Shown here piece by piece: positions 1 through 64,000 of a stretch of DNA of 64,000 nt; position 1 is the first letter of the stretch, and each line of letters begins with the position of its first letter. Origin of the DNA: Acidimicrobiales bacterium (GTDB taxonomy: Bacteria > Actinomycetota > Acidimicrobiia > Acidimicrobiales > Palsa-688). Made by a program: the position numbers and the translations under genes. The stretch lies in the NCBI GenBank assembly GCA_036378675.1, contig DASUWA010000010.1, positions 14,661-78,660 on the forward strand, read 5' to 3'. Below the pieces are notes generated by a model, which worked only from the letters and a program-made list of their open reading frames with translations, ran no database searches and was not told the origin of the DNA.

Positions 1-15
1 TCCGGATGCCAGCAT

Positions 16-1050
16 GTGGGCGTGAGGACACCGATACTGCGCCGGCGGATAGTTTTCGCTCTGCTGGCGCTGGTGCTGGTTCTCGGCGGAGGAACCCTCG
101 GATACACGGTCATCGGCTTGAGCCCACTCGACGCGCTCTACCAGACCGTGACAACGGTAAGCACCGTTGGCTTCCGGGAGCTGTTCCCGACGAGCGCGTC
201 GGCGAAGGTGTTCACCATCGTGCTGATCCTTACCGGGGTCGGCACCGTGCTTTACGCGTTTGGTGTCGTGTTGGAGGCCGTCATCGAAGGAGACCTGTTC
301 AATGTGTGGGGGAAGCGTCGGATGGAACGCACGATCAACCAGCTGAAGAACCACATCATCGTTTGCGGGTTCGGGCGGGTCGGCCGCGCGGTCGCCACAA
401 ACCTGGCTGCATCGCGCGAGGACTTCGTCATTGTCGACCAGGACGGAGAGCGTTTCGCCGACGTCGATTACCTCACCGTTGTCGGAGACGCAACAGACGA
501 CGAGGTTCTTCGCCGCGCCGGCATCGAAAGAGCGCGCGCTTTGGTCGCCGCCACAAGCACCGACACCACCAACGTCTACCTGACTCTCAGCGGCCGAGCT
601 CTGAAGCCGGACCTTTTCATCGTCGGCCGGGCGCGGATAGGCGACTCGGAGTCCAAGCTTCTGCGCGCGGGTGCCAACCGGGTGATCAACCCGCAAGCCA
701 TCGGCGGTTCACGGATCGCCGCCCTCCTCACGCAACCGGTTGTCGCCGAGTTCCTGGACGTCGTCACCCACGAGGCCCAGATGGAGTTCCGCCTCGCTGA
801 AGTTCCGGTCCCCGCGATGTGCCCACTCGCTGATCAGTCGCTTCGCGAGACCCGCCTTCGGGAACGCACCGGGGCGCTCGTGCTGGCGCTACGAGATGCG
901 GACGGCCAGTTCACCACGAACCCCGGTCCCGAGACCGTCGTATCCGGTGGAGACGTCTTGATCGTGATCGGCACGAGCAACCAGATCGACGACCTGGTCG
1001 CGTTGGCCGCGCACACCGACGGCGCGGCCAGGGCCCCGCGAGCAGAATGA
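16..1050 (+). CDS. Pore-loop cation channel (K+ channel family) with cytoplasmic RCK/TrkA-N and TrkA-C domains
   Basis: 344-aa ORF with TM1, pore helix and TM2 (DALYQTVTTVSTVGFRELFP...VFTIVLILTGVG), then Rossmann motif IIVCGFGRVGRAV and a TrkA-C-like tail. GTG start at 16. The frame is open to the window edge, so the true start could lie upstream. Confidence 0.8.
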   Translation: MGVRTPILRRRIVFALLALVLVLGGGTLGYTVIGLSPLDALYQTVTTVSTVGFRELFPTSASAKVFTIVLILTGVGTVLYAFGVVLEAVIEGDLFNVWGKRRMERTINQLKNHIIVCGFGRVGRAVATNLAASREDFVIVDQDGERFADVDYLTVVGDATDDEVLRRAGIERARALVAATSTDTTNVYLTLSGRALKPDLFIVGRARIGDSESKLLRAGANRVINPQAIGGSRIAALLTQPVVAEFLDVVTHEAQMEFRLAEVPVPAMCPLADQSLRETRLRERTGALVLALRDADGQFTTNPGPETVVSGGDVLIVIGTSNQIDDLVALAAHTDGAARAPRAE

Positions 1051-1084
1051 TCGGGTCCGATTACTGAGACACCGGGAGGTTCGG

Positions 1085-1858
1085 ATGTGGAACTCCTTCA
1101 ACACTGACGCTGACCTGGGCATCACCGCCGAGATCACCAAGTACAAGGGAGGCGGCGGAGACCAGATCCATGCCTACGTCGTCCGGCCGAAGGGCAAGGG
1201 CCCGTTCCCAGGGGTTGTCGTCGTGCATCACATGCCGGGATGGGACGAGTTCTACCAGGAGTTCAGCGAACGACTGGGCCGTCACGGTTACCTGGTGATC
1301 TGCCCGAACCTCTACGACCGGGCCGGCCAAGGCCTGCCCGACGACGTGGCGGCGAAGGTCCGGGCAGAAGGCGGTGTGCACGACGAGAGCGTCGTAGCTG
1401 ATTGCGGCGCGGCACTCGAATGGCTGCGCGCCGACCCGGCGTGCACCGGGCGCGTCGGAATCATCGGGTCCTGCTCCGGCGGGCGCCACAGCGTTCTGGC
1501 CGCATCGCTCGTCGATGGGTTCTCGGCAGTCGTAGACCTCTGGGGTGGCCAAGTCATCATGACGCCCGACCAACTGTCACCAGCCCGACCGGTCGCTCCG
1601 ATCGATTACACCGAGAGGCTTTCAACCCCGCTGCTCGGCCTGTTCGGCAACGACGACCAGTTCCCGACCCCGGAACAGGTCGACATCCACGAGGCCGAAT
1701 TGAAAAAGCACGGCAAGCAGTACGAGTTCCACCGCTACGACGGCGCCGGCCACGGTTTCTTCTACTACCACACCCCCGCTTACCGCCCTCAGCAGGCGAT
1801 GGACGGCTGGTCCAAGGTGTTCGAGTTCTTCGCTCGCGAGCTCGACAACAAGGCCTGA
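1085..1858 (+). CDS. Dienelactone hydrolase family protein
   Basis: 257-aa ORF with GGGAGG 6 nt upstream of the ATG. Has the DLH-type nucleophile elbow IIGSCSGG, VVVHHMPGWDE and a C-terminal GAGHGF motif. Confidence 0.8.
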   Translation: MWNSFNTDADLGITAEITKYKGGGGDQIHAYVVRPKGKGPFPGVVVVHHMPGWDEFYQEFSERLGRHGYLVICPNLYDRAGQGLPDDVAAKVRAEGGVHDESVVADCGAALEWLRADPACTGRVGIIGSCSGGRHSVLAASLVDGFSAVVDLWGGQVIMTPDQLSPARPVAPIDYTERLSTPLLGLFGNDDQFPTPEQVDIHEAELKKHGKQYEFHRYDGAGHGFFYYHTPAYRPQQAMDGWSKVFEFFARELDNKA

Positions 1859-1861
1859 ACC

Positions 1862-2128
1862 GTGTGCACCACGATTTCTCATTCGGTTGCGGTGCGCGGC
1901 TCAGGCCGTGGTGGATCGGGATGGTTCCCGCTGACCGAGGCGACGGTGGGATTCGATCACGCCACCCACAGTCCTGCCGAACACGCGCTGCTGCTCGACT
2001 TCACCAACTATGACATCGGGACGGGTGCGCGCGTAGCGGTGGAGATCGACCTCGCTTCCGGCAGGGCGCTCGTCGAGAAGCTCCAAGCGGCAATCGCGGC
2101 GGCGGAGGCGACCGGTCTTCCCGACTGA
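1862..2128 (+). CDS. Small conserved hypothetical protein (DUF6295-like, tentative)
   Basis: 88-aa ORF starting at a GTG 4 nt after the upstream stop, with high GC3. The N-terminus MCT...GWF.LTEATV.FDH resembles the actinobacterial DUF6295 type from memory only. Confidence 0.5.
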   Translation: MCTTISHSVAVRGSGRGGSGWFPLTEATVGFDHATHSPAEHALLLDFTNYDIGTGARVAVEIDLASGRALVEKLQAAIAAAEATGLPD

Positions 2129-2149
2129 TCGGAGAGCATTGACCTGACC

Positions 2150-2167
2150 GGGCCATAGTCATGGCCC
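2150..2167 (+). terminator. Stem-loop downstream of the 1862-2128 ORF (possible terminator)
   Basis: GGGCCAT-AGTC-ATGGCCC forms a perfect 7-bp stem with a 4-nt loop, 22 nt after the stop. There is no T-tract. Confidence 0.25.
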
Positions 2168-2304
2168 GCGTGGGGCTTTAGCACAAGCCCTGAACTCCTA
2201 CGCGGATTTCCTGATTCGCGCACGAATTCGCGCACTTCTCTTCGGCTTTTGCCGTGGTTGCGGCACGCCCGGAAGATCGCGCTTGAACGTGCCGATGGGT
2301 TGTC

Positions 2305-2892
2305 ATGCGCAACCGTGGTCTACTTCTCCGCTTGGCCACAACTTCACTGTTGGCTTTCGGCCTGGTTGGCATGTCCAATCCGGCACTGGGCAGCCCCGCA
2401 GCCGGCAACTCGACCATCGCGGGCGCCTCGGCCTACGCGGCACTGGTCGAAGGCACGCTCGGTCAGGCACCGTCGCTCGCCGCGACGGGAACGTCACTGC
2501 TCCCCACCGTCGCCCAGCTCACGCCTCCTCCCCCTCCTCCGCCGCCGCCCCCGGCACCGGCACCGGCCGCGCCGGCTCCCGCACAGGTCGTCGCGACGAC
2601 CCACCCCGCAGCTAGCGCACCGCCGGCACCAGCGCAGCCGTCCGGCTACGGCTGCGCCGCTGCTCTTGCGTACCTGACTGCTCACTCCGCCCCGGGCTTC
2701 CGGTTCGAGTGCCCCGGATACGCACTGGGACATCAGGCGATGACCTGCCTGAACGAGCCGGGGGTGTGCCCCGGCTACGGGCTCATCGCCATCAACATCC
2801 CGTGCGCCGCCGCCTACATGAACGAAGCCCACAACTCCTGGGTCGTCCTCGGCGAGGCCAGCGGCATCGACCCGTACGGTTACTGCCACTGA
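2305..2892 (+). CDS. Secreted proline-rich protein with a Cys-containing C-terminal domain, function unknown
   Basis: 195-aa ORF with signal peptide MRNRGLLLRLATTSLLAFGLVGMSNPALG, a run of 10 Pro followed by a PAPA-rich linker, and a C-terminal approximately 90 aa containing 7 Cys. Confidence 0.6.
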   Translation: MRNRGLLLRLATTSLLAFGLVGMSNPALGSPAAGNSTIAGASAYAALVEGTLGQAPSLAATGTSLLPTVAQLTPPPPPPPPPPAPAPAAPAPAQVVATTHPAASAPPAPAQPSGYGCAAALAYLTAHSAPGFRFECPGYALGHQAMTCLNEPGVCPGYGLIAINIPCAAAYMNEAHNSWVVLGEASGIDPYGYCH

Positions 2893-2952
2893 GCATTACG
2901 TAGTCGTCGCGGCCGGTCGGTGACCGGTCACTTCAGTTCGTCTCTCGGCCGG

Positions 2953-3270
2953 TCAGCCGGCCAGCCGGTTGGTGGCGGCCGGGACTTCGCTCAGGAGACC
3001 GACTTCGACGCCACCGCCGCGGCCCACCTGAGGGCAGCCCTTGGCGATCGTCAGGGCGGTCTCGATGTCCTCGGCGCTGATGATGGAATAGCCGCCGAGT
3101 TCGGTCGTCTCGGTCGAGCATTCGCCAACCGAGCGTCCCTCGAAGACTGGCTTGCCAAGCTCGACCAGGTGGTCTCCCATGCTGTCGAACCAGTTGATCC
3201 AGCCGGCGGCCGTCTCCTCCGACGGCTTGTAGCCCTTAGGGCTGCGGTACGCGAAAACAAACTGCGGCAT
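2953..3270 (-). CDS. YciI/YCII-related family protein
   Basis: 105-aa ORF with MPQFVFAYR...GGYSIISAEDIETALTIAKGCP, typical of YCII-related proteins. It is divergent from an ECF sigma gene, a common pairing. Confidence 0.75.
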   Translation of the reverse strand: MPQFVFAYRSPKGYKPSEETAAGWINWFDSMGDHLVELGKPVFEGRSVGECSTETTELGGYSIISAEDIETALTIAKGCPQVGRGGGVEVGLLSEVPAATNRLAG

Positions 3271-3450
3271 CTCTTTCCTCCGGTTTCGTGTCGGCTCGGA
3301 ACGCCGACGTTGTTGTCACCGAGGTAGACACCCGGATTTTCCGAAAGTGGGCGCCGACACACCGCCCAGTTCGCGGTCGCGGTGGTGTCAGTACGCGCGG
3401 AGGAATGCGCATGTTCGGCCACGCCCCTCAGGTGATAGGAAGGTGGAAAG

Positions 3451-4449
3451 GTGGAAGCAGAGCTGATCGAGCTGGCACGCACCGGGGACCAGACAGCGTT
3501 CGAGCAACTGGTCGACCCCTATCGCAGGGAGCTGCTCCTGCACTGCTACCGGATATTCGGGTCGCTGGCCGACGCGGAGGACGCGCTACAGGAGACGATG
3601 CTCGCCGCATGGCGCGGCTTGACCGGGTTCGAGGGCCGATCGTCGATCCGGACCTGGCTGTACCGCATAGCTACGACGCGCTCGCTGAACATGCTCCGAT
3701 CGGCGAGCCGGCGCCCACCGATGACCCTGGCGCTTGACGTGGAGCCCCCCGAGCCGACCCGGCTCGGGGAGGTCGTGTGGCTCGAGCCGTTCCCGGATGT
3801 CCTGCTGGAGGCCGTCGCCGACCGCGGACCTGGTCCCGAAGCCCGAATCGAAAGAAGAGAAGCGATATCGCTCGCCTTCGTCACCGCGCTCCAGCTGTTG
3901 CCGCCGCGACAACGCGCGGTCGTCATCCTGCGCGACGTTCTGGACTTCTCCGCGAAGGAAGTCGCGACCATGCTCGAAACCACCGAGGAATCGGTGACCA
4001 GCGCGCTGAAACGCGCCAGGAGCAGCTTGGGCAAGGACCTTCCCGAATCCCAGAGTCCTCCTCCGCCACACTCACCGGAGGAAGAGGAACTGCTCGGACG
4101 GTTGGTGCGATGCTTCGAGAACAGCGACGTCGACGGCATCGTGGCCTTGCTCACCGATGACGCCTGGGTGCGGATGCCGCCGGTTCCGTTCGAGTACCAG
4201 GGGCGGGAACTCGCCGGCCGGTTCTTCGCCAAGGTCGCCTTCAGGGATGGCCGCCGTTACCGCATGATCCCAACCCGCGCCAACGGGCAGCCGGCATTCG
4301 CCGTCTATCTGCGTGACCCGGTGACCGACCTCTGCCACGCCTTCGGGCTGCTCGTCGTCACCCTCGCCGGCGATCGGGTCAGCGCCATTACGCGGTTCGA
4401 CAACGCGGTCATGTCACGCTTCGGCCTCCCGAGGACCCTCAGCGACTGA
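3451..4449 (+). CDS. ECF-type sigma-70 factor with C-terminal SnoaL/NTF2-like extension (SigG/SigJ-like class)
   Basis: 332-aa ORF with a GTG start after AGGTGGAAAG. Region 2 (DAEDALQETMLAAWRGL...WLYRIATTRSLNMLR), region 4 HTH (LPPRQRAVVILRDVLDFSAKEVATMLETTEESVTSALKRAR) and an approximately 130-aa C-terminal extension. Confidence 0.85.
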   Translation: MEAELIELARTGDQTAFEQLVDPYRRELLLHCYRIFGSLADAEDALQETMLAAWRGLTGFEGRSSIRTWLYRIATTRSLNMLRSASRRPPMTLALDVEPPEPTRLGEVVWLEPFPDVLLEAVADRGPGPEARIERREAISLAFVTALQLLPPRQRAVVILRDVLDFSAKEVATMLETTEESVTSALKRARSSLGKDLPESQSPPPPHSPEEEELLGRLVRCFENSDVDGIVALLTDDAWVRMPPVPFEYQGRELAGRFFAKVAFRDGRRYRMIPTRANGQPAFAVYLRDPVTDLCHAFGLLVVTLAGDRVSAITRFDNAVMSRFGLPRTLSD

Positions 4450-4582
4450 GAGCGGCCAAGGTAGCCTCGAGGGAGGGCTGCATTTCATCTGAGCGTTACC
4501 TTCCGTTCACCGTATGGAGCCGCTTCAGGAGCCATTCTTTAGGCAGCGCTTAGGGTGCGCTGGATGAGAGAGAGGGGGCGGG

Positions 4583-4927
4583 ATGAGGGTCGAAGGCGTA
4601 TTCCGCGACGCTAAGGAGACGAAGACGGTGCCCGCAGGGACCGTCATCTTCAAGGAAGGCGAAACCGGCAACGAGATGTACGGCATCGTGGAGGGCGAGG
4701 TGGAACTCGCCTCGCCCGAGGGCATCGTCGCCAAGCTCGGGCGTGACGAAGTCTTCGGCGAGATGGCCATCATCGACCACAACACCCGGATGGCCACCGC
4801 CACCGCTACGACCGACACGACCCTGGCCGTCATAGACCGCCAGCGGTTCCTCTGGCTGATCCACGAAACCCCCACCTTTGCCCTTCAGGTGATGCACGCG
4901 ATGGCCGAGCGCCTCCGCCACCACTAG
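4583..4927 (+). CDS. Stand-alone cyclic-nucleotide-binding domain protein
   Basis: 114-aa ORF with the cNMP-binding core FKEGETGNEMYGIVEGEVEL...FGEMAIID...RMATATA. Confidence 0.8.
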   Translation: MRVEGVFRDAKETKTVPAGTVIFKEGETGNEMYGIVEGEVELASPEGIVAKLGRDEVFGEMAIIDHNTRMATATATTDTTLAVIDRQRFLWLIHETPTFALQVMHAMAERLRHH

Positions 4928-5192
4928 GGCTCGAGCCGACGTCGGTGGGCCCGAGGCCCGACGGGGGCATCGCCATTCTGGGCGGCGCCCCGGGCGTTTG
5001 GGCGTGAAAAAGAGCTTCGGGCGGCCTGTTTTGACACCCGAACGCGAAAGTTACGCCCAGAAGAGAGCGGGGTGGCCGGCGGCGTCGTCGGCAGACCGTT
5101 CCAAACGCCCAAACGGGTCACCGTGTCCGCCGCGCTCAATCCCGGCATCTCGGCTACCGAGATACAACCGGAACAAAGCGAAAGGAATCCGG

Positions 5193-5645
5193 GTGGCGTC
5201 CTCAGAAGAATGGTCGGCAGATTGGCTGCTCGCGTCCTGGGCCAGGATCGTCGAGATCCTCAGCCTGGACTACACCGACTTCGGTCTGGGTGTCACGCTC
5301 AACGTCGGCGGCTCCACGTATTCGGGCGTCCTGGTCAGTGGCCGCAAGTGGGTCAGTGAGATGGCAGGGGTCCTGCAGTCGAAGAGCATGGACCCCCGCA
5401 TAGCCCGGGTTCTCGCCCAGAGCTTCGACGAGGTGCGCCAGCACTACGACGACCCCGCGTTCCTCGAACAGCCGCAGCAGTTCCTGCACCTCCTGTACGC
5501 GTCGACGGTCGATCCCCAAGGCGAGCGGACCGGCGAGGGTCTCCCTATGAGGATCCGCCTCGACTCCGTGGCGGCCTGGGCGGTCGCGGGATGGGCTGTG
5601 GGCACCACCACCTGGGCCTCACCCGAGCCGAGCCCCGCCTTCTAG
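5193..5645 (+). CDS. Hypothetical protein
   Basis: Trimmed from ORF 4998-5645 to the GTG at 5193, which follows AAAGGAA by 6-7 nt. High GC3. No family recognised. Confidence 0.45.
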   Translation: MASSEEWSADWLLASWARIVEILSLDYTDFGLGVTLNVGGSTYSGVLVSGRKWVSEMAGVLQSKSMDPRIARVLAQSFDEVRQHYDDPAFLEQPQQFLHLLYASTVDPQGERTGEGLPMRIRLDSVAAWAVAGWAVGTTTWASPEPSPAF

Positions 5646-5760
5646 GCGACCGGTAGCGGCCGACCGACTATTAGTCTGACCGGCCCCTCCCAACCGCACT
5701 TATCGTCTCCGCGAGGGAAGGGACTCCATTCCCTTTGAGCGTAAGCGCGGGTCGTCTCCG

Positions 5761-7404
5761 ATGAGCCAGGTCGATACCACCATCCCAACCTTCGACGAGT
5801 CCGAGATCGCGTTTCTCGAACCGCTTGGCACACGCCGGACGGTTCAGCCGGGGGAGTACCTGTACCGCACCGGCGACACCGGCTACGACTTCTACGTCGT
5901 TCTTTCCGGACGGATCGAGATCGTCTTAACCACCGACGGCGAGGAACGGCTGATCACCACCCACGGACCGGGCCGGTTCCTCGGCGAACTCAACCTTCTA
6001 ACGGGTCTGCGGGTCTTCGTCGACGCGAGGGTTGCCGACACGAGCGAAGTCCTGGCGATTCCCGTCGCGACGCTGCGGCGCATCATCGCCACTCAACCCA
6101 AACTGAGCGACAAAATCCTTGCTGCGTTCATGGCCCGCCGAGCCGACCTTCTCACGGATGCGGCGTCCGCGATCCGGGTCATCGGCTCGCGTTTCTCGCT
6201 CGAGACCTCACAGATCCGTGAGTTCTTGGCCCGAACCCGCCTTCCTTACCAGTGGCTCGACCCCGACGCGGACCCCCAGGTCGACGGCATCCTTCGAGAG
6301 CTCGACATCCAACCCGCCGATCTACCGGTGGTCATCTCATCTGGCGCGGTGATGCGCCGCCCGACGCCCGGGTCGCTCTCGGAGTATCTGGGGCTCACGG
6401 TCAGCAGTCTGCCCGATCGCTGCTTCGACCTAGTGATCGTCGGCGGAGGGCCGGCCGGCCTGGCCGCAGCCGTGTACGGCGCCTCGGAGGGACTCCGCAC
6501 CCTTGGAGTCGACATGATCGCTCCAGGCGGGCAGGCGGGAACCAGCTCTCGAATCGAGAATTACTTCGGCTTCCCCACCGGCATCTCTGGCGGTGACCTC
6601 ACGCAGCGAGGTCTCGTCCAGGCTGAGAAATTCGGAGCCTCCCTGAGCGCTCCCTGCGCGGCTGTCTCTCTAAGAGAACAAGCCGGCCACCTCGTCGTGG
6701 AGCTCTCGGACGACTCCACGGTCGCGGCGCGGGCCGTGATCGCCGCTTCGGGAGCCCGGTACCGTCGCCTCGGAGTCGACCGGCTAACCGACTTCGAAGC
6801 CAGCAGCATCTATTACGCCGCCACCGACCTCGAAGCGCGCGAGTGCGCCGGCGGGCCCGTCGTAGTGGTCGGAGGCGGCAACTCTGCCGGGCAGGCCGCC
6901 GTGTTCCTCGCTGATCAGGGGAGCCCCGTGACCGTCGTGATCCGCAAGCCGGATCTCGGTGCAAGCATGTCTCGCTACCTCGTCGATCGCATTGACAGCC
7001 ACCCCGGCATCAGTGTTCTCGGCCAAACCCAAGTCGTCGGTTTGCAAGGGGGCGCCTCCCTCCAGTCGATCCGGGTCTCCGGACCGGGCGGGGAATCCAC
7101 GCTCCCCTGCGCCGCGCTGTTCTCCTTCATCGGCGCGGACCCGAGCGCAGGCTGGCTTTCGGGTTGCGCAGCCCTCGACGACCGAGGCTTTGTGCTTACC
7201 GACCGTGCCCTCAATGACGATCAGCTGGGCGAACAGTGGACCACGCTTGGGCGACGACCCCTCCCCTACGAGACGAGCCACCCTGGACTGTTCGCGGTCG
7301 GAGACCTGCGGTCAGGTTCCACCAAGCGCGTGGCCGCCGCTGTCGGAGAAGGCTCCGCGGCCGTCAGGTCCGTTCACGAGCACCTCGCCTTCGCCGCCCG
7401 GTAA
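5761..7404 (+). CDS. cNMP-binding domain fused to a thioredoxin-reductase-like FAD/NAD(P) oxidoreductase
   Basis: 547-aa ORF. N-terminal cNMP-binding domain (FLGELNLLTG), then VIVGGGPAGLAAAVYGASEG (FAD GxGxxG), a second VVVGGGNSAGQAAVFL and C-terminal GLFAVGDLR. Where TrxR has its CxxC there is a single Cys (ARECAGG). Confidence 0.85.
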   Translation: MSQVDTTIPTFDESEIAFLEPLGTRRTVQPGEYLYRTGDTGYDFYVVLSGRIEIVLTTDGEERLITTHGPGRFLGELNLLTGLRVFVDARVADTSEVLAIPVATLRRIIATQPKLSDKILAAFMARRADLLTDAASAIRVIGSRFSLETSQIREFLARTRLPYQWLDPDADPQVDGILRELDIQPADLPVVISSGAVMRRPTPGSLSEYLGLTVSSLPDRCFDLVIVGGGPAGLAAAVYGASEGLRTLGVDMIAPGGQAGTSSRIENYFGFPTGISGGDLTQRGLVQAEKFGASLSAPCAAVSLREQAGHLVVELSDDSTVAARAVIAASGARYRRLGVDRLTDFEASSIYYAATDLEARECAGGPVVVVGGGNSAGQAAVFLADQGSPVTVVIRKPDLGASMSRYLVDRIDSHPGISVLGQTQVVGLQGGASLQSIRVSGPGGESTLPCAALFSFIGADPSAGWLSGCAALDDRGFVLTDRALNDDQLGEQWTTLGRRPLPYETSHPGLFAVGDLRSGSTKRVAAAVGEGSAAVRSVHEHLAFAAR

Positions 7405-7426
7405 GCCTTCGAACGCGCTGAACTGC

Positions 7427-8347
7427 CTACGTCGTCAACCCGTCCCGGCTTGTGCGAGCCGGGCCGAAGAAGTCGATGAGCAGTTCGTTGACTCGTCCAG
7501 ACTCGTCGTGATGCACCCAGTGCGAGGCATCAGGCAGGCGCTCCACGCGGTCCAGGTTGGGTACATCGTCGTGATCGGGCTCGGCTAGGTCTTGGCCGAG
7601 ATACCGATCTCGTTGTCCCCAGATGACGAGCGTCGGCGCTTTGATCGGGTGAAGCTCCGCTTCGGCGCGCTTGGGGGATTGGCGCACCGAAGATCGGTAG
7701 TAGTTGATCATCCCAGTTGCTGCACCCGGTTGCGACCAAGCTTCGACGTAACGATCAATCTCCTCCGGCGTGTAAGCCGGCCGAGCGTCGTCCAGGAAGT
7801 GCCGGAAGAAATGCCAGTTGTTGGCGTGGACGACGCTTTCGGGCAGTCCTGGAAGGTCGAAGAAAAAGAAGTACCAGGACTTGCGGAGCTGGCCCGGGTG
7901 GTGCAGTCCTTGCGAGAGCTTTCGCGGGTGGGCGGCGTTGAGGATGGCAAGCCGATCAACAACTTCGGGGTGGTCCATCGCTGTAGCCCACGCAACGGTC
8001 CCGCCCCAGTCGTGCCCGACGAGAAGCGCTGACTCTGCTCCGCGTTCGTGGACGAGGTCGCGAATGTCAGAGGCCAACTGGTGGGTGTCGTAGGCCTTGA
8101 CGCTCTTCGGACGCGACGACAGGTTGTAGCCGCGCATGTCCGGTGCGACGACTCGGAACCCGGCCGCAGCGAGCTGCGGGATTTGCAGCCGCCAGCCGAA
8201 CCAGAACTCCGGGAAGCCGTGGAGCAGAACGATCAGCGGGCCGTCACCGGCCTCGACGTAATGCAATCTCACGCCGTCGCCGACGTCAGCGAAACCCTCC
8301 CGCAGCGCGGTCCCCTCGGGACCCATGGTCTCTGGGGTGAGTGACAT
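7427..8347 (-). CDS. Alpha/beta hydrolase, epoxide hydrolase / haloalkane dehalogenase-like
   Basis: 306-aa ORF with the HGFPEFWFGW (HGxP) motif, nucleophile elbow VGHDWGG and C-terminal ASHWVHHDE. Confidence 0.85.
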   Translation of the reverse strand: MSLTPETMGPEGTALREGFADVGDGVRLHYVEAGDGPLIVLLHGFPEFWFGWRLQIPQLAAAGFRVVAPDMRGYNLSSRPKSVKAYDTHQLASDIRDLVHERGAESALLVGHDWGGTVAWATAMDHPEVVDRLAILNAAHPRKLSQGLHHPGQLRKSWYFFFFDLPGLPESVVHANNWHFFRHFLDDARPAYTPEEIDRYVEAWSQPGAATGMINYYRSSVRQSPKRAEAELHPIKAPTLVIWGQRDRYLGQDLAEPDHDDVPNLDRVERLPDASHWVHHDESGRVNELLIDFFGPARTSRDGLTT

Positions 8348-8542
8348 CGTGATGTGCCTCCTTTACATCGGGTAGTCGACATGCGGAACCCGAACAACTT
8401 TGGAGGACCTGGACGATTCGGCCGAGTTCCACACTCAGGGCCACTGTGGCATCCCAGCGCCGGCGTCGAACCCGTATTCAGCCCTGGTATGGGCGTGTGG
8501 GTCAGAGCCCCGGAGTTGGTTCCAACCCGTCATGAGCGCTGT

Positions 8543-10750
8543 TCAGCCGGTAGCGGGATGGGTGGGTGTCGACCCGTCGGGGGCGAGCAGGTCGAATCCG
8601 TCGGGAGTGTTGAGGTAACCCGGCCCGGTACCGGGAGTGTCGGTTGATCCGTACTGCCAGACCAGCGCCCCAGTCGGGGGGTCGAAGGCAACCATGCGGT
8701 CCCGGTAGTCGTCGTTGGTCATGAACACGCCGCTCGGTAGCAGCTCGGTCAGCGAGGGCTGGTTCATTCGGCCGAGCCCGCTCGTGGGCTGAAGGCGGTA
8801 AAGGATCTGGCCTTCGCGGTTGAACTCGTCGATGGCGCCGCCTGGGACCTGGGCGTAGTCGGACACCAGGTAAAGATCGGCTCCGAGTTGCTGGGGGTCC
8901 GAGGGATAGTGCAGGTCGAGGTGGGTGGTCCACACCAGCTGGCCGGTCTTGGTGTACTCGGAGATCCACTGCCCTTGGATCTCCGATACCAGGTAGTTCC
9001 CGTCGGCGAGCGGCGTGTCGCCGTTGGGTTCTGCCAGTCCCGTGGGGGGCTGGTGCGTGCATCCGCCGGTCTTTCCTATCTGGCTCGAGATTGCCTTGTC
9101 GGGGCTGATGAACAAGATGCGGCAGTTACGGTCGTCGGCGACGGTGACTTCTCCGTCCTTTAGGACGTATGCGTCGTCGGGCCAGCTGAGAAAGCCGGGC
9201 GCTGATCCTGGCTGCAGGGGATGACCGTACTGCCACAGCAGCTGACCGCTCGGGAACGAGATGATTACGAGGGTGTGGTTGCGTTCCTGATTGGAGACGA
9301 TCTCGGTTCCGTTCTTGGCGAAGAACGCGTCGTCGGGGAAGTAGAAGCCGCCCGGTGGTGCCGCGGCGAACACAGACGGGTAGGTCCAGCCGACCTGGTC
9401 ACCCGGGGATAGGAGGAGCAGGCGGTCGTTGCCACGGTCGGCGATGAGGAGCTTGTAGCCGAAGTACGGTGAGCCGGCACCTGGTTCGCCGGCGGGACCG
9501 AAACGCGGATTGGGCACGAGCATTTCCACGTTGCCGACTGGACGCCCATTGTTCTCCCCGCCCACTATCCATGCGCGCCCGTAGGTGACGGCAGTCCCGG
9601 CGTATGCGACAGGCACCGGCAGCTTGCCTGCAGCCAGCGCACGGTTGGCTTTTGTGTCCCACGCCCAGACCGCGTCTGTTGCACTAGATGAGAGCTTCGC
9701 CGGCGCTCCCACCGTCGCGCCGGGTGTATTGCTGACACCTCCTGCGAGATAGATACGTCCGTCGATCGCTGCAGCTGTCGCGCCTGCCAGAGGCTGAGCG
9801 AGAGCACCGACGACCGTGGTCTTTTTGCTGGACGGATCGAATGCCTGCACGAGTGAGACGGCTGCACCGTCGCTCGGACCGCCGACCGCCTCGCCGCCGA
9901 AGACATAGATGCGTCCACCGGCGACGGCGACCGCCGCGTACCGAACCGGCGTCTGCAGTCGTCCCGCGACGGAGAACTGCTTCCCGTCCGTCGTACTCCA
10001 GATATCCGGGTCGGGGTTGGCACCGTCGTAGCCCCCCACGATGTATGTGGTGTTTCCGATCGTTACTGCGGAATGGTCGGACCGGGGCCGGGGGAGGTTG
10101 GCGACCGCCGAAGCCCCTATCGGCGATGCAGCGGTTGCGGTCGTGGACGCGCCGGTGATGACCACCGGTGGGTTGCCCGGAACGGCTGCACCGACAGACG
10201 GACCGTTGCCCGTTCCAGGAGCGAGCCAGGTCGCGGGCGGCGGCGTCGGGCTGCCAGCCCCGGGTTGGGCTTGGAACTGCTGAACTCCCGAGCCTGTGGT
10301 CGGGGATCCTCCGCCGAACAGCTCGACGCTTCCCCCAATGACCGCACCTGCCGAGTCGTGGATCCCGCTTGCGAGGTGGCCGACGACCGTTTTGTTACCG
10401 GTGGTGACGTCGATCGAGAAGATCGTCGCCGTGGAGGACTGGGCGGTGTTGAGCCCGCCTGCTACCAGGAGAGTGTTTCCTCCGCCAGGAAGAACAACCT
10501 CTCTCGAAAGTGCCGATCCGAGGCTCCAGGGCAGCAGTCCGACTTCGGCGGAGGGGATGGTTTGCGCGGCGGTCGTGTCCGAGCCACCGTTCTTGGTCGC
10601 CGGGGTGCCCCGGCGATTGGATCCGTCGGGCGAGACAAGAAGATAAACGACCAGCGCGAAGCCGAGTGCCGCCCCGAGAACGGTGAAACGTCGCCTGCGA
10701 AACGTTGCTGGTGTCGGGCTCCGCCGGCCCGGTCGGGGGGGATTGGTCAT
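8543..10750 (-). CDS. Membrane-anchored extracytoplasmic protein: Kelch-repeat propeller plus a second propeller-like (ASST/NHL-like) domain
   Basis: 735-aa ORF with one N-terminal TM (FTVLGAALGFALVVYLLV). Kelch-type blades (LPRPRSDHSAVTIGNTTYIVGGYDG, GRIYVFGGE, GRIYLAGGV, GRAWIVGGEN). The C-terminal half has repeated hydrophobic-W/Y blades (LLIADRGNDRLLLL..., LLWQYGH, LVWTTHL, LVWQYGS). Confidence 0.7.
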   Translation of the reverse strand: MTNPPRPGRRSPTPATFRRRRFTVLGAALGFALVVYLLVSPDGSNRRGTPATKNGGSDTTAAQTIPSAEVGLLPWSLGSALSREVVLPGGGNTLLVAGGLNTAQSSTATIFSIDVTTGNKTVVGHLASGIHDSAGAVIGGSVELFGGGSPTTGSGVQQFQAQPGAGSPTPPPATWLAPGTGNGPSVGAAVPGNPPVVITGASTTATAASPIGASAVANLPRPRSDHSAVTIGNTTYIVGGYDGANPDPDIWSTTDGKQFSVAGRLQTPVRYAAVAVAGGRIYVFGGEAVGGPSDGAAVSLVQAFDPSSKKTTVVGALAQPLAGATAAAIDGRIYLAGGVSNTPGATVGAPAKLSSSATDAVWAWDTKANRALAAGKLPVPVAYAGTAVTYGRAWIVGGENNGRPVGNVEMLVPNPRFGPAGEPGAGSPYFGYKLLIADRGNDRLLLLSPGDQVGWTYPSVFAAAPPGGFYFPDDAFFAKNGTEIVSNQERNHTLVIISFPSGQLLWQYGHPLQPGSAPGFLSWPDDAYVLKDGEVTVADDRNCRILFISPDKAISSQIGKTGGCTHQPPTGLAEPNGDTPLADGNYLVSEIQGQWISEYTKTGQLVWTTHLDLHYPSDPQQLGADLYLVSDYAQVPGGAIDEFNREGQILYRLQPTSGLGRMNQPSLTELLPSGVFMTNDDYRDRMVAFDPPTGALVWQYGSTDTPGTGPGYLNTPDGFDLLAPDGSTPTHPATG

Positions 10751-10837
10751 CTCCGATGGCGAGCCTATTTGAGAGGAGGGGTTGGGCTAGGTGCGGGCGC
10801 GACTTGCTGTTGACGGCGGGGCTATTAGCTTTTCGGT

Positions 10838-11728
10838 GTGCCGATCCCGGGCCGGCTGGCGGCAGTTGTCTGCGCTGTCAGCCTGGTTTGCCTGGTTGGG
10901 TGCAGCTCCCGGACCGGCGGGATCTCTGGATTCCGCTCGAGCGCGACGATCGCACCGCCATCAGAGCAGGACCTCTCCGAAGTGGTTTCCGCAGCGCGGT
11001 CGACCCTCGGGAGCCGCAGCGCAATCTCGGTACGGTTGGATTCGGCCGCCGTGTTCGGGGGAGCCCCGAAACCGATCGGTGGTGGGGGCCTCTTCGATTT
11101 CGGGGCCAGCCGGGGACAGGTCGAGCTGAGCCGCCCGATCGGAACAGAACGGGTCATCTTCTTCCCGGAATCGGTATTTGTCGCTCAACCGCAGCCCGGT
11201 GCGCTCCTGCCCGCCGGAAAGGTTTGGATCTCGGCGGGATTGACGGAGCAGTCATTGGCGACGAACTTCCCGCAGTTCGTGACCCAGGTGGAGAGCCTCA
11301 ACCCCGGGCTGCTCTTGTCCGAGGTCGAGTGGGGCGCGACGTCCGCGGCGCCGATCGGGTACGGCGCGAACGCAGGGTCGCGCCAGTTCTCCGTCAGCGT
11401 TGACCTGACGAAGGCGCAGTCGGAGGCCGCTGGGCCTTCCGGTGACGCGTTCCGGCGCGCGATCGGCTACCAGCTGATCGAGATGAGTGGCACATCGGTG
11501 CCAACGCAGATCACTGTCGACGTAGAAATCGACTCGGGTGGAAAGGTGGTGCTGCTCCGTAGTTCGCCCGCGGGGGCGGGCCTCGGAACGGTGACCGTGG
11601 TCCTTTCCCAGTTTGGGGCGAAGGTGAACGTGGGCCAGCCGCCCCGCGCCACCGTGGCCGACATCTCCTCGCTGGCACCCGGAGGCGAGCGGGAGAACGC
11701 CGGCGGAGGGGATTCCGATGGGGCCTGA
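10838..11728 (+). CDS. Putative lipoprotein, function unknown (LolA/LppX-like fold suspected only)
   Basis: 296-aa ORF with signal peptide and lipobox AVSLVCLVGC-SS. Its end overlaps the start of the ABC ATPase gene by 11 nt. Confidence 0.6.
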   Translation: MPIPGRLAAVVCAVSLVCLVGCSSRTGGISGFRSSATIAPPSEQDLSEVVSAARSTLGSRSAISVRLDSAAVFGGAPKPIGGGGLFDFGASRGQVELSRPIGTERVIFFPESVFVAQPQPGALLPAGKVWISAGLTEQSLATNFPQFVTQVESLNPGLLLSEVEWGATSAAPIGYGANAGSRQFSVSVDLTKAQSEAAGPSGDAFRRAIGYQLIEMSGTSVPTQITVDVEIDSGGKVVLLRSSPAGAGLGTVTVVLSQFGAKVNVGQPPRATVADISSLAPGGERENAGGGDSDGA

Positions 11729-12512
11729 TCTGCAGACACGCGGGATGGCCGACCCGGTGGTCTCGATGCGCTCGGTGAGCAAAGCGTTGGGCCGCGGAGT
11801 TGTCGCTCTCGACGGAGTAGACCTCACCGTGTTTTCCCGCCAGACGATGGGTTTGGCCGGGCCGAACGGCGCCGGGAAATCCACGCTTTTGAGGGTTCTC
11901 CTGGGTCTGGTCAAGCCGACTTCCGGGTCAGCCGAGCTGTTCGGTAGTCCGGTATCCGCAGGAGCCGAAGCGCTCCGGCGAGTGGGAACTCTCGTGGACG
12001 GTCCCGGGTTCCTTCCCTACCTGAGCGGACGGAAGAACCTCGAGCTGGCGGTCCGTTCGTCGGGAAAGGCGATCACCGGCGATGAGTTCGAGTCAGCCTT
12101 AACCGGCAGCGGACTTGGCCCGGCTCTGGATCGCCCCTACCGCACCTACTCGCACGGGATGCGTTACCGCCTCGGTCTCGCCCAGGCGACGATCGGCGAC
12201 CCTGACCTGCTTGTTCTCGACGAACCCACCACGGGACTCGATCCGGGCCACGCCGAGGAGGTCGTTGCTGCACTCGTCACTGCGGCCCAGAAGGGAACGA
12301 CCATGCTGCTTTCAAGTCACGAACTGCCGCTTCTCGAGCGAGTGTGCACCGATGTCACGTTTCTGAACGAGGGGCGGGTCGTGCTCGCGGGGACTGTCCG
12401 GGGGCTGATCGAATCCGATGGGTCTCTGCACAGCGCGTATCTACGCGCCCTTGGCGCTCGGGTCGAAGGCGTGGTGTCCGCAGAGGCAGCTTCCGACGCG
12501 TCTGGTTCGTGA
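11718..12512 (+). CDS. ABC transporter ATP-binding protein (ABC-2 exporter type)
   Basis: 264-aa ORF with Walker A GPNGAGKST, signature YSHGMRYRLGLA, Walker B LLVLDEPTTGLD and GGAGGGG upstream of the ATG. Confidence 0.85.
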   Translation: MGPDLQTRGMADPVVSMRSVSKALGRGVVALDGVDLTVFSRQTMGLAGPNGAGKSTLLRVLLGLVKPTSGSAELFGSPVSAGAEALRRVGTLVDGPGFLPYLSGRKNLELAVRSSGKAITGDEFESALTGSGLGPALDRPYRTYSHGMRYRLGLAQATIGDPDLLVLDEPTTGLDPGHAEEVVAALVTAAQKGTTMLLSSHELPLLERVCTDVTFLNEGRVVLAGTVRGLIESDGSLHSAYLRALGARVEGVVSAEAASDASGS

Positions 12513-12525
12513 TCGAAAGACCATC

Positions 12526-13362
12526 GTGATCGCAGAAGAGTGGACGACTCAGTGGACCCGACGGCGCACACTGATTCTGGTCGTTGCGACGGCCTTGTTC
12601 CCGGTCGTGATGACAATCGCGATCGTCGCCAGTGGGTCCAGCCAGGTCGACCGAGTCGGCGACATCCCTCTCGTGATCGTTCCGCACCGGTCGGGTCTCG
12701 CGGTTCCGCTGATCGCCCTGTCGAGCACGATGAGATTCTTCCTCCCGCTTGCTGTGGCTGTCGTAGCAGGGGAATGCATCGCCGGGGAAGCCAGCACGGG
12801 CCGCCTCCGCTACGCGCTCGCGGGGCCCGTATCGAGGACCCGTTACCTGGCCGTCAAGACCTTGGTCGCGGCGTCGATCTCGGCCGCGTTGGTGGCGGTC
12901 CTACTCATCGCCGCGACAGCCTCGGGGCTGCTTGCGTTCGGATGGCACCCTCTTACCGCGGTCGACGGCGACCAAACCTCGGCCCCGTCCGTCGCCACCT
13001 TTTCGGAGTGGGACAGCCTGGGGAAGCTGGCGATAGGAACCGCCTACATCGCAGCAGGGATGGCCAGCATCTTCGCCTTCGCTCTCCTTCTCTCGACCCT
13101 GACCACAAGGCCCTTCGTCGCGGTGGCCGGGGGTGCCGCCCTTAGCGTCGTGTCCCGGGTTTTCAACGCGGACTACCTGCCCGGCGTGAACCTGATCGGC
13201 CGCTACATGCCCAACAACGACATCGATCTGTGGCAGCACCTCTTCTCCAGCCCGCCGGGCAGCGCCGGTATGGGGCGCTTCCTCATCCTGCAGGTTGGAT
13301 ACGTCGCGGTGTTCGCAACGGTGGGCTGGAGATTGTTCAATCGTCGAGACGTGCTGGTGTGA
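12526..13362 (+). CDS. ABC-2 type transporter permease
   Basis: Polytopic hydrophobic ORF (frame of 12418-13362). Start trimmed to the GTG at 12526, just after the ATPase stop. The start is uncertain. Confidence 0.65.
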   Translation: MIAEEWTTQWTRRRTLILVVATALFPVVMTIAIVASGSSQVDRVGDIPLVIVPHRSGLAVPLIALSSTMRFFLPLAVAVVAGECIAGEASTGRLRYALAGPVSRTRYLAVKTLVAASISAALVAVLLIAATASGLLAFGWHPLTAVDGDQTSAPSVATFSEWDSLGKLAIGTAYIAAGMASIFAFALLLSTLTTRPFVAVAGGAALSVVSRVFNADYLPGVNLIGRYMPNNDIDLWQHLFSSPPGSAGMGRFLILQVGYVAVFATVGWRLFNRRDVLV

Positions 13363-13366
13363 TGAA

Positions 13367-14230
13367 TTGACCCCGTTCGCCAGTCCGCGCGCGTTGCGAG
13401 TTGAGCTCGCCAAGCAGGTGACGCGACCCCGCACCGCGGGAGTTCTGGTGGCGGTGTCCGCGGTGGCGGCGACGATCTGCGGCTTGATAGCCGCCTATCG
13501 GGGAGCGTCCCCTGAACGGATCGGTGACTGGGGCTCCGTAGTTCCTGACTCGAGCGGCATAGCTCTGGCGCTAGTTGCTGTCAACGCGTTGACTCTGCTC
13601 GCTTACCCCGTTATCGCCTGCGTGTTCGCCGGAGACTCAGTGGCCGGCGAAGCTGCGTCGGGGTCACTCCGATATCTCCTCGCGCGACCGGTTCCCCGCT
13701 GGCGAATCCTCGCCTCCAAGATCGGCGTAGCAACTGGCCTAACCGTGGTGACGATCGCGGTGTCGGTTCTGGTCGCGTTCGTCATCGGTCTCGCCGCATA
13801 CGGTTGGCATTCTCTGCCGGTGACGGATCTCCGACACTCCACCGCCTTCCAGCTCGCCGGGGCAGTCTTCGGCGCCGCGCAAACATTGTGGCGCCTCTTG
13901 CTCGTGGTCAGCGTCGTGCTCGCCTCGACTGCAGCGGTGTTCGCGTTCTCGTTCTTTCTGTCGACTATCACCGAGTACTCGTTCGCCGCGATCGCCGGCG
14001 GCATCGGTTTCGTGTTCACGTCGCGAGCGCTCGACAATATCCCCGGACTTCATTCGCTATCCCCGTGGCTCCCCGTGACAGACGCAGGGACCACCGCGTG
14101 GGCCGGCCTGCTGGATCAGCCCATCCAGACCGGCCCGATCACCCGCCTCCTGATCGTTCAGGGCGCATACACGGCCACCCTGTTGGCAGTAGCCGCTAGC
14201 CGGTTCTCGCGAGCTGACATACTCAGCTAA
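13367..14230 (+). CDS. ABC-2 type transporter permease (second paralogous subunit)
   Basis: Similar in length and hydropathy to the preceding permease (shared GE.ASG.LRY.LA.PV.R motif). Start trimmed to the TTG at 13367, 5 nt after the upstream stop. The start is uncertain. Confidence 0.65.
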   Translation: MTPFASPRALRVELAKQVTRPRTAGVLVAVSAVAATICGLIAAYRGASPERIGDWGSVVPDSSGIALALVAVNALTLLAYPVIACVFAGDSVAGEAASGSLRYLLARPVPRWRILASKIGVATGLTVVTIAVSVLVAFVIGLAAYGWHSLPVTDLRHSTAFQLAGAVFGAAQTLWRLLLVVSVVLASTAAVFAFSFFLSTITEYSFAAIAGGIGFVFTSRALDNIPGLHSLSPWLPVTDAGTTAWAGLLDQPIQTGPITRLLIVQGAYTATLLAVAASRFSRADILS

Positions 14231-14261
14231 CAGAGGCACAGCCAGCTAACAGAGGCACAGC
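14224..14261 (+). repeat. Perfect 19-nt tandem duplication spanning the permease stop codon
   Basis: cagctaacagaggcacagc occurs twice (14224-14242 and 14243-14261). The first copy contains the TAA stop at 14228-14230. Confidence 0.9.
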
Positions 14262-14393
14262 GAGGGACTCGGTGACAGGCGCTTCGCCCTCCTCGAGTTG
14301 CCAACGACACTCCTATGGCCTAGGTCCGCGGAAGCCGTGCTACCTGGCGGCGCCCGGCATAGGGGTGTCCGGGCGCCGCTCGGGTCGAGGGGC

Positions 14394-15362
14394 TTACAGG
14401 TTGAACGCTGCGGTCATGGTCGGGTAGGCGGCCGCTTGTCCGAGGGCGGGCAGACCAAGGAGTTGTTCCTCGGTGCCGAGCAGGGAGTAATGGTTGAACA
14501 ACGTGGCCGAGGTGGTTCCGGCGGCGGTGGTGGGGCTGGCGACGATGGTTGCGACGTGGCAGCCGACATCGGTGGTGTTGGCGGCGCAGTCGTTGCTGGA
14601 GCCGCCTTCGCCTTCGTCCCAGGTGACGAATACAGCAGTGGTCCCGGCCAAGTATTCGGGGCTGTTGAAGATGGTGGGCAGGTTGTTGGCCAGCCAGGTG
14701 TCGCCTTGGGCGATGGTCCCGTCGTGCATGTCATCGATCAGGTTGGGGGTGACGAAGGAGAAGGCCGGGAGGGTGTTGTTGGCCAGGTCGGTCGCGAGCT
14801 GGGTGTAGGGCACGTCGTTGGTAGCACAACCAGCGAGGGTGGTGTAGTACGGGGGCGGGTTGTGGCGTACTGCGTATTCTCCCGAGTTGGATGGATCACA
14901 GCTGGTGGGCATCGACTCTTCGTAGGCTTTCCAGGTTTCGCCTTGACCGAAGATGCTCGGGGCTGAGGTACTGCAGCGTTTGGAGGGGCTGCAGTCCTTG
15001 TCGAATTTGGTCAACGAGCTGAGTGCCAGGCCGGAGGTGCCGGCGACGTAGTTGGGCAGGCTGGGGTGGCTGATGTTGTGATAGTTGGTCGCCAGCCCGC
15101 ACTGGCTTGCCAAGGTGTTGATATACGGGGCTTGGGAGGAGCCGATGATGGTGTCGTAGCTGTGGTTCTCCATCCATACCCAGATCACATGGCTGTAGGC
15201 AGGGGCCGCGCTCGAGGTTCCGCATGGGCCGCCGGTAGCCGCCGTGACCGCGGGTGACGGTGTGGTCGGGGCGGCCCCAGCCGACGACACGACGCCTGAA
15301 ACACCGAGGGTCGATGTCATGGTCAATGCGCCGGCCGAGGTGAGCAGTTTTTTCATGTTCAT
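14394..15362 (-). CDS. Secreted phosphoesterase family protein (PLC / acid phosphatase AcpA superfamily)
   Basis: Trimmed from ORF 14394-15593 to the ATG at 15362 (MNMKKLL...), preceded by GGAGGA. Has a signal peptide and the motifs WMENHSYD, HPSLPNY and NLIDDMHDG. Confidence 0.8.
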   Translation of the reverse strand: MNMKKLLTSAGALTMTSTLGVSGVVSSAGAAPTTPSPAVTAATGGPCGTSSAAPAYSHVIWVWMENHSYDTIIGSSQAPYINTLASQCGLATNYHNISHPSLPNYVAGTSGLALSSLTKFDKDCSPSKRCSTSAPSIFGQGETWKAYEESMPTSCDPSNSGEYAVRHNPPPYYTTLAGCATNDVPYTQLATDLANNTLPAFSFVTPNLIDDMHDGTIAQGDTWLANNLPTIFNSPEYLAGTTAVFVTWDEGEGGSSNDCAANTTDVGCHVATIVASPTTAAGTTSATLFNHYSLLGTEEQLLGLPALGQAAAYPTMTAAFNL

Positions 15363-15448
15363 CTTCAATTGGGGTCCTCCTTTGAGTTGGGGATTGGCGG
15401 CCCCCTGTGCCGTCTTCCGGGGGCCGCCTTGGGGGTCGCGGGGGTGCG

Positions 15449-17602
15449 TCAGCAGTGGTGGGCGATGAGGGTGGAGTTGTTGGCTTTGTTGCTGGTCACC
15501 CCGACCGCCCAGATGCCACCGCCGGGTACTGCGGTGATGCCGGCGAAGCCGTTGGACCCGCTGCCAGGGTTGGGCGTGGCGTCGATGGTCCATTGGCCAC
15601 CTATGCCGTGGAGGATCTCGCTGAGGTAGACGCCCGTGTTGGGATCTACCGACCAGCCCGCCGCGTAGGTGGAGCCGTCGGCGGCGGTGGTTGCGGCATA
15701 CAGGTTGTTCTCACCGGTAGCGTTGGGGGTGGTCTGCAAGCTCAAGCTGGCCGGTGCGCCGGTGGCCACGAATGTGGTGAACGGTGCGGTATCACTCCCC
15801 CGGTTACCGACGACAGCCAGGGTGCTGTCGTTGCCAGTGACCGCGTAGGCCATCAGGCTCTCGGTGGGATCGGCCGGCGCGGTGAGCACCGACCACTTGG
15901 ATCCGTCCCAGTGCTCGATGAGCGCCTTGTCCGGGAAGCCCGACCCGGAGCGCTCGCCGACGGCGTACACGCTGTTGGGCGACGCCGCCTTGATCCCGAA
16001 GAACAGGTTGCCGCCGCTGTCGGGATCCACGGAGGGCACTGCCGACCAGGTGTTGCCGTCCCAGTGCTCGGCGAGGGTGTGCCAGGTGCCATTGGCGTCC
16101 ATCTGCGCACCCACAGCCCACACGTCGGTGTCGGAGATCGCTCCGACTGAGTAGAGGATGTTGCGTTGGGTGCCGGGGGAGGGGCTGGGGATGACGGACC
16201 AGGTGGTGCCGTCGTAGTGCTCGATGAGGGTCTGGTCGACGTAGTTGGCGTTGGTGTAGTAGCCGACCGCCCAGGTGTGCCCGGTGGACAGCTCAGAGAC
16301 TCCGAACAGGGTGTTCTGATTGGAGCCGACATTGGGTAGCCCGTACTCGGTCCAAGCTTTCCCGTCCCAGTGTTCGGCCATGGTGGCGAACACGTTGGGG
16401 TTGGTCGACGCGTAGTAGTTGCCGACCGCCCAGGCGTCGCTGGGGGAGGCGGCCGAGACGGAGTCGAGGTTGTTGTCGAGATTCCCCACGCTGGGACTGG
16501 GTACCTGGTTCCAGCCGCCGGTGCAGCTCAGCGACCCAGAGGTGCCTTTGCCCAGTGTGGTGGTTGGCGAGATCGAGTTGTCGCCGTTGGGGGGAGTGTT
16601 GTACGGCGGCGGCAGCGTCGGGGTGGTGGTCGACCCGGTGATCTGGAAGAGCGGGGTCATCGGCTTCGCGCCGCAGCTGTTGAGCAGACAGCCCAACCCG
16701 AAGGCTTGTTGCAAGCTGGCGAGCAGGTTGTAGTGGTTGTAGGAGGTGTTGTCCTTTACGCCTCGTGGGCCGTGGTTGGTGACCACGATGTTGGCGGTCT
16801 TGCTGGTCGCAGAACTGCCCTCGTCGAAGGTGATGTCGATCGCGGTGTTGCCCGTGGTCCACACCGACGAGGACGTGATCTCGTTGACGACTTGGCCGAC
16901 GAACGCGTCGCCGGTCGCGGTCAACCATGTGTCCTCGACGCTCTTGCCGTTGCCCGAGTCCACGCAATAGGGGGGCGCGCCGTGCATGTCGTGACACATG
17001 TCGGGCACGATGTAGCTGAGGTTGGGAACCTGTCCCGACGCCAGGTCAGCGCTCAACTGTTGCATCGGGGTCATCTTGGCCAGCTCGGCAGGGGCCTGCA
17101 GGTTGGCGAAGTTGACGATCCCGTTGTGCTTGGAGGCGTACAGCGGGTCGCTATCAGGGATCCCGATACATTTCTCGGGATAGCAGTAGCCCTTGTATCC
17201 GGCGTAGGGCAGGCCGCCCAGATACCCCTTCCAGGTCTTGCCCGCTGCCTCCAGCTGTGACATCAGGTTCTGCGCGTTCTGGGTGTGGCCGGGCCAGAAG
17301 TACGGGTTGTCATCGGAGAGGCCGAACGTGCTACCAGCGAGCATCCCCACGTAGTTGGGTTCGCTCGGATCGCCGACGCCGGTGTAGTTGGTCGCCAACC
17401 CGTAGTCGTTGGCCAAAGCGTTCAGCTCGGGAGCAGCCGGGTTGTTGATCAAACTGGTGAGCGTTTGGTTCTCGAGGATGATCGTAAAGACGTGGTCATA
17501 TCTCGGGAACGAAGAGGCAGCAGCGGGCCTCGCCGCGCTGACGACGACCGACGAGACCGCTGCGCACACCCCCAGAACAATTGGCAGGACGCGTTTCATC
17601 AA
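15449..17602 (-). CDS. Secreted phosphoesterase domain fused to a C-terminal repeat (beta-propeller-like) domain
   Basis: 717-aa ORF with signal peptide MMKRVLPIVLGVCAAV...AAA. The N-terminal half has ILENQT, DPSEPNY and VPDMCHDMHG. The C-terminal approximately 330 aa carries at least 5 repeats of the type (A/I)EHWDG.xW(S/T)..P. Confidence 0.8.
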   Translation of the reverse strand: MMKRVLPIVLGVCAAVSSVVVSAARPAAASSFPRYDHVFTIILENQTLTSLINNPAAPELNALANDYGLATNYTGVGDPSEPNYVGMLAGSTFGLSDDNPYFWPGHTQNAQNLMSQLEAAGKTWKGYLGGLPYAGYKGYCYPEKCIGIPDSDPLYASKHNGIVNFANLQAPAELAKMTPMQQLSADLASGQVPNLSYIVPDMCHDMHGAPPYCVDSGNGKSVEDTWLTATGDAFVGQVVNEITSSSVWTTGNTAIDITFDEGSSATSKTANIVVTNHGPRGVKDNTSYNHYNLLASLQQAFGLGCLLNSCGAKPMTPLFQITGSTTTPTLPPPYNTPPNGDNSISPTTTLGKGTSGSLSCTGGWNQVPSPSVGNLDNNLDSVSAASPSDAWAVGNYYASTNPNVFATMAEHWDGKAWTEYGLPNVGSNQNTLFGVSELSTGHTWAVGYYTNANYVDQTLIEHYDGTTWSVIPSPSPGTQRNILYSVGAISDTDVWAVGAQMDANGTWHTLAEHWDGNTWSAVPSVDPDSGGNLFFGIKAASPNSVYAVGERSGSGFPDKALIEHWDGSKWSVLTAPADPTESLMAYAVTGNDSTLAVVGNRGSDTAPFTTFVATGAPASLSLQTTPNATGENNLYAATTAADGSTYAAGWSVDPNTGVYLSEILHGIGGQWTIDATPNPGSGSNGFAGITAVPGGGIWAVGVTSNKANNSTLIAHHC

Positions 17603-17856
17603 ACCTCCAAATGATCGGCAGGATTCGTCTCCTATCTGGCAGAGACACCGACGCGTTCAGCCGGTCGCCGGCGACTCAAAGACCGCTCTTCCCACCGCCC
17701 GTGAACATGGATCAACCAGGACGGTAAGCCTCCCTGAACTTCGTGCAAACCGACGGGGCGGCGCACAGCGCTGAGAGGTGCCGCGCACTTCCTCTTAGCC
17801 GAGGTTGGCGATCACACCACTGATGCTCTGCGCGTAGGAGGCCCCGCGGCTGCTCT

Positions 17857-17904
17857 AAGTGAAGACGATCGGATTCGAACCGACGACCCCCTGCTTGCAA
17901 AGCA
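17857..17904 (-). repeat. 48-nt copy (1 mismatch) of the 3' half of tRNA-Ala; att-like direct repeat
   Basis: 17857-17904 aligns with 21226-21273 (anticodon loop to 3' end of the intact tRNA plus 3 nt) with one mismatch (17862 a versus 21231 g). Beyond that point the sequences diverge. Confidence 0.85.
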
Positions 17905-17982
17905 TCCCGCAGTCAAAGGTGTGCAAACGGGCCGCTCAGGCATCGGATGGCGGAACGCTGTGCGAGCAGTTATCGGGTCTAG

Positions 17983-18521
17983 CTAAGCCTTGAATCTCGG
18001 TTGCCTGCGCTCGGCTTCCTCGATCTGGATACCGAACCGCTCATCGAAGGCCTCCCACGGTTCTAGGACCATGGCTGGGACGCCGCCGTGCATGGTGATG
18101 GTGAAGCGAAAAAACCGTCCCTGCCGAGCAGCACAGCCCAACTCGGCTCCCAGGTGCGAAGGAATCCCACATCAGCTTGCCACTCCACGAGGGGAGTTTC
18201 CTCATCCGTCAAGACATCCCGAAATAGTTGGATTGTGACATTGCTGAATCGAACTGCTCGATTGCCGCCGCCGAGGCCGATGGTCACCTCTGGCACGTCG
18301 TCAAGGTCGAGATTCATGGCTCGGGCCAACGCCCCTGCGGCAAAGACCCGCTCGGAGCCCGAATCAACTAGAGCCAGCACTCTGTTCGTTTGACCAAGGT
18401 CAGTAGAGAGTCGAACAGCAACACTTGGTCGGACCGGAGTCCTTTTCCCAAGCTTGAGCGCGACGTCGTCTGCAGCGTCTTCGGTATAGCGAAAGAGAAC
18501 CGGGCCATCGAGGTTGGACAT
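17983..18521 (-). pseudogene. Retropepsin-like aspartic protease, reading frame broken at a T6 run (A6 on the plus strand, 18109-18114)
   Basis: ORF 18063-18521 has the LVDSGSE (D-S/T-G) motif and ends ...LLGRDGFFASPSPC*. The -1 frame continues RFTITMHGGVPAMVLEPWEAFDERFGIQIEEAERRQPRFKA to the TAG at 17983-17985. Confidence 0.55.
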
Positions 18522-18539
18522 TCCGCCGACGCAGGACCG

Positions 18540-18851
18540 CTACCCCAGCCCGACCATCTCCACCTCATGTTCAGCGGGAGCTCTCATAACGGTGGCGTCG
18601 CTGATGCTTCGGTCATGCAGTCTGAACATCAGCTCGTCCAGCGTGGCACGCGCCTCAATGATCTCACCGTTACGCAGGGCGACCCATTTGCCGGGCACCT
18701 GCCGGAGGAGTGCTGCCAGTTCGACGGGGGGCACGTGAGACTCACGGCCTTGCGTTCCCACGAGGCCACCATAAGCGCGTTGAAGCAATCTTCCCAGAGG
18801 CCTTCGGCGATTGCCTCTACGCAGGCGGATCGGGCGGCGCATGCATCCCAT
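18540..18851 (-). CDS. Small protein of the type often paired with retropepsin-like proteases (DUF5678-like, tentative)
   Basis: Core VPGKWVALRNGEIIEARATLDELMFRL. Start ambiguous (ATG at 18851 or GTG at 18734). Ends 18 nt before the protease ATG. Confidence 0.4.
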   Translation of the reverse strand: MGCMRRPIRLRRGNRRRPLGRLLQRAYGGLVGTQGRESHVPPVELAALLRQVPGKWVALRNGEIIEARATLDELMFRLHDRSISDATVMRAPAEHEVEMVGLG

Positions 18852-19205
18852 TATTACAGAGATGTAGTTATATCGCGTGGATGCATAAAAAATCGCGTAA
18901 AAGCCCGTGATAACAACAAACGACATCAGTGTGATTTACTCGGGGGAACTAGGCGACCTCCTCTTGCCCGTACGGATCTCCATAAGCGCGCTGAACAAGC
19001 GTTCCGAGGGGCACGATCCCGTACTCGTTATCGCGAGCTGGGCGTTGGGCAGTGGGTGTAGGTGCCTGTGTCGCAGGTGGTGACCGACACGGGGTAGCTT
19101 TCCCCGGAGTAGATCACGGTGGGCGGCTGGGCGATGGGGCCGCTCAACGTGTACTCCAACAGTCGGCCCGCGTTGTTGAGGGGCCCGGCGGAGAAACCCT
19201 GAGAC

Positions 19206-19730
19206 TTGATCGAGCCTACGACGTCTGCAGTGGCTCAGCAGATACGCACCGTGTTAGGCCCGACCGCGACCGTGAGCGATCTCTCCACCAGCCGCCGGCA
19301 GGTCGGCTCGCCGCTCACCACCGTCAATCTGTCAGGACTGACCCGAGTGGAGCTGGGATTCGCCCTGGCCCTCACCACGGGAGCCGCCGGGCTGGTCCTG
19401 GCCGAAACACTGCCAGAACGCCGTCGAAGCCACGCCATCGTCAGGGCGCTCGGCGCCCGCCGCCGGCAGGTCACCGCCTTCATTCGGGTCGAGTCGACCT
19501 TCGTGACCTCACTCGGCGTCGCCCTCGGCGCCCTAATCGGCTGGGGGCTGGCGGAGCTACTAGTCAAGATCCTCAAGGGGGTGTTCGACCCGCCACCAAC
19601 CCACCTGTTCGCGCCATGGTCATATCTAATTCTGGTGGGTTGCCTGACACTTGCCGCCGCAGCGGGCGCGAGCGTGCTGACATCCAGAGCTACCCGAAGG
19701 CCCATCGTTGAGACGATCCGTCATCTTTGA
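19206..19730 (+). pseudogene. C-terminal fragment of an FtsX/MacB-type ABC permease
   Basis: 174 codons matching only the last FtsX-domain TM bundle (ALGARRRQV...ESTFVTSLGVALGALIGWGL...). Several in-frame stops lie immediately upstream, and no N-terminal part or ATPase partner is present. Confidence 0.6.
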
Positions 19731-19898
19731 CCACCGAACACTCAAGAACCAGTCCTCCGTCGATGATCAGCAAGAAACCAGCGCGCAGATCCTGACCGGG
19801 GCCTGGCACGGCCCGCTCGTCCACAGGAGGACGTACCATGAAGTGGCTGTTTCGAAAGGTTTCTCCCTCGCCCTTCTGGGCAGGAAAGGTCGCTTCAA

Positions 19899-20411
19899 AT
19901 GTTCCGTCACCACACAGACGCAGGAGTCAATGCAGCCCGAGCCGAAGTCCAGGCGCTCCTGGGGCGTCTCGGTCATGACATCACCACCCTGGACGACGGC
20001 GGCGATGCCGCCAACCGGCAGGCCCTCGCCGACGCGTCCGAGCGGCTGAACACAGCGGGCGCTCAGTTGGCTCAGGCCCAGAGCCTCGAGGAGATCTCGG
20101 TCGCCCGATCTGTAGCCATCGACGGACTGCACTCCACCCGCCTGGTTCGAACCAAGCTCGGACTCGACCCTGGACCCGAGCCGGCCGAAGTGCCGTCCCC
20201 CGCGGACCAGCAGACTCACGCCACAACCCTGGGAACGCTGGCCGGGCGGCACCCCGGTGGGCTTGGCGGGCTATTGGGGGCCGGCGCCGCCGGCGGTTTG
20301 CTCGGTGTTCTGGGCGGCGGGCTGCTCGGCGAGGTGCTCGGAGGCGGGGGCGGCTGGGACGGCGACGGAGGCGGCTGGGGCGACGACGGAGGCGACTGGG
20401 GCGACAGCTAG
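19899..20411 (+). CDS. Hypothetical protein with coiled-coil-like N-terminal part and Gly/Trp/Asp-rich tail
   Basis: 170-aa ORF with high GC3. The tail is GGLGGLLGAGAAGGLLGVLGGGLLGEVLGGGGGWDGDGGGWGDDGGDWGDS. Convergent with pspA. Confidence 0.55.
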   Translation: MFRHHTDAGVNAARAEVQALLGRLGHDITTLDDGGDAANRQALADASERLNTAGAQLAQAQSLEEISVARSVAIDGLHSTRLVRTKLGLDPGPEPAEVPSPADQQTHATTLGTLAGRHPGGLGGLLGAGAAGGLLGVLGGGLLGEVLGGGGGWDGDGGGWGDDGGDWGDS

Positions 20412-20425
20412 CGGCGACAGCTAGC
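20400..20425 (+). repeat. Perfect 13-nt tandem duplication spanning a stop codon
   Basis: ggcgacagctagc occurs twice (20400-20412 and 20413-20425). The first copy contains the TAG stop at 20409-20411. Confidence 0.9.
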
Positions 20426-20430
20426 AGCCC

Positions 20431-21186
20431 TCAGGTGGGTTTGGCGGCCCCTCCCGACGCCTCTGCGGTGGCCGCCGGTGGGGCGGGCTCCAGCGCGGCG
20501 GGCTTCAACGTCCCAGCCGAGAGCTCGGCCAGGATGGCGTCGGCTTCGCTGGTCAACTCGGCGTGGTGGACGTGCATCTCCTGCACCTCCGGGCTTCCGC
20601 TCGACAGCTCGGTCTGGGCCTGAGCCTCCGCGAACTGCGTGGAGACCTTCTGGCGGATCTCATCGAAGGACGGCACGTTGTTGCCCTGGGTGAGGTCGGT
20701 CACCGCCTTCATGCTCGCGGCCATCTCCTGCTGCATTCTCGCCTGATCGACCTGGGCCAAGATCGTCGAGCGCTCGCTGAGCTTTTGCTGGAGCTGGTCT
20801 GCCGACTCCTGCACCGCCTCGCGGGCGTCGTTGGCGGCCTGCTCGAGCTGTGGGATCTGGGCCGAGAGCGACTGAATCTGCTCACGGATCGAGGCGATGT
20901 TGGTGGCGAAGGCCCGGGCGGCATCGAGGTTGCCTTGCTGCTGGGCGGCCAGCGCCGACTTGGTGTACCGGGCTTCCTGGGTGGACAGCTCGGACAGGCG
21001 CATCTTGGCCAGCTTGTCCTGGGCGATCACGTGGCTGGCGGCGGCCTCCAGGTCGCGATGGTGCTCCTGGAGGGCCCCTATGGCCTGTTCCAGCTGGACC
21101 TTGGGGTCGGCGTGGGTGTCGAGCTCGCTCTGGGCCTTGGCCTGGGCGTAGCTGTTGGCCCTCTTGAACAGATTGCCCCACGACAT
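20431..21186 (-). CDS. pspA: PspA/IM30 family membrane-stress protein
   Basis: 251-aa all-helical, Q/A/E-rich ORF. Its N-terminus ...LFKRANSYAQAKAQSELD..DPKVQLEQAI..L.EH is typical of PspA/IM30. Confidence 0.85.
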   Translation of the reverse strand: MSWGNLFKRANSYAQAKAQSELDTHADPKVQLEQAIGALQEHHRDLEAAASHVIAQDKLAKMRLSELSTQEARYTKSALAAQQQGNLDAARAFATNIASIREQIQSLSAQIPQLEQAANDAREAVQESADQLQQKLSERSTILAQVDQARMQQEMAASMKAVTDLTQGNNVPSFDEIRQKVSTQFAEAQAQTELSSGSPEVQEMHVHHAELTSEADAILAELSAGTLKPAALEPAPPAATAEASGGAAKPT

Positions 21187-21228
21187 GGTGTCTCCTTCGC
21201 GTTTCAGGGATTCGTCTCATTCACCAAG

Positions 21229-21302
21229 TGGAGACGATCGGATTCGAACCGACGACCCCCTGCTTGCAAAGCAGGTGCTCTAGCCAGCTGAGCTACGTCC
21301 CC
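21229..21302 (-). tRNA. tRNA-Ala: tRNA-Ala (anticodon TGC)
   Basis: The reverse complement GGGGACGTAGCTCAGCTGGCTAGAGCACCTGCTTTGCAAGCAGGGGGTCGTCGGTTCGAATCCGATCGTCTCCA folds as a cloverleaf. It has the G3:U70 Ala identity pair, anticodon loop TTTGCAA and T-loop TTCGAAT. CCA is not encoded. Confidence 0.95.
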
Positions 21303-21587
21303 GAAACGGCTTTACCGGGACTTCCAGACTAGGCGACGCGAGGCAAAGGGCCGGCTCGCTTAAAGGCGTCAGCTCCCACGACCTACACGCACATCCGGGC
21401 GGGGTGATCCACGTTCGGGAGTGGAATTCGCACCGATCCGGCTCGAGTCCACGCCCAAACGCAAAATCCACTCCCAAACACCCCACGCACACGCCCGCAC
21501 AACGCTCGCCATCAGACCCCACACCGCCACCAACCGGAACCCCGATACACCGGGCCGCCGCCCCGACGCCGGCCATACGATTCCGGC

Positions 21588-22409
21588 ATGGCGACCACGT
21601 GGGATCCCGAGCAGTACCTGAAGTACGGCGACGAACGCGGCCGCCCGTTCGTGGAGTTGGTCTCCAGGATCTTCCACCCGTCCCCGAAAAAGGTGATCGA
21701 CCTCGGCTGCGGTCCCGGCGCGACCACTTCGGTCCTCCTCGAGCGTTGGCCGAACGCTCACATCGTCGGGATCGACAGCTCCAAGGAGATGATCCGCAAG
21801 GCCGGACACCTGGCCGTTCCGGGCAAGCTGGAGTTCAGCGTCGGCGATCTCAGGGCCCTTGAATGGACCAGCGCAGGGCCGTTCGACGTGGTGCTGTCCA
21901 CGGCGACACTCCATTGGGTGCCCGGCCACGTGGATCTGTTCGCGGCGATCGTCGGTTCGCTCACCGACTCCGGCGTGTTCGCGTTCCAGGTTCCGGCCAA
22001 CTTCGACGAGCCCAGCCACACCCTCCTCTCCGAGTTCGCCCAGTCCGACCGCTGGTCGTCGCTGCTGGGACACCTCGTCCGACGAGACCCCGTGCTCACC
22101 CCTGCTGGCTATTTAAAGGCTCTCCTGGACACCGGCGCCGGCGCCGACGTCTGGTCGACGACCTATCTACACGTTCTCCACGGCCCCGACGCCGTTCTCG
22201 AGTGGGTGCGGGGCACGGCGCTCCGCCCGTTCCTCAGCGCCCTCGAAGCCGAGGGAACTCCGGATTCGGTCGACGAGTTCGAGAACTCCTACGGGGCGGC
22301 GCTCCGAGCCGCGTACCCGATGGACAGCCAGGGCCGCACGATCTTCCCATTCCGTCGCATTTTCGCCGTGGCGTCCCGCTCCCGGGAAAACGACCCGCTT
22401 TTGCCTTGA
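21588..22409 (+). CDS. tam: Trans-aconitate 2-methyltransferase-like SAM-dependent methyltransferase
   Basis: 273-aa ORF with N-terminus WDPEQYLKYGDERGRPFVELVSRI and SAM motif VIDLGCGPG, the pattern characteristic of Tam. Confidence 0.75.
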   Translation: MATTWDPEQYLKYGDERGRPFVELVSRIFHPSPKKVIDLGCGPGATTSVLLERWPNAHIVGIDSSKEMIRKAGHLAVPGKLEFSVGDLRALEWTSAGPFDVVLSTATLHWVPGHVDLFAAIVGSLTDSGVFAFQVPANFDEPSHTLLSEFAQSDRWSSLLGHLVRRDPVLTPAGYLKALLDTGAGADVWSTTYLHVLHGPDAVLEWVRGTALRPFLSALEAEGTPDSVDEFENSYGAALRAAYPMDSQGRTIFPFRRIFAVASRSRENDPLLP

Positions 22410-22483
22410 GCCCCGCTCCGCTGATCTGCCAGCATCGTCGCTTCCCCTCGCTTGCCCCCCAACCGCCCGAGAAAGGTCGCCAG

Positions 22484-22789
22484 TTGGTAGACGGAGAAGA
22501 GCTCGTCGCCGAGCAGGACGTGGTCCTTCGGAACGACTATCTGCTCAACGTGCGCATCTCCGAGCACCCTCGCGAGGAGTTCTGGCGGGTGAAGGTTACC
22601 GTCCCGGCCGAGCAGGGCACCGCTGCCAGCGCCACCGTCGGCGCCGGGGAGAGCTTCCTGATGCATCTCATCGACCGGGCGCTCGGCGGCGAGCAGACCG
22701 CGTGGCGGCACCTGGCGGCCTGGGGTCACAACAACCTCTGCCGGTCCGTGCCGGGAGTCCGGGTCGGCCCGGCGCGGGTCACCGGCTGA
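22484..22789 (+). CDS. Hypothetical protein
   Basis: The 3' portion of the long ORF 21863-22789 has very high GC3. Candidate TTG start at 22484, 7 nt after GAAAGG. No family recognised. Confidence 0.4.
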   Translation: MVDGEELVAEQDVVLRNDYLLNVRISEHPREEFWRVKVTVPAEQGTAASATVGAGESFLMHLIDRALGGEQTAWRHLAAWGHNNLCRSVPGVRVGPARVTG

Positions 22790-22815
22790 ACCGCTGGCTA
22801 CGCTGCCCTGATCAC

Positions 22816-23109
22816 ATGACCGCCGACAACGTAAGAATCACCGATCCGGACGCCCTCATCGACGAGGCTGCCGGGCTCGCCTCCGACGGCGTCGGCCCCG
22901 AGACGTCGGCCGCGCTGGCTGACATCGCCGGCCGTGATCGCCGGTTGGTCGAAGCGGCAAGAGACCAAGCAGCGGTCAAGGTCCGCGAGGGGGTGGACGA
23001 CTGGGAGGCCACCGCCGCCCTGCAACTTCTGAACCGGGTACTAGCCGACCTCCCGCGCCATGACCCGCTCGACTGGCAGGTGCGGTGGAAGCATCACCGG
23101 AAGCCCTGA
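22816..23109 (+). CDS. Hypothetical protein
   Basis: Trimmed to the ATG at 22816 (MTADNVRITDPDALIDEAAGL...), 97 aa, acidic and helical. No family recognised. Confidence 0.45.
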   Translation: MTADNVRITDPDALIDEAAGLASDGVGPETSAALADIAGRDRRLVEAARDQAAVKVREGVDDWEATAALQLLNRVLADLPRHDPLDWQVRWKHHRKP

Positions 23110-23110
23110 T

Positions 23111-24106
23111 CTAACTCGGCGCGGGTTGCCCCTCGAATACGGAGACGTAGACGCCGAACTGGGCGATCTCCTTTAGAAAAATGGCCGGGTCGGGGATCAT
23201 CTCGGCCATACCGCCGGCGCCGGCCCTGGTGAGTTGACCGTTGCCTGCCCAGATGGCTGCTCGGCTGGCAACCACGGCGGCCGCGACCGCGGGGGCGATC
23301 GCCGACCCGTAGATCGCGGTTACCGCCTGGCCGTCGACCCAGCCCCGCATCTCCACCCGTGCCGCACCGACCAGGCCCTCCGGGTGGGGAGGGCGAAGCA
23401 TCGGGAGCCACGCGGTCATGCGATCCCGGCGGGTCGCCTCGAACCTGGACGTGATCTTCCTGCAGCCGGGAAATGCCGGCAGAAGCAGAAGGGCATCGGC
23501 GAGCGCAGCCCGGTAGCAGTCGGCCCCGCCCACCGGCTCCGGGAACCAGACCAGCTCCCTCCCCGAACCGCCCGGCCTGCGCCGCCACTCGCCGTCCTCC
23601 CAATCCAACGACAAAGACGACAGCGCCGCGTGATGCCGCCTCGCGCATTCCGGGCCGCCCGTCCCCACGCTGGCTACGTGGATCTCCTCGACCGAGTCGA
23701 ACCTGCTGCGCAGGTGCGCGGCGAGCACACACGTCAGCCCGGGGGCCATCGCCGCGCCCGCAACGATCGATTTGCCCTCGGCTCGAGCGAGCCGATCCGA
23801 GGAAAGAAGCGCCTTCACATCGGACGGATCGTCTGCGCATGACACCACGTGCGAACCGCTGACCACCGCGCTCTCGGCGACACGGCGATTGCTCCTGGGA
23901 GTGGCGAGCACCATGACGTCACCAACAGGCGGGTCGCCGTCATTTTCATTGCGAACCTCGACCTTCCCTCCCAGGGCGCGCGCATGGAATTCAGCTCGCG
24001 GGATGTCGCGCGCGATCACCACAAGCGACTCGACCGCGTCGTCCAAGACGAGGTGTTGGGCAACTCTCCGGCCGACCGCCCCAAAGCCGGCAAGGACGAC
24101 TCTCAA
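23111..24106 (-). CDS. Saccharopine dehydrogenase-like NAD(P)-binding protein
   Basis: Trimmed from ORF 23111-24331 to the TTG at 24106, giving the N-terminus (M)RVVLAGFGAVGRRVAQHL (Rossmann GxGxxG). The TTG overlaps the stop of the small upstream ORF (TTGA). Confidence 0.6.
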   Translation of the reverse strand: MRVVLAGFGAVGRRVAQHLVLDDAVESLVVIARDIPRAEFHARALGGKVEVRNENDGDPPVGDVMVLATPRSNRRVAESAVVSGSHVVSCADDPSDVKALLSSDRLARAEGKSIVAGAAMAPGLTCVLAAHLRSRFDSVEEIHVASVGTGGPECARRHHAALSSLSLDWEDGEWRRRPGGSGRELVWFPEPVGGADCYRAALADALLLLPAFPGCRKITSRFEATRRDRMTAWLPMLRPPHPEGLVGAARVEMRGWVDGQAVTAIYGSAIAPAVAAAVVASRAAIWAGNGQLTRAGAGGMAEMIPDPAIFLKEIAQFGVYVSVFEGQPAPS

Positions 24107-24243
24107 GGAGTTAGCTCGTCCGGCGGGAGCTCCCTCCAGCCGCCCCTCTGCGGTGGGGTGCCCCCGGTCCCGCGCAGGCGAACGATCACGGCAACAACCA
24201 CCGCGGTCCCAAGCGCCAGCAGAGCGCGGCGGAGGACTTTCAC
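24103..24243 (-). CDS. Candidate 46-aa single-TM small protein (below the ORF-track cut-off)
   Basis: GTG at 24243 encodes VKVLRRALLALGTAVVVAVIVRLRGTGGTPPQRGGWRELPPDELTP. The stop TGA overlaps the TTG start of the downstream gene. AGGA lies about 9 nt upstream. Confidence 0.4.
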   Translation of the reverse strand: MKVLRRALLALGTAVVVAVIVRLRGTGGTPPQRGGWRELPPDELTP

Positions 24244-24267
24244 GGGTTGCGATCCTAACGCCGGCCT

Positions 24268-24732
24268 TTAGCTGCCGTTTCCTAGCTCGTACGAGTCGGA
24301 GGGCCGCCCGTCGGGGGAACGCCCGATCCAAGTGATTGTGAGGTGCGTGAACTGCGGACCGCCGGCGCCTTTGTCCACCGCGTTGGTCAGCTGCAGGTTG
24401 GCTTGACCGGACAGCTGCGACTTCCCCGGTTGAAGGTCAACCGTACCGGTGCCGCTTGCGCCGGACGAATCCCACGAACTCCACTGGATGCCGGTAGCCA
24501 TCGTCCCGCTTGTCCCACAGACGATCAGCAGAGTCGTCGGACGGTACGCACCCGCGCCGCAATCGGGGACGGTCACTTCCAACGACACCCGGGTCGTGGT
24601 GGAGGCGGACGTGACCGTGTTTGTGGGCGAAGAGGTCGTGGAACTGGTCCCGACAGCACGTGACGACCCGCAGGCTGCGCCTGCGAGGGACAGCGCCACC
24701 GCGTACAGGCCGAACCGGCCTGTACGGCTCAC
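24268..24732 (-). CDS. Secreted protein or possible lipoprotein, Ser/Thr-rich linker, function unknown
   Basis: Trimmed to the GTG at 24732, which forms a GTGA overlap with the upstream stop. Signal-like RTGRFGLYAVALSLAGAAC-GSS, then a TSSTTSSPTNTVTSASTTT linker and a beta-rich domain. Confidence 0.55.
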   Translation of the reverse strand: MSRTGRFGLYAVALSLAGAACGSSRAVGTSSTTSSPTNTVTSASTTTRVSLEVTVPDCGAGAYRPTTLLIVCGTSGTMATGIQWSSWDSSGASGTGTVDLQPGKSQLSGQANLQLTNAVDKGAGGPQFTHLTITWIGRSPDGRPSDSYELGNGS

Positions 24733-25505
24733 TTGCCGGCGACTCCTGCGGGAGCCGGAATCCGCAGGATCCGGAACGAAACGACGATTAGTGCCGCACA
24801 CACGAGACCCAGCACGGGCTGCGCGTACGAGATCGCGATCACCGCTGTCGTGGCTTGAACAGCTATCGCCAACCTACGAACCGGTTCGCCGGCTCGATCC
24901 AGCTTTCTGTGCAGCACGCGTAGCTCCTGAGGGTCCTGCGCGCTAGTTGTCAGGAGAATCGCGCTTCCCCTGGCCGCGCCGAAACCCGCACAGATCGATA
25001 ACGCGACCCATGGTTGCGTGCTGAGAACAGCAAGAGCCAGGAACACGAACACGGCCGACGTCATCACGTAGGTGGCAACGCCTGTCCCGATCTGCCATCC
25101 GAAGCCACTCGCGTAAACCCACCCGCGGTAGCGAGACAACCAACGATCGTCGACCTGCCGTCTTACAACAGGAAGAACGTTCCCGAATACCCGAGCATCG
25201 ACAGCAGCGCCGAGCAACGCGCTTCCGCCGGCGACCAGCGCGACCACTGCGGGATGGCTCCGCGCGCCGGCGCTCGACGCTCCCGTCGTTACCGCGAAGG
25301 CTGCAAGTCCTAGCGTCGCTCCGCCTGCAGTTGAACCGAGGACGAACCAGGCCGCGGTGACACCGTAGCGATGGCCCCGGCTGCGCTCTCCGAAAGGCGT
25401 GAGGCTCGAGAGCATCGACAGCCCGCATGGAGACCAGGTGGATCTCGCCGCCGCGGCCACCGCTGTTGCTGTTGCCAGAACCAAGAGAATCACGTCGAGG
25501 TGCAT
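24729..25505 (-). CDS. Polytopic membrane protein, CcdA/DsbD-like thiol-disulfide transporter candidate (possibly MauF-like)
   Basis: 258-aa ORF with about 6 TM segments. Has a Cys in TM1 (STWSPCGLSML) and a Cys in a later TM (WVALSICAGFG). GGAGGA lies 3 nt before the ATG. Confidence 0.6.
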   Translation of the reverse strand: MHLDVILLVLATATAVAAAARSTWSPCGLSMLSSLTPFGERSRGHRYGVTAAWFVLGSTAGGATLGLAAFAVTTGASSAGARSHPAVVALVAGGSALLGAAVDARVFGNVLPVVRRQVDDRWLSRYRGWVYASGFGWQIGTGVATYVMTSAVFVFLALAVLSTQPWVALSICAGFGAARGSAILLTTSAQDPQELRVLHRKLDRAGEPVRRLAIAVQATTAVIAISYAQPVLGLVCAALIVVSFRILRIPAPAGVAGK

Positions 25506-25519
25506 CGCTCCTCCAGCCT

Positions 25520-26758
25520 TTACGCAGCCGATCCGAAGAACCCGGCGTCGCCGAAGGTGAAGATTCCGCCGTCCGCGGCGACCAACCAGTAACCCCTGCC
25601 GGTGGGTGTCGCCGCCATGCCGACCACCGGCCGGTTCAGGCGCTCGCTTCCGGTCGAACCGAAGAAGCCGGCGTCACCGAAATTGAAAATGCCCCCGTCC
25701 GCGGCCACCAACCAGTAACCAGACCCGGTGGGTGTGGTGGCCATCCCGACGACCGGTTGGTTGAGATGCTGCCCCCCCATGGAACCCTCGAACGGCGCGT
25801 TGAAGTCGAAGACCCCGCCGTCCGACGCATCGAGGCGATAGCCGGACGTGACTTGATCAACCGAGATTCCGGTAACCGGGCGGTTGAGATGCTGCGATGC
25901 CATCGAACCCTCGTACTGGGCGTCTCCGAAGGTGAACACGCCGCCGTCCGACGCGACCAGGTAGTAGCCGTTGCCGGAGACCGATCGGCACATTCCTACT
26001 AGAGGGCGGTTGAGCGGCTGGCCGGAGAGCGACCCGTACAACTGCGCGGCGCCGAACGCTCGGACGGAGCCGTCGTTGAAGACGATCCAATATCCGTTTC
26101 CTGCGACGGTCGCTGCCATACCCACCGCGTACGTTCCGGTCGGACCGTTCTGGCACGGCGCAAAGTGATTCGCAGTGTTGTTGTCCGTTGCCGCGACGGT
26201 AGAGCAGGTCGGGTCGAAGACCCATGGCGGAGTACAGGACACCATCCGGCACGCGATCCTCCCGCTGCACCCGATTTCCTGATGGCATTGCCCGTACCGG
26301 AACTCGGTACAGCCCACGTGGCGGTAGTCGCAGCTCCCAAGCGCGCACTCGCATGTGAGGCCGTCGCACCCGGGGCAGAAGGTGCCGCCGCTGCAGCCGC
26401 ACCCCTGGCACTCACCCATGCAATCGATGTAGTAACGGGGGCCGGCGCAGTAGACCGACCCGTCCGCCTTCCACCAACCGCCGGCGAACGTTCCGGGAGG
26501 ACACGCGTTGATCCCGTCGTTGATCGTGCAGCAGAACTGCGTATACCCGTCGCAACAGAGCTGGGAGCAATTGCAGCTGGTGCCCGGCACGCACTCGCAG
26601 ATGAACGCATACGCCGAGCCGGGCCTTATGAGGAATTCGACCGGCGAGACCGAAAGCGCCGCGGCGGTGAGGGTCGCCCTGCTCACGAAGCTCCGCCTCG
26701 TTGTCCGTGAGACAAGGAACTCACCGATCGTTGATGTGATCGTCACTGACCGCTCCAT
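25520..26758 (-). CDS. Tat-exported fusion protein: 26-Cys MauA-like (amine dehydrogenase light-chain-like) domain plus five approximately 41-aa propeller-type repeats
   Basis: 412-aa ORF with twin-arginine signal SRTTRRSFVSRATLTAAAL...GSAYA. Residues about 52-202 carry 26 Cys, including CC-x8-CPPGT-x4-WW. Residues about 210-412 are 5 repeats ending GYWLVAADGGIF(T/N)FGDAGFFGS. An alternative GTG start at 26746 gives a GTGA overlap with mauE. Confidence 0.75.
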   Translation of the reverse strand: MERSVTITSTIGEFLVSRTTRRSFVSRATLTAAALSVSPVEFLIRPGSAYAFICECVPGTSCNCSQLCCDGYTQFCCTINDGINACPPGTFAGGWWKADGSVYCAGPRYYIDCMGECQGCGCSGGTFCPGCDGLTCECALGSCDYRHVGCTEFRYGQCHQEIGCSGRIACRMVSCTPPWVFDPTCSTVAATDNNTANHFAPCQNGPTGTYAVGMAATVAGNGYWIVFNDGSVRAFGAAQLYGSLSGQPLNRPLVGMCRSVSGNGYYLVASDGGVFTFGDAQYEGSMASQHLNRPVTGISVDQVTSGYRLDASDGGVFDFNAPFEGSMGGQHLNQPVVGMATTPTGSGYWLVAADGGIFNFGDAGFFGSTGSERLNRPVVGMAATPTGRGYWLVAADGGIFTFGDAGFFGSAA

Positions 26759-27285
26759 CCATCCCGGACCAGGCGCCTAGCGGTCGGCAGAGGATTGGTC
26801 CAAACAACGTACGCAAGAAGGATCACTACCACCGTGACCAGCGCGAGCGGAACGCCCTGCCACGGCTGGCCGGAGAAGACCGACGCGAGACTTCGCGGAC
26901 CGGATGCTGACCACCACACCCCGCACAGCACCGCGCCAGCGTTCAGCGCCGCGTGCGTTATGGTCGGAGGGGAGTCGGGCTTGCCGAAGCAGCCGCACGA
27001 TGACAGCGGCCACCTTCGCCGCAGAGCGCCCGCGACGAACACGGTAAACGCTGCGTAGGAGAGCGCCACGATCGCGCCGGTCATCGCGCCCGGCAGCGCG
27101 AGCGCTGCGAGCGCAACGGCTAGCTCGCAGGCTGCGCCCGCGCGAACGGCGTTTCTGCTGGCCGGTATGCGGGCTACGTGAAGGGCGCGCACCGTGGTGT
27201 CCGGCCGGGCGATCTTCGCCAGCCCTGCGGTTCCGAGGAGCACGACCTCTGCGAGGTAAGGGGCGGTGATCGCGGGTGCCGTCAT
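26743..27285 (-). CDS. MauE/DoxX-family redox-associated membrane protein
   Basis: Trimmed from ORF 26743-27945 to the ATG at 27285 (ATGA overlap with the upstream stop). 180 aa, 4 TM segments, with the characteristic SSCGCFG motif. Confidence 0.75.
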   Translation of the reverse strand: MTAPAITAPYLAEVVLLGTAGLAKIARPDTTVRALHVARIPASRNAVRAGAACELAVALAALALPGAMTGAIVALSYAAFTVFVAGALRRRWPLSSCGCFGKPDSPPTITHAALNAGAVLCGVWWSASGPRSLASVFSGQPWQGVPLALVTVVVILLAYVVWTNPLPTARRLVRDGWSGQ

Positions 27286-27752
27286 GCGGGTTGCACCGAA
27301 AACGATCCGATGAGCTGGTTTGCCCGAGCCGTCAACGGAACCCGGTTGGCAATCGATCCGATAACCGCGTACAAGCAGAAGGCCCGTCCGCGGACGGTGA
27401 CGAACCGTTGCACGCCGGCCTGGCCGCGGATGACGCGCTGGAGTTGCCGGGGCCTGAAGGCGTCGGGCGTCAAACCGGGGATGGCTGCGGCGCTGCGGAA
27501 CAACGCGCTCCCGGCGGCGTCGGGCCCGAACTCGAGAAGGCTCACGAAGACGTCCGAAGCACCGAGCATCTCGACGAGACCTCCGCCGTAGTCGCCGCGC
27601 TCCGATGGGATCGGCACGGTCGCGGCGTGCACGACCGGAAAGGTTCGCTCTTCTGGCCTCGCAGGCCGGCGGTAGATCGTGGCTTCCCAGCCGCTGGGCG
27701 GAACGACCGCCAGACCCATGGCTTCGATCCGACGGATCCCGGAGGTCGTCAT
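27282..27752 (-). CDS. Hypothetical cytoplasmic protein, translationally coupled on both sides
   Basis: 156-aa ORF with no signal peptide or TM segment. ATGA overlaps at both its start (27749-27752) and its end (27282-27285). No family recognised. Confidence 0.6.
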   Translation of the reverse strand: MTTSGIRRIEAMGLAVVPPSGWEATIYRRPARPEERTFPVVHAATVPIPSERGDYGGGLVEMLGASDVFVSLLEFGPDAAGSALFRSAAAIPGLTPDAFRPRQLQRVIRGQAGVQRFVTVRGRAFCLYAVIGSIANRVPLTARANQLIGSFSVQPA

Positions 27753-28543
27753 CCTCGGTCCGGGTACAGGCTGGGATCGCCCGGGCGGATCCCCGCCTCG
27801 GCGAGCGCCCGATCGGCATCGGCATCACGTTCCCGATCGGCGCGCGACCGGCGCCGGCCGAAACTTGTGGTCCCGTCCGCAACCGCATTCGAAACAAGGG
27901 TCCGCACCTGATCCCACGTGGACGCAACGCCCTCCCCGACGACACGCCCGGCTTCTCCAGAGACGTAGACGAAGTAGGGCGCGTAGGGAATGTCGTAGTG
28001 CTCCCAGGCTTCGGTGGACATCACGACAGGAACCCGCGAGGTACCCGGCCCGCCGCCGCCGGTGTGTCCCACGATCGCGCCCGGGGACTCCGCCTCTGTC
28101 CCTCGCGTCACGACAACCAGCCGGGCTCCGCCGGGAACGGCGGGGGCGTCGCCTCGGAACGAGTCCCAGAACCCGCGGCACGTCGCGCACCCCGAAGTCA
28201 GGAACGCGAGGAGGGTGTCGTGATTCACGTCGGCGACCGCGACGCTGAGCGCATCGCCTTGCGGGTTTTGGCCGGTGATATCGGTTATGTCCGAGGCGAG
28301 AGGGCGTTCCGGGGTGGGACGAACCCCGTTGCCGGCCGGGTCGCCGGATCCCCGAACGGTGGGCGGCGCGACTGCATGGGATGTCGCGGCGTCAAGATCT
28401 CCGGATGAAGAGTCTGCGGGGTCGAGGCTCACACCCATCTGGTGGAGCGTTCTCAGTACCTCGGCGTGAGCGCGCAGGAGTCCAGCCACGAGAAGAGCCA
28501 GCAACGCGACCGCAACGGTAAGACCGACGACGAGCGCCGTCAT
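27749..28543 (-). CDS. Membrane-anchored thioredoxin-fold protein (MauD/TlpA-like)
   Basis: 264-aa ORF with N-terminal TM MTALVVGLTVAVALLALLVAGLL, a CxxC motif in FLTSGCATCRGFW and a Trx-like ...PYAPYFVYV segment. Confidence 0.7.
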   Translation of the reverse strand: MTALVVGLTVAVALLALLVAGLLRAHAEVLRTLHQMGVSLDPADSSSGDLDAATSHAVAPPTVRGSGDPAGNGVRPTPERPLASDITDITGQNPQGDALSVAVADVNHDTLLAFLTSGCATCRGFWDSFRGDAPAVPGGARLVVVTRGTEAESPGAIVGHTGGGGPGTSRVPVVMSTEAWEHYDIPYAPYFVYVSGEAGRVVGEGVASTWDQVRTLVSNAVADGTTSFGRRRSRADRERDADADRALAEAGIRPGDPSLYPDRG

Positions 28544-28597
28544 ACCGCCGAGGGTGCGCCGGCCGGACCCGTAGCGGGGTCATCGCACGCCATTGTC

Positions 28598-30163
28598 TTA
28601 TTGATAGTTGAGAACCGCAGGCTCGCGCACGTCTTTGAGGCTCAATTCGTTGGTCCGGTCACTGGCTTGGGCAGAGTTCACCGCTCGGACCCCGGCGAGC
28701 GCCGGCCAGACGCCGGCAAGAAGAACGCTTATGTGCAGGCCCGCAAAGGCGACATTGTTCAAAGTGCCGGGAGACCTCCCGCGAACCAGACCGTCGACGA
28801 TGGTCCCGACGAGGACCGCGAGAGCCAGCAGCGCCGGCCACACCGCCCGCGGCTGCCGGCCCGACCTGCCGACCTTCGGCGTGACCACGAACGACGCCCG
28901 GGCGCCGACCAGAGCGCGCAGAGCGGCGCTGATGTGAATCCAGAAGCTCGACTCCATCAAGGCGAACGCAGCGAAGCTGTAGCTCCCTTGGCCGGCGACT
29001 GCGACGGTGACCATGCTGGCGCAGAAGTACGGAACGAAATGCGCGAGGAACTGATTGGCGGTCGCCCCGGCAAGGGCCTGCTGGCCGCCGAGGATTCGCA
29101 CAACCGGCAGGGTCATGTAGACCAGGTAGGTCCAGCCGGTGAGAAAGTAGAGGGCGGACAGGAGGAACTGGACCTTCTGGCGAAGCGGCAGCCTTGCGCG
29201 GATCGCGGTAGCTGCTCCGGCGAGGCAACCTCGGGACCATCTCTGTTGCTGGCTGACGTATGAAGCCATGTCCTCCGGGCCGAGCCCGCGGGCGAGGACC
29301 TCCGGCACGTATACGGTGCGCCAGCCTCGCTCCTGGAGGTAGATCGACAGTTCGAAGTCCTCGGTTACCGAACCTTCGGGAATCCCGCCGACTTGTTCCA
29401 GCGCAGACCTGCGGAATACGACGTTGGTCCCGCAGCAGAACATCGATCCGAGCGCGTCCTTGCCCCGGGCTATCACGCCGAAGAACAGGGCTTGCTGGCT
29501 CCACGCGGCCGCTGCCACCGGGTTGGTCGCGTGGTTGGAGTAGTACTGCGGAGTCTGCACGACAGCGACATCGGTGCTGGAGAAGTGCGGAACCGTTGAC
29601 ATCAGAAAATCCGGATCAGGCGCGTGGTCGCAGTCGAAGACCGCGACCAGGGGCGCCGTCGTGGACCGGAGGGCGTGGTTGAGGTTGCCGGCTTTGGCGC
29701 CGCGGCGATCCCCGCGGCGAAGGTATCCCGCGCCGTATCCGGCCGCGAGCTGGGCGATCTCGTCGCTGTCGCCGTCGTCGCAAACGATCACCGAGAAGTT
29801 CGGGTAGTCCAGCTGGCAAGCCGCCGCGAGGGTGGACTCCACGACGCGGGGCTCCTCGTTGTACACGGGAATGAGCACGTTGAGCGGAGGCGCCCACGAC
29901 AGATCCGGGCGAGGGGCGGGTTCTCGAGCCCGCGAGATCGTCCACCAGAACCCCGTCGCCTGCACGAGGTTGAAGATCTCCGCGGCGAGAAGCATTCCGT
30001 ACAGCACCGGGTTGCCAACTCGTCCCGGGGAGAGAAGCCAGACGAAGTACCAGACGCTGAAGACCAGGTCCAGTGGAAGGAGAACCCGCAGCCGGCGGCG
30101 GGCACGCTCCGATCCTTCTGTAGGAGACCAGGTCGTGGCGTTCACAGTTTGAACACGGCTCAT
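28598..30163 (-). CDS. Processive family-2 glycosyltransferase, cellulose synthase (BcsA/CslA)-like, no PilZ domain
   Basis: Trimmed from ORF 28598-31516 to the ATG at 30163 (ATGA overlap with the upstream stop; alternative ATG at 30178). Motifs VIVCDDG, AKAGNLN, VFDCDH, TEDFELS and QQQRWSRG, followed by multiple C-terminal TM segments. Confidence 0.85.
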   Translation of the reverse strand: MSRVQTVNATTWSPTEGSERARRRLRVLLPLDLVFSVWYFVWLLSPGRVGNPVLYGMLLAAEIFNLVQATGFWWTISRAREPAPRPDLSWAPPLNVLIPVYNEEPRVVESTLAAACQLDYPNFSVIVCDDGDSDEIAQLAAGYGAGYLRRGDRRGAKAGNLNHALRSTTAPLVAVFDCDHAPDPDFLMSTVPHFSSTDVAVVQTPQYYSNHATNPVAAAAWSQQALFFGVIARGKDALGSMFCCGTNVVFRRSALEQVGGIPEGSVTEDFELSIYLQERGWRTVYVPEVLARGLGPEDMASYVSQQQRWSRGCLAGAATAIRARLPLRQKVQFLLSALYFLTGWTYLVYMTLPVVRILGGQQALAGATANQFLAHFVPYFCASMVTVAVAGQGSYSFAAFALMESSFWIHISAALRALVGARASFVVTPKVGRSGRQPRAVWPALLALAVLVGTIVDGLVRGRSPGTLNNVAFAGLHISVLLAGVWPALAGVRAVNSAQASDRTNELSLKDVREPAVLNYQ

Positions 30164-32931
30164 ACCTTGAACACCCATACGGTCGCGTTCGCCTTCTTCA
30201 CGACAGCCACCAGACGGTCCTGGTGGCGCAGGTCGGACAAGTATCTGCCGAGCTGCGAAGGCTCGTTGGGAGCCATGAGATTGGAGCTCCCGAGCACGAA
30301 CAGCTCGGTGCCCGCGGGTCGTCCCACCTCGGCCTGACCCAGCTGTACCGCGTCGATGTGCGGCGCGTAGTAGGAGACGACAAGATCGAGGTCTCCGGGT
30401 GAGTAGACGAGGAGGTCGCCGGGGCGGTATCTGACCTGCACGGCGTGCAACGCACCGGCGAAGTCGTAGAGGCGCGGGTTGGACCCGTTCACCTGTTCGT
30501 CGCCGAGCGACCCGGCGAGTAACGCGACGATCGCGACGCATGCTGTGGCCTGCATGCGGATGCTCCGGGACGCTCCGGTTACCAGACGGGAGCAGAGCAA
30601 CAGAAGAGCCACGACGACTCCCGACAAGTAGCGGACCTCGAACAGGTTGCGTTTGACCAGTCCGATCGCGAGGAGCAGAACGACCGGAACCACGGCAGTC
30701 GCCAGCACCGCCGCCGTGCGATCGGTCATGTTCCGGCCGAGCAGGAACAGGGCCAGAAAGATCCCGATGGGCCAAAGAGCCACGATTGCGGCCATGACAG
30801 CGGCCGAGTGGTACCCCACCACTGCCCAGGCCAGGTTGGCCAGGACTGTGTACACCGAGATCGATTGCGCGCCTGCAAGCCCGACCTGCGACGGTGCTCC
30901 GAATCCCTTGCCGGCGGTCTGGTTGACGACGAACTGGTGCCAGGCAAACGGCTCGAGGGGCGCGATCAGCACGGCCATGAGGAACGTGGCGATAAGCAGG
31001 GCGACCAGTAGTTGCCGGCGCTGCTGGGGCCGGCGGATGATTGCCGCTACGAATACAGCCTGTTGCGTGACGAGTTGGAAGACCGCGAAGTACTCGGTCC
31101 AGACGAGAGCCGCGCTCGACAGGACGTAGATGACCCACCCGCCGGCGGTCCCGTACCGAAGGACGCGCGCTTGACCCCAAAGGGCGAGAAGTGCGAAGAG
31201 CATGAACAGCGAGTACATGCGGACTTCCTGCGAGTACCACACAAGGATCGGGGCGACCGACGCGAGCACGCCGGCGATGACGCCCGACCTGCGGTCCCAC
31301 AGGTCGCGCGCCGCCAGGTAAGCGGCGGGCACGGCAAGCGTTCCGGCCAGGACCGACGGCAACCGCATCGCGAGGGGCCCGCTTCCAATGAGATGGTCGG
31401 TCGTCCAAAGAACGGCGAAGTACAGCGGCGGATGGACGTCGGTGGAACCGAGGTTCTTCAGCATCTCGCCGAAAGGCATCGACGCCTGATGGATGCTCGT
31501 CGCCTCGTCGAGCCATATGCCTCTGGGCACGACGAACCTCACCGCCAACCCGGCGAGGGTGACTGCCGACATGGCCAGGACAACCGGATCGTGGGCGGCG
31601 CGTCCTAGGCTGCTAATAGCGCGCCGAGGCAAGCCGTGCGCGGTCGACGAGACGGCCGCTTCGATCCGCTGGCCACTCCTGATGAAATGACTGCCGACGG
31701 CCGGCGCTCGAAGAACGACGAGCGACTCGACGCCGATACCCACCAGTAGCGCCGCGGTAGCGGCCACCGTCGTGGCCGCGACGGTGCCGACACTTCGGCC
31801 CCATATGGCAATCGCAACCCACTGACCGACGACGACAACACCGGCCACCAAAGTTGTACGCGGACCTGCCCCGGTTGCGCAGCGGTGCGCGACAAGGACC
31901 CGGCCGATTCCCAGCAGGCCCATCGCCATCATGTACGGCACCAGGTACGGCGTGATGGACCCGTAGCGGGATCCGAACAACGCGACGCTCAACGCGTGCG
32001 GAGCGATCGCAGTCACGGACACGGCGGACATCCCGAGCACCCCGGCAAGACCCGCCGCGACCGCCAGGCTGTGCTTGTCCCGCCGTACGGCTCGGGGCAG
32101 CAGAACGAGCGGGATGGTGACAGTCGCGAACGCGGCAGCACCTCCGAGTGTGGACAGGGCAGCGTAAGCGGCTGCCTTTCCTCCGGGCAGGATCGCGTTG
32201 GCGAACACGAGATCCTGGGTCTGCAGCAAAGCGAGCAAGGCGAAAGCCGCTGCTGTCCAGCCGGCCGTTCCCTCCCTGCCTGCGGACGCCCGCGATTGGT
32301 AGAGCCGGCGCCGGGCATGCCGTCGGCCACGGGCGACTTCTCTCGCCGTGTATGCAGCGATGACCACGCCCGCCGCCGCTCCGACCGGACCGGTCCAGGC
32401 GGCGAGCGAGAGCCCCACGGAAAGCCGGACCGCCGGTTCCGCCACGAGGCTCTCTACGAGACGCCTATGCCGCCTGGTCCCGTATAGACGACCGCGGTCC
32501 AGCGCGAGCGGCGCGGACGCGGGGAGCACTGCGGCAAGGCCGACGACCATCGGGATGGGAACGTTGAGTAGTGCTGCCAACCCCGGTGAGGCGGCGGCCA
32601 TAACGACCGCGAGCAGCAGGCTCACGGCCGAGACCTTCCGCAGGAGAGCATCGCGTTTGCGTGGATCGACGGCCGTCGCAGCCGAAAGGCTCGTCGCCGG
32701 CAGGCTGAGAACGAGGTAGAGCCCGAGGAAGACGCTCAGGCGGGCGAACCCTGCCGGATCCAGGATTCGCGCAGCGGCAAGGGCAAACACGAGGTTGCCG
32801 GCACCGGCGGCCATCTGTCCCAGCGCGACACCGGCCTGTTCACCTCCGAGCCGGCGCCCCGTTGTAGCCGGTTCACGGTAGGAGAGGACGACGAGCTGTT
32901 CTTCGGCGCCCCCCTGAGTGGTTAAAGCCAC
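30160..32931 (-). CDS. Fusion of a Wzx/MOP-type polysaccharide flippase-like domain (N) and a GT-C (ArnT/PMT-like) glycosyltransferase domain (C)
   Basis: 923-aa ORF. The first approximately 420 aa has 10-12 TM segments with flippase-like composition. It is followed by ...GIWLDEATSIHQA...DVHPPLYF...MRLPSVLAGTLAVPAAYL..., typical of GT39/GT83-type GT-C enzymes, then a soluble C-terminal domain. Confidence 0.7.
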   Translation of the reverse strand: MALTTQGGAEEQLVVLSYREPATTGRRLGGEQAGVALGQMAAGAGNLVFALAAARILDPAGFARLSVFLGLYLVLSLPATSLSAATAVDPRKRDALLRKVSAVSLLLAVVMAAASPGLAALLNVPIPMVVGLAAVLPASAPLALDRGRLYGTRRHRRLVESLVAEPAVRLSVGLSLAAWTGPVGAAAGVVIAAYTAREVARGRRHARRRLYQSRASAGREGTAGWTAAAFALLALLQTQDLVFANAILPGGKAAAYAALSTLGGAAAFATVTIPLVLLPRAVRRDKHSLAVAAGLAGVLGMSAVSVTAIAPHALSVALFGSRYGSITPYLVPYMMAMGLLGIGRVLVAHRCATGAGPRTTLVAGVVVVGQWVAIAIWGRSVGTVAATTVAATAALLVGIGVESLVVLRAPAVGSHFIRSGQRIEAAVSSTAHGLPRRAISSLGRAAHDPVVLAMSAVTLAGLAVRFVVPRGIWLDEATSIHQASMPFGEMLKNLGSTDVHPPLYFAVLWTTDHLIGSGPLAMRLPSVLAGTLAVPAAYLAARDLWDRRSGVIAGVLASVAPILVWYSQEVRMYSLFMLFALLALWGQARVLRYGTAGGWVIYVLSSAALVWTEYFAVFQLVTQQAVFVAAIIRRPQQRRQLLVALLIATFLMAVLIAPLEPFAWHQFVVNQTAGKGFGAPSQVGLAGAQSISVYTVLANLAWAVVGYHSAAVMAAIVALWPIGIFLALFLLGRNMTDRTAAVLATAVVPVVLLLAIGLVKRNLFEVRYLSGVVVALLLLCSRLVTGASRSIRMQATACVAIVALLAGSLGDEQVNGSNPRLYDFAGALHAVQVRYRPGDLLVYSPGDLDLVVSYYAPHIDAVQLGQAEVGRPAGTELFVLGSSNLMAPNEPSQLGRYLSDLRHQDRLVAVVKKANATVWVFKV

Positions 32932-33989
32932 GGATCGGGGGCCAGCGGGACGCCCTCGAGGTCGGTCGTCTCGACGTCACCGCGCTCGAGGACCAGACGC
33001 AGAAGCGCGAGTCCCGCCTCCGCCCTGGCGACTTCTTCCTTCACGGCTGCAGGACTTGGGCCTGCGGAGTCGGCAGCGCGCAGAACAGACGGAGCGAGTG
33101 ACTCTCGGAAACCTGCCGGGGGGAGCCAGGTCTGGTGGAGGCGGCACGCGAGGCCGCGGATGCGGGTCTCGACCGCGATTCCCACCACCGGCACTCCGGC
33201 GGCGGCCGCCGCGTGGATCGCCCGGTACCGCATGGCAACGACGGCGCCCGACTCGGCCATCGCCTCGGCCGCTCCGGTGAGGTCCATCGCCGGAGGCACG
33301 ATCTCCGCGAGCCCGCCGGCGGAGCGAATCTCGGCGAATAGCTCCTCGGCGAGCGCGAAGTCGGCGGTCCCGAGCCCCGTCCACGGCAGAAGGTCGACTC
33401 GCACGCCGTGGAGCGCGAGCTCTCTCAAGCCGAGGAACAACTCGGTTTGGACCCCGCGCGCAGCCGAGGCGTCGAGCGCCACCACGACCGACTGGCCGGA
33501 TGACGGGCCTGAAGCCGCCGGCGACAGGGACATCCACGCCGGGTCCGCAGCAACCCGGATCGGCGCGGGCACACCCGCACCCGCCAGGCATGAAGCCGAT
33601 TCGTCGTCGCTCAGAAGGACGAGATCGGCGCGCCGCACCAGCCGGCGTGCCGCCCACCTCTCGCTCGCCGTAAGAGGACCGCCGGCGCTGACTCCTACCA
33701 GCGCCAGCGGCCGGCGTGGCCGGTTGACGCTCCTCGGGAAGGAGGAATCGAGCGGGGAGGTGAGCGCTGCCGCCGTCGCGGCAGCGAAGCCTTTTCCGGA
33801 GAAGAGGTCGCAGCCGGCCAGCACCACAGCATCCGCCTGCCGGCCCTCGTCCGAGAGCGAGGCCCGAATCGGTCCCGCCGAGGAAGCCCGAAGGTCGTGG
33901 CCGTCCAGGGCAGAGCGGAAGGCGCGAACCAGCGCTCGCGCCCCCAGCGGATCACGCCCGGTGACCGCGGGAAGCAGAACGCTTGGCAT
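32922..33989 (-). CDS. Polysaccharide pyruvyl transferase (CsaB-like) family protein, tentative
   Basis: 355-aa ORF. The pattern GRDPLGARALVRAF...ADAVVLAGCDLF...RRADLVLLSDDESASCL...VAADPAW resembles the PS_pyruv_trans layout. Confidence 0.5.
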   Translation of the reverse strand: MPSVLLPAVTGRDPLGARALVRAFRSALDGHDLRASSAGPIRASLSDEGRQADAVVLAGCDLFSGKGFAAATAAALTSPLDSSFPRSVNRPRRPLALVGVSAGGPLTASERWAARRLVRRADLVLLSDDESASCLAGAGVPAPIRVAADPAWMSLSPAASGPSSGQSVVVALDASAARGVQTELFLGLRELALHGVRVDLLPWTGLGTADFALAEELFAEIRSAGGLAEIVPPAMDLTGAAEAMAESGAVVAMRYRAIHAAAAAGVPVVGIAVETRIRGLACRLHQTWLPPAGFRESLAPSVLRAADSAGPSPAAVKEEVARAEAGLALLRLVLERGDVETTDLEGVPLAPDPWL

Positions 33990-35226
33990 CGGTCACCTCC
34001 TCGTAGATCTCGAGGTGACGCCGGGCCACTTCTGGCCACGATCGGCCTTCGGCAAGGCCTGCGGACCATCTCTCCACTTCAGCGAGCTCGGTGCCTCGCT
34101 TCGCCAGGGACTCGAGTCGCTGAGCGAGCAGGCCCGGCTCGAGGGGCGTCGACATCCCAGGCGGCAGACCGGTCATCTCGGCGAGCGGGGGTGACAGCAA
34201 GGCGGGGACGCCGTACTCCAATGCCAGCGCCAGAACTCCGCTACTCGAAAAAGCCGTTGGATACGCGAGCAAAACTGCGTCGGCGGCTCGGAACCAGCGG
34301 CTCACGTCGGGTTCGGGAACGTACCCGGTGAAGGTCGCAGTTGCACCGAAACGCTCTTCGAGTCCGTCCAGGTAACCCTGCCCGGAAAGTCGGGGATGCT
34401 CGCCTCCGGCCACCACGAGACGAACCGGATGCCCGGCGATCTCGGCAGCCGAGAGCGCCGCTTCGAGCCCCTTGTACGGTGCGACGAAGCCGAAGCACAG
34501 AACGACGAACTCGTCCGGTTCGATGCCGTACTGCGCCCGTAGCGCTGACGGGCGCCCGTCTGACTGTCCCGAAACCTCGTGTCCCTGTCGCAGGGCCGGG
34601 TCCGCCGCCGCACTCCTGATCGACCCGACGGGGAGCACGACCGACCCAGGGACATGCCTCGCGAACGCGCGTTCGTGGACGATCGTTCGGCGGGCGATTC
34701 GACCGATCGACTGCTGCAGCGTCGACAGGCCCGCCCTCGCCAAGGGCGCAGGCATCGACACGCGGTGCAGTTCGGTGAAGGATTTGTCCACCTGGCCGGG
34801 CCGGACGACCTGGTGCATCGTGACGACAGGTCCGGTTCCGGCTCTACGCAACCTGGCCAGCCCGCCGATCAAGCCTGGAACGGCCTCGGGGCCGCCGAAC
34901 AGGAACGCCTCGTGCTGAACATGGGTGACCCGAGCCCCGCTCCGCAGTGCAGCGACGGACGCGCGCATGAGACCGGCTGGGCCCTTGGCGAAGCAGCGTC
35001 GCACCCGGACCCGGCCGTCCAGTTCCGACGGCGAGCCCGGGTCGTTCGAGGGCGCCACAACGGTGACGGTTGCGCCCTCGTCGGCCAAGGCCCTCGCCAG
35101 GTTCTGGGAGTACCAGGCGACGCCGCTGGTCGTGGGAGAGCCCGGACTTGGGTACGGAGCGATCATGGCGATGTCGGGGCGTTGCGCTTCAATCGGCGCC
35201 AACGAGCTCCTCCTCGTCGACTGCAA
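33952..35226 (-). CDS. Family-4 (GT-B) glycosyltransferase
   Basis: 424-aa ORF with IAMIAPYPSP...SGVAWYSQNLARALADEG and a C-terminal ...AVLLAYPTAFSSSGVLALALEYGVPAL (E-x7-E-like region). The listed start is a TTG at 35226; the ATG at 35166 (MIAPYP...) is an equally plausible start. Confidence 0.8.
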   Translation of the reverse strand: MQSTRRSSLAPIEAQRPDIAMIAPYPSPGSPTTSGVAWYSQNLARALADEGATVTVVAPSNDPGSPSELDGRVRVRRCFAKGPAGLMRASVAALRSGARVTHVQHEAFLFGGPEAVPGLIGGLARLRRAGTGPVVTMHQVVRPGQVDKSFTELHRVSMPAPLARAGLSTLQQSIGRIARRTIVHERAFARHVPGSVVLPVGSIRSAAADPALRQGHEVSGQSDGRPSALRAQYGIEPDEFVVLCFGFVAPYKGLEAALSAAEIAGHPVRLVVAGGEHPRLSGQGYLDGLEERFGATATFTGYVPEPDVSRWFRAADAVLLAYPTAFSSSGVLALALEYGVPALLSPPLAEMTGLPPGMSTPLEPGLLAQRLESLAKRGTELAEVERWSAGLAEGRSWPEVARRHLEIYEEVTDAKRSASRGHRA

Positions 35227-35959
35227 GCTCTTCGCCGTGGGCAGATTCGGGGGCCTCGATCGGAAGGACCCTCGAGTGCAGCCACAACCGAAGGGCTGAT
35301 AGCGCCATCCGCTGGCCGTCCCGTGCCGGATGAAGACGGGAGCCGGGCTGATCCACCCATACCGTCGGCACCTCGACGACGCGGAAACCCAAACGCTGAC
35401 AGGCCAGAAGCAGGTCGACGTCGAATAGGAAGTCGCGAGACGAAAGCAACGGCACGACGGCCCTTACCACGTTGCTGCGAAGGACCTTCGCCCCGCATTG
35501 CGTGTCCCGGTAGGGCAGGCCGAACATCGCCCGGACCATGCGGGCAAACAACCGGCTTTCCAGTTTGCGGCTGAACGCCCGCGGGCTGGGCAAGACGGCC
35601 GCCGGGTGCCATCTCGACGCGATCGCCACGTCGGCGGTGGCCGCTATGTCCACCAGGCGTAGGAACTCGGCAGGCGGGGTGGCACAGTCGGCATCGACGA
35701 AGCCGACCAGATCGGCGTCGCAGCGCCGGAGGGTCTCCATGATGACCCCGCCTTTTCCCAGCTTCGGGTAGCTCACCACCTCCACCCGCGAGTCGATCCG
35801 GGCGTGCCGCTCGACCAGCTCCTCGGTGCCGTCCGTGCAGTGGTCCAGCGCCACAAAGAAGCGCACGGCAGGGTCGCTGATCCTCGACCGGAAGGCGTTC
35901 AGGGTTCGGTCGATCCGGTGGGCTTCATTGTGGGCAGGAACGATGACGTCTAGGCGCAA
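35189..35959 (-). CDS. Family-2 glycosyltransferase (polyprenol-phosphate sugar transferase-like)
   Basis: 256-aa ORF with a TTG start at 35959 following AAGGTGG. Motifs DVIVPAHNEA, ALDHCTDGT and FVDADC. Confidence 0.8.
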   Translation of the reverse strand: MRLDVIVPAHNEAHRIDRTLNAFRSRISDPAVRFFVALDHCTDGTEELVERHARIDSRVEVVSYPKLGKGGVIMETLRRCDADLVGFVDADCATPPAEFLRLVDIAATADVAIASRWHPAAVLPSPRAFSRKLESRLFARMVRAMFGLPYRDTQCGAKVLRSNVVRAVVPLLSSRDFLFDVDLLLACQRLGFRVVEVPTVWVDQPGSRLHPARDGQRMALSALRLWLHSRVLPIEAPESAHGEELAVDEEELVGAD

Positions 35960-36095
35960 TTAGCTGACCACCTTGTGCGTGAGTACCACGGGATTAATCC
36001 AGGGTGTGGGGGGGTAGGCTTTGCCCTTTTGTGGACAGGATCGAGATGCCCAGCTGCCGCCGAGCAAAAGCCTCGTATTTAGGTCGCCAGGAAGT

Positions 36096-36126
36096 ACTTT
36101 ACCCCAGGGTAACCGGCCAATGTCAA
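36096..36126 (-). promoter_or_regulatory. Candidate sigma-70-type promoter for the GT2...GT cluster
   Basis: On the minus strand, TTGACA (36126-36121), a 19-nt spacer, then TAAAGT (36101-36096). This sits in a 325-nt lower-GC gap, about 135 nt upstream of the TTG start at 35959. Confidence 0.3.
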
Positions 36127-36284
36127 GGATTGTCCGCCACGCGGCCGGTGGCGTGCGCCAAGGTTAATTCGGTTTTAAGGTTTTCTCAGGATCGTCAAAG
36201 AATGGCCGTTGTGAAGATCGCCTTTCAACCACAAACACGCGGCAGAATGTATCAAAGTCACCGCGTTATATCTACGACGGCAAT

Positions 36285-37457
36285 TCATTCTTTCATCGGC
36301 GGGCAGCCGCCGAGACGGTCGGTCGTGGTCAGGAGGCGGCTCAGCGCGACCCAGGCGTCGCCGTAGTAGGTCGGGTACCGCCGGTCGAGTCGTGAGGCCG
36401 ACGCCAGTAGTGGATCCGCTTCTGCACGATCGCCGGCGGCTACGGCGGCCATGCCGTCTCCCACCGCCATCGCTGCGTTGACCGCCGGGCTCTGGGGTTG
36501 GCCCGAGAGGGTGAGAGATACGTCGAATGCACCCGAACGTGCCGCTGGGGCGAGCAGCGGCCACTCGTTCGACGCGACGTCTCGTTCCGCCTTGACGCAG
36601 CTCGAAGCCCACCAGGTTGCAACGCGCGCCGCCCCAAGGCCGTAGGAAACAAGAGATCCGGCGTGCGAGGGCGGGGGGATCGGTTCGACCGCTCCGCTTG
36701 TGCTGACCGAGACCCAGTCGGCCGGCAGCCGGTGACCGAACATGGCACGAAGCAGCAGCTGCAGGGAGGTCGACTCGAGCTGCGACCATCCCGGATCTCC
36801 TGTGAGCTGGTAGAGAATGGTAAAGGCCTCTGGCGCGAGATAGCCGGGCTCGGCGATCCGGGAGGGCATCGCCCACGGGCCCGCTACCAGGATCCGTCCG
36901 ATCGGGGTGACTTCGGTCTCCTCGGTCAGCACCGAGGCGGCGATCCGACCCGCATCCTGGGCCAGCACCGCCGAGCCGAACCGGCCGGAAGCGACCGCGA
37001 GCGCCCACGCCGCGTCGATGTCGGCGTCGGATGCCGGCATCTGGTCCACGACCCGCCCGTTGTCCCAGTGCCAAGCCAGTAGCGCATCGGGCCGTTGAAG
37101 GTGGTGCTGGGTCCACGACCAGATCGTGTTGAAGTCGCCCCCGTCGCCGGTGGCGGCCGCGATCAGCATCCCGTACGCCTGCCCCTCGCTCACAGTGTCG
37201 CCACCCTGATCCCGGCGAACGATTCGCCCGTTGGGGTCCATGTACACGGACAAGAACTTGTCGGGGTATACGGACAAGAACTTGTCGGGGCGCCCGGACA
37301 GGAAACGGTCGGGCTCTGGGCCGGGGCTTGCTGCCGGTCGCATTCCCGGTGATCCAGAGAGGCCCTCCGCCCCTGCGACCCCCGTTACGAGCACGGCCGC
37401 AACCAGCACCGCAAGGGCGCGCGCGACGAATCTCGCTTCTGAACCACCCGCCAGCAC
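36285..37457 (-). CDS. Glycoside hydrolase family 8 endoglucanase-like (BcsZ-type) secreted protein
   Basis: 390-aa ORF with a signal-like N-terminus. Motifs SEGQAYGMLIAA and PASDADIDAAWALAVA match the GH8 signature region. Confidence 0.8.
   Translation of the reverse strand: MLAGGSEARFVARALAVLVAAVLVTGVAGAEGLSGSPGMRPAASPGPEPDRFLSGRPDKFLSVYPDKFLSVYMDPNGRIVRRDQGGDTVSEGQAYGMLIAAATGDGGDFNTIWSWTQHHLQRPDALLAWHWDNGRVVDQMPASDADIDAAWALAVASGRFGSAVLAQDAGRIAASVLTEETEVTPIGRILVAGPWAMPSRIAEPGYLAPEAFTILYQLTGDPGWSQLESTSLQLLLRAMFGHRLPADWVSVSTSGAVEPIPPPSHAGSLVSYGLGAARVATWWASSCVKAERDVASNEWPLLAPAARSGAFDVSLTLSGQPQSPAVNAAMAVGDGMAAVAAGDRAEADPLLASASRLDRRYPTYYGDAWVALSRLLTTTDRLGGCPPMKE
37243..37314 (-). repeat. In-frame 24-nt tandem repeat (2 near-identical copies plus 1 degenerate) inside the GH8 gene
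   Basis: tacacggacaagaacttgtcgggg, then tatacggacaagaacttgtcgggg, then cgcccggacaggaaacggtcgggc. On the coding strand this encodes PDRFLSGR-PDKFLSVY-PDKFLSVY. Confidence 0.85.
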
Positions 37458-37649
37458 AAGTATCGGGTTTTACCCGTATCGGAACCGAGTCCAAACTGAC
37501 GCGTTAGGCGAAAACGCCATTTTCCGCCCGCCCTCGTTGCGTGTTACCATTTCTTGAAAGGGTGGTTTCCCGTCGGGAAACCGGGGGGACCACCTCTACA
37601 AACCTGAGACGTTCCGCTTCAGGCTCTTAGAAACAAGGAGCAAGATCCG

Positions 37650-38858
37650 ATGCCGTCACGCGTGCTCGACTTTCCCGTGTTCGACGCAGACAACCACATG
37701 TACGAAACGACGGACGCGTTCACCAAGTTCCTTCCTCCCGAGTACGAGGGCCTCATCAAGTACGTGCAGGTCGCGGGAAGAACGAAGATCGCTGTCCGCA
37801 ACGTCATCAGCGATTACATACCGAATCCCACTTTCGAGGTGGTCGCAGCGCCCGGCGCGCAAGAGGAGTACTTCAAGTCCGGCAACCCCGAAGGCAAGTC
37901 GCGGCGGGAGATCATGGGCAAGCCGATCCGGTCCCTGCCGGCGTTCATGGAGCCGGAACCGCGGCTCAAGCTGATGGACGAGTTGGGAGTCGACCGCGCG
38001 CTGATGTGGCCGACGCTCGCGAGCCTCCTCGAAGAACGGCTTCGCGACGATCCTCTTGCGACCCACGCGGTCATCCACACCCTCAACCAGTGGATGCTCG
38101 AGCATTGGACGTTCAACTACGAGGGACGGATCTTCCCGACGCCCGTCATCTCGCTATGCATCGTCGAGCGAGCCATCGAGGAGCTGGAATGGGTGCTCGA
38201 AAGAGGCGCGCGGGTGATCCTCGTCCGGCCGGCGCCGGTGCCAGGTTTCATGGGCCCACGTTCGCCCGCTCTGCCGGAGTTCGACCCCTTCTGGTCCCGG
38301 GTCGCGGAGGCCGGGATCCTCGTCGGGATGCACGCTTCCGACAGCGGCTATCAGCGGCAAGTCAACGAATGGGAAGGATTTCGCAATGGCGAGATGCTCC
38401 CGTTCGTCAACACATCGGGCTTCGCGGTGATCGTCGGGCATCAGAGCCGCCCGATCATGGACACGGTCGCTTCCCTGGTCGGCCACGGGCTCTGCTCCCG
38501 ATTCCCGACGTTGAGCTTCGCGCCCGTCGAGAACGGATCGAATTGGGTGCGTCCGATAATGGAAGCCTTCGAGCACGCGTACGAGTTCGCCCCGCAGGCG
38601 TTCGACGAGAACCCGATCGACGTGTTCAAGCGCAACATCTACGTCCACCCCTTCCACGAGGAGGACCCAATCGGCTTGGTGAAGCTCATCGGCGCCGAAC
38701 GGGTTCTGTTCGGTTCCGACTTCCCGCACCCGGAAGGGCTGGCCGACCCGCTGACCTTCGTCGACGATCTCAAGGGACTCAGTGACGAGGAAGTTCGCCT
38801 GGTGATGGGCGGGAACCTAGCCCGACTCATGCACGTCGACACCGCTAAGGCTGCTTGA
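37650..38858 (+). CDS. Amidohydrolase-2 (ACMSD-like metal-dependent hydrolase) family protein
   Basis: 402-aa ORF with AAGGAG 7 nt upstream. N-terminus VFDADNHMYE... and C-terminus ...VLFGSDFPHPEG are typical of this family. Confidence 0.8.
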   Translation: MPSRVLDFPVFDADNHMYETTDAFTKFLPPEYEGLIKYVQVAGRTKIAVRNVISDYIPNPTFEVVAAPGAQEEYFKSGNPEGKSRREIMGKPIRSLPAFMEPEPRLKLMDELGVDRALMWPTLASLLEERLRDDPLATHAVIHTLNQWMLEHWTFNYEGRIFPTPVISLCIVERAIEELEWVLERGARVILVRPAPVPGFMGPRSPALPEFDPFWSRVAEAGILVGMHASDSGYQRQVNEWEGFRNGEMLPFVNTSGFAVIVGHQSRPIMDTVASLVGHGLCSRFPTLSFAPVENGSNWVRPIMEAFEHAYEFAPQAFDENPIDVFKRNIYVHPFHEEDPIGLVKLIGAERVLFGSDFPHPEGLADPLTFVDDLKGLSDEEVRLVMGGNLARLMHVDTAKAA

Positions 38859-39027
38859 AACAACACCGGAAAAACGGACATGCCCTGAGCGCGCACGGCA
38901 GGTGGCGGCGCGTCGCGGGCCGAAATCTGTGTAGCGCATGCCACCTGCTGTCCACGATCGGGTATCTACGCTGGCCGGAGGGTCAGATTCCCGTCTGAGT
39001 CCGCGACCTGACTGGGGGGTCGGATAG

Positions 39028-40545
39028 GTGAGTTGGTCCAAAACAAGAACGGTCGTCACGATGGCGGCGGTCGTCGGTCTGCTGGGGGCATGCGGTGCGC
39101 GAGTCCCGCCTTATTTCCCCGCCGCCCAGGTGGGGCCAGGGAACGGATCGGGAGGCTCGGGACCAGGATCCGCTAGCGGTCCGGGCGCTCAGGCCGCCGG
39201 CACGCCGACCACGCTGTCCAGTCTGGGAATCGGCTCCAACGGCGGGGGAACCGGAGGGGGCGGCGGCCAGGCGGCACAGAGCGGCAGCGGCGCAGCCAGC
39301 GGCGCCACCCCGGCGGCGGTCGCGGCGCTCGGCCCCCAGACGTTCAACCTCGACCCTGCTGCCGAGGCGGCGTACTGCCCGGCCAGTTCCGCCAACAGGG
39401 CGTCGGATGTAGGTGTGACGCCGACCACCATCAACGTCGGCAACGTGAGCGGGCTGAGTGGGCTCCTGTCCAACAACTTCAACCAGGGCCCAGAGGCGGT
39501 CACTGCTCTGTTCGCCGCAGTGAACAACGCGGGAGGGATCTGCGGGCGCAAGCTCAACCTGTCGGTCGAGGACGACGGCCAGGACGCCTCGCACAACGCC
39601 GCGGACATCCAGGACCTGATCCCCAAGTCGTTGGCGTTCGTCGGCTCGACGTCAGACGCGGACAACGGGGGTGTCCCCGCGATGCAGCAAGCCGGAATCC
39701 CCGACCTGGGTCAGGCGATCAACTTCGCGAGAGGCCAGAGCCCCAACTACTTCACGGCCGGGACCTTCGGAGCCCAGACGAAGGGCGGCCAGGACTATAT
39801 CTACGACACCCTCGCCGCCGGCCTCAAGGCCAACGGGAAGCTCCCGACCAAGATGGCGTTCCTCGCCTTCAACATCCCGATCAGCTCCCTCGCTGCTCGC
39901 CAGTTCGTGAAGGTCTTCCAGCAGACCGGATCGCAGGACTGCTACGAGGACGAGAATGTCTCACCCGCCTCCCCCAACCTGACGTCTGACGTTCTCACCA
40001 TGCAGCAACGTGGTTGCGACGGGGTGTTCACCACCATGGACGTGACCGGCAACGACAAGCTGCTGGATGCGATGTACAACCAGGGCTACCACCCGACCTA
40101 CGCGGGGACGACCCTCGACGGCTACACGCCGGCGCAGATCTCGACCGCGGGCCAGCAGCAGGCGCAGGGGTTCCAGGTGTTCTTGAACTTCATTCCGTTC
40201 AACGAATCCCAGCCGGCGGTAAACCTCTACCAGTCGCAGCTCCGTACCTTCGAGCCGGGCAAGCAGCCCAGCGCCTTCGGGATCGAAGCGTGGGCTTCGG
40301 CGGAGATGTTCCTCTACGCGCTGATCAAATCGGGTCCCAATCCGACCCGCGCCTCGATCAGGAGCATCCTGGGCGGTCTAGGGGTCTGGGACACCAGGGG
40401 CGCGATGGCGCCGTCCAACGAGACGACCAAACAGCCGGGCAACTGCCTCGTCGACCTTCAGGTCAAGGGCAACGACTTCGTTCGGGTGTGGCCTTCGAGC
40501 GGGTTCTTCTGCTCCAACAACCTTGTGGCCGTCCCGGCTTCGTAA
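39028..40545 (+). CDS. ABC transporter substrate-binding lipoprotein, branched-chain amino acid (LivJ/Peripla_BP_6)-like
   Basis: 505-aa ORF with lipobox VVGLLGAC-G and a Gly/Ser-rich linker, followed by a type-I periplasmic binding fold pattern. It precedes the LivHMGF-type genes. Confidence 0.8.
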   Translation: MSWSKTRTVVTMAAVVGLLGACGARVPPYFPAAQVGPGNGSGGSGPGSASGPGAQAAGTPTTLSSLGIGSNGGGTGGGGGQAAQSGSGAASGATPAAVAALGPQTFNLDPAAEAAYCPASSANRASDVGVTPTTINVGNVSGLSGLLSNNFNQGPEAVTALFAAVNNAGGICGRKLNLSVEDDGQDASHNAADIQDLIPKSLAFVGSTSDADNGGVPAMQQAGIPDLGQAINFARGQSPNYFTAGTFGAQTKGGQDYIYDTLAAGLKANGKLPTKMAFLAFNIPISSLAARQFVKVFQQTGSQDCYEDENVSPASPNLTSDVLTMQQRGCDGVFTTMDVTGNDKLLDAMYNQGYHPTYAGTTLDGYTPAQISTAGQQQAQGFQVFLNFIPFNESQPAVNLYQSQLRTFEPGKQPSAFGIEAWASAEMFLYALIKSGPNPTRASIRSILGGLGVWDTRGAMAPSNETTKQPGNCLVDLQVKGNDFVRVWPSSGFFCSNNLVAVPAS

Positions 40546-40554
40546 GAGGCACTC

Positions 40555-42507
40555 GTGTTTCCTTACATCGTCATCGGGCTCTTCACCGGAGCGGTGTACG
40601 CGCTCGCAGCGATGGGCCTCGTCTTCAACTATCAGATCACCGGCATCTTCAACTTTTCGTTCGGCGCTATCGCGATGTTCTGTGCGTTCACTTTCTCTCA
40701 GCTTCGCGACGTTTCGGGGATCAGCCAGTGGTACTCCCTGCCGATCGTCCTGCTCGGCCTCGCCCCGTTGATCGGTGTGCTCCTCGAACGGCTCTTCCGC
40801 CCGCTGACCGCGGCGCCCGCGGAGATCCAGATCGTGGTGTCTCTCGGCGTGCTCGCCTTCTTCCAGGCGCTCGTACCGATCGTTTACGGCGGACAGGCTC
40901 GCGGGCTGCGCAGCATCTTTCCGACGTCGACGTTCAAAGTCGGAGCGCACCTCCACGTCGGTTACGACCAGCTGGCAACTCTGCTCATTGCAATTGCCGT
41001 GGGTGCCGGGCTTTGGCTGTTGAAGCGCAGGACCAAGTTCGGCATGGCGAGCCGCGCGGTGATCGACAACCGCGACCTCTCCGCCTTGGCGGGCGTCCGC
41101 GCAGAGACGATCAGCCGGGTGGCATGGGTGCTCTCGTGCGTGTTCGCCGGGCTGGTGGGCATACTGCTGAGCTCGTTCGAAGGCCTCGACGTGTTCGCGC
41201 TCGTGCTGCTCGTCATCTACGCCTTCTCGCCGGCCGTCCAGGGAAAGTTGGTCAGCCTGCCTATCGCGTTCGTAGCCGCGATCGCACTTGGGGTCGTCCA
41301 GAGCATCCTGACCAAGTACGGGAGCGTCGGCTACGTCGCCGACATCGAGGGTTCGATCCCTGCCGCGTGGCTGTACATCCTCCTGATCGTCTACGGCAAG
41401 CGGCTAACCGAGGTGCGTTCCTCCTCGCGTCCGCTGCGTAGCCCCCCTCCCAGGCCTATCGGTCCTTCGACGATCACCGCCGGGGCCATCATCGTCGGAA
41501 TCGGCCTGGTGCTCCCGGCTCTCATCAAGCCGGCCCAACTCGGCGACGTCACCATCGGCGTCATCTACGCGGCGATCGGCATAACCCTCGTCGTGCTAAC
41601 CGGATGGGCGGGACAGATATCACTCGCCCAGTTCAGCTTCGTGGGAATCGGGGCGTTCACGGTCGGCCATCTCGCCGGGGCGCACGGCGGCAACTTCCTC
41701 CCGGCGGCCCTTCTCGGGGCACTCATCGCCGTGCCGGTGGGAGTGATCGTGGGCCTTCCCTCCCTTCGGCTCTCCGGTTTATACCTGGCACTGGCGACGA
41801 TGGCCTTCGCGTTGCTCATGGACAGCCTTATATTCAGCAACTCGTCGATCAGCGGCGGCTCCACCGGCATGAACATCCACCGGCCTCACCTGGGTCCGTG
41901 GAGCTTCGCGTCGACGACCAGCTTCTACTACCTCTGCCTCTTCGTCCTCGGGGTCTACGCAATCGTGGCTGCGTTGCTGCGGCGCGGGCCGATAGGCCGG
42001 CGCCTGCAGATGATCAACGACTCCCCCCTTGCCGCCTCCACCTTCGGTGTCAACCTCACGCTCACCAAGCTGATGACCTTCGCGCTGTGCGCCGCCGGGG
42101 CCGCGTTCGCCGGCTCGCTGTTCGCCGCCGCCCGGCTCACCGTCAGCCCCACGGACTTCTCTTTCAACGCTTCCCTCGAACTGCTGCTGCTGGTCGTTCT
42201 GGGAGGTCGCTCACTCGTCGCGGGAGCCCTGATGGCCGGTGCGGTATTCGGGGCACAGCTGTTCCCGATCCCAGCCTCGGTGGAGCAGTACATCCCGCTA
42301 GGCGTGGCGGTCGGTGTCATCGGTATCGCCAACAATCCCGAGGGCCCGATCGCGCTCACCGTCAAGATCGTCCAGAAGCTGCTCGCCCTGTTCCAGCCCC
42401 TGCCCCGCGGCGACATCGAGCTGGTCGACGTTCGCGAACAACCGACCCCGGCGTTCGAGCCCGCCGACGCAGCACGACAGACAACCCCGCTCGAAGCCCA
42501 TGCCTGA
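40555..42507 (+). CDS. Fused LivH/LivM-type branched-chain amino acid ABC permease
   Basis: 650-aa polytopic ORF with a GTG start after AAGAGG. The N-terminal half is LivH-like (MFPYIVIGLFTGAVYALAAMGL) and the C-terminal half is LivM-like (GQISLAQFSFVGIGAF). Confidence 0.85.
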   Translation: MFPYIVIGLFTGAVYALAAMGLVFNYQITGIFNFSFGAIAMFCAFTFSQLRDVSGISQWYSLPIVLLGLAPLIGVLLERLFRPLTAAPAEIQIVVSLGVLAFFQALVPIVYGGQARGLRSIFPTSTFKVGAHLHVGYDQLATLLIAIAVGAGLWLLKRRTKFGMASRAVIDNRDLSALAGVRAETISRVAWVLSCVFAGLVGILLSSFEGLDVFALVLLVIYAFSPAVQGKLVSLPIAFVAAIALGVVQSILTKYGSVGYVADIEGSIPAAWLYILLIVYGKRLTEVRSSSRPLRSPPPRPIGPSTITAGAIIVGIGLVLPALIKPAQLGDVTIGVIYAAIGITLVVLTGWAGQISLAQFSFVGIGAFTVGHLAGAHGGNFLPAALLGALIAVPVGVIVGLPSLRLSGLYLALATMAFALLMDSLIFSNSSISGGSTGMNIHRPHLGPWSFASTTSFYYLCLFVLGVYAIVAALLRRGPIGRRLQMINDSPLAASTFGVNLTLTKLMTFALCAAGAAFAGSLFAAARLTVSPTDFSFNASLELLLLVVLGGRSLVAGALMAGAVFGAQLFPIPASVEQYIPLGVAVGVIGIANNPEGPIALTVKIVQKLLALFQPLPRGDIELVDVREQPTPAFEPADAARQTTPLEAHA

Positions 42508-43279
42508 CGTAGACAGCCCGGCGCTGCTCTGGTGCGACGAGGTCACCGTCCGGTTCGGCGGCCTGGTCGCCCTCGACAGCGTCCACCTCAGTGCGGCGAC
42601 GGGCGAGATCACCGGCCTGATCGGACCGAACGGGGCCGGGAAGACGACCCTCTTCAACGTCCTCACCGGGGTCCTCACGCCCACCCATGGGCGGGTGCGC
42701 TACGACGGGCACGACATCACGTCATGGGCCCCGCACCGCCGGGGCCGGGCGGGCATCGCCCGCACGTTCCAGCGGCTGGAGCTGTTTATCGGGCTGACCG
42801 TTTACGACAACTTGCTGTGCGCCTGGGAGGCGTCGGTGCCCGGCGGCGTCGTCGGCCGTCAATCGGGGGAAGGTCACCAACTCGTCGGCGAAGTCATCGA
42901 ACGGCTGGGCATCCAGGACATCGCCATGCGCCCCGCCGGAGAGCTTCCCACCGGTCAGGGCCGTCTGCTCGAACTCGGTCGAGCCATGTGCACCAACCCG
43001 CGGTTGCTTCTTCTCGACGAGCCGAGCTCGGGATTGGATTCGGCGGAGACGGCCCGTTTTCGTGACATCCTCCTCGACCTGGTCGCGGTCGACGACATCG
43101 CCATCCTTCTGGTGGAACACGACATGGGGCTTGTCATGGAAGTGTGCGACCGGATAACCGTCCTCGACTTCGGCAAGTGCATTTCCGTCGGCACTCCCGA
43201 CGAGGTCCGCAACGATCAGGCGGTGATCGCGGCCTACCTCGGCGGCCCGGAGGTCGAGGTGAGGGCGGCGGCAGGATGA
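42500..43279 (+). CDS. livG: LivG-type ABC ATP-binding protein
   Basis: Trimmed to the ATG at 42500. Motifs FGGLVALDSV, Walker A GPNGAGKTT, LPTGQGRLLELGRA and Walker B LLLLDEPSSGLD. Confidence 0.9.
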   Translation: MPDVDSPALLWCDEVTVRFGGLVALDSVHLSAATGEITGLIGPNGAGKTTLFNVLTGVLTPTHGRVRYDGHDITSWAPHRRGRAGIARTFQRLELFIGLTVYDNLLCAWEASVPGGVVGRQSGEGHQLVGEVIERLGIQDIAMRPAGELPTGQGRLLELGRAMCTNPRLLLLDEPSSGLDSAETARFRDILLDLVAVDDIAILLVEHDMGLVMEVCDRITVLDFGKCISVGTPDEVRNDQAVIAAYLGGPEVEVRAAAG

Positions 43280-43983
43280 CCCAACTCCTGGAGCTCGACG
43301 AGTTGAGCGTCTCCTACGGAGGCGTGAGGGCGCTCTCCGGTGTGACTTTTTCAATACCGGAGGGATGTGTCGTCGCGCTGCTCGGTGCCAACGGCGCCGG
43401 CAAGAGCACCACCCTGCGAACCATCTCGGGTCTGGTACGCCCCGAAGCGGGAACCATCACCTTCGACGGCGAGCGGATCGAACGGGAGGCCCCCAGCAAC
43501 ATCACCCGTCGCGGGATCCTGCACGTTCCCGAAGGAAGAGGCATCTTCCCGAGCCTCAGCGTGAAAGAGAACCTGTTGATGGCCGACTACGCGCTCCGCA
43601 TGGCCACCAACGCCGTTCAGGAAGGCACGGACCTCTTTCCGGCACTGCGTTCAAGGCTCAATCAACTCGCAGGCACCCTCTCCGGTGGAGAGCAGCAGAT
43701 GCTCGCGTTGGCACGTGCCCTGATGATGCGCCCGCGCCTGTTGATGCTCGACGAGATCTCGATGGGCTTGGCTCCGCTCATCGTGAACCAGCTGTTCGAC
43801 GCCGTCCGCACGCTGGCGAAGCGAGGGGTGACCATCCTGCTGGTGGAGCAGTACGTGGAGGCCGCTCTCGAGCTGGCCGACTACGCGTACGTCCTCGACA
43901 AGGGTCGCGTCGTGGATGTCGGAGAGCCGGAGGACCTTCGCGAGACGGGCCTGGCGTCCACCTATATGGGAGGTGGGAGATGA
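43276..43983 (+). CDS. livF: LivF-type ABC ATP-binding protein
   Basis: Trimmed to the ATG at 43276 (ATGA overlap with the livG stop). Walker A GANGAGKST, signature LSGGEQQMLALARAL and Walker B LLMLDEISMGLAP. Confidence 0.9.
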   Translation: MTQLLELDELSVSYGGVRALSGVTFSIPEGCVVALLGANGAGKSTTLRTISGLVRPEAGTITFDGERIEREAPSNITRRGILHVPEGRGIFPSLSVKENLLMADYALRMATNAVQEGTDLFPALRSRLNQLAGTLSGGEQQMLALARALMMRPRLLMLDEISMGLAPLIVNQLFDAVRTLAKRGVTILLVEQYVEAALELADYAYVLDKGRVVDVGEPEDLRETGLASTYMGGGR

Positions 43984-45413
43984 AAGTCACGACCCGGAAA
44001 AAGGATGGGCGTGGTCGACGGATCGCCGTTCTTTCCCTAAGCGCGACCTGCCTGGTCGGGATGACGGCCGCACCCGGAGCAGTCGCTCAAACAACGTCGG
44101 GACTGGCGGGGTACAACCTAGGCACGACATCCGCAGCGATCGAGCTGGACGTGAACAGCCCCGGGCTGCTGCCCATAGGTGACGCAACGACCGGGAACAT
44201 CTTCTCGGTTGACCTACCGTTCACCCGGACGAACGTCTCGAGCGGTCCGAACATCGACGCGCTCGGCTCGCCGCTCTACCCGGGCGACGCGGCGGCGCAC
44301 CTCGGGACGGCGATCGAGACCTTCGGCGGCCCGGCAGTCCCGAACGAGCCGGTGCTCTCCGAAGCCCAGTACCCCCCATCCGCGACCAACAAAACCGACG
44401 AATCCTTCTCGACCCCGGCCGTGCAGAACGCCGCCTTCTCGATGGGAGCCGCAAGCTCCAATTCCCACACGTCGGCGACGGGCGCGAACGTCGACGCGAC
44501 CGTCGGTGAGGTGGGGATCGGGCCGGCGATCGCATCCGCAGCCAACGTCGTGCACATCGTCAGCGCCAAGGTCACCAACACCGAGCAGATCGGTGACAGC
44601 TCGGTCAGCAGCAACGCGACATCCACAGTGACCGGAATCGACATAGCCGGTGTCATCCAGATCGCGAGCGTCACCGGAACCGCCGGGGGCGCGTCCGACG
44701 GGAACAACGGCACCCCGTCCGCGAGCCTCAAGATCGGCAAGGTCACCGTCGCCGGCCAGAGCGCTTACATCGACCAGGACGGGATACACCTCGTCAGCCA
44801 GGGCGGGGGTGGAGGTTTGATCTCGGCGGCCAACACCCTTCTTCAAAACCTCACCGCCCAAGGTCTCTCCGTTCACACGATCGCGCCGACCGAGACGACC
44901 AACGGTGCGCAGACGGCCAACAACTCCGGGGCATTGGTCATCACGCTCAGCGGTAACACCCCGACCGTCCCCGGCATCGCTCCGCTTGCCCCCGGCCTGC
45001 CGGGCACGCCGGGCCAGCCGTCCGTGCCGTTCGTCATCAACGTCTTGCTCGGGGGCGCGACCGCGAGCGCGACCGCCAACCCGTTCCCCAGCTTCCCGAC
45101 GACTCCCTCGTTGAGCCTTCCTTCGCTCACCGGAGCGGACAACGGCATCGGATCGTCGACCGGGACGGGCACGGTTTCGAGCGGCACCGGAGGAGTGGGG
45201 TTGAGCGGTACGCCGAGCCTGGCGCCGACTACTCAGACGATTCAACCGACCGGCCCAGGCGCCAGCTACTCCGGTGCCAAAGCCGTGCTGGCCCGGGTGG
45301 GGAAATCGATACCGGTGAGCCTGGTTGTGCTCGTTTTCGTTCTAGCCATCATGTCCAGCGGAGGCCTGCTGGGTTATGCCCGCTGGCAGCTGATCGACGG
45401 GAGACGTAGGTGA
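43980..45413 (+). CDS. Secreted, C-terminally membrane-anchored Ser/Thr/Gly-rich protein, function unknown
   Basis: Trimmed to the ATG at 43980 (ATGA overlap with the livF stop). Signal peptide ...LVGMTAAPGAVAQ and a C-terminal TM IPVSLVVLVFVLAIMSSGGLLGY followed by RWQLIDGRRR. Confidence 0.6.
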   Translation: MKVTTRKKDGRGRRIAVLSLSATCLVGMTAAPGAVAQTTSGLAGYNLGTTSAAIELDVNSPGLLPIGDATTGNIFSVDLPFTRTNVSSGPNIDALGSPLYPGDAAAHLGTAIETFGGPAVPNEPVLSEAQYPPSATNKTDESFSTPAVQNAAFSMGAASSNSHTSATGANVDATVGEVGIGPAIASAANVVHIVSAKVTNTEQIGDSSVSSNATSTVTGIDIAGVIQIASVTGTAGGASDGNNGTPSASLKIGKVTVAGQSAYIDQDGIHLVSQGGGGGLISAANTLLQNLTAQGLSVHTIAPTETTNGAQTANNSGALVITLSGNTPTVPGIAPLAPGLPGTPGQPSVPFVINVLLGGATASATANPFPSFPTTPSLSLPSLTGADNGIGSSTGTGTVSSGTGGVGLSGTPSLAPTTQTIQPTGPGASYSGAKAVLARVGKSIPVSLVVLVFVLAIMSSGGLLGYARWQLIDGRRR

Positions 45414-46222
45414 AACTGAAGGTTCCTCAACCGCTCCAGCGTCGTCACCATGAATCAGGCGGCGACGTCGACCTGCGTGACGATCGAGAAGTGTACGACC
45501 CAACCGTTTACGACACGGCCGAGCACGATGTCTACGCGAGCTCCGACTCGAGCGACTCCGGCCACCCGTACGGGGGCACCGCGACAGCGGACCAAGACTT
45601 CGACAGACCCGAACGGACCGATGACAACGGGTTCGACGGAACCGCCCCGTCGGGGGGGCCCGGCCGGCCGGGCGGGGCCGGGAGCCGAACAGGTCGTCCG
45701 CGCTTCGACATCCGCAACACCTGGCAGATCCTCGCCGGCTCGATCCTCATACCGGTCGGAGTGGCGAGCATCATCCTCGCCTGGTACGGAGCAGCTCACG
45801 CGCGCGTAGACCAGCAGCAGATCCCTTACATGGTGAGCGGCGGCTTTCTCGGGCTGGGTGCCATCGTCGCCGGGGCCCTGCTGTACTGGGCCCATTGGCT
45901 CTACCGGATATACGACCAGGCCGACCTCCAGCATCAGCAGCTGATGCGCAGCCAGGCGGAGCTTCGCGACGCTCTACTCGGGATTGCGTCGGGCGGTGAT
46001 CACAACATGAACGGTGCTGCGAGCGGATCCGCGCTTGCGAGGTCCCCGTCGAGGGCGAGGTTCGTGGCAACGGCAAGCGGGAACAACTTCCATCGACCGG
46101 AGTGCCCCATCGTGGCGCGCCGTCCAAGCGGGCTGCGAGAAGTCGCCAGCCACGAGATCCAGGGCCTCCAGCCGTGCCGGATCTGCGAGCCGCTGACCGG
46201 AGATACTCAGACGATCGAGTAG
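45410..46222 (+). CDS. Membrane protein with acidic N-terminus, 2 TM segments and a C-terminal H/Cys cluster (Ada-type Zn-finger-like)
   Basis: The GTG at 45410 forms a GTGA overlap with the upstream stop. TM segments ILAGSILIPVGVASIILAWY and GGFLGLGAIVAGALLYWAHWL. C-terminus FHRPECP...LQPCRICEP. Confidence 0.55.
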   Translation: MKLKVPQPLQRRHHESGGDVDLRDDREVYDPTVYDTAEHDVYASSDSSDSGHPYGGTATADQDFDRPERTDDNGFDGTAPSGGPGRPGGAGSRTGRPRFDIRNTWQILAGSILIPVGVASIILAWYGAAHARVDQQQIPYMVSGGFLGLGAIVAGALLYWAHWLYRIYDQADLQHQQLMRSQAELRDALLGIASGGDHNMNGAASGSALARSPSRARFVATASGNNFHRPECPIVARRPSGLREVASHEIQGLQPCRICEPLTGDTQTIE

Positions 46223-47280
46223 CCGCGGTTGCGCGCCCGGGCGCGGCCCTCGAGCACTTCGGCGAAGGCGGCCCAGCGAGCCGCCCTGCGACGGGCCTCG
46301 TCGCTCAGTTGGTAAACCCGGCTGAGCGGAACACTGAGGGCGAACTGCTCCAGATCCCCGGAAGGGTCGGTCCGATCCAGCCAGCCAACCAACTCGGATT
46401 TCACGCACATGGCCGGGTCTTCGTGCCAGTCGGTGTCGGACTCCTCGGGCGCGTGCAGCGCCGCGAGGAAAGTCATCTCGGGACCGCCGGGTTGCTCGAC
46501 TTCGCGCCTGATTCGCCTCACCGTCTCCGGCGACACCTTGGCGACGCTGGCGATTTGGCGCAATGAGCCGGCGGGGTTGGCCCTGAGCGCTTCGAGCACC
46601 CGGTCGCGCAGCAGGCCGGGCTGCGCCGGGCGGTTCTTCCCGTCGCGGCCGAGCCTCGATTCGATATCGACGATTCGGTCGGCCGAGCACGCGGTCGGCG
46701 ACTTCGAAGAGCCTTTGCCGTTGCCAGGCGGCGCGCTGTTCCGAACTCGGTGTGCCACAGAGCCCTCCCCTGAGGAAGTGTCCGCCGGCGGAAGCGAGGC
46801 ACGCAAGCGGGCCACCGTGTGCGGCGACAACCCGCAAGCCTCCGCTATCCGCCGGTCGGACCAGTCTGGATGCCGGCGAAGGACCTGCTGCGCGGCATTA
46901 GCGCGGTCGGGCACCGAAAGCGGCAGGCCGTGCCCGATGTTGCGCCGCACTGTCTCGACGAAAGCCTCGTCGGCGCTCCCGTGAAAGACGACCACCTCGA
47001 CGGTGTCGTGACCAAGGCGCTTGGCCGCAGCCAGGCGGTGAGCACCGTCGAGCACAACGTCGGGGTTGCGGCCCCAGACGAGGAGGGGCGGCCACCGGCC
47101 CTCCAGCTCGGCCAGGGCCCCGACATGATCCTCGTCGAGCCCTCCGCTGCGCAGGTGGTTGCGCACCCGGAGTGTTTCCACCCTCGCCGCCGAGCAGGCG
47201 GAATCGGTCGCCCTGGCCGCGGAGCGGTGCCGGCTGGAGGCCGGGACCTGGTCTTCGAACGAGTCTGCGAGTACGGACAC
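46207..47280 (-). CDS. ParB/Srx-fold N-terminal domain protein with HTH regions (StrR/ParB-like regulator)
   Basis: 357-aa ORF with a GTG start. Contains LLVWGRNPDVVLDGAHRLAAAKRLGHDTVEV and RRNIGHGLPLS (ParB N-domain) and two HTH-like segments (SDRRIAEACGLSPHTVARL and SLRQIASVAKVSPETVRRI). Confidence 0.7.
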   Translation of the reverse strand: MSVLADSFEDQVPASSRHRSAARATDSACSAARVETLRVRNHLRSGGLDEDHVGALAELEGRWPPLLVWGRNPDVVLDGAHRLAAAKRLGHDTVEVVVFHGSADEAFVETVRRNIGHGLPLSVPDRANAAQQVLRRHPDWSDRRIAEACGLSPHTVARLRASLPPADTSSGEGSVAHRVRNSAPPGNGKGSSKSPTACSADRIVDIESRLGRDGKNRPAQPGLLRDRVLEALRANPAGSLRQIASVAKVSPETVRRIRREVEQPGGPEMTFLAALHAPEESDTDWHEDPAMCVKSELVGWLDRTDPSGDLEQFALSVPLSRVYQLSDEARRRAARWAAFAEVLEGRARARNRGYSIV

Positions 47281-47399
47281 GGCGAACCCCCGTAAGCCGG
47301 CATCCCCAACTACGCCGGTCTATCTAATAGACGTTAGATTGCCGCTGACAGCGGAGCCCTGTCAAGCCGGCCCTATCGAGCCGTCCTACCGGGCCGGCC

Positions 47400-48032
47400 C
47401 TATCGATCGACCAGGATCCCGGTGCGCAGCCCGGCCAGGAACAGCCGCACGTACCAGTCGGTCAACTCGGTGTACGAGATCCGGCCGGTCTCTCTGAACC
47501 AGGTCCGGGTGGCGTTCAGAACCACGAACAGGGTGGTGGAGGCGACCCCCGGGTCGACCGTCTTGTCGAACACACCCTCGTTCACGCCCTGGCGGACGAT
47601 CCCTGCGACGAAGTGGTCCATCTGGTCCCGCCATCCGAGCACCTCGCGTTGACGGTCGCCGCTGAGGAAACGGATGTCGCGCTCGACGACGCGGAGCGCC
47701 GGGTAGGTGCCGCCCATCCAGCGCCGGATGAACGCCTCCAGGCGCGTCTCGGCGTCCGCTTCGGCCAGGTCGGCAGGCTCCTCGAGGAACGTCAAGCCGA
47801 ACTCGTGAGCACGTCGCATCACCGAGAAGAGAAGGTCCTCTTTCGTGTTGATGTAGTAGTAGAGGCTGGGCGCGAGGATCTTCACCGCAGACGCGACGTC
47901 TTGCAGCGTCGTCGCTTGGTACCCCTTCTCCTCGAACAGAGCCGCGGCTGCGTCGAGCACCTCCTGCCACCGACGGTCGTTCGACGCGCCGCGGGGTTTC
48001 GAGTTGGATTCGGCCTGGATAGCACGACTCAT
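47400..48032 (-). CDS. TetR family transcriptional regulator
   Basis: Trimmed to the ATG at 48032, which follows GGGAG. HTH region RRWQEVLDAAAALFEEKGYQATTLQDVASAV. Confidence 0.8.
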   Translation of the reverse strand: MSRAIQAESNSKPRGASNDRRWQEVLDAAAALFEEKGYQATTLQDVASAVKILAPSLYYYINTKEDLLFSVMRRAHEFGLTFLEEPADLAEADAETRLEAFIRRWMGGTYPALRVVERDIRFLSGDRQREVLGWRDQMDHFVAGIVRQGVNEGVFDKTVDPGVASTTLFVVLNATRTWFRETGRISYTELTDWYVRLFLAGLRTGILVDR

Positions 48033-48122
48033 GGCAAGCTCCCGACGTGAATCTTGTCCAACTGTGCAGTCTGCTCGGTTGGACAACACTTCCATACAGG
48101 GCAACGCCCATCGGAGAACCTT

Positions 48123-49259
48123 ATGGATTTCGAGCTGAGCGAAGAGCAAGAACAGCTACGTGACTCGGTTCGGTCGGTGCTCGAACGGGAGTGCCCGCCG
48201 GCCGTGGTTCGAGCCGCGTACGAAGGGCGACTAGACGGAGAGCACGATCGGTTGTGGCGGGTCATATGCGAGCTCGACTGGCCGGCTATCGCGGTGCCCG
48301 AGTCGATGGGGGGCCTCGGGATGGGTTTCGCCGAGTTGGCGCTCATCGCAGAGGAGATGGGACGCGCGGTCGTGCCCGCACCTTTCATGTCCACGGTCGC
48401 GCAGTTCGTTCCCATGGTCCTCGAGACCTCCTTGCCCGAACAACAGAAAATTCTGCTGGGAACGGTTCTCGACCAAGGCGCGATAGGAACGGTCGCCATT
48501 GCCGAGAAGGGCAGCGGCTGGGACATGTCGCGAATGAGCACGGAGGCCAGACGCACGCGGGACGGTTGGGTCCTGAACGGAACAAAGTCGTTCGTTTTCG
48601 ACGGAGCCGATGCGACGACGATTCTCGTCGTCGCACGAGCAAGCGACGATGAAGGGATTGGGGCGTTCGCCGTCCCATCCGACGCGGTGACCAGTACTGC
48701 AGTGAAGCTGCTCGACCCGAGCCAGCCACTCGCCGACGTCGAGCTCCGCAACGTGCTCGTTCCTGATGACGCGGTGCTGGTCGAGCCCGGCGATCAGAAG
48801 GGAGCCGCCGGGATCAGGAGGGCGCTCGAGCAGGCGACAGCCGCGGTGGCGATGAGCATGACCGGCACCTGCCGGGTCATCTTCGACAGCACCCTGCAAT
48901 ACGCAAAGGACCGCGAGCAGTTCGGAAAGCCGATCGGATCCTTTCAGGCGATCAAGCACCGCCTGGTCAACATGCTGATTGCGTTGGAGCGAGCGAGTTC
49001 CCTCGCTTATTTCGCCGCTTTGACAATCGCGGAGGATGACCCGCGACGTTCCATAGCCGTGTCAATGGCAAAAGCTGCGGCGGGTGACTGTCAGAGGCTG
49101 ATCGTTCAGGATGGTCTGCAGTTCCACGGGGGTATCGGTTACATGTGGGAACAGGATCTCCACTTCTACCTGAAGCGGGCGAAGTCCGGGGACCTGCTGT
49201 TCGGATCGGCTGCCGCCCACAAGGCGAACGTCGCTCGTGCTCTGGGTTTGGCCGCCTGA
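48123..49259 (+). CDS. Acyl-CoA dehydrogenase family protein
   Basis: Trimmed to the ATG at 48123 (MDFELSEEQEQLRDSV...). ACAD middle and C-terminal motifs QFGKPIGSFQAIKHRL and LQFHGGIGY. Confidence 0.85.
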   Translation: MDFELSEEQEQLRDSVRSVLERECPPAVVRAAYEGRLDGEHDRLWRVICELDWPAIAVPESMGGLGMGFAELALIAEEMGRAVVPAPFMSTVAQFVPMVLETSLPEQQKILLGTVLDQGAIGTVAIAEKGSGWDMSRMSTEARRTRDGWVLNGTKSFVFDGADATTILVVARASDDEGIGAFAVPSDAVTSTAVKLLDPSQPLADVELRNVLVPDDAVLVEPGDQKGAAGIRRALEQATAAVAMSMTGTCRVIFDSTLQYAKDREQFGKPIGSFQAIKHRLVNMLIALERASSLAYFAALTIAEDDPRRSIAVSMAKAAAGDCQRLIVQDGLQFHGGIGYMWEQDLHFYLKRAKSGDLLFGSAAAHKANVARALGLAA

Positions 49260-50467
49260 TGCGTTTGACCTTCGACGATTCGGTTGAGCGCTTCCGCGCC
49301 GAATTCGTGGCCTGGCTGGCGGACAACCGGCCCTCGGAGGAAGAAATCCGCGCCGACCCGGCTCTTTCGTCGGGCCATCTCCCGGTCTGGGCAAAACGGT
49401 GGACGCGGCGGATGTTCGACGACGGATGGCTGGTTCCCGGCTGGCCGCCCGAGCGAGGCGGACGTAATGCCAGCCCGACCGAGCAACTCGTGTACCTCGA
49501 GGAGATGGAGCGCGCCCGCGTCCCGCGGACCACGAACCCGCAGGGCCTCGGGATCGTCGCCCCCTCGCTCCTCGACTACGGCTCGCAGGAGCAGATCGAG
49601 AACTACGCGCTTCCCATCTTGCGGGGAGAGAAGAGCGCGTGTCTCGGCATGAGCGAGCCGGGCGCGGGCAGCGACCTTGCCTCGCTCAGCACGCGAGCGG
49701 TGCTCGACGGGGATCGGTTCGTCATAAACGGCCAAAAGGTGTGGACGTCGGGGGCCCGCCATTCGGACTTCTGTTTTCTGTTCTGCCGGACCGATCCTGA
49801 AGCTCCGAAGCACAAGGGGATCAGCGTGATCCTCGTCGATATGGAGACCCCGGGGATGACTGTCCGCCCGCTTCCGGAGATCGTCGCTCCGGAGTACCCG
49901 GATCTCAACGAGGTCTTCCTCACCGACGTCGTCGTGCCGAAGCAGAACCTGGTCGGCACCCTCAACGACGGGTGGGCGATGGCAAACGGCTCTCTCGCCC
50001 ACGAGAGAGGGATGGTGTGGGTCTCCAGTTCGATCGTCCTCGACGACGACATAAGTCGCCTGGTGAGAGACGCGCCCTCGTGGCTCGGGCGGGTCTCGGA
50101 GGCGGAGCGCCATGCCCTGGCCGAACGGATCGCGGACGCCTACATCGACACCGCGGCAGCTCGCTGCATGGGGTACCGGGGATTCGGAAAGCTTCTTCGC
50201 GGAGGGAGCGCGCCGGAGCAGGCGCTGATGAAGGCCTTCGCCAGCGAGGCCCGCCGAAACCTGGCCATGGTCGCAGCCGAGGTGCAAGGACCGGAGGTGC
50301 TCGAGGCGAGTCCTCCTGCGGTCCACGCGACCACCCTCGTGCCGGACGAGAACACGTCCTGGATCGAGCAGTACTTCCGCACGTTCGCCCTTACCATCTC
50401 CGCGGGAGCGTCGGAGATACAACGCAACATCATCGCCGAGAGGGTGCTCGGGCTGCCCCGCTCGTAG
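49259..50467 (+). CDS. Acyl-CoA dehydrogenase family protein
   Basis: Trimmed to the ATG at 49259, which overlaps the upstream TGA by 1 nt. Motifs CLGMSEPGAGSDLASL, INGQKVWTSGA and C-terminal GASEIQRNIIAERVLG. Confidence 0.85.
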   Translation: MRLTFDDSVERFRAEFVAWLADNRPSEEEIRADPALSSGHLPVWAKRWTRRMFDDGWLVPGWPPERGGRNASPTEQLVYLEEMERARVPRTTNPQGLGIVAPSLLDYGSQEQIENYALPILRGEKSACLGMSEPGAGSDLASLSTRAVLDGDRFVINGQKVWTSGARHSDFCFLFCRTDPEAPKHKGISVILVDMETPGMTVRPLPEIVAPEYPDLNEVFLTDVVVPKQNLVGTLNDGWAMANGSLAHERGMVWVSSSIVLDDDISRLVRDAPSWLGRVSEAERHALAERIADAYIDTAAARCMGYRGFGKLLRGGSAPEQALMKAFASEARRNLAMVAAEVQGPEVLEASPPAVHATTLVPDENTSWIEQYFRTFALTISAGASEIQRNIIAERVLGLPRS

Positions 50468-50485
50468 CACCGGAAAGGTCGTGAC

Positions 50486-51682
50486 ATGACCGAGACAGTC
50501 GACACCGAGCAGTTCGATCCCAACGAATTCCTCGACCCTGCCAACTCTTCCAACCCGCAGCCCTTCTGGAAGCGACTACGCGAGGTCGGACCGGTTGTTC
50601 CCGGCCTGTTCGGCGGAGTTCACGTGGTACGCCGCGAGGACGTCGAGTTCGCGTTGCAGAATCCGGGCATCTTCTCGTCTGCGATGGAGGCGGTCGACCT
50701 CGGCCAGAAGCGGCCGCTCATACCGCTGCAGGTAGATCCTCCCGAGCACGTCAAGTACCGGCGGCTCCTCGATCCGATCTTCGCTCCGAGGGAAATGGCG
50801 AAGATCGAAGGTGACACGACCAAGCTGGTGAACGGCCTGATCGATAAGTTCATCGACCGCGGCGAATGCGAGTTCGGGAACGAGTTCGCCATCCCCCTCC
50901 CATCGGCCGTGTTCCTGAAGATGATGGGGATGCCCTTGTCGGACCTCGACATGTTCCTCGAAATGAAGGACGGGATCGTGAGGCCGCAGGGCGAGACGAT
51001 CGAGGACATCCAATCGAGCCAGCGAGAGACGGCGGCGAGGATCGACTCCTACTTCGAGTCGGCGCTGAAGGAACGTGAGCAGAAGCGCACCGACGACCTC
51101 CTGAGCAGGTTCCTGGACGCGGAAGTCGCAGGCGAGAAGCTCACGTGGGACGAGATCCTCGGGATGTGCTTCCTTCTCCTGCTCGCCGGCCTCGACACCG
51201 TGACCGACACTCTCGAGTGCGACTTCGCGTACCTCGCACAGAACGATGAGGCGCGCCAAGCGATCGTCGACGACCCCGAACTCATCCCGTCCGCGATCGA
51301 GGAGCTGCTCCGGTGGGAGACCCCGGTCACCGGGTTGGGACGGGTCGCGGCGGTCGACGCCGAGATCGGCGGGTGCCCGATCGCCAAGGGAACCAAGGTC
51401 GGCATCTCGCTCGGTGCCGCCAACACCGACGAGCAGGCGATCCCCGGCTCCGACACGGTGGACCTGGCACGGAACCCGAACCGCCATCTCGCTTTCGGCG
51501 GCGGTGTTCACCGGTGCCTCGGTTCACACCTTGCCCGGATGGAACTGAGAGTGGCGCTGCGGGAATGGCACCGCAGGATTCCCGAGTACCACATCGCGCC
51601 CGGCACCACCCTCGTGTTCACCCCCGGTCTGCGCCAGCTCGAGCAGCTCCCGCTCGTATTCGGCCCCGCCCCGGCCAAGTAG
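50486..51682 (+). CDS. Cytochrome P450
   Basis: 398-aa ORF with EXXR (ELLRWETP) and the haem-thiolate loop FGGGVHRCLGSHLAR. Confidence 0.9.
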   Translation: MTETVDTEQFDPNEFLDPANSSNPQPFWKRLREVGPVVPGLFGGVHVVRREDVEFALQNPGIFSSAMEAVDLGQKRPLIPLQVDPPEHVKYRRLLDPIFAPREMAKIEGDTTKLVNGLIDKFIDRGECEFGNEFAIPLPSAVFLKMMGMPLSDLDMFLEMKDGIVRPQGETIEDIQSSQRETAARIDSYFESALKEREQKRTDDLLSRFLDAEVAGEKLTWDEILGMCFLLLLAGLDTVTDTLECDFAYLAQNDEARQAIVDDPELIPSAIEELLRWETPVTGLGRVAAVDAEIGGCPIAKGTKVGISLGAANTDEQAIPGSDTVDLARNPNRHLAFGGGVHRCLGSHLARMELRVALREWHRRIPEYHIAPGTTLVFTPGLRQLEQLPLVFGPAPAK

Positions 51683-51739
51683 CCGCGGATGAGCACCCAG
51701 CCGGACGTTCAACCGGGCCGCCGTAGTATCGGCAAAGTG

Positions 51740-51934
51740 ATGCGTATCCGTATCGACACCGACATGTGCACCGGGCACGGGCGCTGCTACGTGCTGGCCC
51801 CGGACCTCTTCGACACCGACGACAGCGGGTACGGAATCGTCACCAAGGCCGAAGTCCCACCGGAGCTGCTCGACCAGGCCGAATCGGCCCGCCAGAACTG
51901 CCCCGAGAGGGCCATCTTCATCGACGAAGAGTAA
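51740..51934 (+). CDS. Small ferredoxin (3Fe-4S type, P450 redox partner-like)
   Basis: 64 aa counting from the ATG at 51740 (an alternative ATG at 51689 gives 81 aa). CTGHGRC...QNCPERAI has the CxxHxxC...CP ligand pattern. Confidence 0.75.
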   Translation: MRIRIDTDMCTGHGRCYVLAPDLFDTDDSGYGIVTKAEVPPELLDQAESARQNCPERAIFIDEE

Positions 51935-52108
51935 GCACCCTCGCCCGAGCCCAGAGTCCACGGTCGGGCGTGGGGTTGGGGTCCCCCCGCTCCGGAGGAG
52001 GGCGGGGTTGGGGCCCCGCCCGGGCCCAATTCACAGCCCTGAAAATGGGATTGTCGGCGGTAGTAGGCTGCGTATTCGAACCGCCACATCGGTAGGGGAG
52101 GGCCTGAG

Positions 52109-53374
52109 ATGGACGTCGATGATCTGATCATGGTGAGCGTGGACGACCATGTGGTCGAGCCACCCAACGTCTTCGAGGGGCGTCTGCCCGCGAAGTACAA
52201 GGACCTGGCGCCGCGCTTCATCACCCGCGAGGACGGGACCAACGCGTGGGAGTACGAGGGCAGCGTCATGTCGAACGTCGCGTTGAACGCCGTGGCCGGA
52301 CGGCCGCCGGAGGAGTACGGGATCGAGCCGACCTCGTTCGACGAGATCCGGCCGGGAACGCACGACATCCACGAGCGGATCAAGGACATGAACGCCAACG
52401 GCGTTCTCGGCTCGCTTTGCTTCCCGTCGTTCCCCGGATTCTGCGGGCAGCTGTTCGCCCGCACCGAGGACAAAGACGTCGCCCTCGCGATGGTTCAGGC
52501 CTACAACGACTGGCACATCGACGAGTGGTGCGGCACCTACCCAGGCCGGTTCATCCCGTGCGCGCTCCCCGCGATCTGGGATCCCGAGATCATGGCCGCC
52601 GAGGTTCGCCGGACCGCAGCCAAGGGTGCGCTCTCGGTCACCTTCTCCGAGAACCCGTCGAAGCTCGGATGGCCGAGCTTCCACACCGATCACTGGGACC
52701 CGTTCTGGACAGCGTGCAGCGAAGAGGGCATCGTCGTCTGCCTGCACATCGGGTCGTCGTCGGAGTTGGTCATCACCGCCCCCGACGCACCCATGGACGT
52801 GCTCATCACGCTGACCCCGATGAATATCGTGCAAGCCGCCGCCGACCTGGTGTGGTCACCGGTGCTGCGGAAGTTCCCGGATCTCAAGATCGCGTTGTCG
52901 GAAGGCGGTATCGGCTGGATTCCGTACTTCCTGGAACGAGTCGACTACAACTACCAGCGCCACCACATCTGGACCGGCCAGAACTTCGGGGACCGTCTTC
53001 CGAGCGAGGTGTTCAACGACCACATGATCACCTGCTTCATCGACGATCACTTCGGGGTGGCGAGCCGCCAGTTCCTCGACATGGACAAGGTGTGCTGGGA
53101 GTGCGACTACCCTCACTCCGACTCGACCTGGCCGACCGCTCCGGAGACGTTCATGAAACAGATGGACGGGGTGGACCGCTACGACATCGAGCGGATCAGC
53201 CACCTCAACGCGATTCGGAACTTCGGCTACGACCCGTTCAGCGTGCTCCCCAAGGAGGAGTGCACGGTCGGCGCGCTGCGTCGCAAGGCGGCTGGTCACG
53301 ACGTCTCCATCACGGCGAAGGGAAAGCGTGGGACTGGCGCGACGCTGGCATCCCAACTAAACGCGAAGCGATGA
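52109..53374 (+). CDS. Amidohydrolase-2 family protein (second paralog)
   Basis: 421-aa ORF with GGGGAGGG upstream. Motifs MVSVDDHVVEP and ...WECDYPHSDSTWP, typical of metal-dependent hydrolases of this family. Confidence 0.8.
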   Translation: MDVDDLIMVSVDDHVVEPPNVFEGRLPAKYKDLAPRFITREDGTNAWEYEGSVMSNVALNAVAGRPPEEYGIEPTSFDEIRPGTHDIHERIKDMNANGVLGSLCFPSFPGFCGQLFARTEDKDVALAMVQAYNDWHIDEWCGTYPGRFIPCALPAIWDPEIMAAEVRRTAAKGALSVTFSENPSKLGWPSFHTDHWDPFWTACSEEGIVVCLHIGSSSELVITAPDAPMDVLITLTPMNIVQAAADLVWSPVLRKFPDLKIALSEGGIGWIPYFLERVDYNYQRHHIWTGQNFGDRLPSEVFNDHMITCFIDDHFGVASRQFLDMDKVCWECDYPHSDSTWPTAPETFMKQMDGVDRYDIERISHLNAIRNFGYDPFSVLPKEECTVGALRRKAAGHDVSITAKGKRGTGATLASQLNAKR

Positions 53375-54303
53375 CCGATACACCCAACGGCAGCTACCGC
53401 TACATCACCTACGAGACGCTCGACGAAGGCACCATCGCCCGGATACTCCTCAACCGACCGAAGACCCGCAACGCCCAGAACCGCGGGCTGCTCGTCGAGG
53501 TCGACGAGGCCTTCCGAGCCGCCGAAGCCGACGACCGCGTTCGCGTCGTCATATTCGGTGGCGTAGGTCCTCTCTTCTCCTCGGGCCACGACATGGGGTC
53601 CTCCGAGTCGAGGGCCGAGATGATGCCCGGGCCCGACCAGCACCCGACAGCCGTCATCAACGGAGGGACCCGCCAGGGCGCCGAGAAGCTGATGCTCCAG
53701 GAGTGGCACTACTTCTTCGACAACACCCGCCGCTGGAGGAATCTGCGCAAGATCACGGTCGCACAGGTTCAGGGAACCGTCTTCGCAGCCGGCTTGATGC
53801 TGATGTGGGCCTGCGACCTCATCTGCGCCGCGGACGATGTCAGCTTCGCTGACGTGGTCGGCACCCGGCTGGGGATGTGCGGCGTCGAATACTTCGCCCA
53901 TCCCTGGGAGTTCGGCCCCCGGCGGGCGAAGGAGTTGCTGCTCACCGGCGACTCGATGGACGTCGACGAGGCCTACCGGCTCGGAATGGTCTCTAAGGTG
54001 TTCCCCCGCGCCGATCTCGAAGAAAAGACCCTGGAGTTCGCCCGGCGGATCGCCAAGACACCCACGATGGCCGCGCTGCTCATCAAGGAGTCGGTGAATC
54101 AGAGCGTCGACAACATGGGCTTCTACAACGCGCTCAACGCGTGCTTCACGCTCCACGAGCTCAACCACAGCCACTGGGCGCAGATCCACGAGTCGAAGTA
54201 CCCGGTGGCCGAGTCGGCGGACGGCATTGCCGATTGGAGGACCGCGCCGCCCGTTCTTCCCGCGTTGAAAGACCAACCCGAGGCGCCTGCGCCTGCGAGG
54301 TGA
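53371..54303 (+). CDS. Enoyl-CoA hydratase/isomerase (crotonase) family protein
   Basis: The ATG at 53371 forms an ATGA overlap with the upstream stop. Motifs ILLNRPKTRNAQN, VVIFGGVGPLFSSGHDMG and GTVFAAGLMLMWACDL. Confidence 0.85.
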   Translation: MTDTPNGSYRYITYETLDEGTIARILLNRPKTRNAQNRGLLVEVDEAFRAAEADDRVRVVIFGGVGPLFSSGHDMGSSESRAEMMPGPDQHPTAVINGGTRQGAEKLMLQEWHYFFDNTRRWRNLRKITVAQVQGTVFAAGLMLMWACDLICAADDVSFADVVGTRLGMCGVEYFAHPWEFGPRRAKELLLTGDSMDVDEAYRLGMVSKVFPRADLEEKTLEFARRIAKTPTMAALLIKESVNQSVDNMGFYNALNACFTLHELNHSHWAQIHESKYPVAESADGIADWRTAPPVLPALKDQPEAPAPAR

Positions 54304-54307
54304 GCCG

Positions 54308-55885
54308 GTGAGCCCGACGCCACCCCCGGGAGCCGGTGCCCGGCGCCCGCAGGGTGTTTTCGACGTACTCGAGAATCCGGTTGCGCTCGCGCCTGACCGT
54401 CAGGCGTTGGTGACGCGTCAGGCGACGCTCACCTACTCGGAGTTCGACGATCTCGCCGATCGCGCCGCCGGCGCCCTATACGGGCTAGGCGCACGCCCCG
54501 GCGACCGGATCGCTGCCTCGCTGCCGAGCGACCTCGACATCCTCGCCGCCTTCCACGGTGCGATGCGCCTCGGCGCGATCTGGGTCGGCATCAACAGAGT
54601 CCTCGCAACCCCCGAGAAGCTGTACATGCTCGAGGATTGCGGGGCTTCCCTCTACCTTGTCGAGGAGACCGGTGACGGCAGCGCCGACGCACGCGCCGGA
54701 CACGAGTTGCGGGAAAAGCTGGACGGTCGCGTCGAGCTCGTCGAAACCCGGACGTGGCGCGAAGGGGTCGCCGGCTCCATCGGACGTCCCGATGTCGCTC
54801 CGCCGGATCCTCTGGCGCCGGCGGGGATTGCCTACACGAGCGGCACTACCGGTTTTCCCAAAGGGGCCGTGCACTGCCAGGCCGCGCTGCTCATGCCGGG
54901 CGCCGCGACCGTGGCGCGGCGTCAATGGGATCAGAGGCTGCGCAAAGGCGACTCGCTCCCGCTGACGATCCTGAACATGATGGTCCTCACAACTCTCCTG
55001 ACGGCTCAGTGTGGCGGGACCGCCGTCATCATCGACCAGGCGGACGTGGCGTCGATCGTGCGCTGGATCCGAGAACATCAAGTGACTGTGTGGAACGGCC
55101 CGCCGGCGCAGCTGTACACGATGGTCCACGACCAGTCGGTTCTGCCCGGGGATCTCGAGAGCCTCACCGAAGTATGGGTCGGCGGCGGCGACTGCCCGGA
55201 CAGCCTTCGCCTTGCCTTCGAAGAGCGGTTCGGCAAGCCGGTGAGCAGAACCTATGGGCTCACCGAATCCCCCGCCCTGGTGAGCATCGACGACCTCGTC
55301 GGAAGCAAGCCCTCAGGCACGAGCGGCCGGCCGCTCGACCACATATCGGTGAGATCTCAGGAAGGGGAGCTGGTCTTGTCCCCCACGCTCGATGGCCCCT
55401 GGGCCGGCAGCTACCGGCCTATGCTCGGCTACTGGAACCGGCCGGACGCGACCCAAGAGTCACTCCATGACGGCGTTCTTCACACCGGCGACCTCGGCGT
55501 GCTCGAGGGCGACGGGCACCTTCGGGTGCTCGGCCGCAAGAGCCACTTGATCATCCGTGGCGGCGCGAACGTCTACCCCGCCGAGGTGGAGCGGGTTCTG
55601 TCCGAAGCCCCCGGCGTACAGGCCTGCGCCGTGGTTGGAGTGCCCGACGAGCGGCTCGGCGAACGGGTGGGCGCCGTGATCGAGCCGGTCACCGGGCAAC
55701 AGCCGGATCCGGCAGAGATCCTGGCGCATTGCAGGGTCGCCCTGGCGTCTTACAAGTTGCCGGAGCGACTCGCATTTGTCGATCGCCTACCCCGCAACCA
55801 GATGGGAAAAATCCCCCGCGCCGCGGTCGCAGAGATTCTCAGCGGCCCTGCAGCGTTCGCAACGGATGACAGGATGAAGCAATGA
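54308..55885 (+). CDS. AMP-dependent acyl-CoA synthetase/ligase
   Basis: 525-aa ORF with a GTG start. AMP-binding motifs IAYTSGTTGFPKGA, YGLTES, TGDLG and the C-terminal Lys in GKIPR. Confidence 0.85.
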   Translation: MSPTPPPGAGARRPQGVFDVLENPVALAPDRQALVTRQATLTYSEFDDLADRAAGALYGLGARPGDRIAASLPSDLDILAAFHGAMRLGAIWVGINRVLATPEKLYMLEDCGASLYLVEETGDGSADARAGHELREKLDGRVELVETRTWREGVAGSIGRPDVAPPDPLAPAGIAYTSGTTGFPKGAVHCQAALLMPGAATVARRQWDQRLRKGDSLPLTILNMMVLTTLLTAQCGGTAVIIDQADVASIVRWIREHQVTVWNGPPAQLYTMVHDQSVLPGDLESLTEVWVGGGDCPDSLRLAFEERFGKPVSRTYGLTESPALVSIDDLVGSKPSGTSGRPLDHISVRSQEGELVLSPTLDGPWAGSYRPMLGYWNRPDATQESLHDGVLHTGDLGVLEGDGHLRVLGRKSHLIIRGGANVYPAEVERVLSEAPGVQACAVVGVPDERLGERVGAVIEPVTGQQPDPAEILAHCRVALASYKLPERLAFVDRLPRNQMGKIPRAAVAEILSGPAAFATDDRMKQ

Positions 55886-55898
55886 ACAGGATCAACCA

Positions 55899-56372
55899 AT
55901 GATCAGGGGAGAAGGTCAAGCAATGATCGCCGGGGTCAAGCCCGATGAAGTTTTCGACTTCGTGCTGGACCCGGCTCAGTACACCAAGGCCGACACGAAG
56001 ATGCGATGGGTCACCAAGCTCGCCGATCTGCCGGACGGCATGATCGCCAGAGAGGACGGGATGTTCATGGGGCGCTTTCCCGGATCGGTGGTCACCCGTT
56101 ACAAGTGGGAGAAGCCGAACCACATCGACGTGACCTTGGAACACGGAGTACCCGAGAACCTCCACGCCTGGTTCGAGATCGAGGAACGCGACGGTGGCAC
56201 CTGGATGCGGCACGTCGAGGAGATGGACTTCGGGCACGGTCCCGCCGGCTACCTCTACGACATGGTGGCGCGCCGCTGGTTCGAAGACGCGGTAACCAAG
56301 GAGGTCGCCGAGATCAAGCGCCTGATGGAAGCCGGCGAGCGCGGGCGGGGAGTGGAGGCGCTGACAACATGA
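55899..56372 (+). CDS. SRPBCC (START/polyketide cyclase-like) family protein
   Basis: 157-aa ORF whose size and beta/alpha pattern are typical of the family. It sits in a lipid-type catabolic operon. The family call is tentative. Confidence 0.55.
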   Translation: MIRGEGQAMIAGVKPDEVFDFVLDPAQYTKADTKMRWVTKLADLPDGMIAREDGMFMGRFPGSVVTRYKWEKPNHIDVTLEHGVPENLHAWFEIEERDGGTWMRHVEEMDFGHGPAGYLYDMVARRWFEDAVTKEVAEIKRLMEAGERGRGVEALTT

Positions 56373-56797
56373 CAGCCCGCCATTCCCTCGGAAGCGTTCT
56401 GCCGCTTCGTGTGCCTCCGTTCCTCGACCCGGACAACACCGCGTTCTGGACCGGCGGCAAGGACGGCCAGTTGCTGATCCTTCGTTGCGGTGACTGCGGC
56501 TGGTGGACCCACCCCGCCGCGCCGCGGTGCCGGCGCTGTCGGAGCGCGAACGTCAGCCCGCAGGCGGTGAGCGGCCGGGGCAAGGTCGCCACCTACACGG
56601 TCAACTACAAGGACTGGATCCCGGGGTCCGAGCCGTACATCATCGGTCTCGTCGAGCTGGAAGAGCAGCCCGCCCTTTTCATCACCACCAACCTCATCGA
56701 CATCGACGCCGAGGACATCGTTCTCGGCATGGACGTCACCCTCGACTTCGAAGAGTCGAACGAGATCTGGTACCCGCTGTTCAGGCCGGCCTCATGA
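56369..56797 (+). CDS. DUF35 Zn-ribbon / OB-fold protein (thiolase-partner type)
   Basis: The ATG at 56369 forms an ATGA overlap. Zn ribbon CGDCGWWTHPAAPRCRRC (CxxC-x10-CxxC), then OB-fold GKVATYTVNY...IIGLVELEEQP. Confidence 0.8.
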   Translation: MTARHSLGSVLPLRVPPFLDPDNTAFWTGGKDGQLLILRCGDCGWWTHPAAPRCRRCRSANVSPQAVSGRGKVATYTVNYKDWIPGSEPYIIGLVELEEQPALFITTNLIDIDAEDIVLGMDVTLDFEESNEIWYPLFRPAS

Positions 56798-57999
56798 CCA
56801 AGCTCATCGGTGAACGGCGCGCCTACATCTCGGGGATCGGCCAGTCGGTGGTCGGCCGGAGGTTGGGGCTGTCGGAGATGGAGCTCACCTGCCAGTCGGT
56901 GCTGGCCGCGATCGAAGACGCCGGCCTCCGACCCGAGGACATCGACGGCCTTTCCAGCTATCCCGGAATGGGCAAAGGGACTTCGACGGGCGGATTCGGG
57001 GGTCCTGGTCCGACCGAGGTGTTGGACGCGCTCAACCTGTCGGTCGGGTGGTACAGCGGGAGCATGGACGGCGCCGCCCAGCTGATGGCCGTGGTCAACG
57101 CGTGCATGGCGATCGCGACTGGACTTGCCCGTCACGTCGTCGTGTACCGGACCGTGACCGAGTCGACCGCGCAGGGAGCGTCCAGCCGCGGCGGCATCGG
57201 ATCGTCGGGGATGGGCCGGGGCGTCCCCGGAGCCATGCAGTACCTGATCCCGTTCGGGGCGATGTCGGCAGCCGACTGGGTCGCCTATTCGGCCCGCTAC
57301 CACTTCGACCGGTTCGGGCTCACCCGCGAGAAGCTCGGCCAGATCGCTATGAGCAACCGGCGTCACGCGGCGCTCAACCCCAAGGCGCTGCTACGCGACC
57401 CGATGACGCTCGAGGACTACCTGAATGCCCGAATGATCGCCGACCCTCTGTGCCTCTACGACTGCGATCTTCCCTGTGACGGCTCGACGACTTTGGTCGT
57501 CTCGAGCATCGACACAAGCGAGGACTCGCGTCACGTACCGGTCCAGATCCACGCGGTAGGGACCGCGATGCGCGGCCGCCCGTCCTGGGACCAGTGGGAA
57601 GACTTGGCCACGTTTCCGGGACAAGGGGCGGCCGAGCAGCTATGGGAACGGGCGGACCTGTCCCCCGGGGACGTGGATGTGGCTCAGCTCTACGACGGGT
57701 TCTCGATGATCACGGTCCTGTGGCTCGAAGCCCTCGGGTTCTGCCCGACGGGCGGCGCCGGCGACTTTCTCGAGGACGGTAAGAGAATCGGTCTCGATGG
57801 CGAGCTTCCGTTGAACACCAGCGGCGGCCAGCTCTCCGCCGGCAGGCTCCACGGCTTCGGACTGATCCACGAGGCGGTCCTGCAGCTACGGGGGGCCGGC
57901 GGGGAACGGCAAGTGCCGGGCGATCCCGAAGTGGCGGCCGTCGCCAACGGAGCGGGCTTCACGACCGGTTGCATGCTCCTCACCCGAGGCCTCGCGTAG
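56794..57999 (+). CDS. Thiolase-fold, SCP-x/lipid-transfer-protein-like enzyme (Ltp-type)
   Basis: The ATG at 56794 forms an ATGA overlap. Contains LPLNTSGGQLSAGRLHGFGLIHEAVLQLRG and LYDCDLPCDGSTTLVV. There is no Cys at the position where the thiolase nucleophile is expected (YSGSMDGAAQLMAV). Confidence 0.8.
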   Translation: MTKLIGERRAYISGIGQSVVGRRLGLSEMELTCQSVLAAIEDAGLRPEDIDGLSSYPGMGKGTSTGGFGGPGPTEVLDALNLSVGWYSGSMDGAAQLMAVVNACMAIATGLARHVVVYRTVTESTAQGASSRGGIGSSGMGRGVPGAMQYLIPFGAMSAADWVAYSARYHFDRFGLTREKLGQIAMSNRRHAALNPKALLRDPMTLEDYLNARMIADPLCLYDCDLPCDGSTTLVVSSIDTSEDSRHVPVQIHAVGTAMRGRPSWDQWEDLATFPGQGAAEQLWERADLSPGDVDVAQLYDGFSMITVLWLEALGFCPTGGAGDFLEDGKRIGLDGELPLNTSGGQLSAGRLHGFGLIHEAVLQLRGAGGERQVPGDPEVAAVANGAGFTTGCMLLTRGLA

Positions 58000-58608
58000 A
58001 TGCAGCAGCGCGCCGGGGAGGTGACCCCCGAGGCTCAAGCGGAGCGCGCCAAGCTCATGGATGCCGCTCTGAAGGTCATGAAGCTCAACGGCTTCCAGGG
58101 GGCGAGCGTCCAGGACATTCTCGACGAGGCCGGGCTTTCGACCCGGGCGTTCTACCGGCAGTTCCGGTCCAAGGACGACCTCCTGCTCGCCATGTTCCGA
58201 ACCGCTTCCGCGCGCGATGTCGAGGCCGTCGTGAAGCGGGTCGCCAACGCCGCGGGCCCGTTGGAGGGATTGCACGCGTGGATCGACGAGATGACGGCGA
58301 TCGCGTTCGACCGTCGCCGGCTGAGCCGCATGGTGATGTTCAACGTGTCTGCGCGCCAGGCGGTCGGTTTCGACGAAGAGTGCGATTACATGCGCGAGCG
58401 ACTCACCAGTCCGTTGGCCGATTCGCTTCGTACGGGTCTCGAGGACGGGTCGTTCCCGTCCGCCCGTCCGGAGGACGACGCCAACACGATCTTCGATCTG
58501 CTCTGGAGCGTCGCCGGACCGGTGGCGAGGCGCGGCCGCCCGCTTGATCGGCAGGATGCCCGCTCATACCTTTTGCGGTTCGCTCTTCCCGCCTTGCGCA
58601 GCAACTGA
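58000..58608 (+). CDS. TetR family transcriptional regulator
   Basis: The ATG directly follows the upstream TAG. HTH region AKLMDAALKVMKLNGFQGASVQDILDEAGLSTRAFYRQF. Confidence 0.8.
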   Translation: MQQRAGEVTPEAQAERAKLMDAALKVMKLNGFQGASVQDILDEAGLSTRAFYRQFRSKDDLLLAMFRTASARDVEAVVKRVANAAGPLEGLHAWIDEMTAIAFDRRRLSRMVMFNVSARQAVGFDEECDYMRERLTSPLADSLRTGLEDGSFPSARPEDDANTIFDLLWSVAGPVARRGRPLDRQDARSYLLRFALPALRSN

Positions 58609-58675
58609 AAACGGTATTGTCGCGAGGACTCGTCGCTCGTCTCGCACGGGCGACCGCGAGCACAGGGGAGGCCTG

Positions 58676-60154
58676 ATGCCGAGTTTCGAACCAGAGGAGC
58701 GGATGCTCGTCGACGGCAAGTTGGTCCACGCCGACAGCGGAGCGACCTTCGACAACGTGAATCCCGCGACCGAAGAAGTCCTCGGTGTGGTGGCCGACGC
58801 AGGCCCCGGCGATATGGACAGAGCAATAGCTGCCGCCCGCCGTGCCTTCGACGAGACCGACTGGGCGACCAACGGGAAGCTGCGCCAGCACTGCTTGGCT
58901 CAGCTGCAAGCGGCGCTGGAGGAGGAGCAGGAGCAGCTGCGCGCCGAGCTGGTCGCGGAGGTGGGTACGCCGGTGCTACTCACCTATGGGCCGCAGCTCG
59001 ACGCTCCCCTTTCGGAGGCCCTCAAGTGGCCGGCGGCTTTCATCGACGAGTTCCATTGGGAGCGGGACCTGCCCGAGGGAACCGCGTTCGGAACGCGGAG
59101 CTGGCGGAAGGTGGTCAAGGAACCGGTTGGCGTGGTCGCCGCCATAGTCCCCTGGAACTATCCCTTCGAAGTCTCGCTGAACAAGCTGGGCCCTGCGCTG
59201 GCCACGGGCAACACCGTCATCCTGAAGCCCGCGCCGCTGACCCCGTGGAACGCGACTCGCATCGGTCGGATCGTCGCCGAGAAGACCGACTTTCCGCCGG
59301 GCGTGGTGCAGGTGGTTCCCACCTCGGACAATGCGGTTGCGGAGCGGCTGGTAGTCGACCCGCGCGTCGACCTGATCTCGTTCACCGGCTCGACAGCCGT
59401 CGGGAAGCGGATCATGGAGAAGGGCGCGCCCACGCTGAAGCGGCTCTTCCTCGAGCTGGGCGGCAAGTCGGCGGACATCGTCCTCGACGACGCCGACCTG
59501 GCGGCCAAGTGCTCGATGTCGTGGATGGTGTGCGTCCACGGAGGCCAGGGCTGCGTCATGTTGACCCGCTTGCTTCTCCCCCGCTCCCGGTACGACGAGG
59601 CGATCGAGATCATGGAGGCCGGGTTCAAGACCGTCGGTTACGGTGACCCGACCGACGAGTCCAACCTGCAGGGTCCCCAGATCAGCGCTGCGCAGCGCGA
59701 CCGGGTTCTCGGCTACATCGAGTCGGCGCGCAAGGAAGGTGCCCGGGTCGTCGTAGGTGGTGGAAAGCCGGCGCACCTGCCGGTCGGTTACTACGTCGAG
59801 CCGACCCTCATCGCCGACGTGGACAACTCGATGACCGTCGCCCGGGAGGAGATCTTCGGACCGGTTCTGGTCGCCATCCCCTACGAGGACGAGGACGACG
59901 CGGTTCGAATCGCCAACGACAACCAGTACGGCCTCGGTTGCGGCGTCACCTCCGCTTCAGAGGAGCGTGCGGTCGCCGTTGCACGAAGGATCCGCGCCGG
60001 CACCGCGTCGGTCAACGGTGGCGTCTGGTACGGGGCCGACTCCCCGTTCGGTGGTTACAAGGCAAGCGGCGTAGGCCGGCAGAACGGAGTCGAAGGCTTC
60101 GAGCAGTACACCGAGACCAAGACCATCGCCGGCCCGCTCCCGCCTGCGAGTTGA
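58676..60154 (+). CDS. NAD(P)-dependent aldehyde dehydrogenase
   Basis: Trimmed to the ATG at 58676, which follows AGGGGAGG. Motifs VVAAIVPWNYPF, FLELGGKSA (catalytic Glu region), HGGQGCVMLTR (catalytic Cys) and EEIFGPVL. Confidence 0.9.
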   Translation: MPSFEPEERMLVDGKLVHADSGATFDNVNPATEEVLGVVADAGPGDMDRAIAAARRAFDETDWATNGKLRQHCLAQLQAALEEEQEQLRAELVAEVGTPVLLTYGPQLDAPLSEALKWPAAFIDEFHWERDLPEGTAFGTRSWRKVVKEPVGVVAAIVPWNYPFEVSLNKLGPALATGNTVILKPAPLTPWNATRIGRIVAEKTDFPPGVVQVVPTSDNAVAERLVVDPRVDLISFTGSTAVGKRIMEKGAPTLKRLFLELGGKSADIVLDDADLAAKCSMSWMVCVHGGQGCVMLTRLLLPRSRYDEAIEIMEAGFKTVGYGDPTDESNLQGPQISAAQRDRVLGYIESARKEGARVVVGGGKPAHLPVGYYVEPTLIADVDNSMTVAREEIFGPVLVAIPYEDEDDAVRIANDNQYGLGCGVTSASEERAVAVARRIRAGTASVNGGVWYGADSPFGGYKASGVGRQNGVEGFEQYTETKTIAGPLPPAS

Positions 60155-60209
60155 GACACCACATAAACCCTGGGGCCGGGGAACTCCCCGATCATCGAAG
60201 GAGCCCGCT

Positions 60210-61427
60210 TTGAAGCGAATCATGGAAGGAATCCGCGTCGTCGAGGTCGCCGCGTGGACGTACGTGCCGATCGCCGGCGCGGTTCTCGCCGAATGGGGCG
60301 CCGACGTGATCAAGATCGAGCACCCCGAGTCCGGTGACCCTCAACGCGGCCTGGTCACGTCGGGACTCATGCCGTCCGGGCCCGGCTCGGTGAACTTCAT
60401 GATCGAGCTTCCCAACCGGGGCAAGCGCAGCGTCGGCCTGGATCTCAAGAACGAGCAGGGACGCCAGGTGCTGCTCGACCTGGTGAAGACCGCCGATGTG
60501 TTCCTCACCAACTTCCGCCCGCAGGCCCGCAAGAACCTCCGGATCGACGTCGACGACCTGCGAGCGGTGAACCCTCGCCTCATCTACGTGCGCGGCTCGG
60601 GGCAAGGGCAGCGCGGTCCCGAATCCGAGCGAGGCGGGTACGACGCCTGCTCCTACTGGGCGCGGGGCGGATCCGCCGACATCATCAGCGATCCCGACGA
60701 CTACCCCCTGATGCAGCCCGGCCCGGCGTACGGCGACGTGATCGGGGGCATGACCATCGCCGGAGGCATCTCCGCTGCGCTCTACCACCGCGAACGAACG
60801 GGAGAAGCCCTCGTGGTCGACAACTCGCTGCTCGCCACCGGCATGTGGGCGACCGGAGCGTCGGTCCTGATGGCCGGGCTGTTCGGCTTCGGGAGATTCC
60901 CCCGCGGCAACCGGGGGAAGGCGCCGAACCCACTCGTGCTGACGTACAAAACCAAGGACGGCCGGTACCTGTCGCTCGTCATGCTCGAATCCGACCGCTA
61001 CTGGGCCGACCTGGTGCACAAGGTCGGAAGGTCGGAGCTCGCCGACGACCCGCGGTTCGTCGACGCCGCAGCCCGTGCGCAGAACAGCGAGGAATGCGTC
61101 GCGATTCTCGACGAGATCTTCGCCAGCCGGACTTTCGAGGAATGGAAGTCGCTTCTGCAAGAGGTCAAAGGGGTATGGGCGCCGGTCCAGACGGCCGCGG
61201 AAGTCCTCGAGGATCCGCAGGTCCTGGAGAACGGCTACCTGCGCGAGGTCGAAGCGGCCTCGGGAACCAAGTTCAGAATGGTCGCCTCGCCGCTGCAGTT
61301 CGACGAGGAACCGGCCGACCTGGTTCGCGCGCCCGACCACGGAGAGCACACTGACGAGGTCCTGGGCGAGCTCGGCCTCGACACCGACGCGATCCTCGAA
61401 CTGAAGATCGCCGGCGCCGTCCTATAA
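60210..61427 (+). CDS. Family III CoA-transferase (CaiB/BaiF / alpha-methylacyl-CoA racemase-like)
   Basis: 405-aa ORF. Contains IRVVEVAAWTYVPIAGAVLAEWGADVIKIEHPESGDPQR and YGDVIGG, typical of the CoA_transf_3 family. Confidence 0.85.
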   Translation: MKRIMEGIRVVEVAAWTYVPIAGAVLAEWGADVIKIEHPESGDPQRGLVTSGLMPSGPGSVNFMIELPNRGKRSVGLDLKNEQGRQVLLDLVKTADVFLTNFRPQARKNLRIDVDDLRAVNPRLIYVRGSGQGQRGPESERGGYDACSYWARGGSADIISDPDDYPLMQPGPAYGDVIGGMTIAGGISAALYHRERTGEALVVDNSLLATGMWATGASVLMAGLFGFGRFPRGNRGKAPNPLVLTYKTKDGRYLSLVMLESDRYWADLVHKVGRSELADDPRFVDAAARAQNSEECVAILDEIFASRTFEEWKSLLQEVKGVWAPVQTAAEVLEDPQVLENGYLREVEAASGTKFRMVASPLQFDEEPADLVRAPDHGEHTDEVLGELGLDTDAILELKIAGAVL

Positions 61428-61439
61428 GGAGCCGAATGT

Positions 61440-62588
61440 TCAGCAGCCGGTTGGTGCTATGACCACCTGGCCGGCGCTGTTGCTGAACGGTGACGGTGGC
61501 GCCGCCGGCGCGAAGCCACCGCCGGCCGCCACGCCGCAAGTTCCGACATATGCGGAAGGCAGCGGGTAGAGCTGGGACGGGCCGGCGGGCGAACCCTCGG
61601 GATCGGGGTCCTCGTAGAACTGGAACCCGGGCTCGGCGTAGACGTTGTGCGCCTCCTGCTGGCGCCACTGATCCATCGTCTGGCTGCCGCAACCCTGCGC
61701 GCCTTTCGACTCCGACGGGATGTCGCCGCTGCTGCAGTTGTAGGGGTCCCATTTCTTGCCCTGATAGTTGTAGACGTCGCGACTCGGGGTTGAGTTCTTG
61801 TCGCACTGGACGTGCTGGTTGGCGTCGCAGCCCTGGTAGAGCAGCTGCTGCTGGGTGGTTGCGTCCTGGCAGATCCCGTCGGCGCAGAACCCTTCGTAGG
61901 CGCCGGCGAAGGGCACCGGGTTCGACGCGGTCGGAGTCTGACCGATGAAGGCAGGCAGGAAGAAGAATCCGACGCCTCCCCCGTCGGACGGTCCGTTGAC
62001 CGACCCGATCGTGCCGTCGCTGGCGTTCCCGGTGACCCCGTCGTGCTCCCCCGCGTCGGTGTTGTCGTCCTGGCCGTAGTAGAAGCGGAAGCCGCCCGTC
62101 AACAGAGCCATCAAACTCTGGGCGGTCGGTGCCCCCGTCTCAGGGGTAACCGAGTTGCGGTTCGTGTTCTGGATGTCGAACACGGCGGTCGCCCCGGCTC
62201 CGGTTCCGGTCCCGCAACCGGTGTTCGTGCCGCCGCCGGTCCCGTTGGTGTTGACCGCGAGGCAGCCCGAGTGGATCGAGTTCGGCTGGCCCGGGTAGCC
62301 AAGCGATATCGGGGTGGGCGTGCCGGAGTAGCCGTTGGGCAGCTGGTCGAGGCCGAACTCGGCGTAGCGGGTCTTGCCGTCGCCGCTCTCGACGTTGATC
62401 GCCACGTTGTGACAACCCGCCTGGGTCACGCCCTTCGGGGCGTTGTTCGCGTCGACGCCCGGGGAGCAGTCCTGCTGACCGGGGTTGTAGCCGCCGGCGC
62501 TCACCGCCCACGCAGCTCCGGCGACGCCGATGCTGCCGGCGGCAAGGGCGAGAACCATCACCGCCGCAGGTGCTTTGAATCCGCGCAT
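61440..62588 (-). CDS. Secreted Cys-containing protein, function unknown
   Basis: Trimmed from ORF 61440-63701 to the ATG at 62588, with GGGGAGG 9 nt upstream. Signal peptide MRGFKAPAAVMVLALAAGSIGVAGAAWA. The mature part has scattered Cys, Gly/Thr-rich loops and ends in a C-terminal Cys. Confidence 0.55.
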   Translation of the reverse strand: MRGFKAPAAVMVLALAAGSIGVAGAAWAVSAGGYNPGQQDCSPGVDANNAPKGVTQAGCHNVAINVESGDGKTRYAEFGLDQLPNGYSGTPTPISLGYPGQPNSIHSGCLAVNTNGTGGGTNTGCGTGTGAGATAVFDIQNTNRNSVTPETGAPTAQSLMALLTGGFRFYYGQDDNTDAGEHDGVTGNASDGTIGSVNGPSDGGGVGFFFLPAFIGQTPTASNPVPFAGAYEGFCADGICQDATTQQQLLYQGCDANQHVQCDKNSTPSRDVYNYQGKKWDPYNCSSGDIPSESKGAQGCGSQTMDQWRQQEAHNVYAEPGFQFYEDPDPEGSPAGPSQLYPLPSAYVGTCGVAAGGGFAPAAPPSPFSNSAGQVVIAPTGC

Positions 62589-62695
62589 TTCGTCGAACCT
62601 CCCCAGCGGTCTCTTGACCATTTGCGACATATATTGAAGCATCTGTCTCAGATTGGACAAAAGGCGCAATCCGCACCCGCCCATCCGATGCCGAC

Positions 62696-64000
62696 TCAGG
62701 CCGAAAAGGCCCATACTCCGCCCAGGTCGCCCAGGGGGTTGAGCGTCTGGTTCAGCGGGGTCTGCTTGCACAGTTGGGTCAGCGCAGCGGGGGTCTGAGC
62801 GCAGGCCTTGAACTCGACGTCGCTCTCCGAGGTGCCCGCCCCGATGACCACGGTGGCTCCGGCGATCGCGGCGCCCGACGAGACCGGCGCCCCGAGCGGG
62901 AACGCCCACAGAACACGGCCGGTGGCCGCGTCGAGTGCCCTGAAGAATCCGTCGATCGAACCGGTGTACACCACCCCGTTCGCGATGCTCGTCGCCGCAT
63001 AGGTGTACGGCTGCAAACCTGACCAGGCATGCGAGCCTGAAGAGCCCGAGAAGGCCTGGAGCCCGGGGATCCCTTGGATGATCGTCGAGGGGTCCTGCAA
63101 CGTCGGGTTGCCCGAGGCGTCGTAGGTGACCGGCGTGTTGATCGCGACACCCCCGAAGACCGTCGGCTTGCCGGCTACATTCCCGACCGCGGGCGTTCCG
63201 ATGAACCCTCCGATGGCGAGCCCCTGCTGGACGTTGCCGTTGCCGGTTTCCGGTGCCCGCCAGATCAACGATCCGGACTGGCGGTCGAGCACGACGTACA
63301 GCCCGTCCTTGCCGGCCTCGCCCACCACCGTTTGCCCGGTCGGCAGCGTGAACAGCTGAGCCGACGCCCCGTAGTCGTCGTCGTCCTGGCTGTTCTTCGG
63401 GTGGCCCTGGTAGCTCCAGACCGGCAAGCCGGTCACCGCTGAGAGGGCCGTGATGCTCTCGGCGTATTTCTGCCATCGGTTGGCGTACTGGTACTGCCCG
63501 CCTTTCGGGCAGTACGCGTCGGAGCCGTCGGAAGGGCATGGAGTGCCCGAGTTGTCCGGGCAGTCGGCGGAGCCGAAGTACAGGACGGCCCTTTGGGAAG
63601 GATCGTGATTGGAGGGGTCGAGCCCGAGCGCCGGGGAGGACCACACGTTGCCGCAGCCGTATAGCGGGTGCTGCGTGTAGGTCTCGGGATTGAAATGCCA
63701 CAGCTGCGACCCGGTCCGGGCGTCGACCGCCCAGATCCCTTCGCCCACGTAGCCGCTGTCCTGGTTGGCGTCCGACCCCACGAAGACCTGCGGGCCTCCC
63801 GGCGCGTCCGTCCAGACGACCGGCGACGACTCGACTTCGCCGTGACTCGTCGGGTGACCCGGGTCGAAGTCAACCCTCCAGAGCACCCTTTGCGCATCGG
63901 GAATCGAGGCCCTTGCTCCGTTAAGCGCGTATAGCGACCCTCCTGCTCCGACGAACACGACAGGTTTCCCGCCGATCTCCGCTACTGCCGCAGTCGACGT
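62696..64000 (-). CDS. PQQ-like/BamB-like beta-propeller repeat protein (5' end outside the window)
   Basis: The frame is open to the window end. Repeated blades of the type G.(I/L)(Y/W)A(L/V)(D/N)..TG..LW (GSLYALNG, GIWAVDARTGSQLWHF, LIWRAPE, GRVLWAFPLG). Confidence 0.65.
   Translation of the reverse strand, partial: TSTAAVAEIGGKPVVFVGAGGSLYALNGARASIPDAQRVLWRVDFDPGHPTSHGEVESSPVVWTDAPGGPQVFVGSDANQDSGYVGEGIWAVDARTGSQLWHFNPETYTQHPLYGCGNVWSSPALGLDPSNHDPSQRAVLYFGSADCPDNSGTPCPSDGSDAYCPKGGQYQYANRWQKYAESITALSAVTGLPVWSYQGHPKNSQDDDDYGASAQLFTLPTGQTVVGEAGKDGLYVVLDRQSGSLIWRAPETGNGNVQQGLAIGGFIGTPAVGNVAGKPTVFGGVAINTPVTYDASGNPTLQDPSTIIQGIPGLQAFSGSSGSHAWSGLQPYTYAATSIANGVVYTGSIDGFFRALDAATGRVLWAFPLGAPVSSGAAIAGATVVIGAGTSESDVEFKACAQTPAALTQLCKQTPLNQTLNPLGDLGGVWAFSA

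Follow-up and report, generated by a model that had tools for sequence, protein, structure and literature searches.

A five-gene cassette of an uncultured soil bacterium of the Acidimicrobiales probably encodes a MauD/MauE/MauF-type system for oxidative folding outside the cytoplasm, dedicated to the Cys-rich protein D as its private client. Relatives of MauD, MauE and MauF are paired in it with an exported protein of about 24 conserved Cys, a pairing that most likely amounts to disulfide-bond-forming machinery private to one cell-surface protein. The cassette is most likely not an amine-oxidising enzyme. The window is the whole stretch of DNA that was analysed (64 kb).

Organization and conservation of the cassette

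The preliminary description had reported five consecutive, translationally coupled genes, and the list of open reading frames agrees: five co-directional minus-strand ORFs, A to E, occupy 24729-28543 (Table 1). ATGA overlaps on the minus strand join A to B (27752-27749) and B to C (27285-27282). The TGA stop codon of C (26745-26743) overlaps a GTG (26746-26744) in a GTGA; the alternative start of D is the upstream ATG at 26758. In the alignment, homologues of D start near the GTG. The TAA of D (25522-25520) is followed by the 14-nt spacer aggctGGAGGAgcg, with a Shine-Dalgarno sequence, and by the ATG of E at 25505. The motifs named earlier for A (SGCATC), C (CGCFG), E (WSPCGLS and LSICAGF) and D (CC-x8-CPPGT-x4-WW and YYIDC) are all present.

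Table 1. Features of the cassette (positions are those of the window)
Feature	Position	Strand	Description and basis
Gene A, 264 aa	27749..28543	-	MauD-like membrane-anchored thioredoxin-fold protein; ORF and hhalign
CxxC active-site motif (C-A-T-C) of gene A	28178..28189	-	C119 and C122 in 75/75 members
Gene B, 156 aa	27282..27752	-	Alpha/beta fold, PsbP/Mog1/DUF1795-like; AlphaFold and Foldseek
Gene C, 180 aa	26743..27285	-	MauE-family membrane protein; Pfam PF07291
CGCFG motif of gene C	26983..26997	-	Proposed redox-active CXC site; residues 97-101
Gene D, 412 aa from ATG 26758, 408 aa from GTG 26746	25520..26758	-	Putative client: Tat leader, Cys-rich head, five repeats
Long Tat-type leader of D	26606..26758	-	RRSF; extended n-region resembles MauA preprotein
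Cys-rich head of D, about residues 52-205	26144..26605	-	24 conserved Cys columns; conservation and AlphaFold
Five tandem repeats of D, about 41 aa each (...LNRPVVGM)	25523..26110	-	Repeat anatomy
Gene E, 258 aa	24729..25505	-	MauF homologue, polytopic; hhalign, tblastn and BLASTP

Synteny was scored in 63 related species-level genomes with enough flanking sequence. The order A-B-C-D-E on one strand was found in 55 of the 63, and every genome retains at least three partner genes. A, B and D are present at all loci (63/63), E at 62/63 and C at 60/63. The five-gene arrangement is conserved far beyond chance, and gene order is constant across genomes whose proteins are only about 40-50% identical. 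The neighbourhood survey proposed in the preliminary description thus finds the order recurrent and the homologues co-occurring.

These data bear on the alternative that A, C and E are general housekeeping disulfide machinery, with D a mere neighbour and one client of many. MauE has been proposed to be a generalist disulfide-forming protein and is mostly found without MauA (bioRxiv 10.64898/2026.03.05.709764). D paralogues also stand alone at two loci, far from any cassette; hence, some copies must either be able to use helpers in trans or do without them. However, overlapping stop and start codons couple the cassette genes, their order is invariant at the low protein identity given above, and a single MAG has two full cassettes with a separate D in each. 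The called proteins of two D-family representatives have a MauE domain on the N-terminal side of the D head, either as true fusions or through gene calls that read through. Whatever tail the Cys-rich head bears, the cassette goes with it, in the order C-A-B-D for LGFP-type D and A-E-B-C-D for CWB2-type D; further tail types occur at two other loci. The MauA-like leader of D (see below) suggests specific recognition as well. We consider the housekeeping alternative very improbable.

Genes A, C and E are related to mau helper genes

Gene C, assigned earlier to the MauE family, matches Pfam PF07291 (MauE) with an E value of 6.6e-13 (49.5 bits against a cutoff of 27), and hhalign gives 96.7% with MauE. 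C97 and C99 are conserved in 69/71 members, F100 in 66/71 and G101 in 69/71; K24 and E54 are conserved. The CXC-F-G loop and the Lys/Glu pair match the active-site features reported for MauE, a DsbB-like disulfide generator defined by the CXC motif and the Lys/Glu pair, which replaced DsbB in experiments, complementing dsbB mutants, and required the CXC motif (bioRxiv 10.64898/2026.03.05.709764). Its sequence identifies C as a MauE that has both the CGCFG site and the Lys/Glu pair.

Gene A has a transmembrane segment at residues 4-22 by hydropathy, SGCATC at residues 117-122 and, at P189, a probable cis-Pro; its C-terminal tail (...AGIxPGDPSLYP) is conserved. In hhalign comparisons, the family of 75 members matched seven MauD sequences with a probability of 97.5% (E 7e-12, 181 columns) and single MauD sequences with 91-97%; the controls TrxA, DsbA and CcmG each scored below 1%. 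Pfam and NCBIfam searches gave no match, thioredoxin families included. The earlier MauD/TlpA-like assignment stands for MauD at the profile-profile level, and the expected Pfam thioredoxin match is missing. A is accordingly described here as a very divergent, membrane-anchored CxxC protein that is specifically MauD-like.

Gene E had been described as CcdA/DsbD-like, with a DsbD_2 match expected. Neither DsbD nor DsbD_2 matched, and of the two Cys, conservation is limited to the first, which is kept in 58/60 members. Pfam and NCBIfam contain no model for MauF. The E family, with about six hydrophobic segments, matched MauF in hhalign with a probability of 98.2% (E 2.7e-14, 164 columns), and BLASTP of E against MauF gave E 7e-5. 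In tblastn, Paracoccus denitrificans MauF hit related loci with E values down to 1.5e-13 (37% identity over 168 aa) and the window with E 5e-5. The conserved Cys, C27, lies in RSTWSPCGxSM (25422-25442, minus strand), of which STWSPCG is common to MauF; a further conserved block reads RRQV...W...GFGWQIG. E is, on these similarities, a MauF homologue, and the cassette is therefore more mau-like than the preliminary description claimed.

The small subunit of classical mau systems does not accumulate without MauF. Mutants of mauF, mauE and mauD in M. extorquens reportedly lack the small subunit, and mauG mutants are said to retain it. MauF, MauE and MauD are exactly the three helper types in the cassette.

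Gene B and the absent mau genes

The product of gene B has no signal peptide, transmembrane segment, or conserved Cys or His. Its AlphaFold model (pLDDT 93.1, pTM 0.88) gave as best PDB matches in Foldseek Tsi3 (E 9e-3), MucB, PsbP, MTC28 and EagT6, all weak (TM-scores of about 0.35-0.43). No Pfam domain occurs in any of the family members, which number at least 1806. B may act in the cytoplasm as a binding or escort protein.

P. denitrificans MauB, MauG, amicyanin and MauJ found nothing better than E 0.1 by tblastn in the window and 80 related loci, which upholds the earlier view that heavy chain, MauG and cupredoxin are absent nearby. CxxCH-coding patterns number three in the window against 2.2 expected by chance. 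The earlier reading of a mau-like module dedicated to one unusual Cys-rich Tat client holds in that the module is conserved as a unit; its "cofactor maturation" part is unsupported, as the cassette has no MauG, flavoprotein or radical-SAM candidate.

The Cys-rich protein D

At 50% identity the D family forms 616 clusters, and GTDB species genomes contain at least 510 of its loci. The twin arginine (R21 and R22; 26693-26698, minus strand) is present in 81/81 members. D scored 14.1 bits against NCBIfam TAT_signal, under the cutoff of 16.7. In hhalign, its leader matched MauA leaders with a probability of 95% (E 2.9e-8). The leader score of 37.1 was reached by 0/150 shuffles with the RR core fixed (23.3 +/- 2.0) and by 0/150 with the n-region alone permuted (27.8 +/- 2.2).

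The most conserved stretch of D is N84-x-C86-P87...G94-W95-W96...C104...Y109...D112-C113, with CPPGT...WW at 26471-26503 (minus strand). The count of 26 Cys reported earlier holds for the N-terminal domain; the whole protein has 27, one of them in the repeats. The AlphaFold model (pLDDT 85.4, pTM 0.81) had no Foldseek match in the PDB at E<=0.001 (best E 4.3). The conserved Cys are even in number, from which, together with the helper genes, we infer up to 12 disulfides in D.

Alternatively, the Cys of D may bind metal (Fe-S, Cu or Zn clusters) assembled in the cytoplasm, with the MauD/E/F-like proteins keeping thiols reduced or protected outside the cell. Cytoplasmic cluster assembly would explain the Tat signal, Tat export being typical of cofactor-loaded proteins, and D is very dense in CxC and CC motifs. 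An earlier study (Alvarez et al., as cited in bioRxiv 10.64898/2026.03.05.709764) is also said there to propose that MauE may be a reductase. Complementation of dsbB mutants by MauE points instead to an oxidase role, and the number of conserved Cys is even. With its beta-hairpins, the confident fold of D differs from a metallothionein-like coil, the cassette has no metallochaperone or cluster-assembly gene, and MauA is a precedent for a Tat substrate with six disulfides. This is the least probable of the readings weighed here.

The repeats of D had no Pfam match, and hhalign gave a probability of 0.2% for a relationship to MauB. They are probably a beta-propeller-like binding or anchoring module. 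Among 94 relatives, LGFP, SLH, CWB2, FG-GAP, ricin-B or tectonin domains take the place of this C-terminal part, so that cell-wall or glycan-binding modules are exchanged on a constant Cys-rich head. Since the repeat domain is unrelated to MauB and is swapped for wall anchors in relatives, it would be an anchor and not a catalytic partner.

Relationship of D to the methylamine dehydrogenase light chain

The Cys pattern of D had been said to recall MauA, with a Me-amine-dh_L match expected at residues of about 52-200, and the earlier reading was to fall if the light-chain match, or a MauE match of the 180-aa protein, was lacking. The MauE match was found (see above) and the light-chain match was not. 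D had no Pfam or NCBIfam match at E<=1, and none of 34 homologues matched Pfam Me-amine-dh_L at E<=10. Neither the sequence nor the profile of D found anything among PDB sequences, and Foldseek returned no MADH, AADH or QHNDH chain for the model. D thus fails every one of these tests of light-chain family membership.

A looser relationship was also considered, in which D is a diverged TTQ/CTQ-like redox protein derived from an amine dehydrogenase small subunit; the cassette would then need no MauG to build a Trp-derived cofactor and disulfides, with the fused C-terminal module standing in for the heavy chain. D shares the MauA-like leader n-region, and all three small-subunit helpers are present. 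In hhalign, D and MauA align collinearly from the leader, by way of the short CPPGT...W motif, a marginal likeness common to the two, to W96 (109 columns, probability 90.7%, driven by the leader), which is paired with the TTQ-forming beta-Trp57 of MauA. The residues that are invariant across the D family (N-x-C-P, G-W-W, C, Y, D-C) fall where MauA is most conserved and bears its active site. However, the similarity of the mature domain to MauA is marginal (P=0.024, 3/120 shuffles reaching the score; P=0.008 against Thermomicrobium MauA), and no conserved counterpart of beta-Trp108 was identified in D. The window has no MauG, LodB/GoxB-type flavoprotein or QhpD-type radical-SAM enzyme, and neither do 80 loci within 6 kb. 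With the membership searches and the anchor-like repeats also against it, this derivation seems unlikely. D most likely represents a new surface-protein family and the client of the cassette.

Proposed pathway

In the oxidative-folding system that we favor, D would be synthesised with its long leader, perhaps with the PsbP-like B as its escort in the cytoplasm, and exported via the Tat pathway. At the outer side of the membrane, MauE (C) would generate disulfides de novo, passing electrons to menaquinone, and would re-oxidise the anchored MauD-like A. A may then introduce or shuffle up to 12 disulfides in the D head. The MauF-like E may act in the same step via its single membrane-proximal Cys, for example as a holdase or in a mixed-disulfide relay. 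Folded D would be kept on the cell surface by its repeat domain. Tat substrates are normally folded before export, which is awkward with 12 extracytoplasmic disulfides; MauA presents the same paradox.

Comparison with known systems

As in the classical mau and aau clusters (P. denitrificans mauFBEDACJG; aauBEDA), MauD, MauE and MauF homologues flank a gene in the small-subunit position, whose Cys-rich product has a long twin-arginine leader with an n-region similar to MauA and a short CPPGT...W. The cassette differs in lacking MauB, MauG, amicyanin or cytochrome, and MauJ, and neither sequence nor fold places the mature domain of D in Me-amine-dh_L. D has about 24 conserved Cys compared with 12 in MauA and is fused to wall or glycan-binding modules. 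The cassette also has the extra conserved cytoplasmic gene B, the order D-like, B, E-like, client, F-like, and a monoderm Acidimicrobiales host, whereas the classical clusters belong to Proteobacteria.

Stand-alone MauE shares with C the Pfam family, the CXC-F-G loop, the Lys/Glu pair and the absence of MauA (bioRxiv 10.64898/2026.03.05.709764). It is a generalist there, whereas here it is operon-locked with a MauD-like protein, a MauF-like protein and one client. The text of that preprint makes no mention of MauF, and the word Actinomycetota is absent from it. In the Streptomyces candidate RiPP clusters of decRiPPter (PMC7794033), orphan mauE/mauD homologues likewise adjoin a Cys-rich gene (at least 8 Cys) in Actinobacteria. 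Those products are short predicted peptides, in contrast to the 400-700-aa, putatively Tat-exported and wall-anchored client with a conserved 155-aa folded domain, and MauF-like and B genes are not reported there. DsbA/DsbB, and VKOR with a DsbA-like protein in Actinobacteria, also combine a quinone-linked membrane thiol oxidase with a thioredoxin-fold carrier, but they belong to unrelated protein families, and no operon ties their machinery to one client.

Organization and conservation of the cassette

The five genes of the cassette, named A to E in order of transcription, are on the minus strand of the window, which has a GC content of approximately 65%. Their coordinates and those of neighboring features are listed in the table. 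The five open reading frames (ORFs), junctions, and motifs quoted in the preliminary description were all present in the sequence. Read from the sequence, the A/B and B/C junctions are each an ATGA overlap. At the C/D junction, the TGA stop of C overlaps a GTG, and an alternative ATG lies upstream; homologues of D begin near the GTG in an alignment, and this GTG is likely the true start of D. The D/E junction consists of TAA, 14 nt containing GGAGGA, and the ATG of E. The cellulose-synthase-like GT2 gene and the downstream start of A, on the same strand, are separated by 54 nt. A promoter and terminator scan of this high-GC DNA gave nothing informative.

Features of the cassette and its surroundings in the window
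Feature	Position	Strand	Description
Gene A	27749-28543	-	ORF, 264 aa
Gene B	27282-27752	-	ORF, 156 aa
Gene C	26743-27285	-	ORF, 180 aa
Gene D	25520-26758	-	ORF, 412 aa
Gene E	24729-25505	-	ORF, 258 aa
Cell-envelope polysaccharide cluster	28598-35959	-	Cellulose-synthase-like GT2, 923-aa PMT_2-type membrane glycosyltransferase, polysaccharide pyruvyl transferase, GT4, second GT2
ORF after E	24268-24801	-	177 aa; hydrophobic N-terminus, Cys, Ser/Thr-rich linker; lipoprotein-like by appearance
Further ORF after E	23111-24331	-	406 aa, no Pfam match
PspA/IM30 family gene	20431-21186	-	Membrane-stress protein; approximately 3.5 kb downstream of the cassette

One genome of each GTDB species was scanned with a profile of the D family, which yielded at least 510 loci. 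The best 80 of these were almost all from Acidimicrobiales/Acidimicrobiaceae metagenome-assembled genomes (MAGs). The five window proteins were searched against these 80 loci by tblastn, and the 63 loci with enough flank were used for counting. The gene-neighborhood survey called for earlier recovered the five-gene order: A-B-C-D-E was found on one strand in 55 of the 63 loci. Other orders were A-E-B-C-D (3), C-A-E-B-D (2), A-E-B-D (2), and A-B-D (1). A, B, and D were present in 63/63, E in 62/63, and C in 60/63, at a median identity to the window proteins of only 41-50%. Two complete cassettes, L012 and L014, occur in the MAG ZJ2.bin36 (JAKBAM01), in the orders A-E-B-C-D and A-B-C-D-E and each with its own D. 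At positions 5500-9700 of locus L003, on a long-read contig, homologues of A to E look scattered and are partly uncalled; by appearance, the cassette copy there is frameshifted or rearranged.

The polysaccharide cluster immediately precedes the cassette on the minus strand. None of its glycosyltransferases was found near the cassette elsewhere by tblastn against 86 loci; hence, this neighborhood is not conserved by homology. Glycan genes do recur beside some copies. Only the closest relatives (L007, L008, and L011) have the 177-aa and 406-aa ORFs after the cassette as well.

The preliminary description saw no heavy chain, MauG, or cupredoxin gene. This held in a wider search: tblastn with Paracoccus denitrificans MauB, AauB, MauG, amicyanin, and MauJ gave no match with an E value below 0.1, whether in the 64-kb window or in the 80 loci, each of which was searched with flanks of up to 6 kb on either side. 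CxxCH-coding patterns in the window occur at chance rate.

Relationship of A, C, and E to MauD, MauE, and MauF

All five cassette proteins were run against Pfam and NCBIfam, and a MauE match was obtained for C alone (PF07291, E 6.6e-13, 49.5 bits versus a gathering cutoff of 27). In hhalign, C matches proteobacterial MauE at 96.7%. The hallmarks of MauE are a CXC site followed by F-G, a Lys in TM1, and a Glu in TM2 (bioRxiv 10.64898/2026.03.05.709764). C shares the CXC-F-G site and the conserved Lys and Glu with the MauE of that preprint; C97-G-C99-F-G, K24, and E54 are kept in 66-71 of 71 C-family members. Judged from sequence, C is a MauE, as first proposed.

Pfam gave no match for E at E<=1, DsbD and DsbD_2 included. 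MauF itself has no Pfam or NCBIfam model, and the first searches with E were therefore blank. By hhalign, E matches MauF at 98.2% (E 2.7e-14, 164 columns). P. denitrificans MauF matches E-family genes in tblastn (best E 1.5e-13), and the STWSPCG motif is common to E and MauF. The sole conserved Cys of the E family is C27 (58/60); the Cys of LSICAGF falls in an unconserved column. E had been proposed to be CcdA/DsbD-like, which neither the Pfam result nor the single conserved Cys bears out. Its identity as a second MauE was ruled out by hhalign versus MauE. We assign E as a MauF homologue from its profile and motif similarity.

For A, Pfam gave no match and NCBIfam gave none at E<=1, including the MauD equivalog TIGR02661, to which P. 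denitrificans MauD scores E 1.1e-115 as a control. Thioredoxin matches in a lax-threshold Pfam run on 22 A homologues were all sub-threshold, and a PDB sequence search gave nothing meaningful. A profile of 75 A-family members was aligned with seven MauD sequences from annotated mau/aau clusters on plasmids, and the match (97.5%, E 7e-12) spans 181 columns, including the N-terminal anchor. The A family matches single MauD sequences at 91-97% and Escherichia coli TrxA, DsbA, and CcmG, three control sequences that were entered by hand, at <1% (hhalign). Hydropathy places the transmembrane anchor of A at residues 4-22. C119, C122, and P189, the last a probable cis-Pro, are present in 75/75 members. 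The anchor, the CxxC motif, the probable cis-Pro, and a profile similarity specific for MauD over TrxA, DsbA, and CcmG identify A as a MauD-like membrane-anchored thioredoxin-fold protein, in agreement with the preliminary description.

The probably cytoplasmic protein B

An Acidimicrobiales MAG encodes a protein (P0121) with 100% identity to the product of B. B has no transmembrane segment and no conserved Cys or His. Its predicted model is very confident (pLDDT 93), and its best PDB structure matches, to Tsi3, MucB, PsbP, MTC28, and EagT6, are weak (E >= 0.009) and fall in the PsbP/Mog1/DUF1795-like fold class. At least 1806 proteins make up the B family, every one unannotated. B was also considered as MauJ and rejected (hhalign probability 0.1%).

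The D family and its relation to MauA

Of the 27 Cys residues of D, 26 lie in the N-terminal domain. The family, delimited by the N-terminal 215 residues of D, counts over 281 close homologues, forms 616 clusters at 50% identity, and has 24 conserved Cys columns. D could also be a metal-binding client; we regard this as very improbable.

D had been expected to match the amine dehydrogenase light chain. No match to Me-amine-dh_L (PF02975) or TIGR02659 was found with Pfam or NCBIfam at E<=1, and none to Me-amine-dh_L with Pfam at E<=10 in 34 D homologues; P. denitrificans MauA, used as a control, scored E 2e-53 (Pfam) and 2.8e-120 (NCBIfam). Single-sequence and profile searches of the PDB with D gave nothing meaningful. 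Residues 40-212 of D were modeled confidently by AlphaFold, with a pLDDT of 85.4 and a pTM of 0.81. Foldseek, which performs poorly on folds that are small, irregular, and rich in disulfides, gave a best E of 4.3 for the D head versus the PDB, with no MADH, AADH, or QHNDH chain. In hhalign, the mature domain aligned with MauA over 20 columns around CPPGT (probability 2%, P=0.024; 3/120 column shuffles equaled the score).

A light chain was judged by its two TTQ-forming Trp residues (beta-Trp57 and beta-Trp108) and catalytic Asp76. When leader and mature domain were aligned together, D and MauA were collinear through CPPGT, and W96 of the invariant W95-W96 pair stood opposite beta-Trp57, in a low-confidence stretch. 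The family-wide invariants N-x-C-P, G-W-W, C, Y, and D-C fall within the CPPGT-W96 stretch aligned to MauA, and the Y-x-D-C of D is offset by 3 columns from the YRDCC of MauA. For beta-Trp108, no conserved equivalent was identified in D. On these comparisons, D is not recognizable as an amine dehydrogenase light chain. A MauG-independent quinoprotein is an unlikely identity for D.

The leader of D resembles that of MauA (hhalign probability 95%, E 2.9e-8). With the RR core fixed, shuffled MauA leaders scored 23.3 +/- 2.0 versus 37.1 for the true leaders (0/150 reached it). Permutation of the n-region alone lowered the score to 27.8 +/- 2.2 (0/150), and permutation of the h/c-region was without effect. 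Since neither the RR-fixed nor the n-region shuffles ever reached the true score, the likeness exceeds the RR motif. An 'LVER'-like helix lies approximately 12 residues ahead of RR in both families. The twin arginine is present in 81/81 D-family members (consensus SRRSFL; Tat substrates have S/T-R-R-x-F-L followed by an h-region). The leader of D is a putative Tat leader, and its NCBIfam TAT_signal score of 14.1 bits falls below the cutoff of 16.7. The leader and CPPGT/W likeness is a lead for distant ancestry or for a common recognition element, with membership not established; the n-region common to MauA and D suggests a leader-recognition step.

A MauA-like ORF of Thermomicrobium roseum was tried as a link from MauA to D and rejected: it is clearly MauA (98.5%), yet reaches D only at P=0.008. 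This unannotated ORF, at approximately 4860-5312 of locus L094 (plasmid NC_011961.1), lies just upstream of a gene annotated as a 596-aa MauE/DoxX family protein. This mau-like cluster of Thermomicrobiota is non-canonical and includes a second annotated light-chain gene.

Tail domains of the D family

D of the window carries five GYWLV...FGDA..FGS repeats without a Pfam match. Their identity as a fused heavy chain was rejected by hhalign versus MauB (probability 0.2%). In 94 longer D-family representatives, the domains after the head were LGFP (29), CWB2 (5), SLH (4), FG-GAP-type (4), DUF4214 (3), ricin-B (1), and tectonin (1). Because the tail domains differ among representatives, the head appears to be what is functionally constant in the family, with the tail as an exchangeable anchor to the wall or to glycans. 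LGFP-type D occurs with a C-A-B-D cassette and CWB2-type D with A-E-B-C-D; two further tail types are also accompanied by the cassette. The cassette tracks the Cys-rich head whatever the tail.

The ligands of SLH anchors are pyruvylated wall polymers; SLH domains occur in some D relatives, and a pyruvyl transferase gene lies upstream of the cassette in the window. In 2 of the 94 called proteins, a MauE domain precedes the D head (D-family alignment, Pfam); these are either fusions or gene calls read through the overlapping stop and start. In four representatives (P0386, P0391, P0468, and P0486), the head begins at residue 160-198, which makes them candidates, by match position, for a MauE extension. 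Stand-alone D-head paralogues, 71-76% identical and without A, B, C, and E, were observed at L001 (8001-8855) and L006 (6001-6801). They adjoin a methyltransferase gene and DprE1/DprE2/UbiA-like genes, an arabinan-type decaprenyl-phosphate sugar pathway.

Discussion

The best-supported reading of the cassette is an oxidative-folding pathway dedicated to one client. To the homologies, motifs, coupling, and synteny that were observed, we add by inference an electron path, a topology, disulfides in D, roles for B and E, and Tat export. MauE substitutes for DsbB in E. coli, for which its CXC motif is required, and its binding of quinone is probable (bioRxiv 10.64898/2026.03.05.709764). In the proposed pathway, C would form disulfides with the quinone pool and re-oxidize the anchored MauD-like A, and A would oxidize or isomerize up to 12 disulfides in the exported D head. 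The MauF-like E would join the same step as A, and B may serve as a cytoplasmic escort for the D precursor or for its unusual leader. A, C, and E could instead be a housekeeping Dsb system; we consider this improbable.

In 1994, Chistoserdov et al. reportedly found that the small subunit is absent from mauF, mauE, and mauD mutants of Methylobacterium extorquens and that mauG mutants keep it. This pattern fits a module devoted to small-subunit-type clients. A further-reaching proposal is that D founds a new class of wall-anchored redox proteins from the amine-dehydrogenase small subunit, in which the invariant CPxG...GWW...Y..DC site would hold a cofactor that is derived from Trp (TTQ/CTQ-like) or cross-linked in another way and is made without MauG, and MauD/E/F and the PsbP-like B would recognize the leader n-region. 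We hold this to be unlikely; if D were such a small-subunit descendant with a cofactor, it would reveal the task that MauF/E/D share in making the small subunit, a long-standing puzzle.

The cassette is the first case found of MauF accompanying MauE and MauD other than in clusters for methylamine or aralkylamine dehydrogenase. The trio of helpers required for the small subunit to accumulate therefore behaves as an evolutionary module able to serve another client. With no MauB or MauG nearby, the cassette is less confounded for asking what MauF and MauD do, and it offers a tractable setting for the old question of MauD/E/F function. Literature searches gave no account of MauF outside mau clusters, of the B or D family, of a MauA-like leader in a client, or of the five-gene cassette, and nothing on MauF function. 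The D family is large, has no Pfam annotation or detectable PDB fold, and bears modules for wall binding. Soil and peat Acidimicrobiia therefore probably have in it a major surface protein with as many as 12 disulfides. The cassette exposes a large family of putatively disulfide-rich surface proteins in Acidimicrobiia.

The cassette is not a new principle. For the MauE proposal of 2026, it supplies a concrete example, in a monoderm bacterium, of a probable oxidative-folding pathway in which MauE is dedicated to one client. Approximately 90% of MauE occurrences are without MauA (bioRxiv 10.64898/2026.03.05.709764), and Streptomyces carries mauE/mauD genes beside genes for Cys-rich peptides (PMC7794033). 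MauE without MauA and its pairing with Cys-rich peptides are known; the client domain of D is unannotated and apparently of a new fold.

Follow-up and report, generated by a model that had tools for sequence, protein, structure and literature searches.

A five-gene operon in the window (the whole 64,000-nucleotide stretch of Acidimicrobiales DNA analysed here) encodes a protein in which a twin-arginine (Tat) leader is followed by a head domain with 26 cysteines and by C-terminal repeats predicted to form a β-propeller. We put at about 60% the probability that this target protein is a heavily disulfide-bonded, exported envelope protein, its head being the dedicated client of an oxidative-folding pathway encoded in the same operon. 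The original prediction had offered two possibilities, a self-contained MauA-like quinone enzyme or a hyper-disulfide-stabilised binding protein. The target is most likely a disulfide-packed surface protein rather than a fused methylamine dehydrogenase, and the analysis corrects what was an attractive but unsupported reading of the latter kind.

Recent work established that the membrane protein MauE generates disulfides in the manner of DsbB, and portrayed it as a generalist. The target locus provides a natural, genetically linked candidate client for MauE in the Actinomycetota, with about 13 predicted disulfides per 150 residues and a distribution over hundreds of species. Four partner genes form a constant set around this candidate client, and for two of them no relatives are known.

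Organization of the operon

All five genes lie on the reverse strand (Table 1). The genes for the presumed thioredoxin-like protein, the 156-aa protein, MauE and the target are joined by successive start/stop overlaps (ATGA between genes 1 and 2, ATGA between genes 2 and 3, and GTGA between the target gene and the MauE gene immediately upstream of it). The ATG of gene 5 lies 14 nt past the target stop and is preceded by GGAGGAG. Thus, in one respect the link to the mau genes suggested in the original prediction is real, in that a MauE gene is translationally coupled to the target ORF. The GTG at 26746 is the likelier start of the target: it overlaps the MauE stop codon, has a GGAG 6 nt upstream and agrees with the starts of the called homologues. 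An exact-sequence look-up of the window protein returned no record.

Table 1. Coordinates of the operon genes and of the parts of the target protein, numbered along the window
Feature	Position (nt)	Strand	Description
Gene 1	27749..28543	-	264 aa; transmembrane helix at the very N-terminus; CxxC (C119-A-T-C122) at nt 28178-28189
Gene 2	27282..27752	-	156-aa soluble protein, no signal peptide; ATGA overlaps at both ends
Gene 3	26743..27285	-	MauE/DoxX-family membrane protein, 180 aa; CGCFG, with C97-G-C99 at nt 26989-26997
Gene 4 (target)	25520..26758	-	Tat leader, Cys-rich domain and predicted propeller; 412 aa from ATG, 408 aa from GTG
Twin-arginine leader of target	26606..26758	-	residues 1-51; RR at nt 26693-26698; predicted cleavage after AYA
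Cys-rich domain of target	26153..26605	-	residues 52-202, 26 Cys; also occurs as an independent module
Repeats of target	25523..26131	-	five repeats of 41-42 aa, blades from residues 211, 253, 295, 336 and 378; modelled as a β-propeller
Gene 5	24729..25505	-	258-aa polytopic membrane protein; motif RSTWSPCGLSML at nt 25410-25436

The leader of the target reads TTRRSFVS, followed by a hydrophobic stretch and then AYA. In a 14-sequence alignment, residues L15, R18, R21, R22, F24, P39, P46, A49 and Y50 are kept, and the leader consensus is found again in standalone forms of the Cys-rich protein. Some homologues are named by NCBI ‘twin-arginine translocation signal domain-containing protein’. With the motif, the hydrophobic region and the AxA site all present, the target is a putative Tat substrate. 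The Tat leader of the original prediction is therefore upheld by its motif and by the conservation of that motif among homologues, the NCBIfam TAT_signal model scoring below threshold (14.1 bits, against a cut-off of 16.7).

The cysteine-rich head domain

The originally reported count of 26 Cys in the 151 residues from 52 to 202 is exact. Cysteine makes up 17% of the head, and the one further Cys of the target (27 in total) is C257 in blade 2. Among 81 homologues, conservation reaches at least 70% in 24 of the 26 Cys columns, and 11 columns show no variation at all; this conservation means that the 26-Cys pattern is not a chance occurrence.

The cysteines behave pairwise. The variable Cys columns co-occur, with phi values of 0.89 and 0.83, and of 20 complete standalone proteins, 18 have a mature form with 22, 24 or 26 Cys; each of the fused members examined has 26. 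Gain and loss of cysteines in pairs, together with the even counts, points to 11–13 disulfides made by a private MauE pathway, although paired behaviour would equally suit other pairwise cross-links. The hyper-disulfide-stabilised alternative in the original prediction draws support from the same two features and from the MauE and CxxC neighbours.

The head is also strongly conserved outside its cysteines, which is a point against reading it purely as a disulfide scaffold. The invariant non-Cys residues are W95, W96, R108, Y109, D112, F153, R154, Y155, G156, R171 and T195, and the conserved WW, RYxxD and FRYGQ motifs suggest a specific ligand-binding or catalytic site more than a mere scaffold. 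AF2 modelled the head with a pLDDT of 66–86 in the full-length protein and of 64 when the domain was modelled alone.

Spread and modularity of the family

The Cys-rich domain is found across the Actinomycetota: its sequences form 429 clusters when grouped at 50% identity, and species-level genomes contain at least 554 loci. It is conserved at 50–89% identity and its position is always immediately after the Tat leader. The domain occurs alone, for example in a 204-aa form, or fused to a C-terminal module; the partners include LGFP (19/96), CW_binding_2 (CWB2), SLH, ricin lectin, tectonin, FG-GAP and DUF4214 domains as well as propellers of the target type, and one Cys-rich domain protein is fused to MauE itself. 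Judged from these sequences, the domain is an independent module, and the C-terminal parts of the family are interchangeable, putatively wall- or glycan-binding modules. This arrangement resembles that of LGFP-, SLH- and CWB2-anchored Gram-positive surface proteins, where an N-terminal functional domain is followed by an exchangeable wall-binding module, but in the target the functional domain is an uncharacterised Cys-rich fold and the putative anchor an uncatalogued propeller repeat.

Literature searches on the family motifs, and on Cys-rich proteins linked to MauE in Actinobacteria, yielded no work about the Cys-rich family. The family is widespread and unstudied, with no named or studied member found. 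In this sense the lack of a characterised example, noted in the original prediction, holds good; the architecture that was called novel is common, rather than unique to the window. The target locus accordingly offers a way into the role of an abundant, unannotated envelope family of soil and freshwater Acidimicrobiia.

Relationship of the head to MauA

The tryptophans of the head, at positions 95, 96 and 179, do lie in the two segments that the original prediction had likened to the sites of the TTQ-forming tryptophans in MauA. As a TTQ pair they are not convincing, since W179, put forward as the second TTQ Trp, varies: 65 of the 81 members have W there, and the other 16 have Y (14) or V (2).

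The Pfam family PF02975 (Me-amine-dh_L) did not match the window protein even at E ≤ 10, nor any of the 81 family members at E ≤ 1. The family profile matched no chain among the PDB sequences, though MauA chains are in the library. A Foldseek comparison of the head model (mean pLDDT 64) with the PDB, a check proposed along with the original prediction, found no MauA or AADH chain, the best E being 3.0. When the mature domains were compared by hhalign, with single and with family profiles, the signal was limited to 13 columns around CPPGT (P 0.009 and 0.005, probability 4–7%). Shuffled controls scored as high in 6/400 and 4/500 trials, and a global comparison gave 1.3 for the real pair, less than the shuffle mean of 3.0. 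Inclusion of the leaders gave a probability of 96%, but this signal was traced to the Tat leader. As Pfam, the PDB profile search, hhalign with shuffles and Foldseek leave only the CPPGT motif, a fused methylamine dehydrogenase and the proposed MauA homology are not supported, and neither is the self-contained MauA-like quinone enzyme of the original prediction. Nor is the propeller an obligate heavy-chain partner, since it is one of many exchangeable modules and the head also occurs alone.

The head could instead be a very distant relative of MauA, with a Trp-derived cofactor on W95/W96 (Cys-Trp or another quinone), in a wall-tethered redox enzyme for which the 156-aa and membrane proteins replace MauG. 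The MauE and CxxC neighbours would then mirror mauE-mauD-mauA, and the Tat leaders of both families are long; an HMM of the leader scored 11–26 bits on MauA leaders versus 1.5–18 on E. coli Tat leaders. The motif common to both, G..xCPPGT, is equalled by only the few shuffles given above, and a permissive alignment pairs W96 with the quinone Trp β-W57, and D112-C113 with β-D76-C77, W95, W96 and D112 being invariant. The same permissive alignment, however, places β-W108 of MauA opposite G163, so that with W179 variable the second TTQ Trp is left without a conserved counterpart. In addition, none of the five annotated neighbourhoods has a MauB, MauG, cupredoxin or cytochrome gene, and no MauB or MauG Pfam family was found in the scanned flanks within the window. 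With the 96% coming from the leader and no global signal in the mature domains, we regard such a distant relationship as unlikely.

The resemblance to the MauE/MauD/MauA systems of mau clusters lies in a CXC-motif MauE and a CxxC partner encoded beside a small, Cys-rich protein which has a long leader and a CPPGT motif and which is (in the target, putatively) exported by Tat. In contrast to MauA, with its 12 Cys, the target head has 26 and is not a detectable homologue; its cassette is without MauB, MauG and amicyanin and includes two extra conserved partners, the 156-aa protein and the polytopic membrane protein. The clients of the target family are fused to wall- or glycan-binding modules, and the host belongs to the Actinomycetota (Acidimicrobiia) rather than being a methylotrophic proteobacterium.

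The five-gene cassette

The cassette is conserved. In tblastn searches of 85 loci, the 156-aa protein was found at 75, the CxxC protein at 73, the membrane protein at 67 and MauE at at least 56, the last number being a lower bound because the query is divergent and hydrophobic. The same five proteins are found around the fused form in Acidiferrimicrobium sp. IK and other MAGs, and around the standalone 204-aa form, and homologues of gene 5 take varying positions within the cassette.

Gene 3 matches the Pfam MauE family PF07291 with an E of 7e-13 and 49 bits (cut-off 27). Experiments have shown that MauE can take the place of DsbB and that it depends on its CXC motif (usually CGC, with FG after it); MauD is an example of the thioredoxin-fold partners through which MauE is proposed to act (preprint 10.64898/2026.03.05.709764). 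According to the citing passages of that preprint and of PMC7794033, MauE and MauD are needed for MauA, a Tat-exported protein with six disulfides.

The invariant residues of the gene 1 protein are its CxxC, W126 and P189, a candidate cis-Pro. It has no Pfam or NCBIfam match, the MauD model included. A 28-sequence profile gave weak, sub-threshold matches in the PDB (E 0.15–0.65), of which six out of nine were thioredoxin-fold oxidoreductases (StoA, YkuV, thioredoxin, CITRX, BF1870). From motif logic and these sub-threshold matches only, the protein is presumed to have a thioredoxin-like fold and to be a MauD/DsbA analogue.

The gene 2 protein carries, in order, the motifs PPGW, RGDYG, GQxGxQRF and GRAFCLY; no match was found in Pfam, in NCBIfam or in PDB searches with profiles of 3 and 29 sequences. 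The gene 5 protein, which has RRQVxExWLxxYRxWVYGxGFGxQxG as a second motif, likewise matched no Pfam or NCBIfam family. An assignment of gene 5 as CcdA/DsbD-like, from its ‘SPCG’ motif, was rejected, because some orthologues lack the Cys and the protein fits no family model.

A model for folding of the head

In the explanation that we favour, a constant head of ∼150 residues would be held together by about 13 disulfide bonds, and the five-bladed C-terminal propeller would be an exchangeable module, probably binding wall or glycan polymers. MauE, a membrane enzyme that resembles DsbB and has CGC in its active site, would make the disulfides and pass them to the membrane-anchored, CxxC-containing thioredoxin-like protein, this direction of electron flow being the one we infer. 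The CxxC protein would then oxidise the 26 head cysteines and perhaps shuffle them. The two other products of the operon, the 156-aa protein and the polytopic membrane protein, would be obligatory helpers, possibly a chaperone that binds the leader or the precursor and a membrane scaffold, respectively. Such a relay shares with DsbB–DsbA and VKOR–thioredoxin a quinone-linked membrane disulfide generator and a thioredoxin-fold carrier, although the carrier fold in the target cassette is presumed. Whilst those systems are general and serve many substrates, the target pair shares an operon with a single client family, to which it is translationally coupled, and the predicted topology of its CxxC protein is ambiguous.

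The topology matters for the model. In the gene 1 protein the N-terminal flank of the helix lacks positive charge, and two conserved positive residues follow the helix; when MauE is parsed with five helices, its CGC loop and its positive, K/R-rich loops fall on one side of the membrane. The positive-inside rule would thus allow both redox sites to face the cytoplasm, an orientation which would not suit an extracytoplasmic relay of the DsbA/DsbB kind. A further difficulty for the favoured explanation is where 13 disulfides would form, given that the proteins exported by Tat are normally folded already. It is conceivable, though in our view improbable, that the cassette is a disulfide-forming machine on the cytoplasmic face of the membrane, with the head oxidised and folded before export. 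The charge patterns of the CxxC protein and MauE, together with the signal-less 156-aa partner, mean that all three could face the cytoplasm, and folding of a 13-disulfide head before export would explain the use of the Tat route. If true, this would be pre-export oxidative folding in a bacterium with a reducing cytoplasm, and it might bear on the long-standing puzzle of where the disulfides of Tat-exported MauA come from. The target locus makes a compact experimental system for the hand-over of disulfides by MauE and for the passage of a disulfide-dependent fold through Tat.

Other roles for the cysteines

Tat is classically used for cofactor-loaded proteins, and Cys-rich copper storage proteins exported by Tat exist (Csp1). 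With so high a Cys content, the head might bind metal through its cysteines, in Cu(I)/Zn thiolate clusters or as Fe-S. Loading in the cytoplasm would account for the Tat leader, and the protein could serve in metal storage or sequestration at the surface or in electron transfer, with the CxxC protein and MauE handling the metal or keeping the thiols reduced. The absence of signal peptides on the soluble cassette partners and the cytoplasmic placing of the redox motifs by positive-inside tallies are consistent with such loading. However, no ferredoxin-type CxxCxxCxxxCP motifs and no metallothionein-like matches were found in the head, many cofactor-less proteins are also exported by Tat in the Actinomycetota, and the conserved neighbour MauE is a demonstrated disulfide generator. 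Cysteines that change in twos and give even totals fit disulfides better than metal sites with three or four Cys, and we consider a metal-binding role very unlikely.

A secreted, disulfide-knotted toxin, bacteriocin-like effector or RiPP-like product, aimed at the walls of competitors by its C-terminal module and with the membrane protein as immunity or export factor, is hardly credible: lectin- and wall-binding fusions are common among wall-targeting effectors, and the candidate RiPP clusters that decRiPPter flagged in Streptomyces include mauE(+mauD) beside genes for Cys-rich precursors (PMC7794033), but 150 residues conserved at such identity over at least 554 species-level genomes indicate a housekeeping envelope component rather than a fast-evolving toxin, and the annotated neighbourhoods have no protease, ABC exporter or modification enzyme.

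The propeller repeats

The five repeats of approximately 41 aa in the original prediction are present; their likeness to RCC1 is not borne out. RCC1 models did not match the window protein, RCC1_2 was found in 2 of the 81 members with a best E of 0.0037, and RCC1 family repeats are longer (51–68 aa). We therefore rejected the RCC1 assignment. Pfam contains no repeat family matching the propeller, and the PDB has no sequence match either.

From residue 211 on, the AF2 block-mean pLDDT is 91–98, with three to four strands per repeat, and Foldseek matched the model to WD40-type propellers with a probability of 1.0 (TM about 0.3 over the whole query). The repeat region is thus a predicted β-propeller. 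Its blades of about 41 residues are like those of lectin-type and small-repeat propellers (tectonin, WD40-like, five-bladed tachylectin-type), and in a close relative (P0210) a tectonin domain occupies the same position. It is unlike them in the missing Pfam and PDB sequence matches and in having five or six blades within the one family.

Six is the usual number of repeats among the homologues (about 450 aa), and P0041 and P0073 have five, like the target. Tandem Repeats Finder showed the last two repeats of the target to be 77% identical in DNA, with a period of 126 nt, as expected of old, selected copies rather than an assembly artefact. In view of this identity and of the other five-blade members, we rejected both assembly collapse and very recent duplication as explanations for a count of five rather than six blades. 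The same propeller repeats are found in other proteins behind many unrelated extracellular N-terminal domains.

Gene context of the putative Cys-rich client

The most informative result is the gene context. The putative Cys-rich client (a Tat leader, a Cys-rich head and a repeat propeller) is one of five genes forming a cassette around MauE, listed with neighbouring features in the table. Four-nucleotide overlaps join four of them (26743-28543, minus strand): ATGA at 27752-27749, ATGA at 27285-27282 and GTGA at 26746-26743. This translational coupling points to a constant stoichiometry of the CxxC protein, the 156-residue protein, MauE and the client. Acidiferrimicrobium sp. IK and further MAGs have all five proteins around the fused form, and the full set also recurs around a standalone 204-residue form from a distant lineage. 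Across 85 loci carrying the Cys-rich domain, tblastn found the 156-residue protein at 75, making it the most consistently co-located partner, the CxxC protein at 73, the membrane protein at 67 and MauE at no fewer than 56. Three cassette-bearing loci (L008, L020, L025) are in MAGs labelled Acidobacteriota, Dormiibacterota or Burkholderiales, probably reflecting binning errors or transfers.

Coordinates of the cassette and neighbouring features in the window
Feature	Position	Strand	Size	Remarks
PspA/IM30 family gene	20431-21186	-		
tRNA-Ala(TGC)	21228-21302			
Lipoprotein-like ORF	24268-24801	-		Downstream of cassette; weak LpqN-like match, E 0.008
Polytopic membrane protein	24729-25505	-		Begins 14 bases after client stop codon
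Cys-rich client ORF	25520-26758	-	412 residues	
41-aa repeat region	25523-26131	-		GYWLVAxDGGIFxFGDAxFxGS
MauE	26743-27285	-		Directly upstream of client; Pfam E 7e-13; CGCFG motif
Conserved soluble protein	27282-27752	-	156 residues (~155 aa)	Upstream of MauE
CxxC protein	27749-28543	-	264 residues	Upstream of 156-residue gene; starts with transmembrane helix; CxxC invariant
Surface-glycan gene set	28598-35226	-		Directly upstream of cassette; GT2 cellulose-synthase-like, PMT_2 (GT39-like) mannosyltransferase-like, polysaccharide pyruvyl transferase, GT4

A 2026 preprint (10.64898/2026.03.05.709764) showed that MauE can stand in for DsbB in E. coli, for which its CXC motif (typically CGC then FG) is needed, and proposed that it works via thioredoxin-fold partners such as MauD. 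The client in its cassette is a further variant of the MauE/MauD/MauA theme. A PDB search with the CxxC protein gave only sub-threshold matches, six of the nine being thioredoxin-fold oxidoreductases, which weakly supports a thioredoxin fold. The 156-residue protein has conserved motifs (PPGW ... RGDYGxG ... GQxGxQRF ... GRAFCLY), and searches of Pfam, NCBIfam and PDB detected nothing related to it. No family assignment was obtained for the polytopic membrane protein, in which RSTWSPCGLSMLSS(I/L)TP and RRQV(D/N)ExWLxxYRxWVYGxGFGxQxG are strongly conserved; some orthologues have another residue in place of its motif Cys (WSPGESML), and the place of its gene in the cassette varies between lineages.

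The putative client and its family

Reading the sequence (G+C of the window ~65%) bore out the predicted ORF and a count of exactly 26 Cys in residues 52-202; one further Cys, C257, is in the repeat region. The true start is probably the GTG at 26746: it shares bases with the preceding stop codon (GTGA), a GGAG lies six bases 5' of it, and the starts called for homologues agree with it. The twin-arginine leader was likewise recovered, as TTRRSFVS, a hydrophobic stretch and then AYA; the NCBIfam TAT_signal model scores slightly below threshold, and some homologues carry the NCBI name of Tat-signal protein.

The client belongs to a widespread, uncharacterised Actinomycetota family. Full-length homologues (50-89% identity) are abundant, named 'hypothetical protein' and almost throughout from Acidimicrobiia, the nearest being from Acidimicrobiales MAGs. 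Searching with the Cys-rich segment alone also retrieved standalone forms of ~205-275 residues, sharing the Tat leader and Cys-rich domain; the MAGs they come from carry the labels Mycobacteriales, Frankiaceae, Egibacteraceae and Acidimicrobiia. When 1.84 billion representatives were searched exhaustively, 429 clusters at 50% identity were obtained, and the domain is encoded at no fewer than 554 loci in species-representative genomes. Among the matches listed, total length is 145-742 residues and the domain mostly follows the leader directly, at about residue 50. In a census of C-terminal partners in 96 representatives, LGFP repeats were found in 19, CW_binding_2 in four, ricin-type lectin, SLH and DUF4214 in two each, FG-GAP repeats in at most three and tectonin in one; in one, the domain is fused to MauE itself. 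By these comparisons the Cys-rich segment is a domain in its own right and forms the constant head, whereas the tail is exchangeable and usually a wall- or glycan-binding module. By analogy, the propeller of the client would fill this role.

The repeats came out as predicted, with five units of 41-42 residues starting at residues 211, 253, 295, 336 and 378, modelled by AlphaFold2 as a propeller (block-mean pLDDT 91-98) that Foldseek matches to generic WD40-type propellers. Most homologues have six repeats; the window protein and a few others have five. Recent duplication or assembly collapse behind the five-blade form is excluded, because the last two repeats, ~91% identical as protein, are 77% identical as DNA. 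Neither the repeat families of Pfam nor the sequences in PDB include a match to the client repeats, and models for the 41-aa repeat are absent from Pfam and NCBIfam; a homology search (E<=0.001) finds it in at least 8000 database proteins, and many unrelated extracellular domains precede it in other proteins. It was seen C-terminal to prenyltransferase-like, NHL/SBBP, Ig-like and cadherin-like domains.

A disulfide-rich head or a MauA-like enzyme

The original prediction offered two alternatives, a hyper-disulfide-stabilised protein and a self-contained MauA-like quinone enzyme. The evidence points towards the first. Cys columns that vary are gained and lost together (phi 0.89 and 0.83), the Cys count is 22, 24 or 26 in 18 of 20 complete standalone mature proteins, and all fused members examined have 26. 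Together, this paired behaviour and the MauE linkage favour a reading in which the head would hold 11-13 disulfides from a private oxidative-folding pathway, the protein being its client. The invariant residues W95-W96, R108-Y109, D112, F153-R154-Y155-G156, R171 and T195 hint that the head has a specific site for binding or catalysis.

Tat cargo consists of folded proteins, which bears on where the disulfides of the head would form. We checked the CxxC-protein N-terminus in the window gene and 68 orthologues: the longest ORF has 0-4 residues, without K/R, before the helix in many of the loci listed, and the helix is followed by near-invariant LLR(S/G)HAE(I/V)LRxLH with conserved positive residues, so that the CxxC domain would face the cytoplasm by the positive-inside rule. 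In 43 MauE orthologues, loop 1 (mean 4.6), the end of helix 3 and the C-terminal tail (2.9) are where K+R accumulates, and under a five-helix parse the CGC loop falls on the side of these K/R-rich parts, whereas the CGC of other MauE proteins is reported to be periplasmic. By that rule both the CGC loop and the CxxC domain could be cytoplasmic. The tallies are crude and do not amount to topology prediction, but they leave room for oxidation of the head before export, an unlikely course in our estimate.

The MauA alternative fared poorly. The Pfam light-chain model matches neither the window protein nor any of 81 family members, a family profile found nothing among PDB sequences, and the proposed Foldseek comparison with a domain-only model of moderate quality (pLDDT 64) returned no light chain (best E-value 3). 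We used a MauA reference identical to PDB 2BBK chain L. With leaders included, family-to-family hhalign gave a probability of 96%, the alignment being mostly Tat leader; with mature domains only this was 4-7%, from 13 columns around G..xCPPGT, a score equalled by column-shuffled MauA profiles in 6/400 and 4/500 trials. Global alignment of the head with MauA scored under the shuffle mean. The leader resemblance appears partly generic, a leader HMM giving 11-26 bits for MauA leaders and 1.5-18 bits for E. coli Tat leaders. As for the suggested TTQ-like Trp pair, among the client's Trp residues (95, 96 and 179) W95-W96 is invariant but the second candidate, W179, is not conserved. No MauB, MauG, cupredoxin or cytochrome was found in the annotated neighbourhoods. 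Membership of the MauA family is thus not supported, and any relationship would have to be very remote.

Surroundings of the cassette

MauE presumably uses quinones, which lends interest to the Acidiferrimicrobium sp. IK locus (L001, 1-3296), where the cassette adjoins genes for a type III polyketide synthase, UbiA prenyltransferase, methyltransferase and FAD monooxygenase, a possible alkyl-quinone or phenolic-lipid cluster; this linkage is absent from the window. Linkage of the glycan genes to the cassette was not seen at homologous loci L001, L004 and L005. The lipoprotein-like ORF is kept in 7 of the 85 loci, the closest relatives only. The PspA/IM30 family gene adjoins the sole tRNA in the window.
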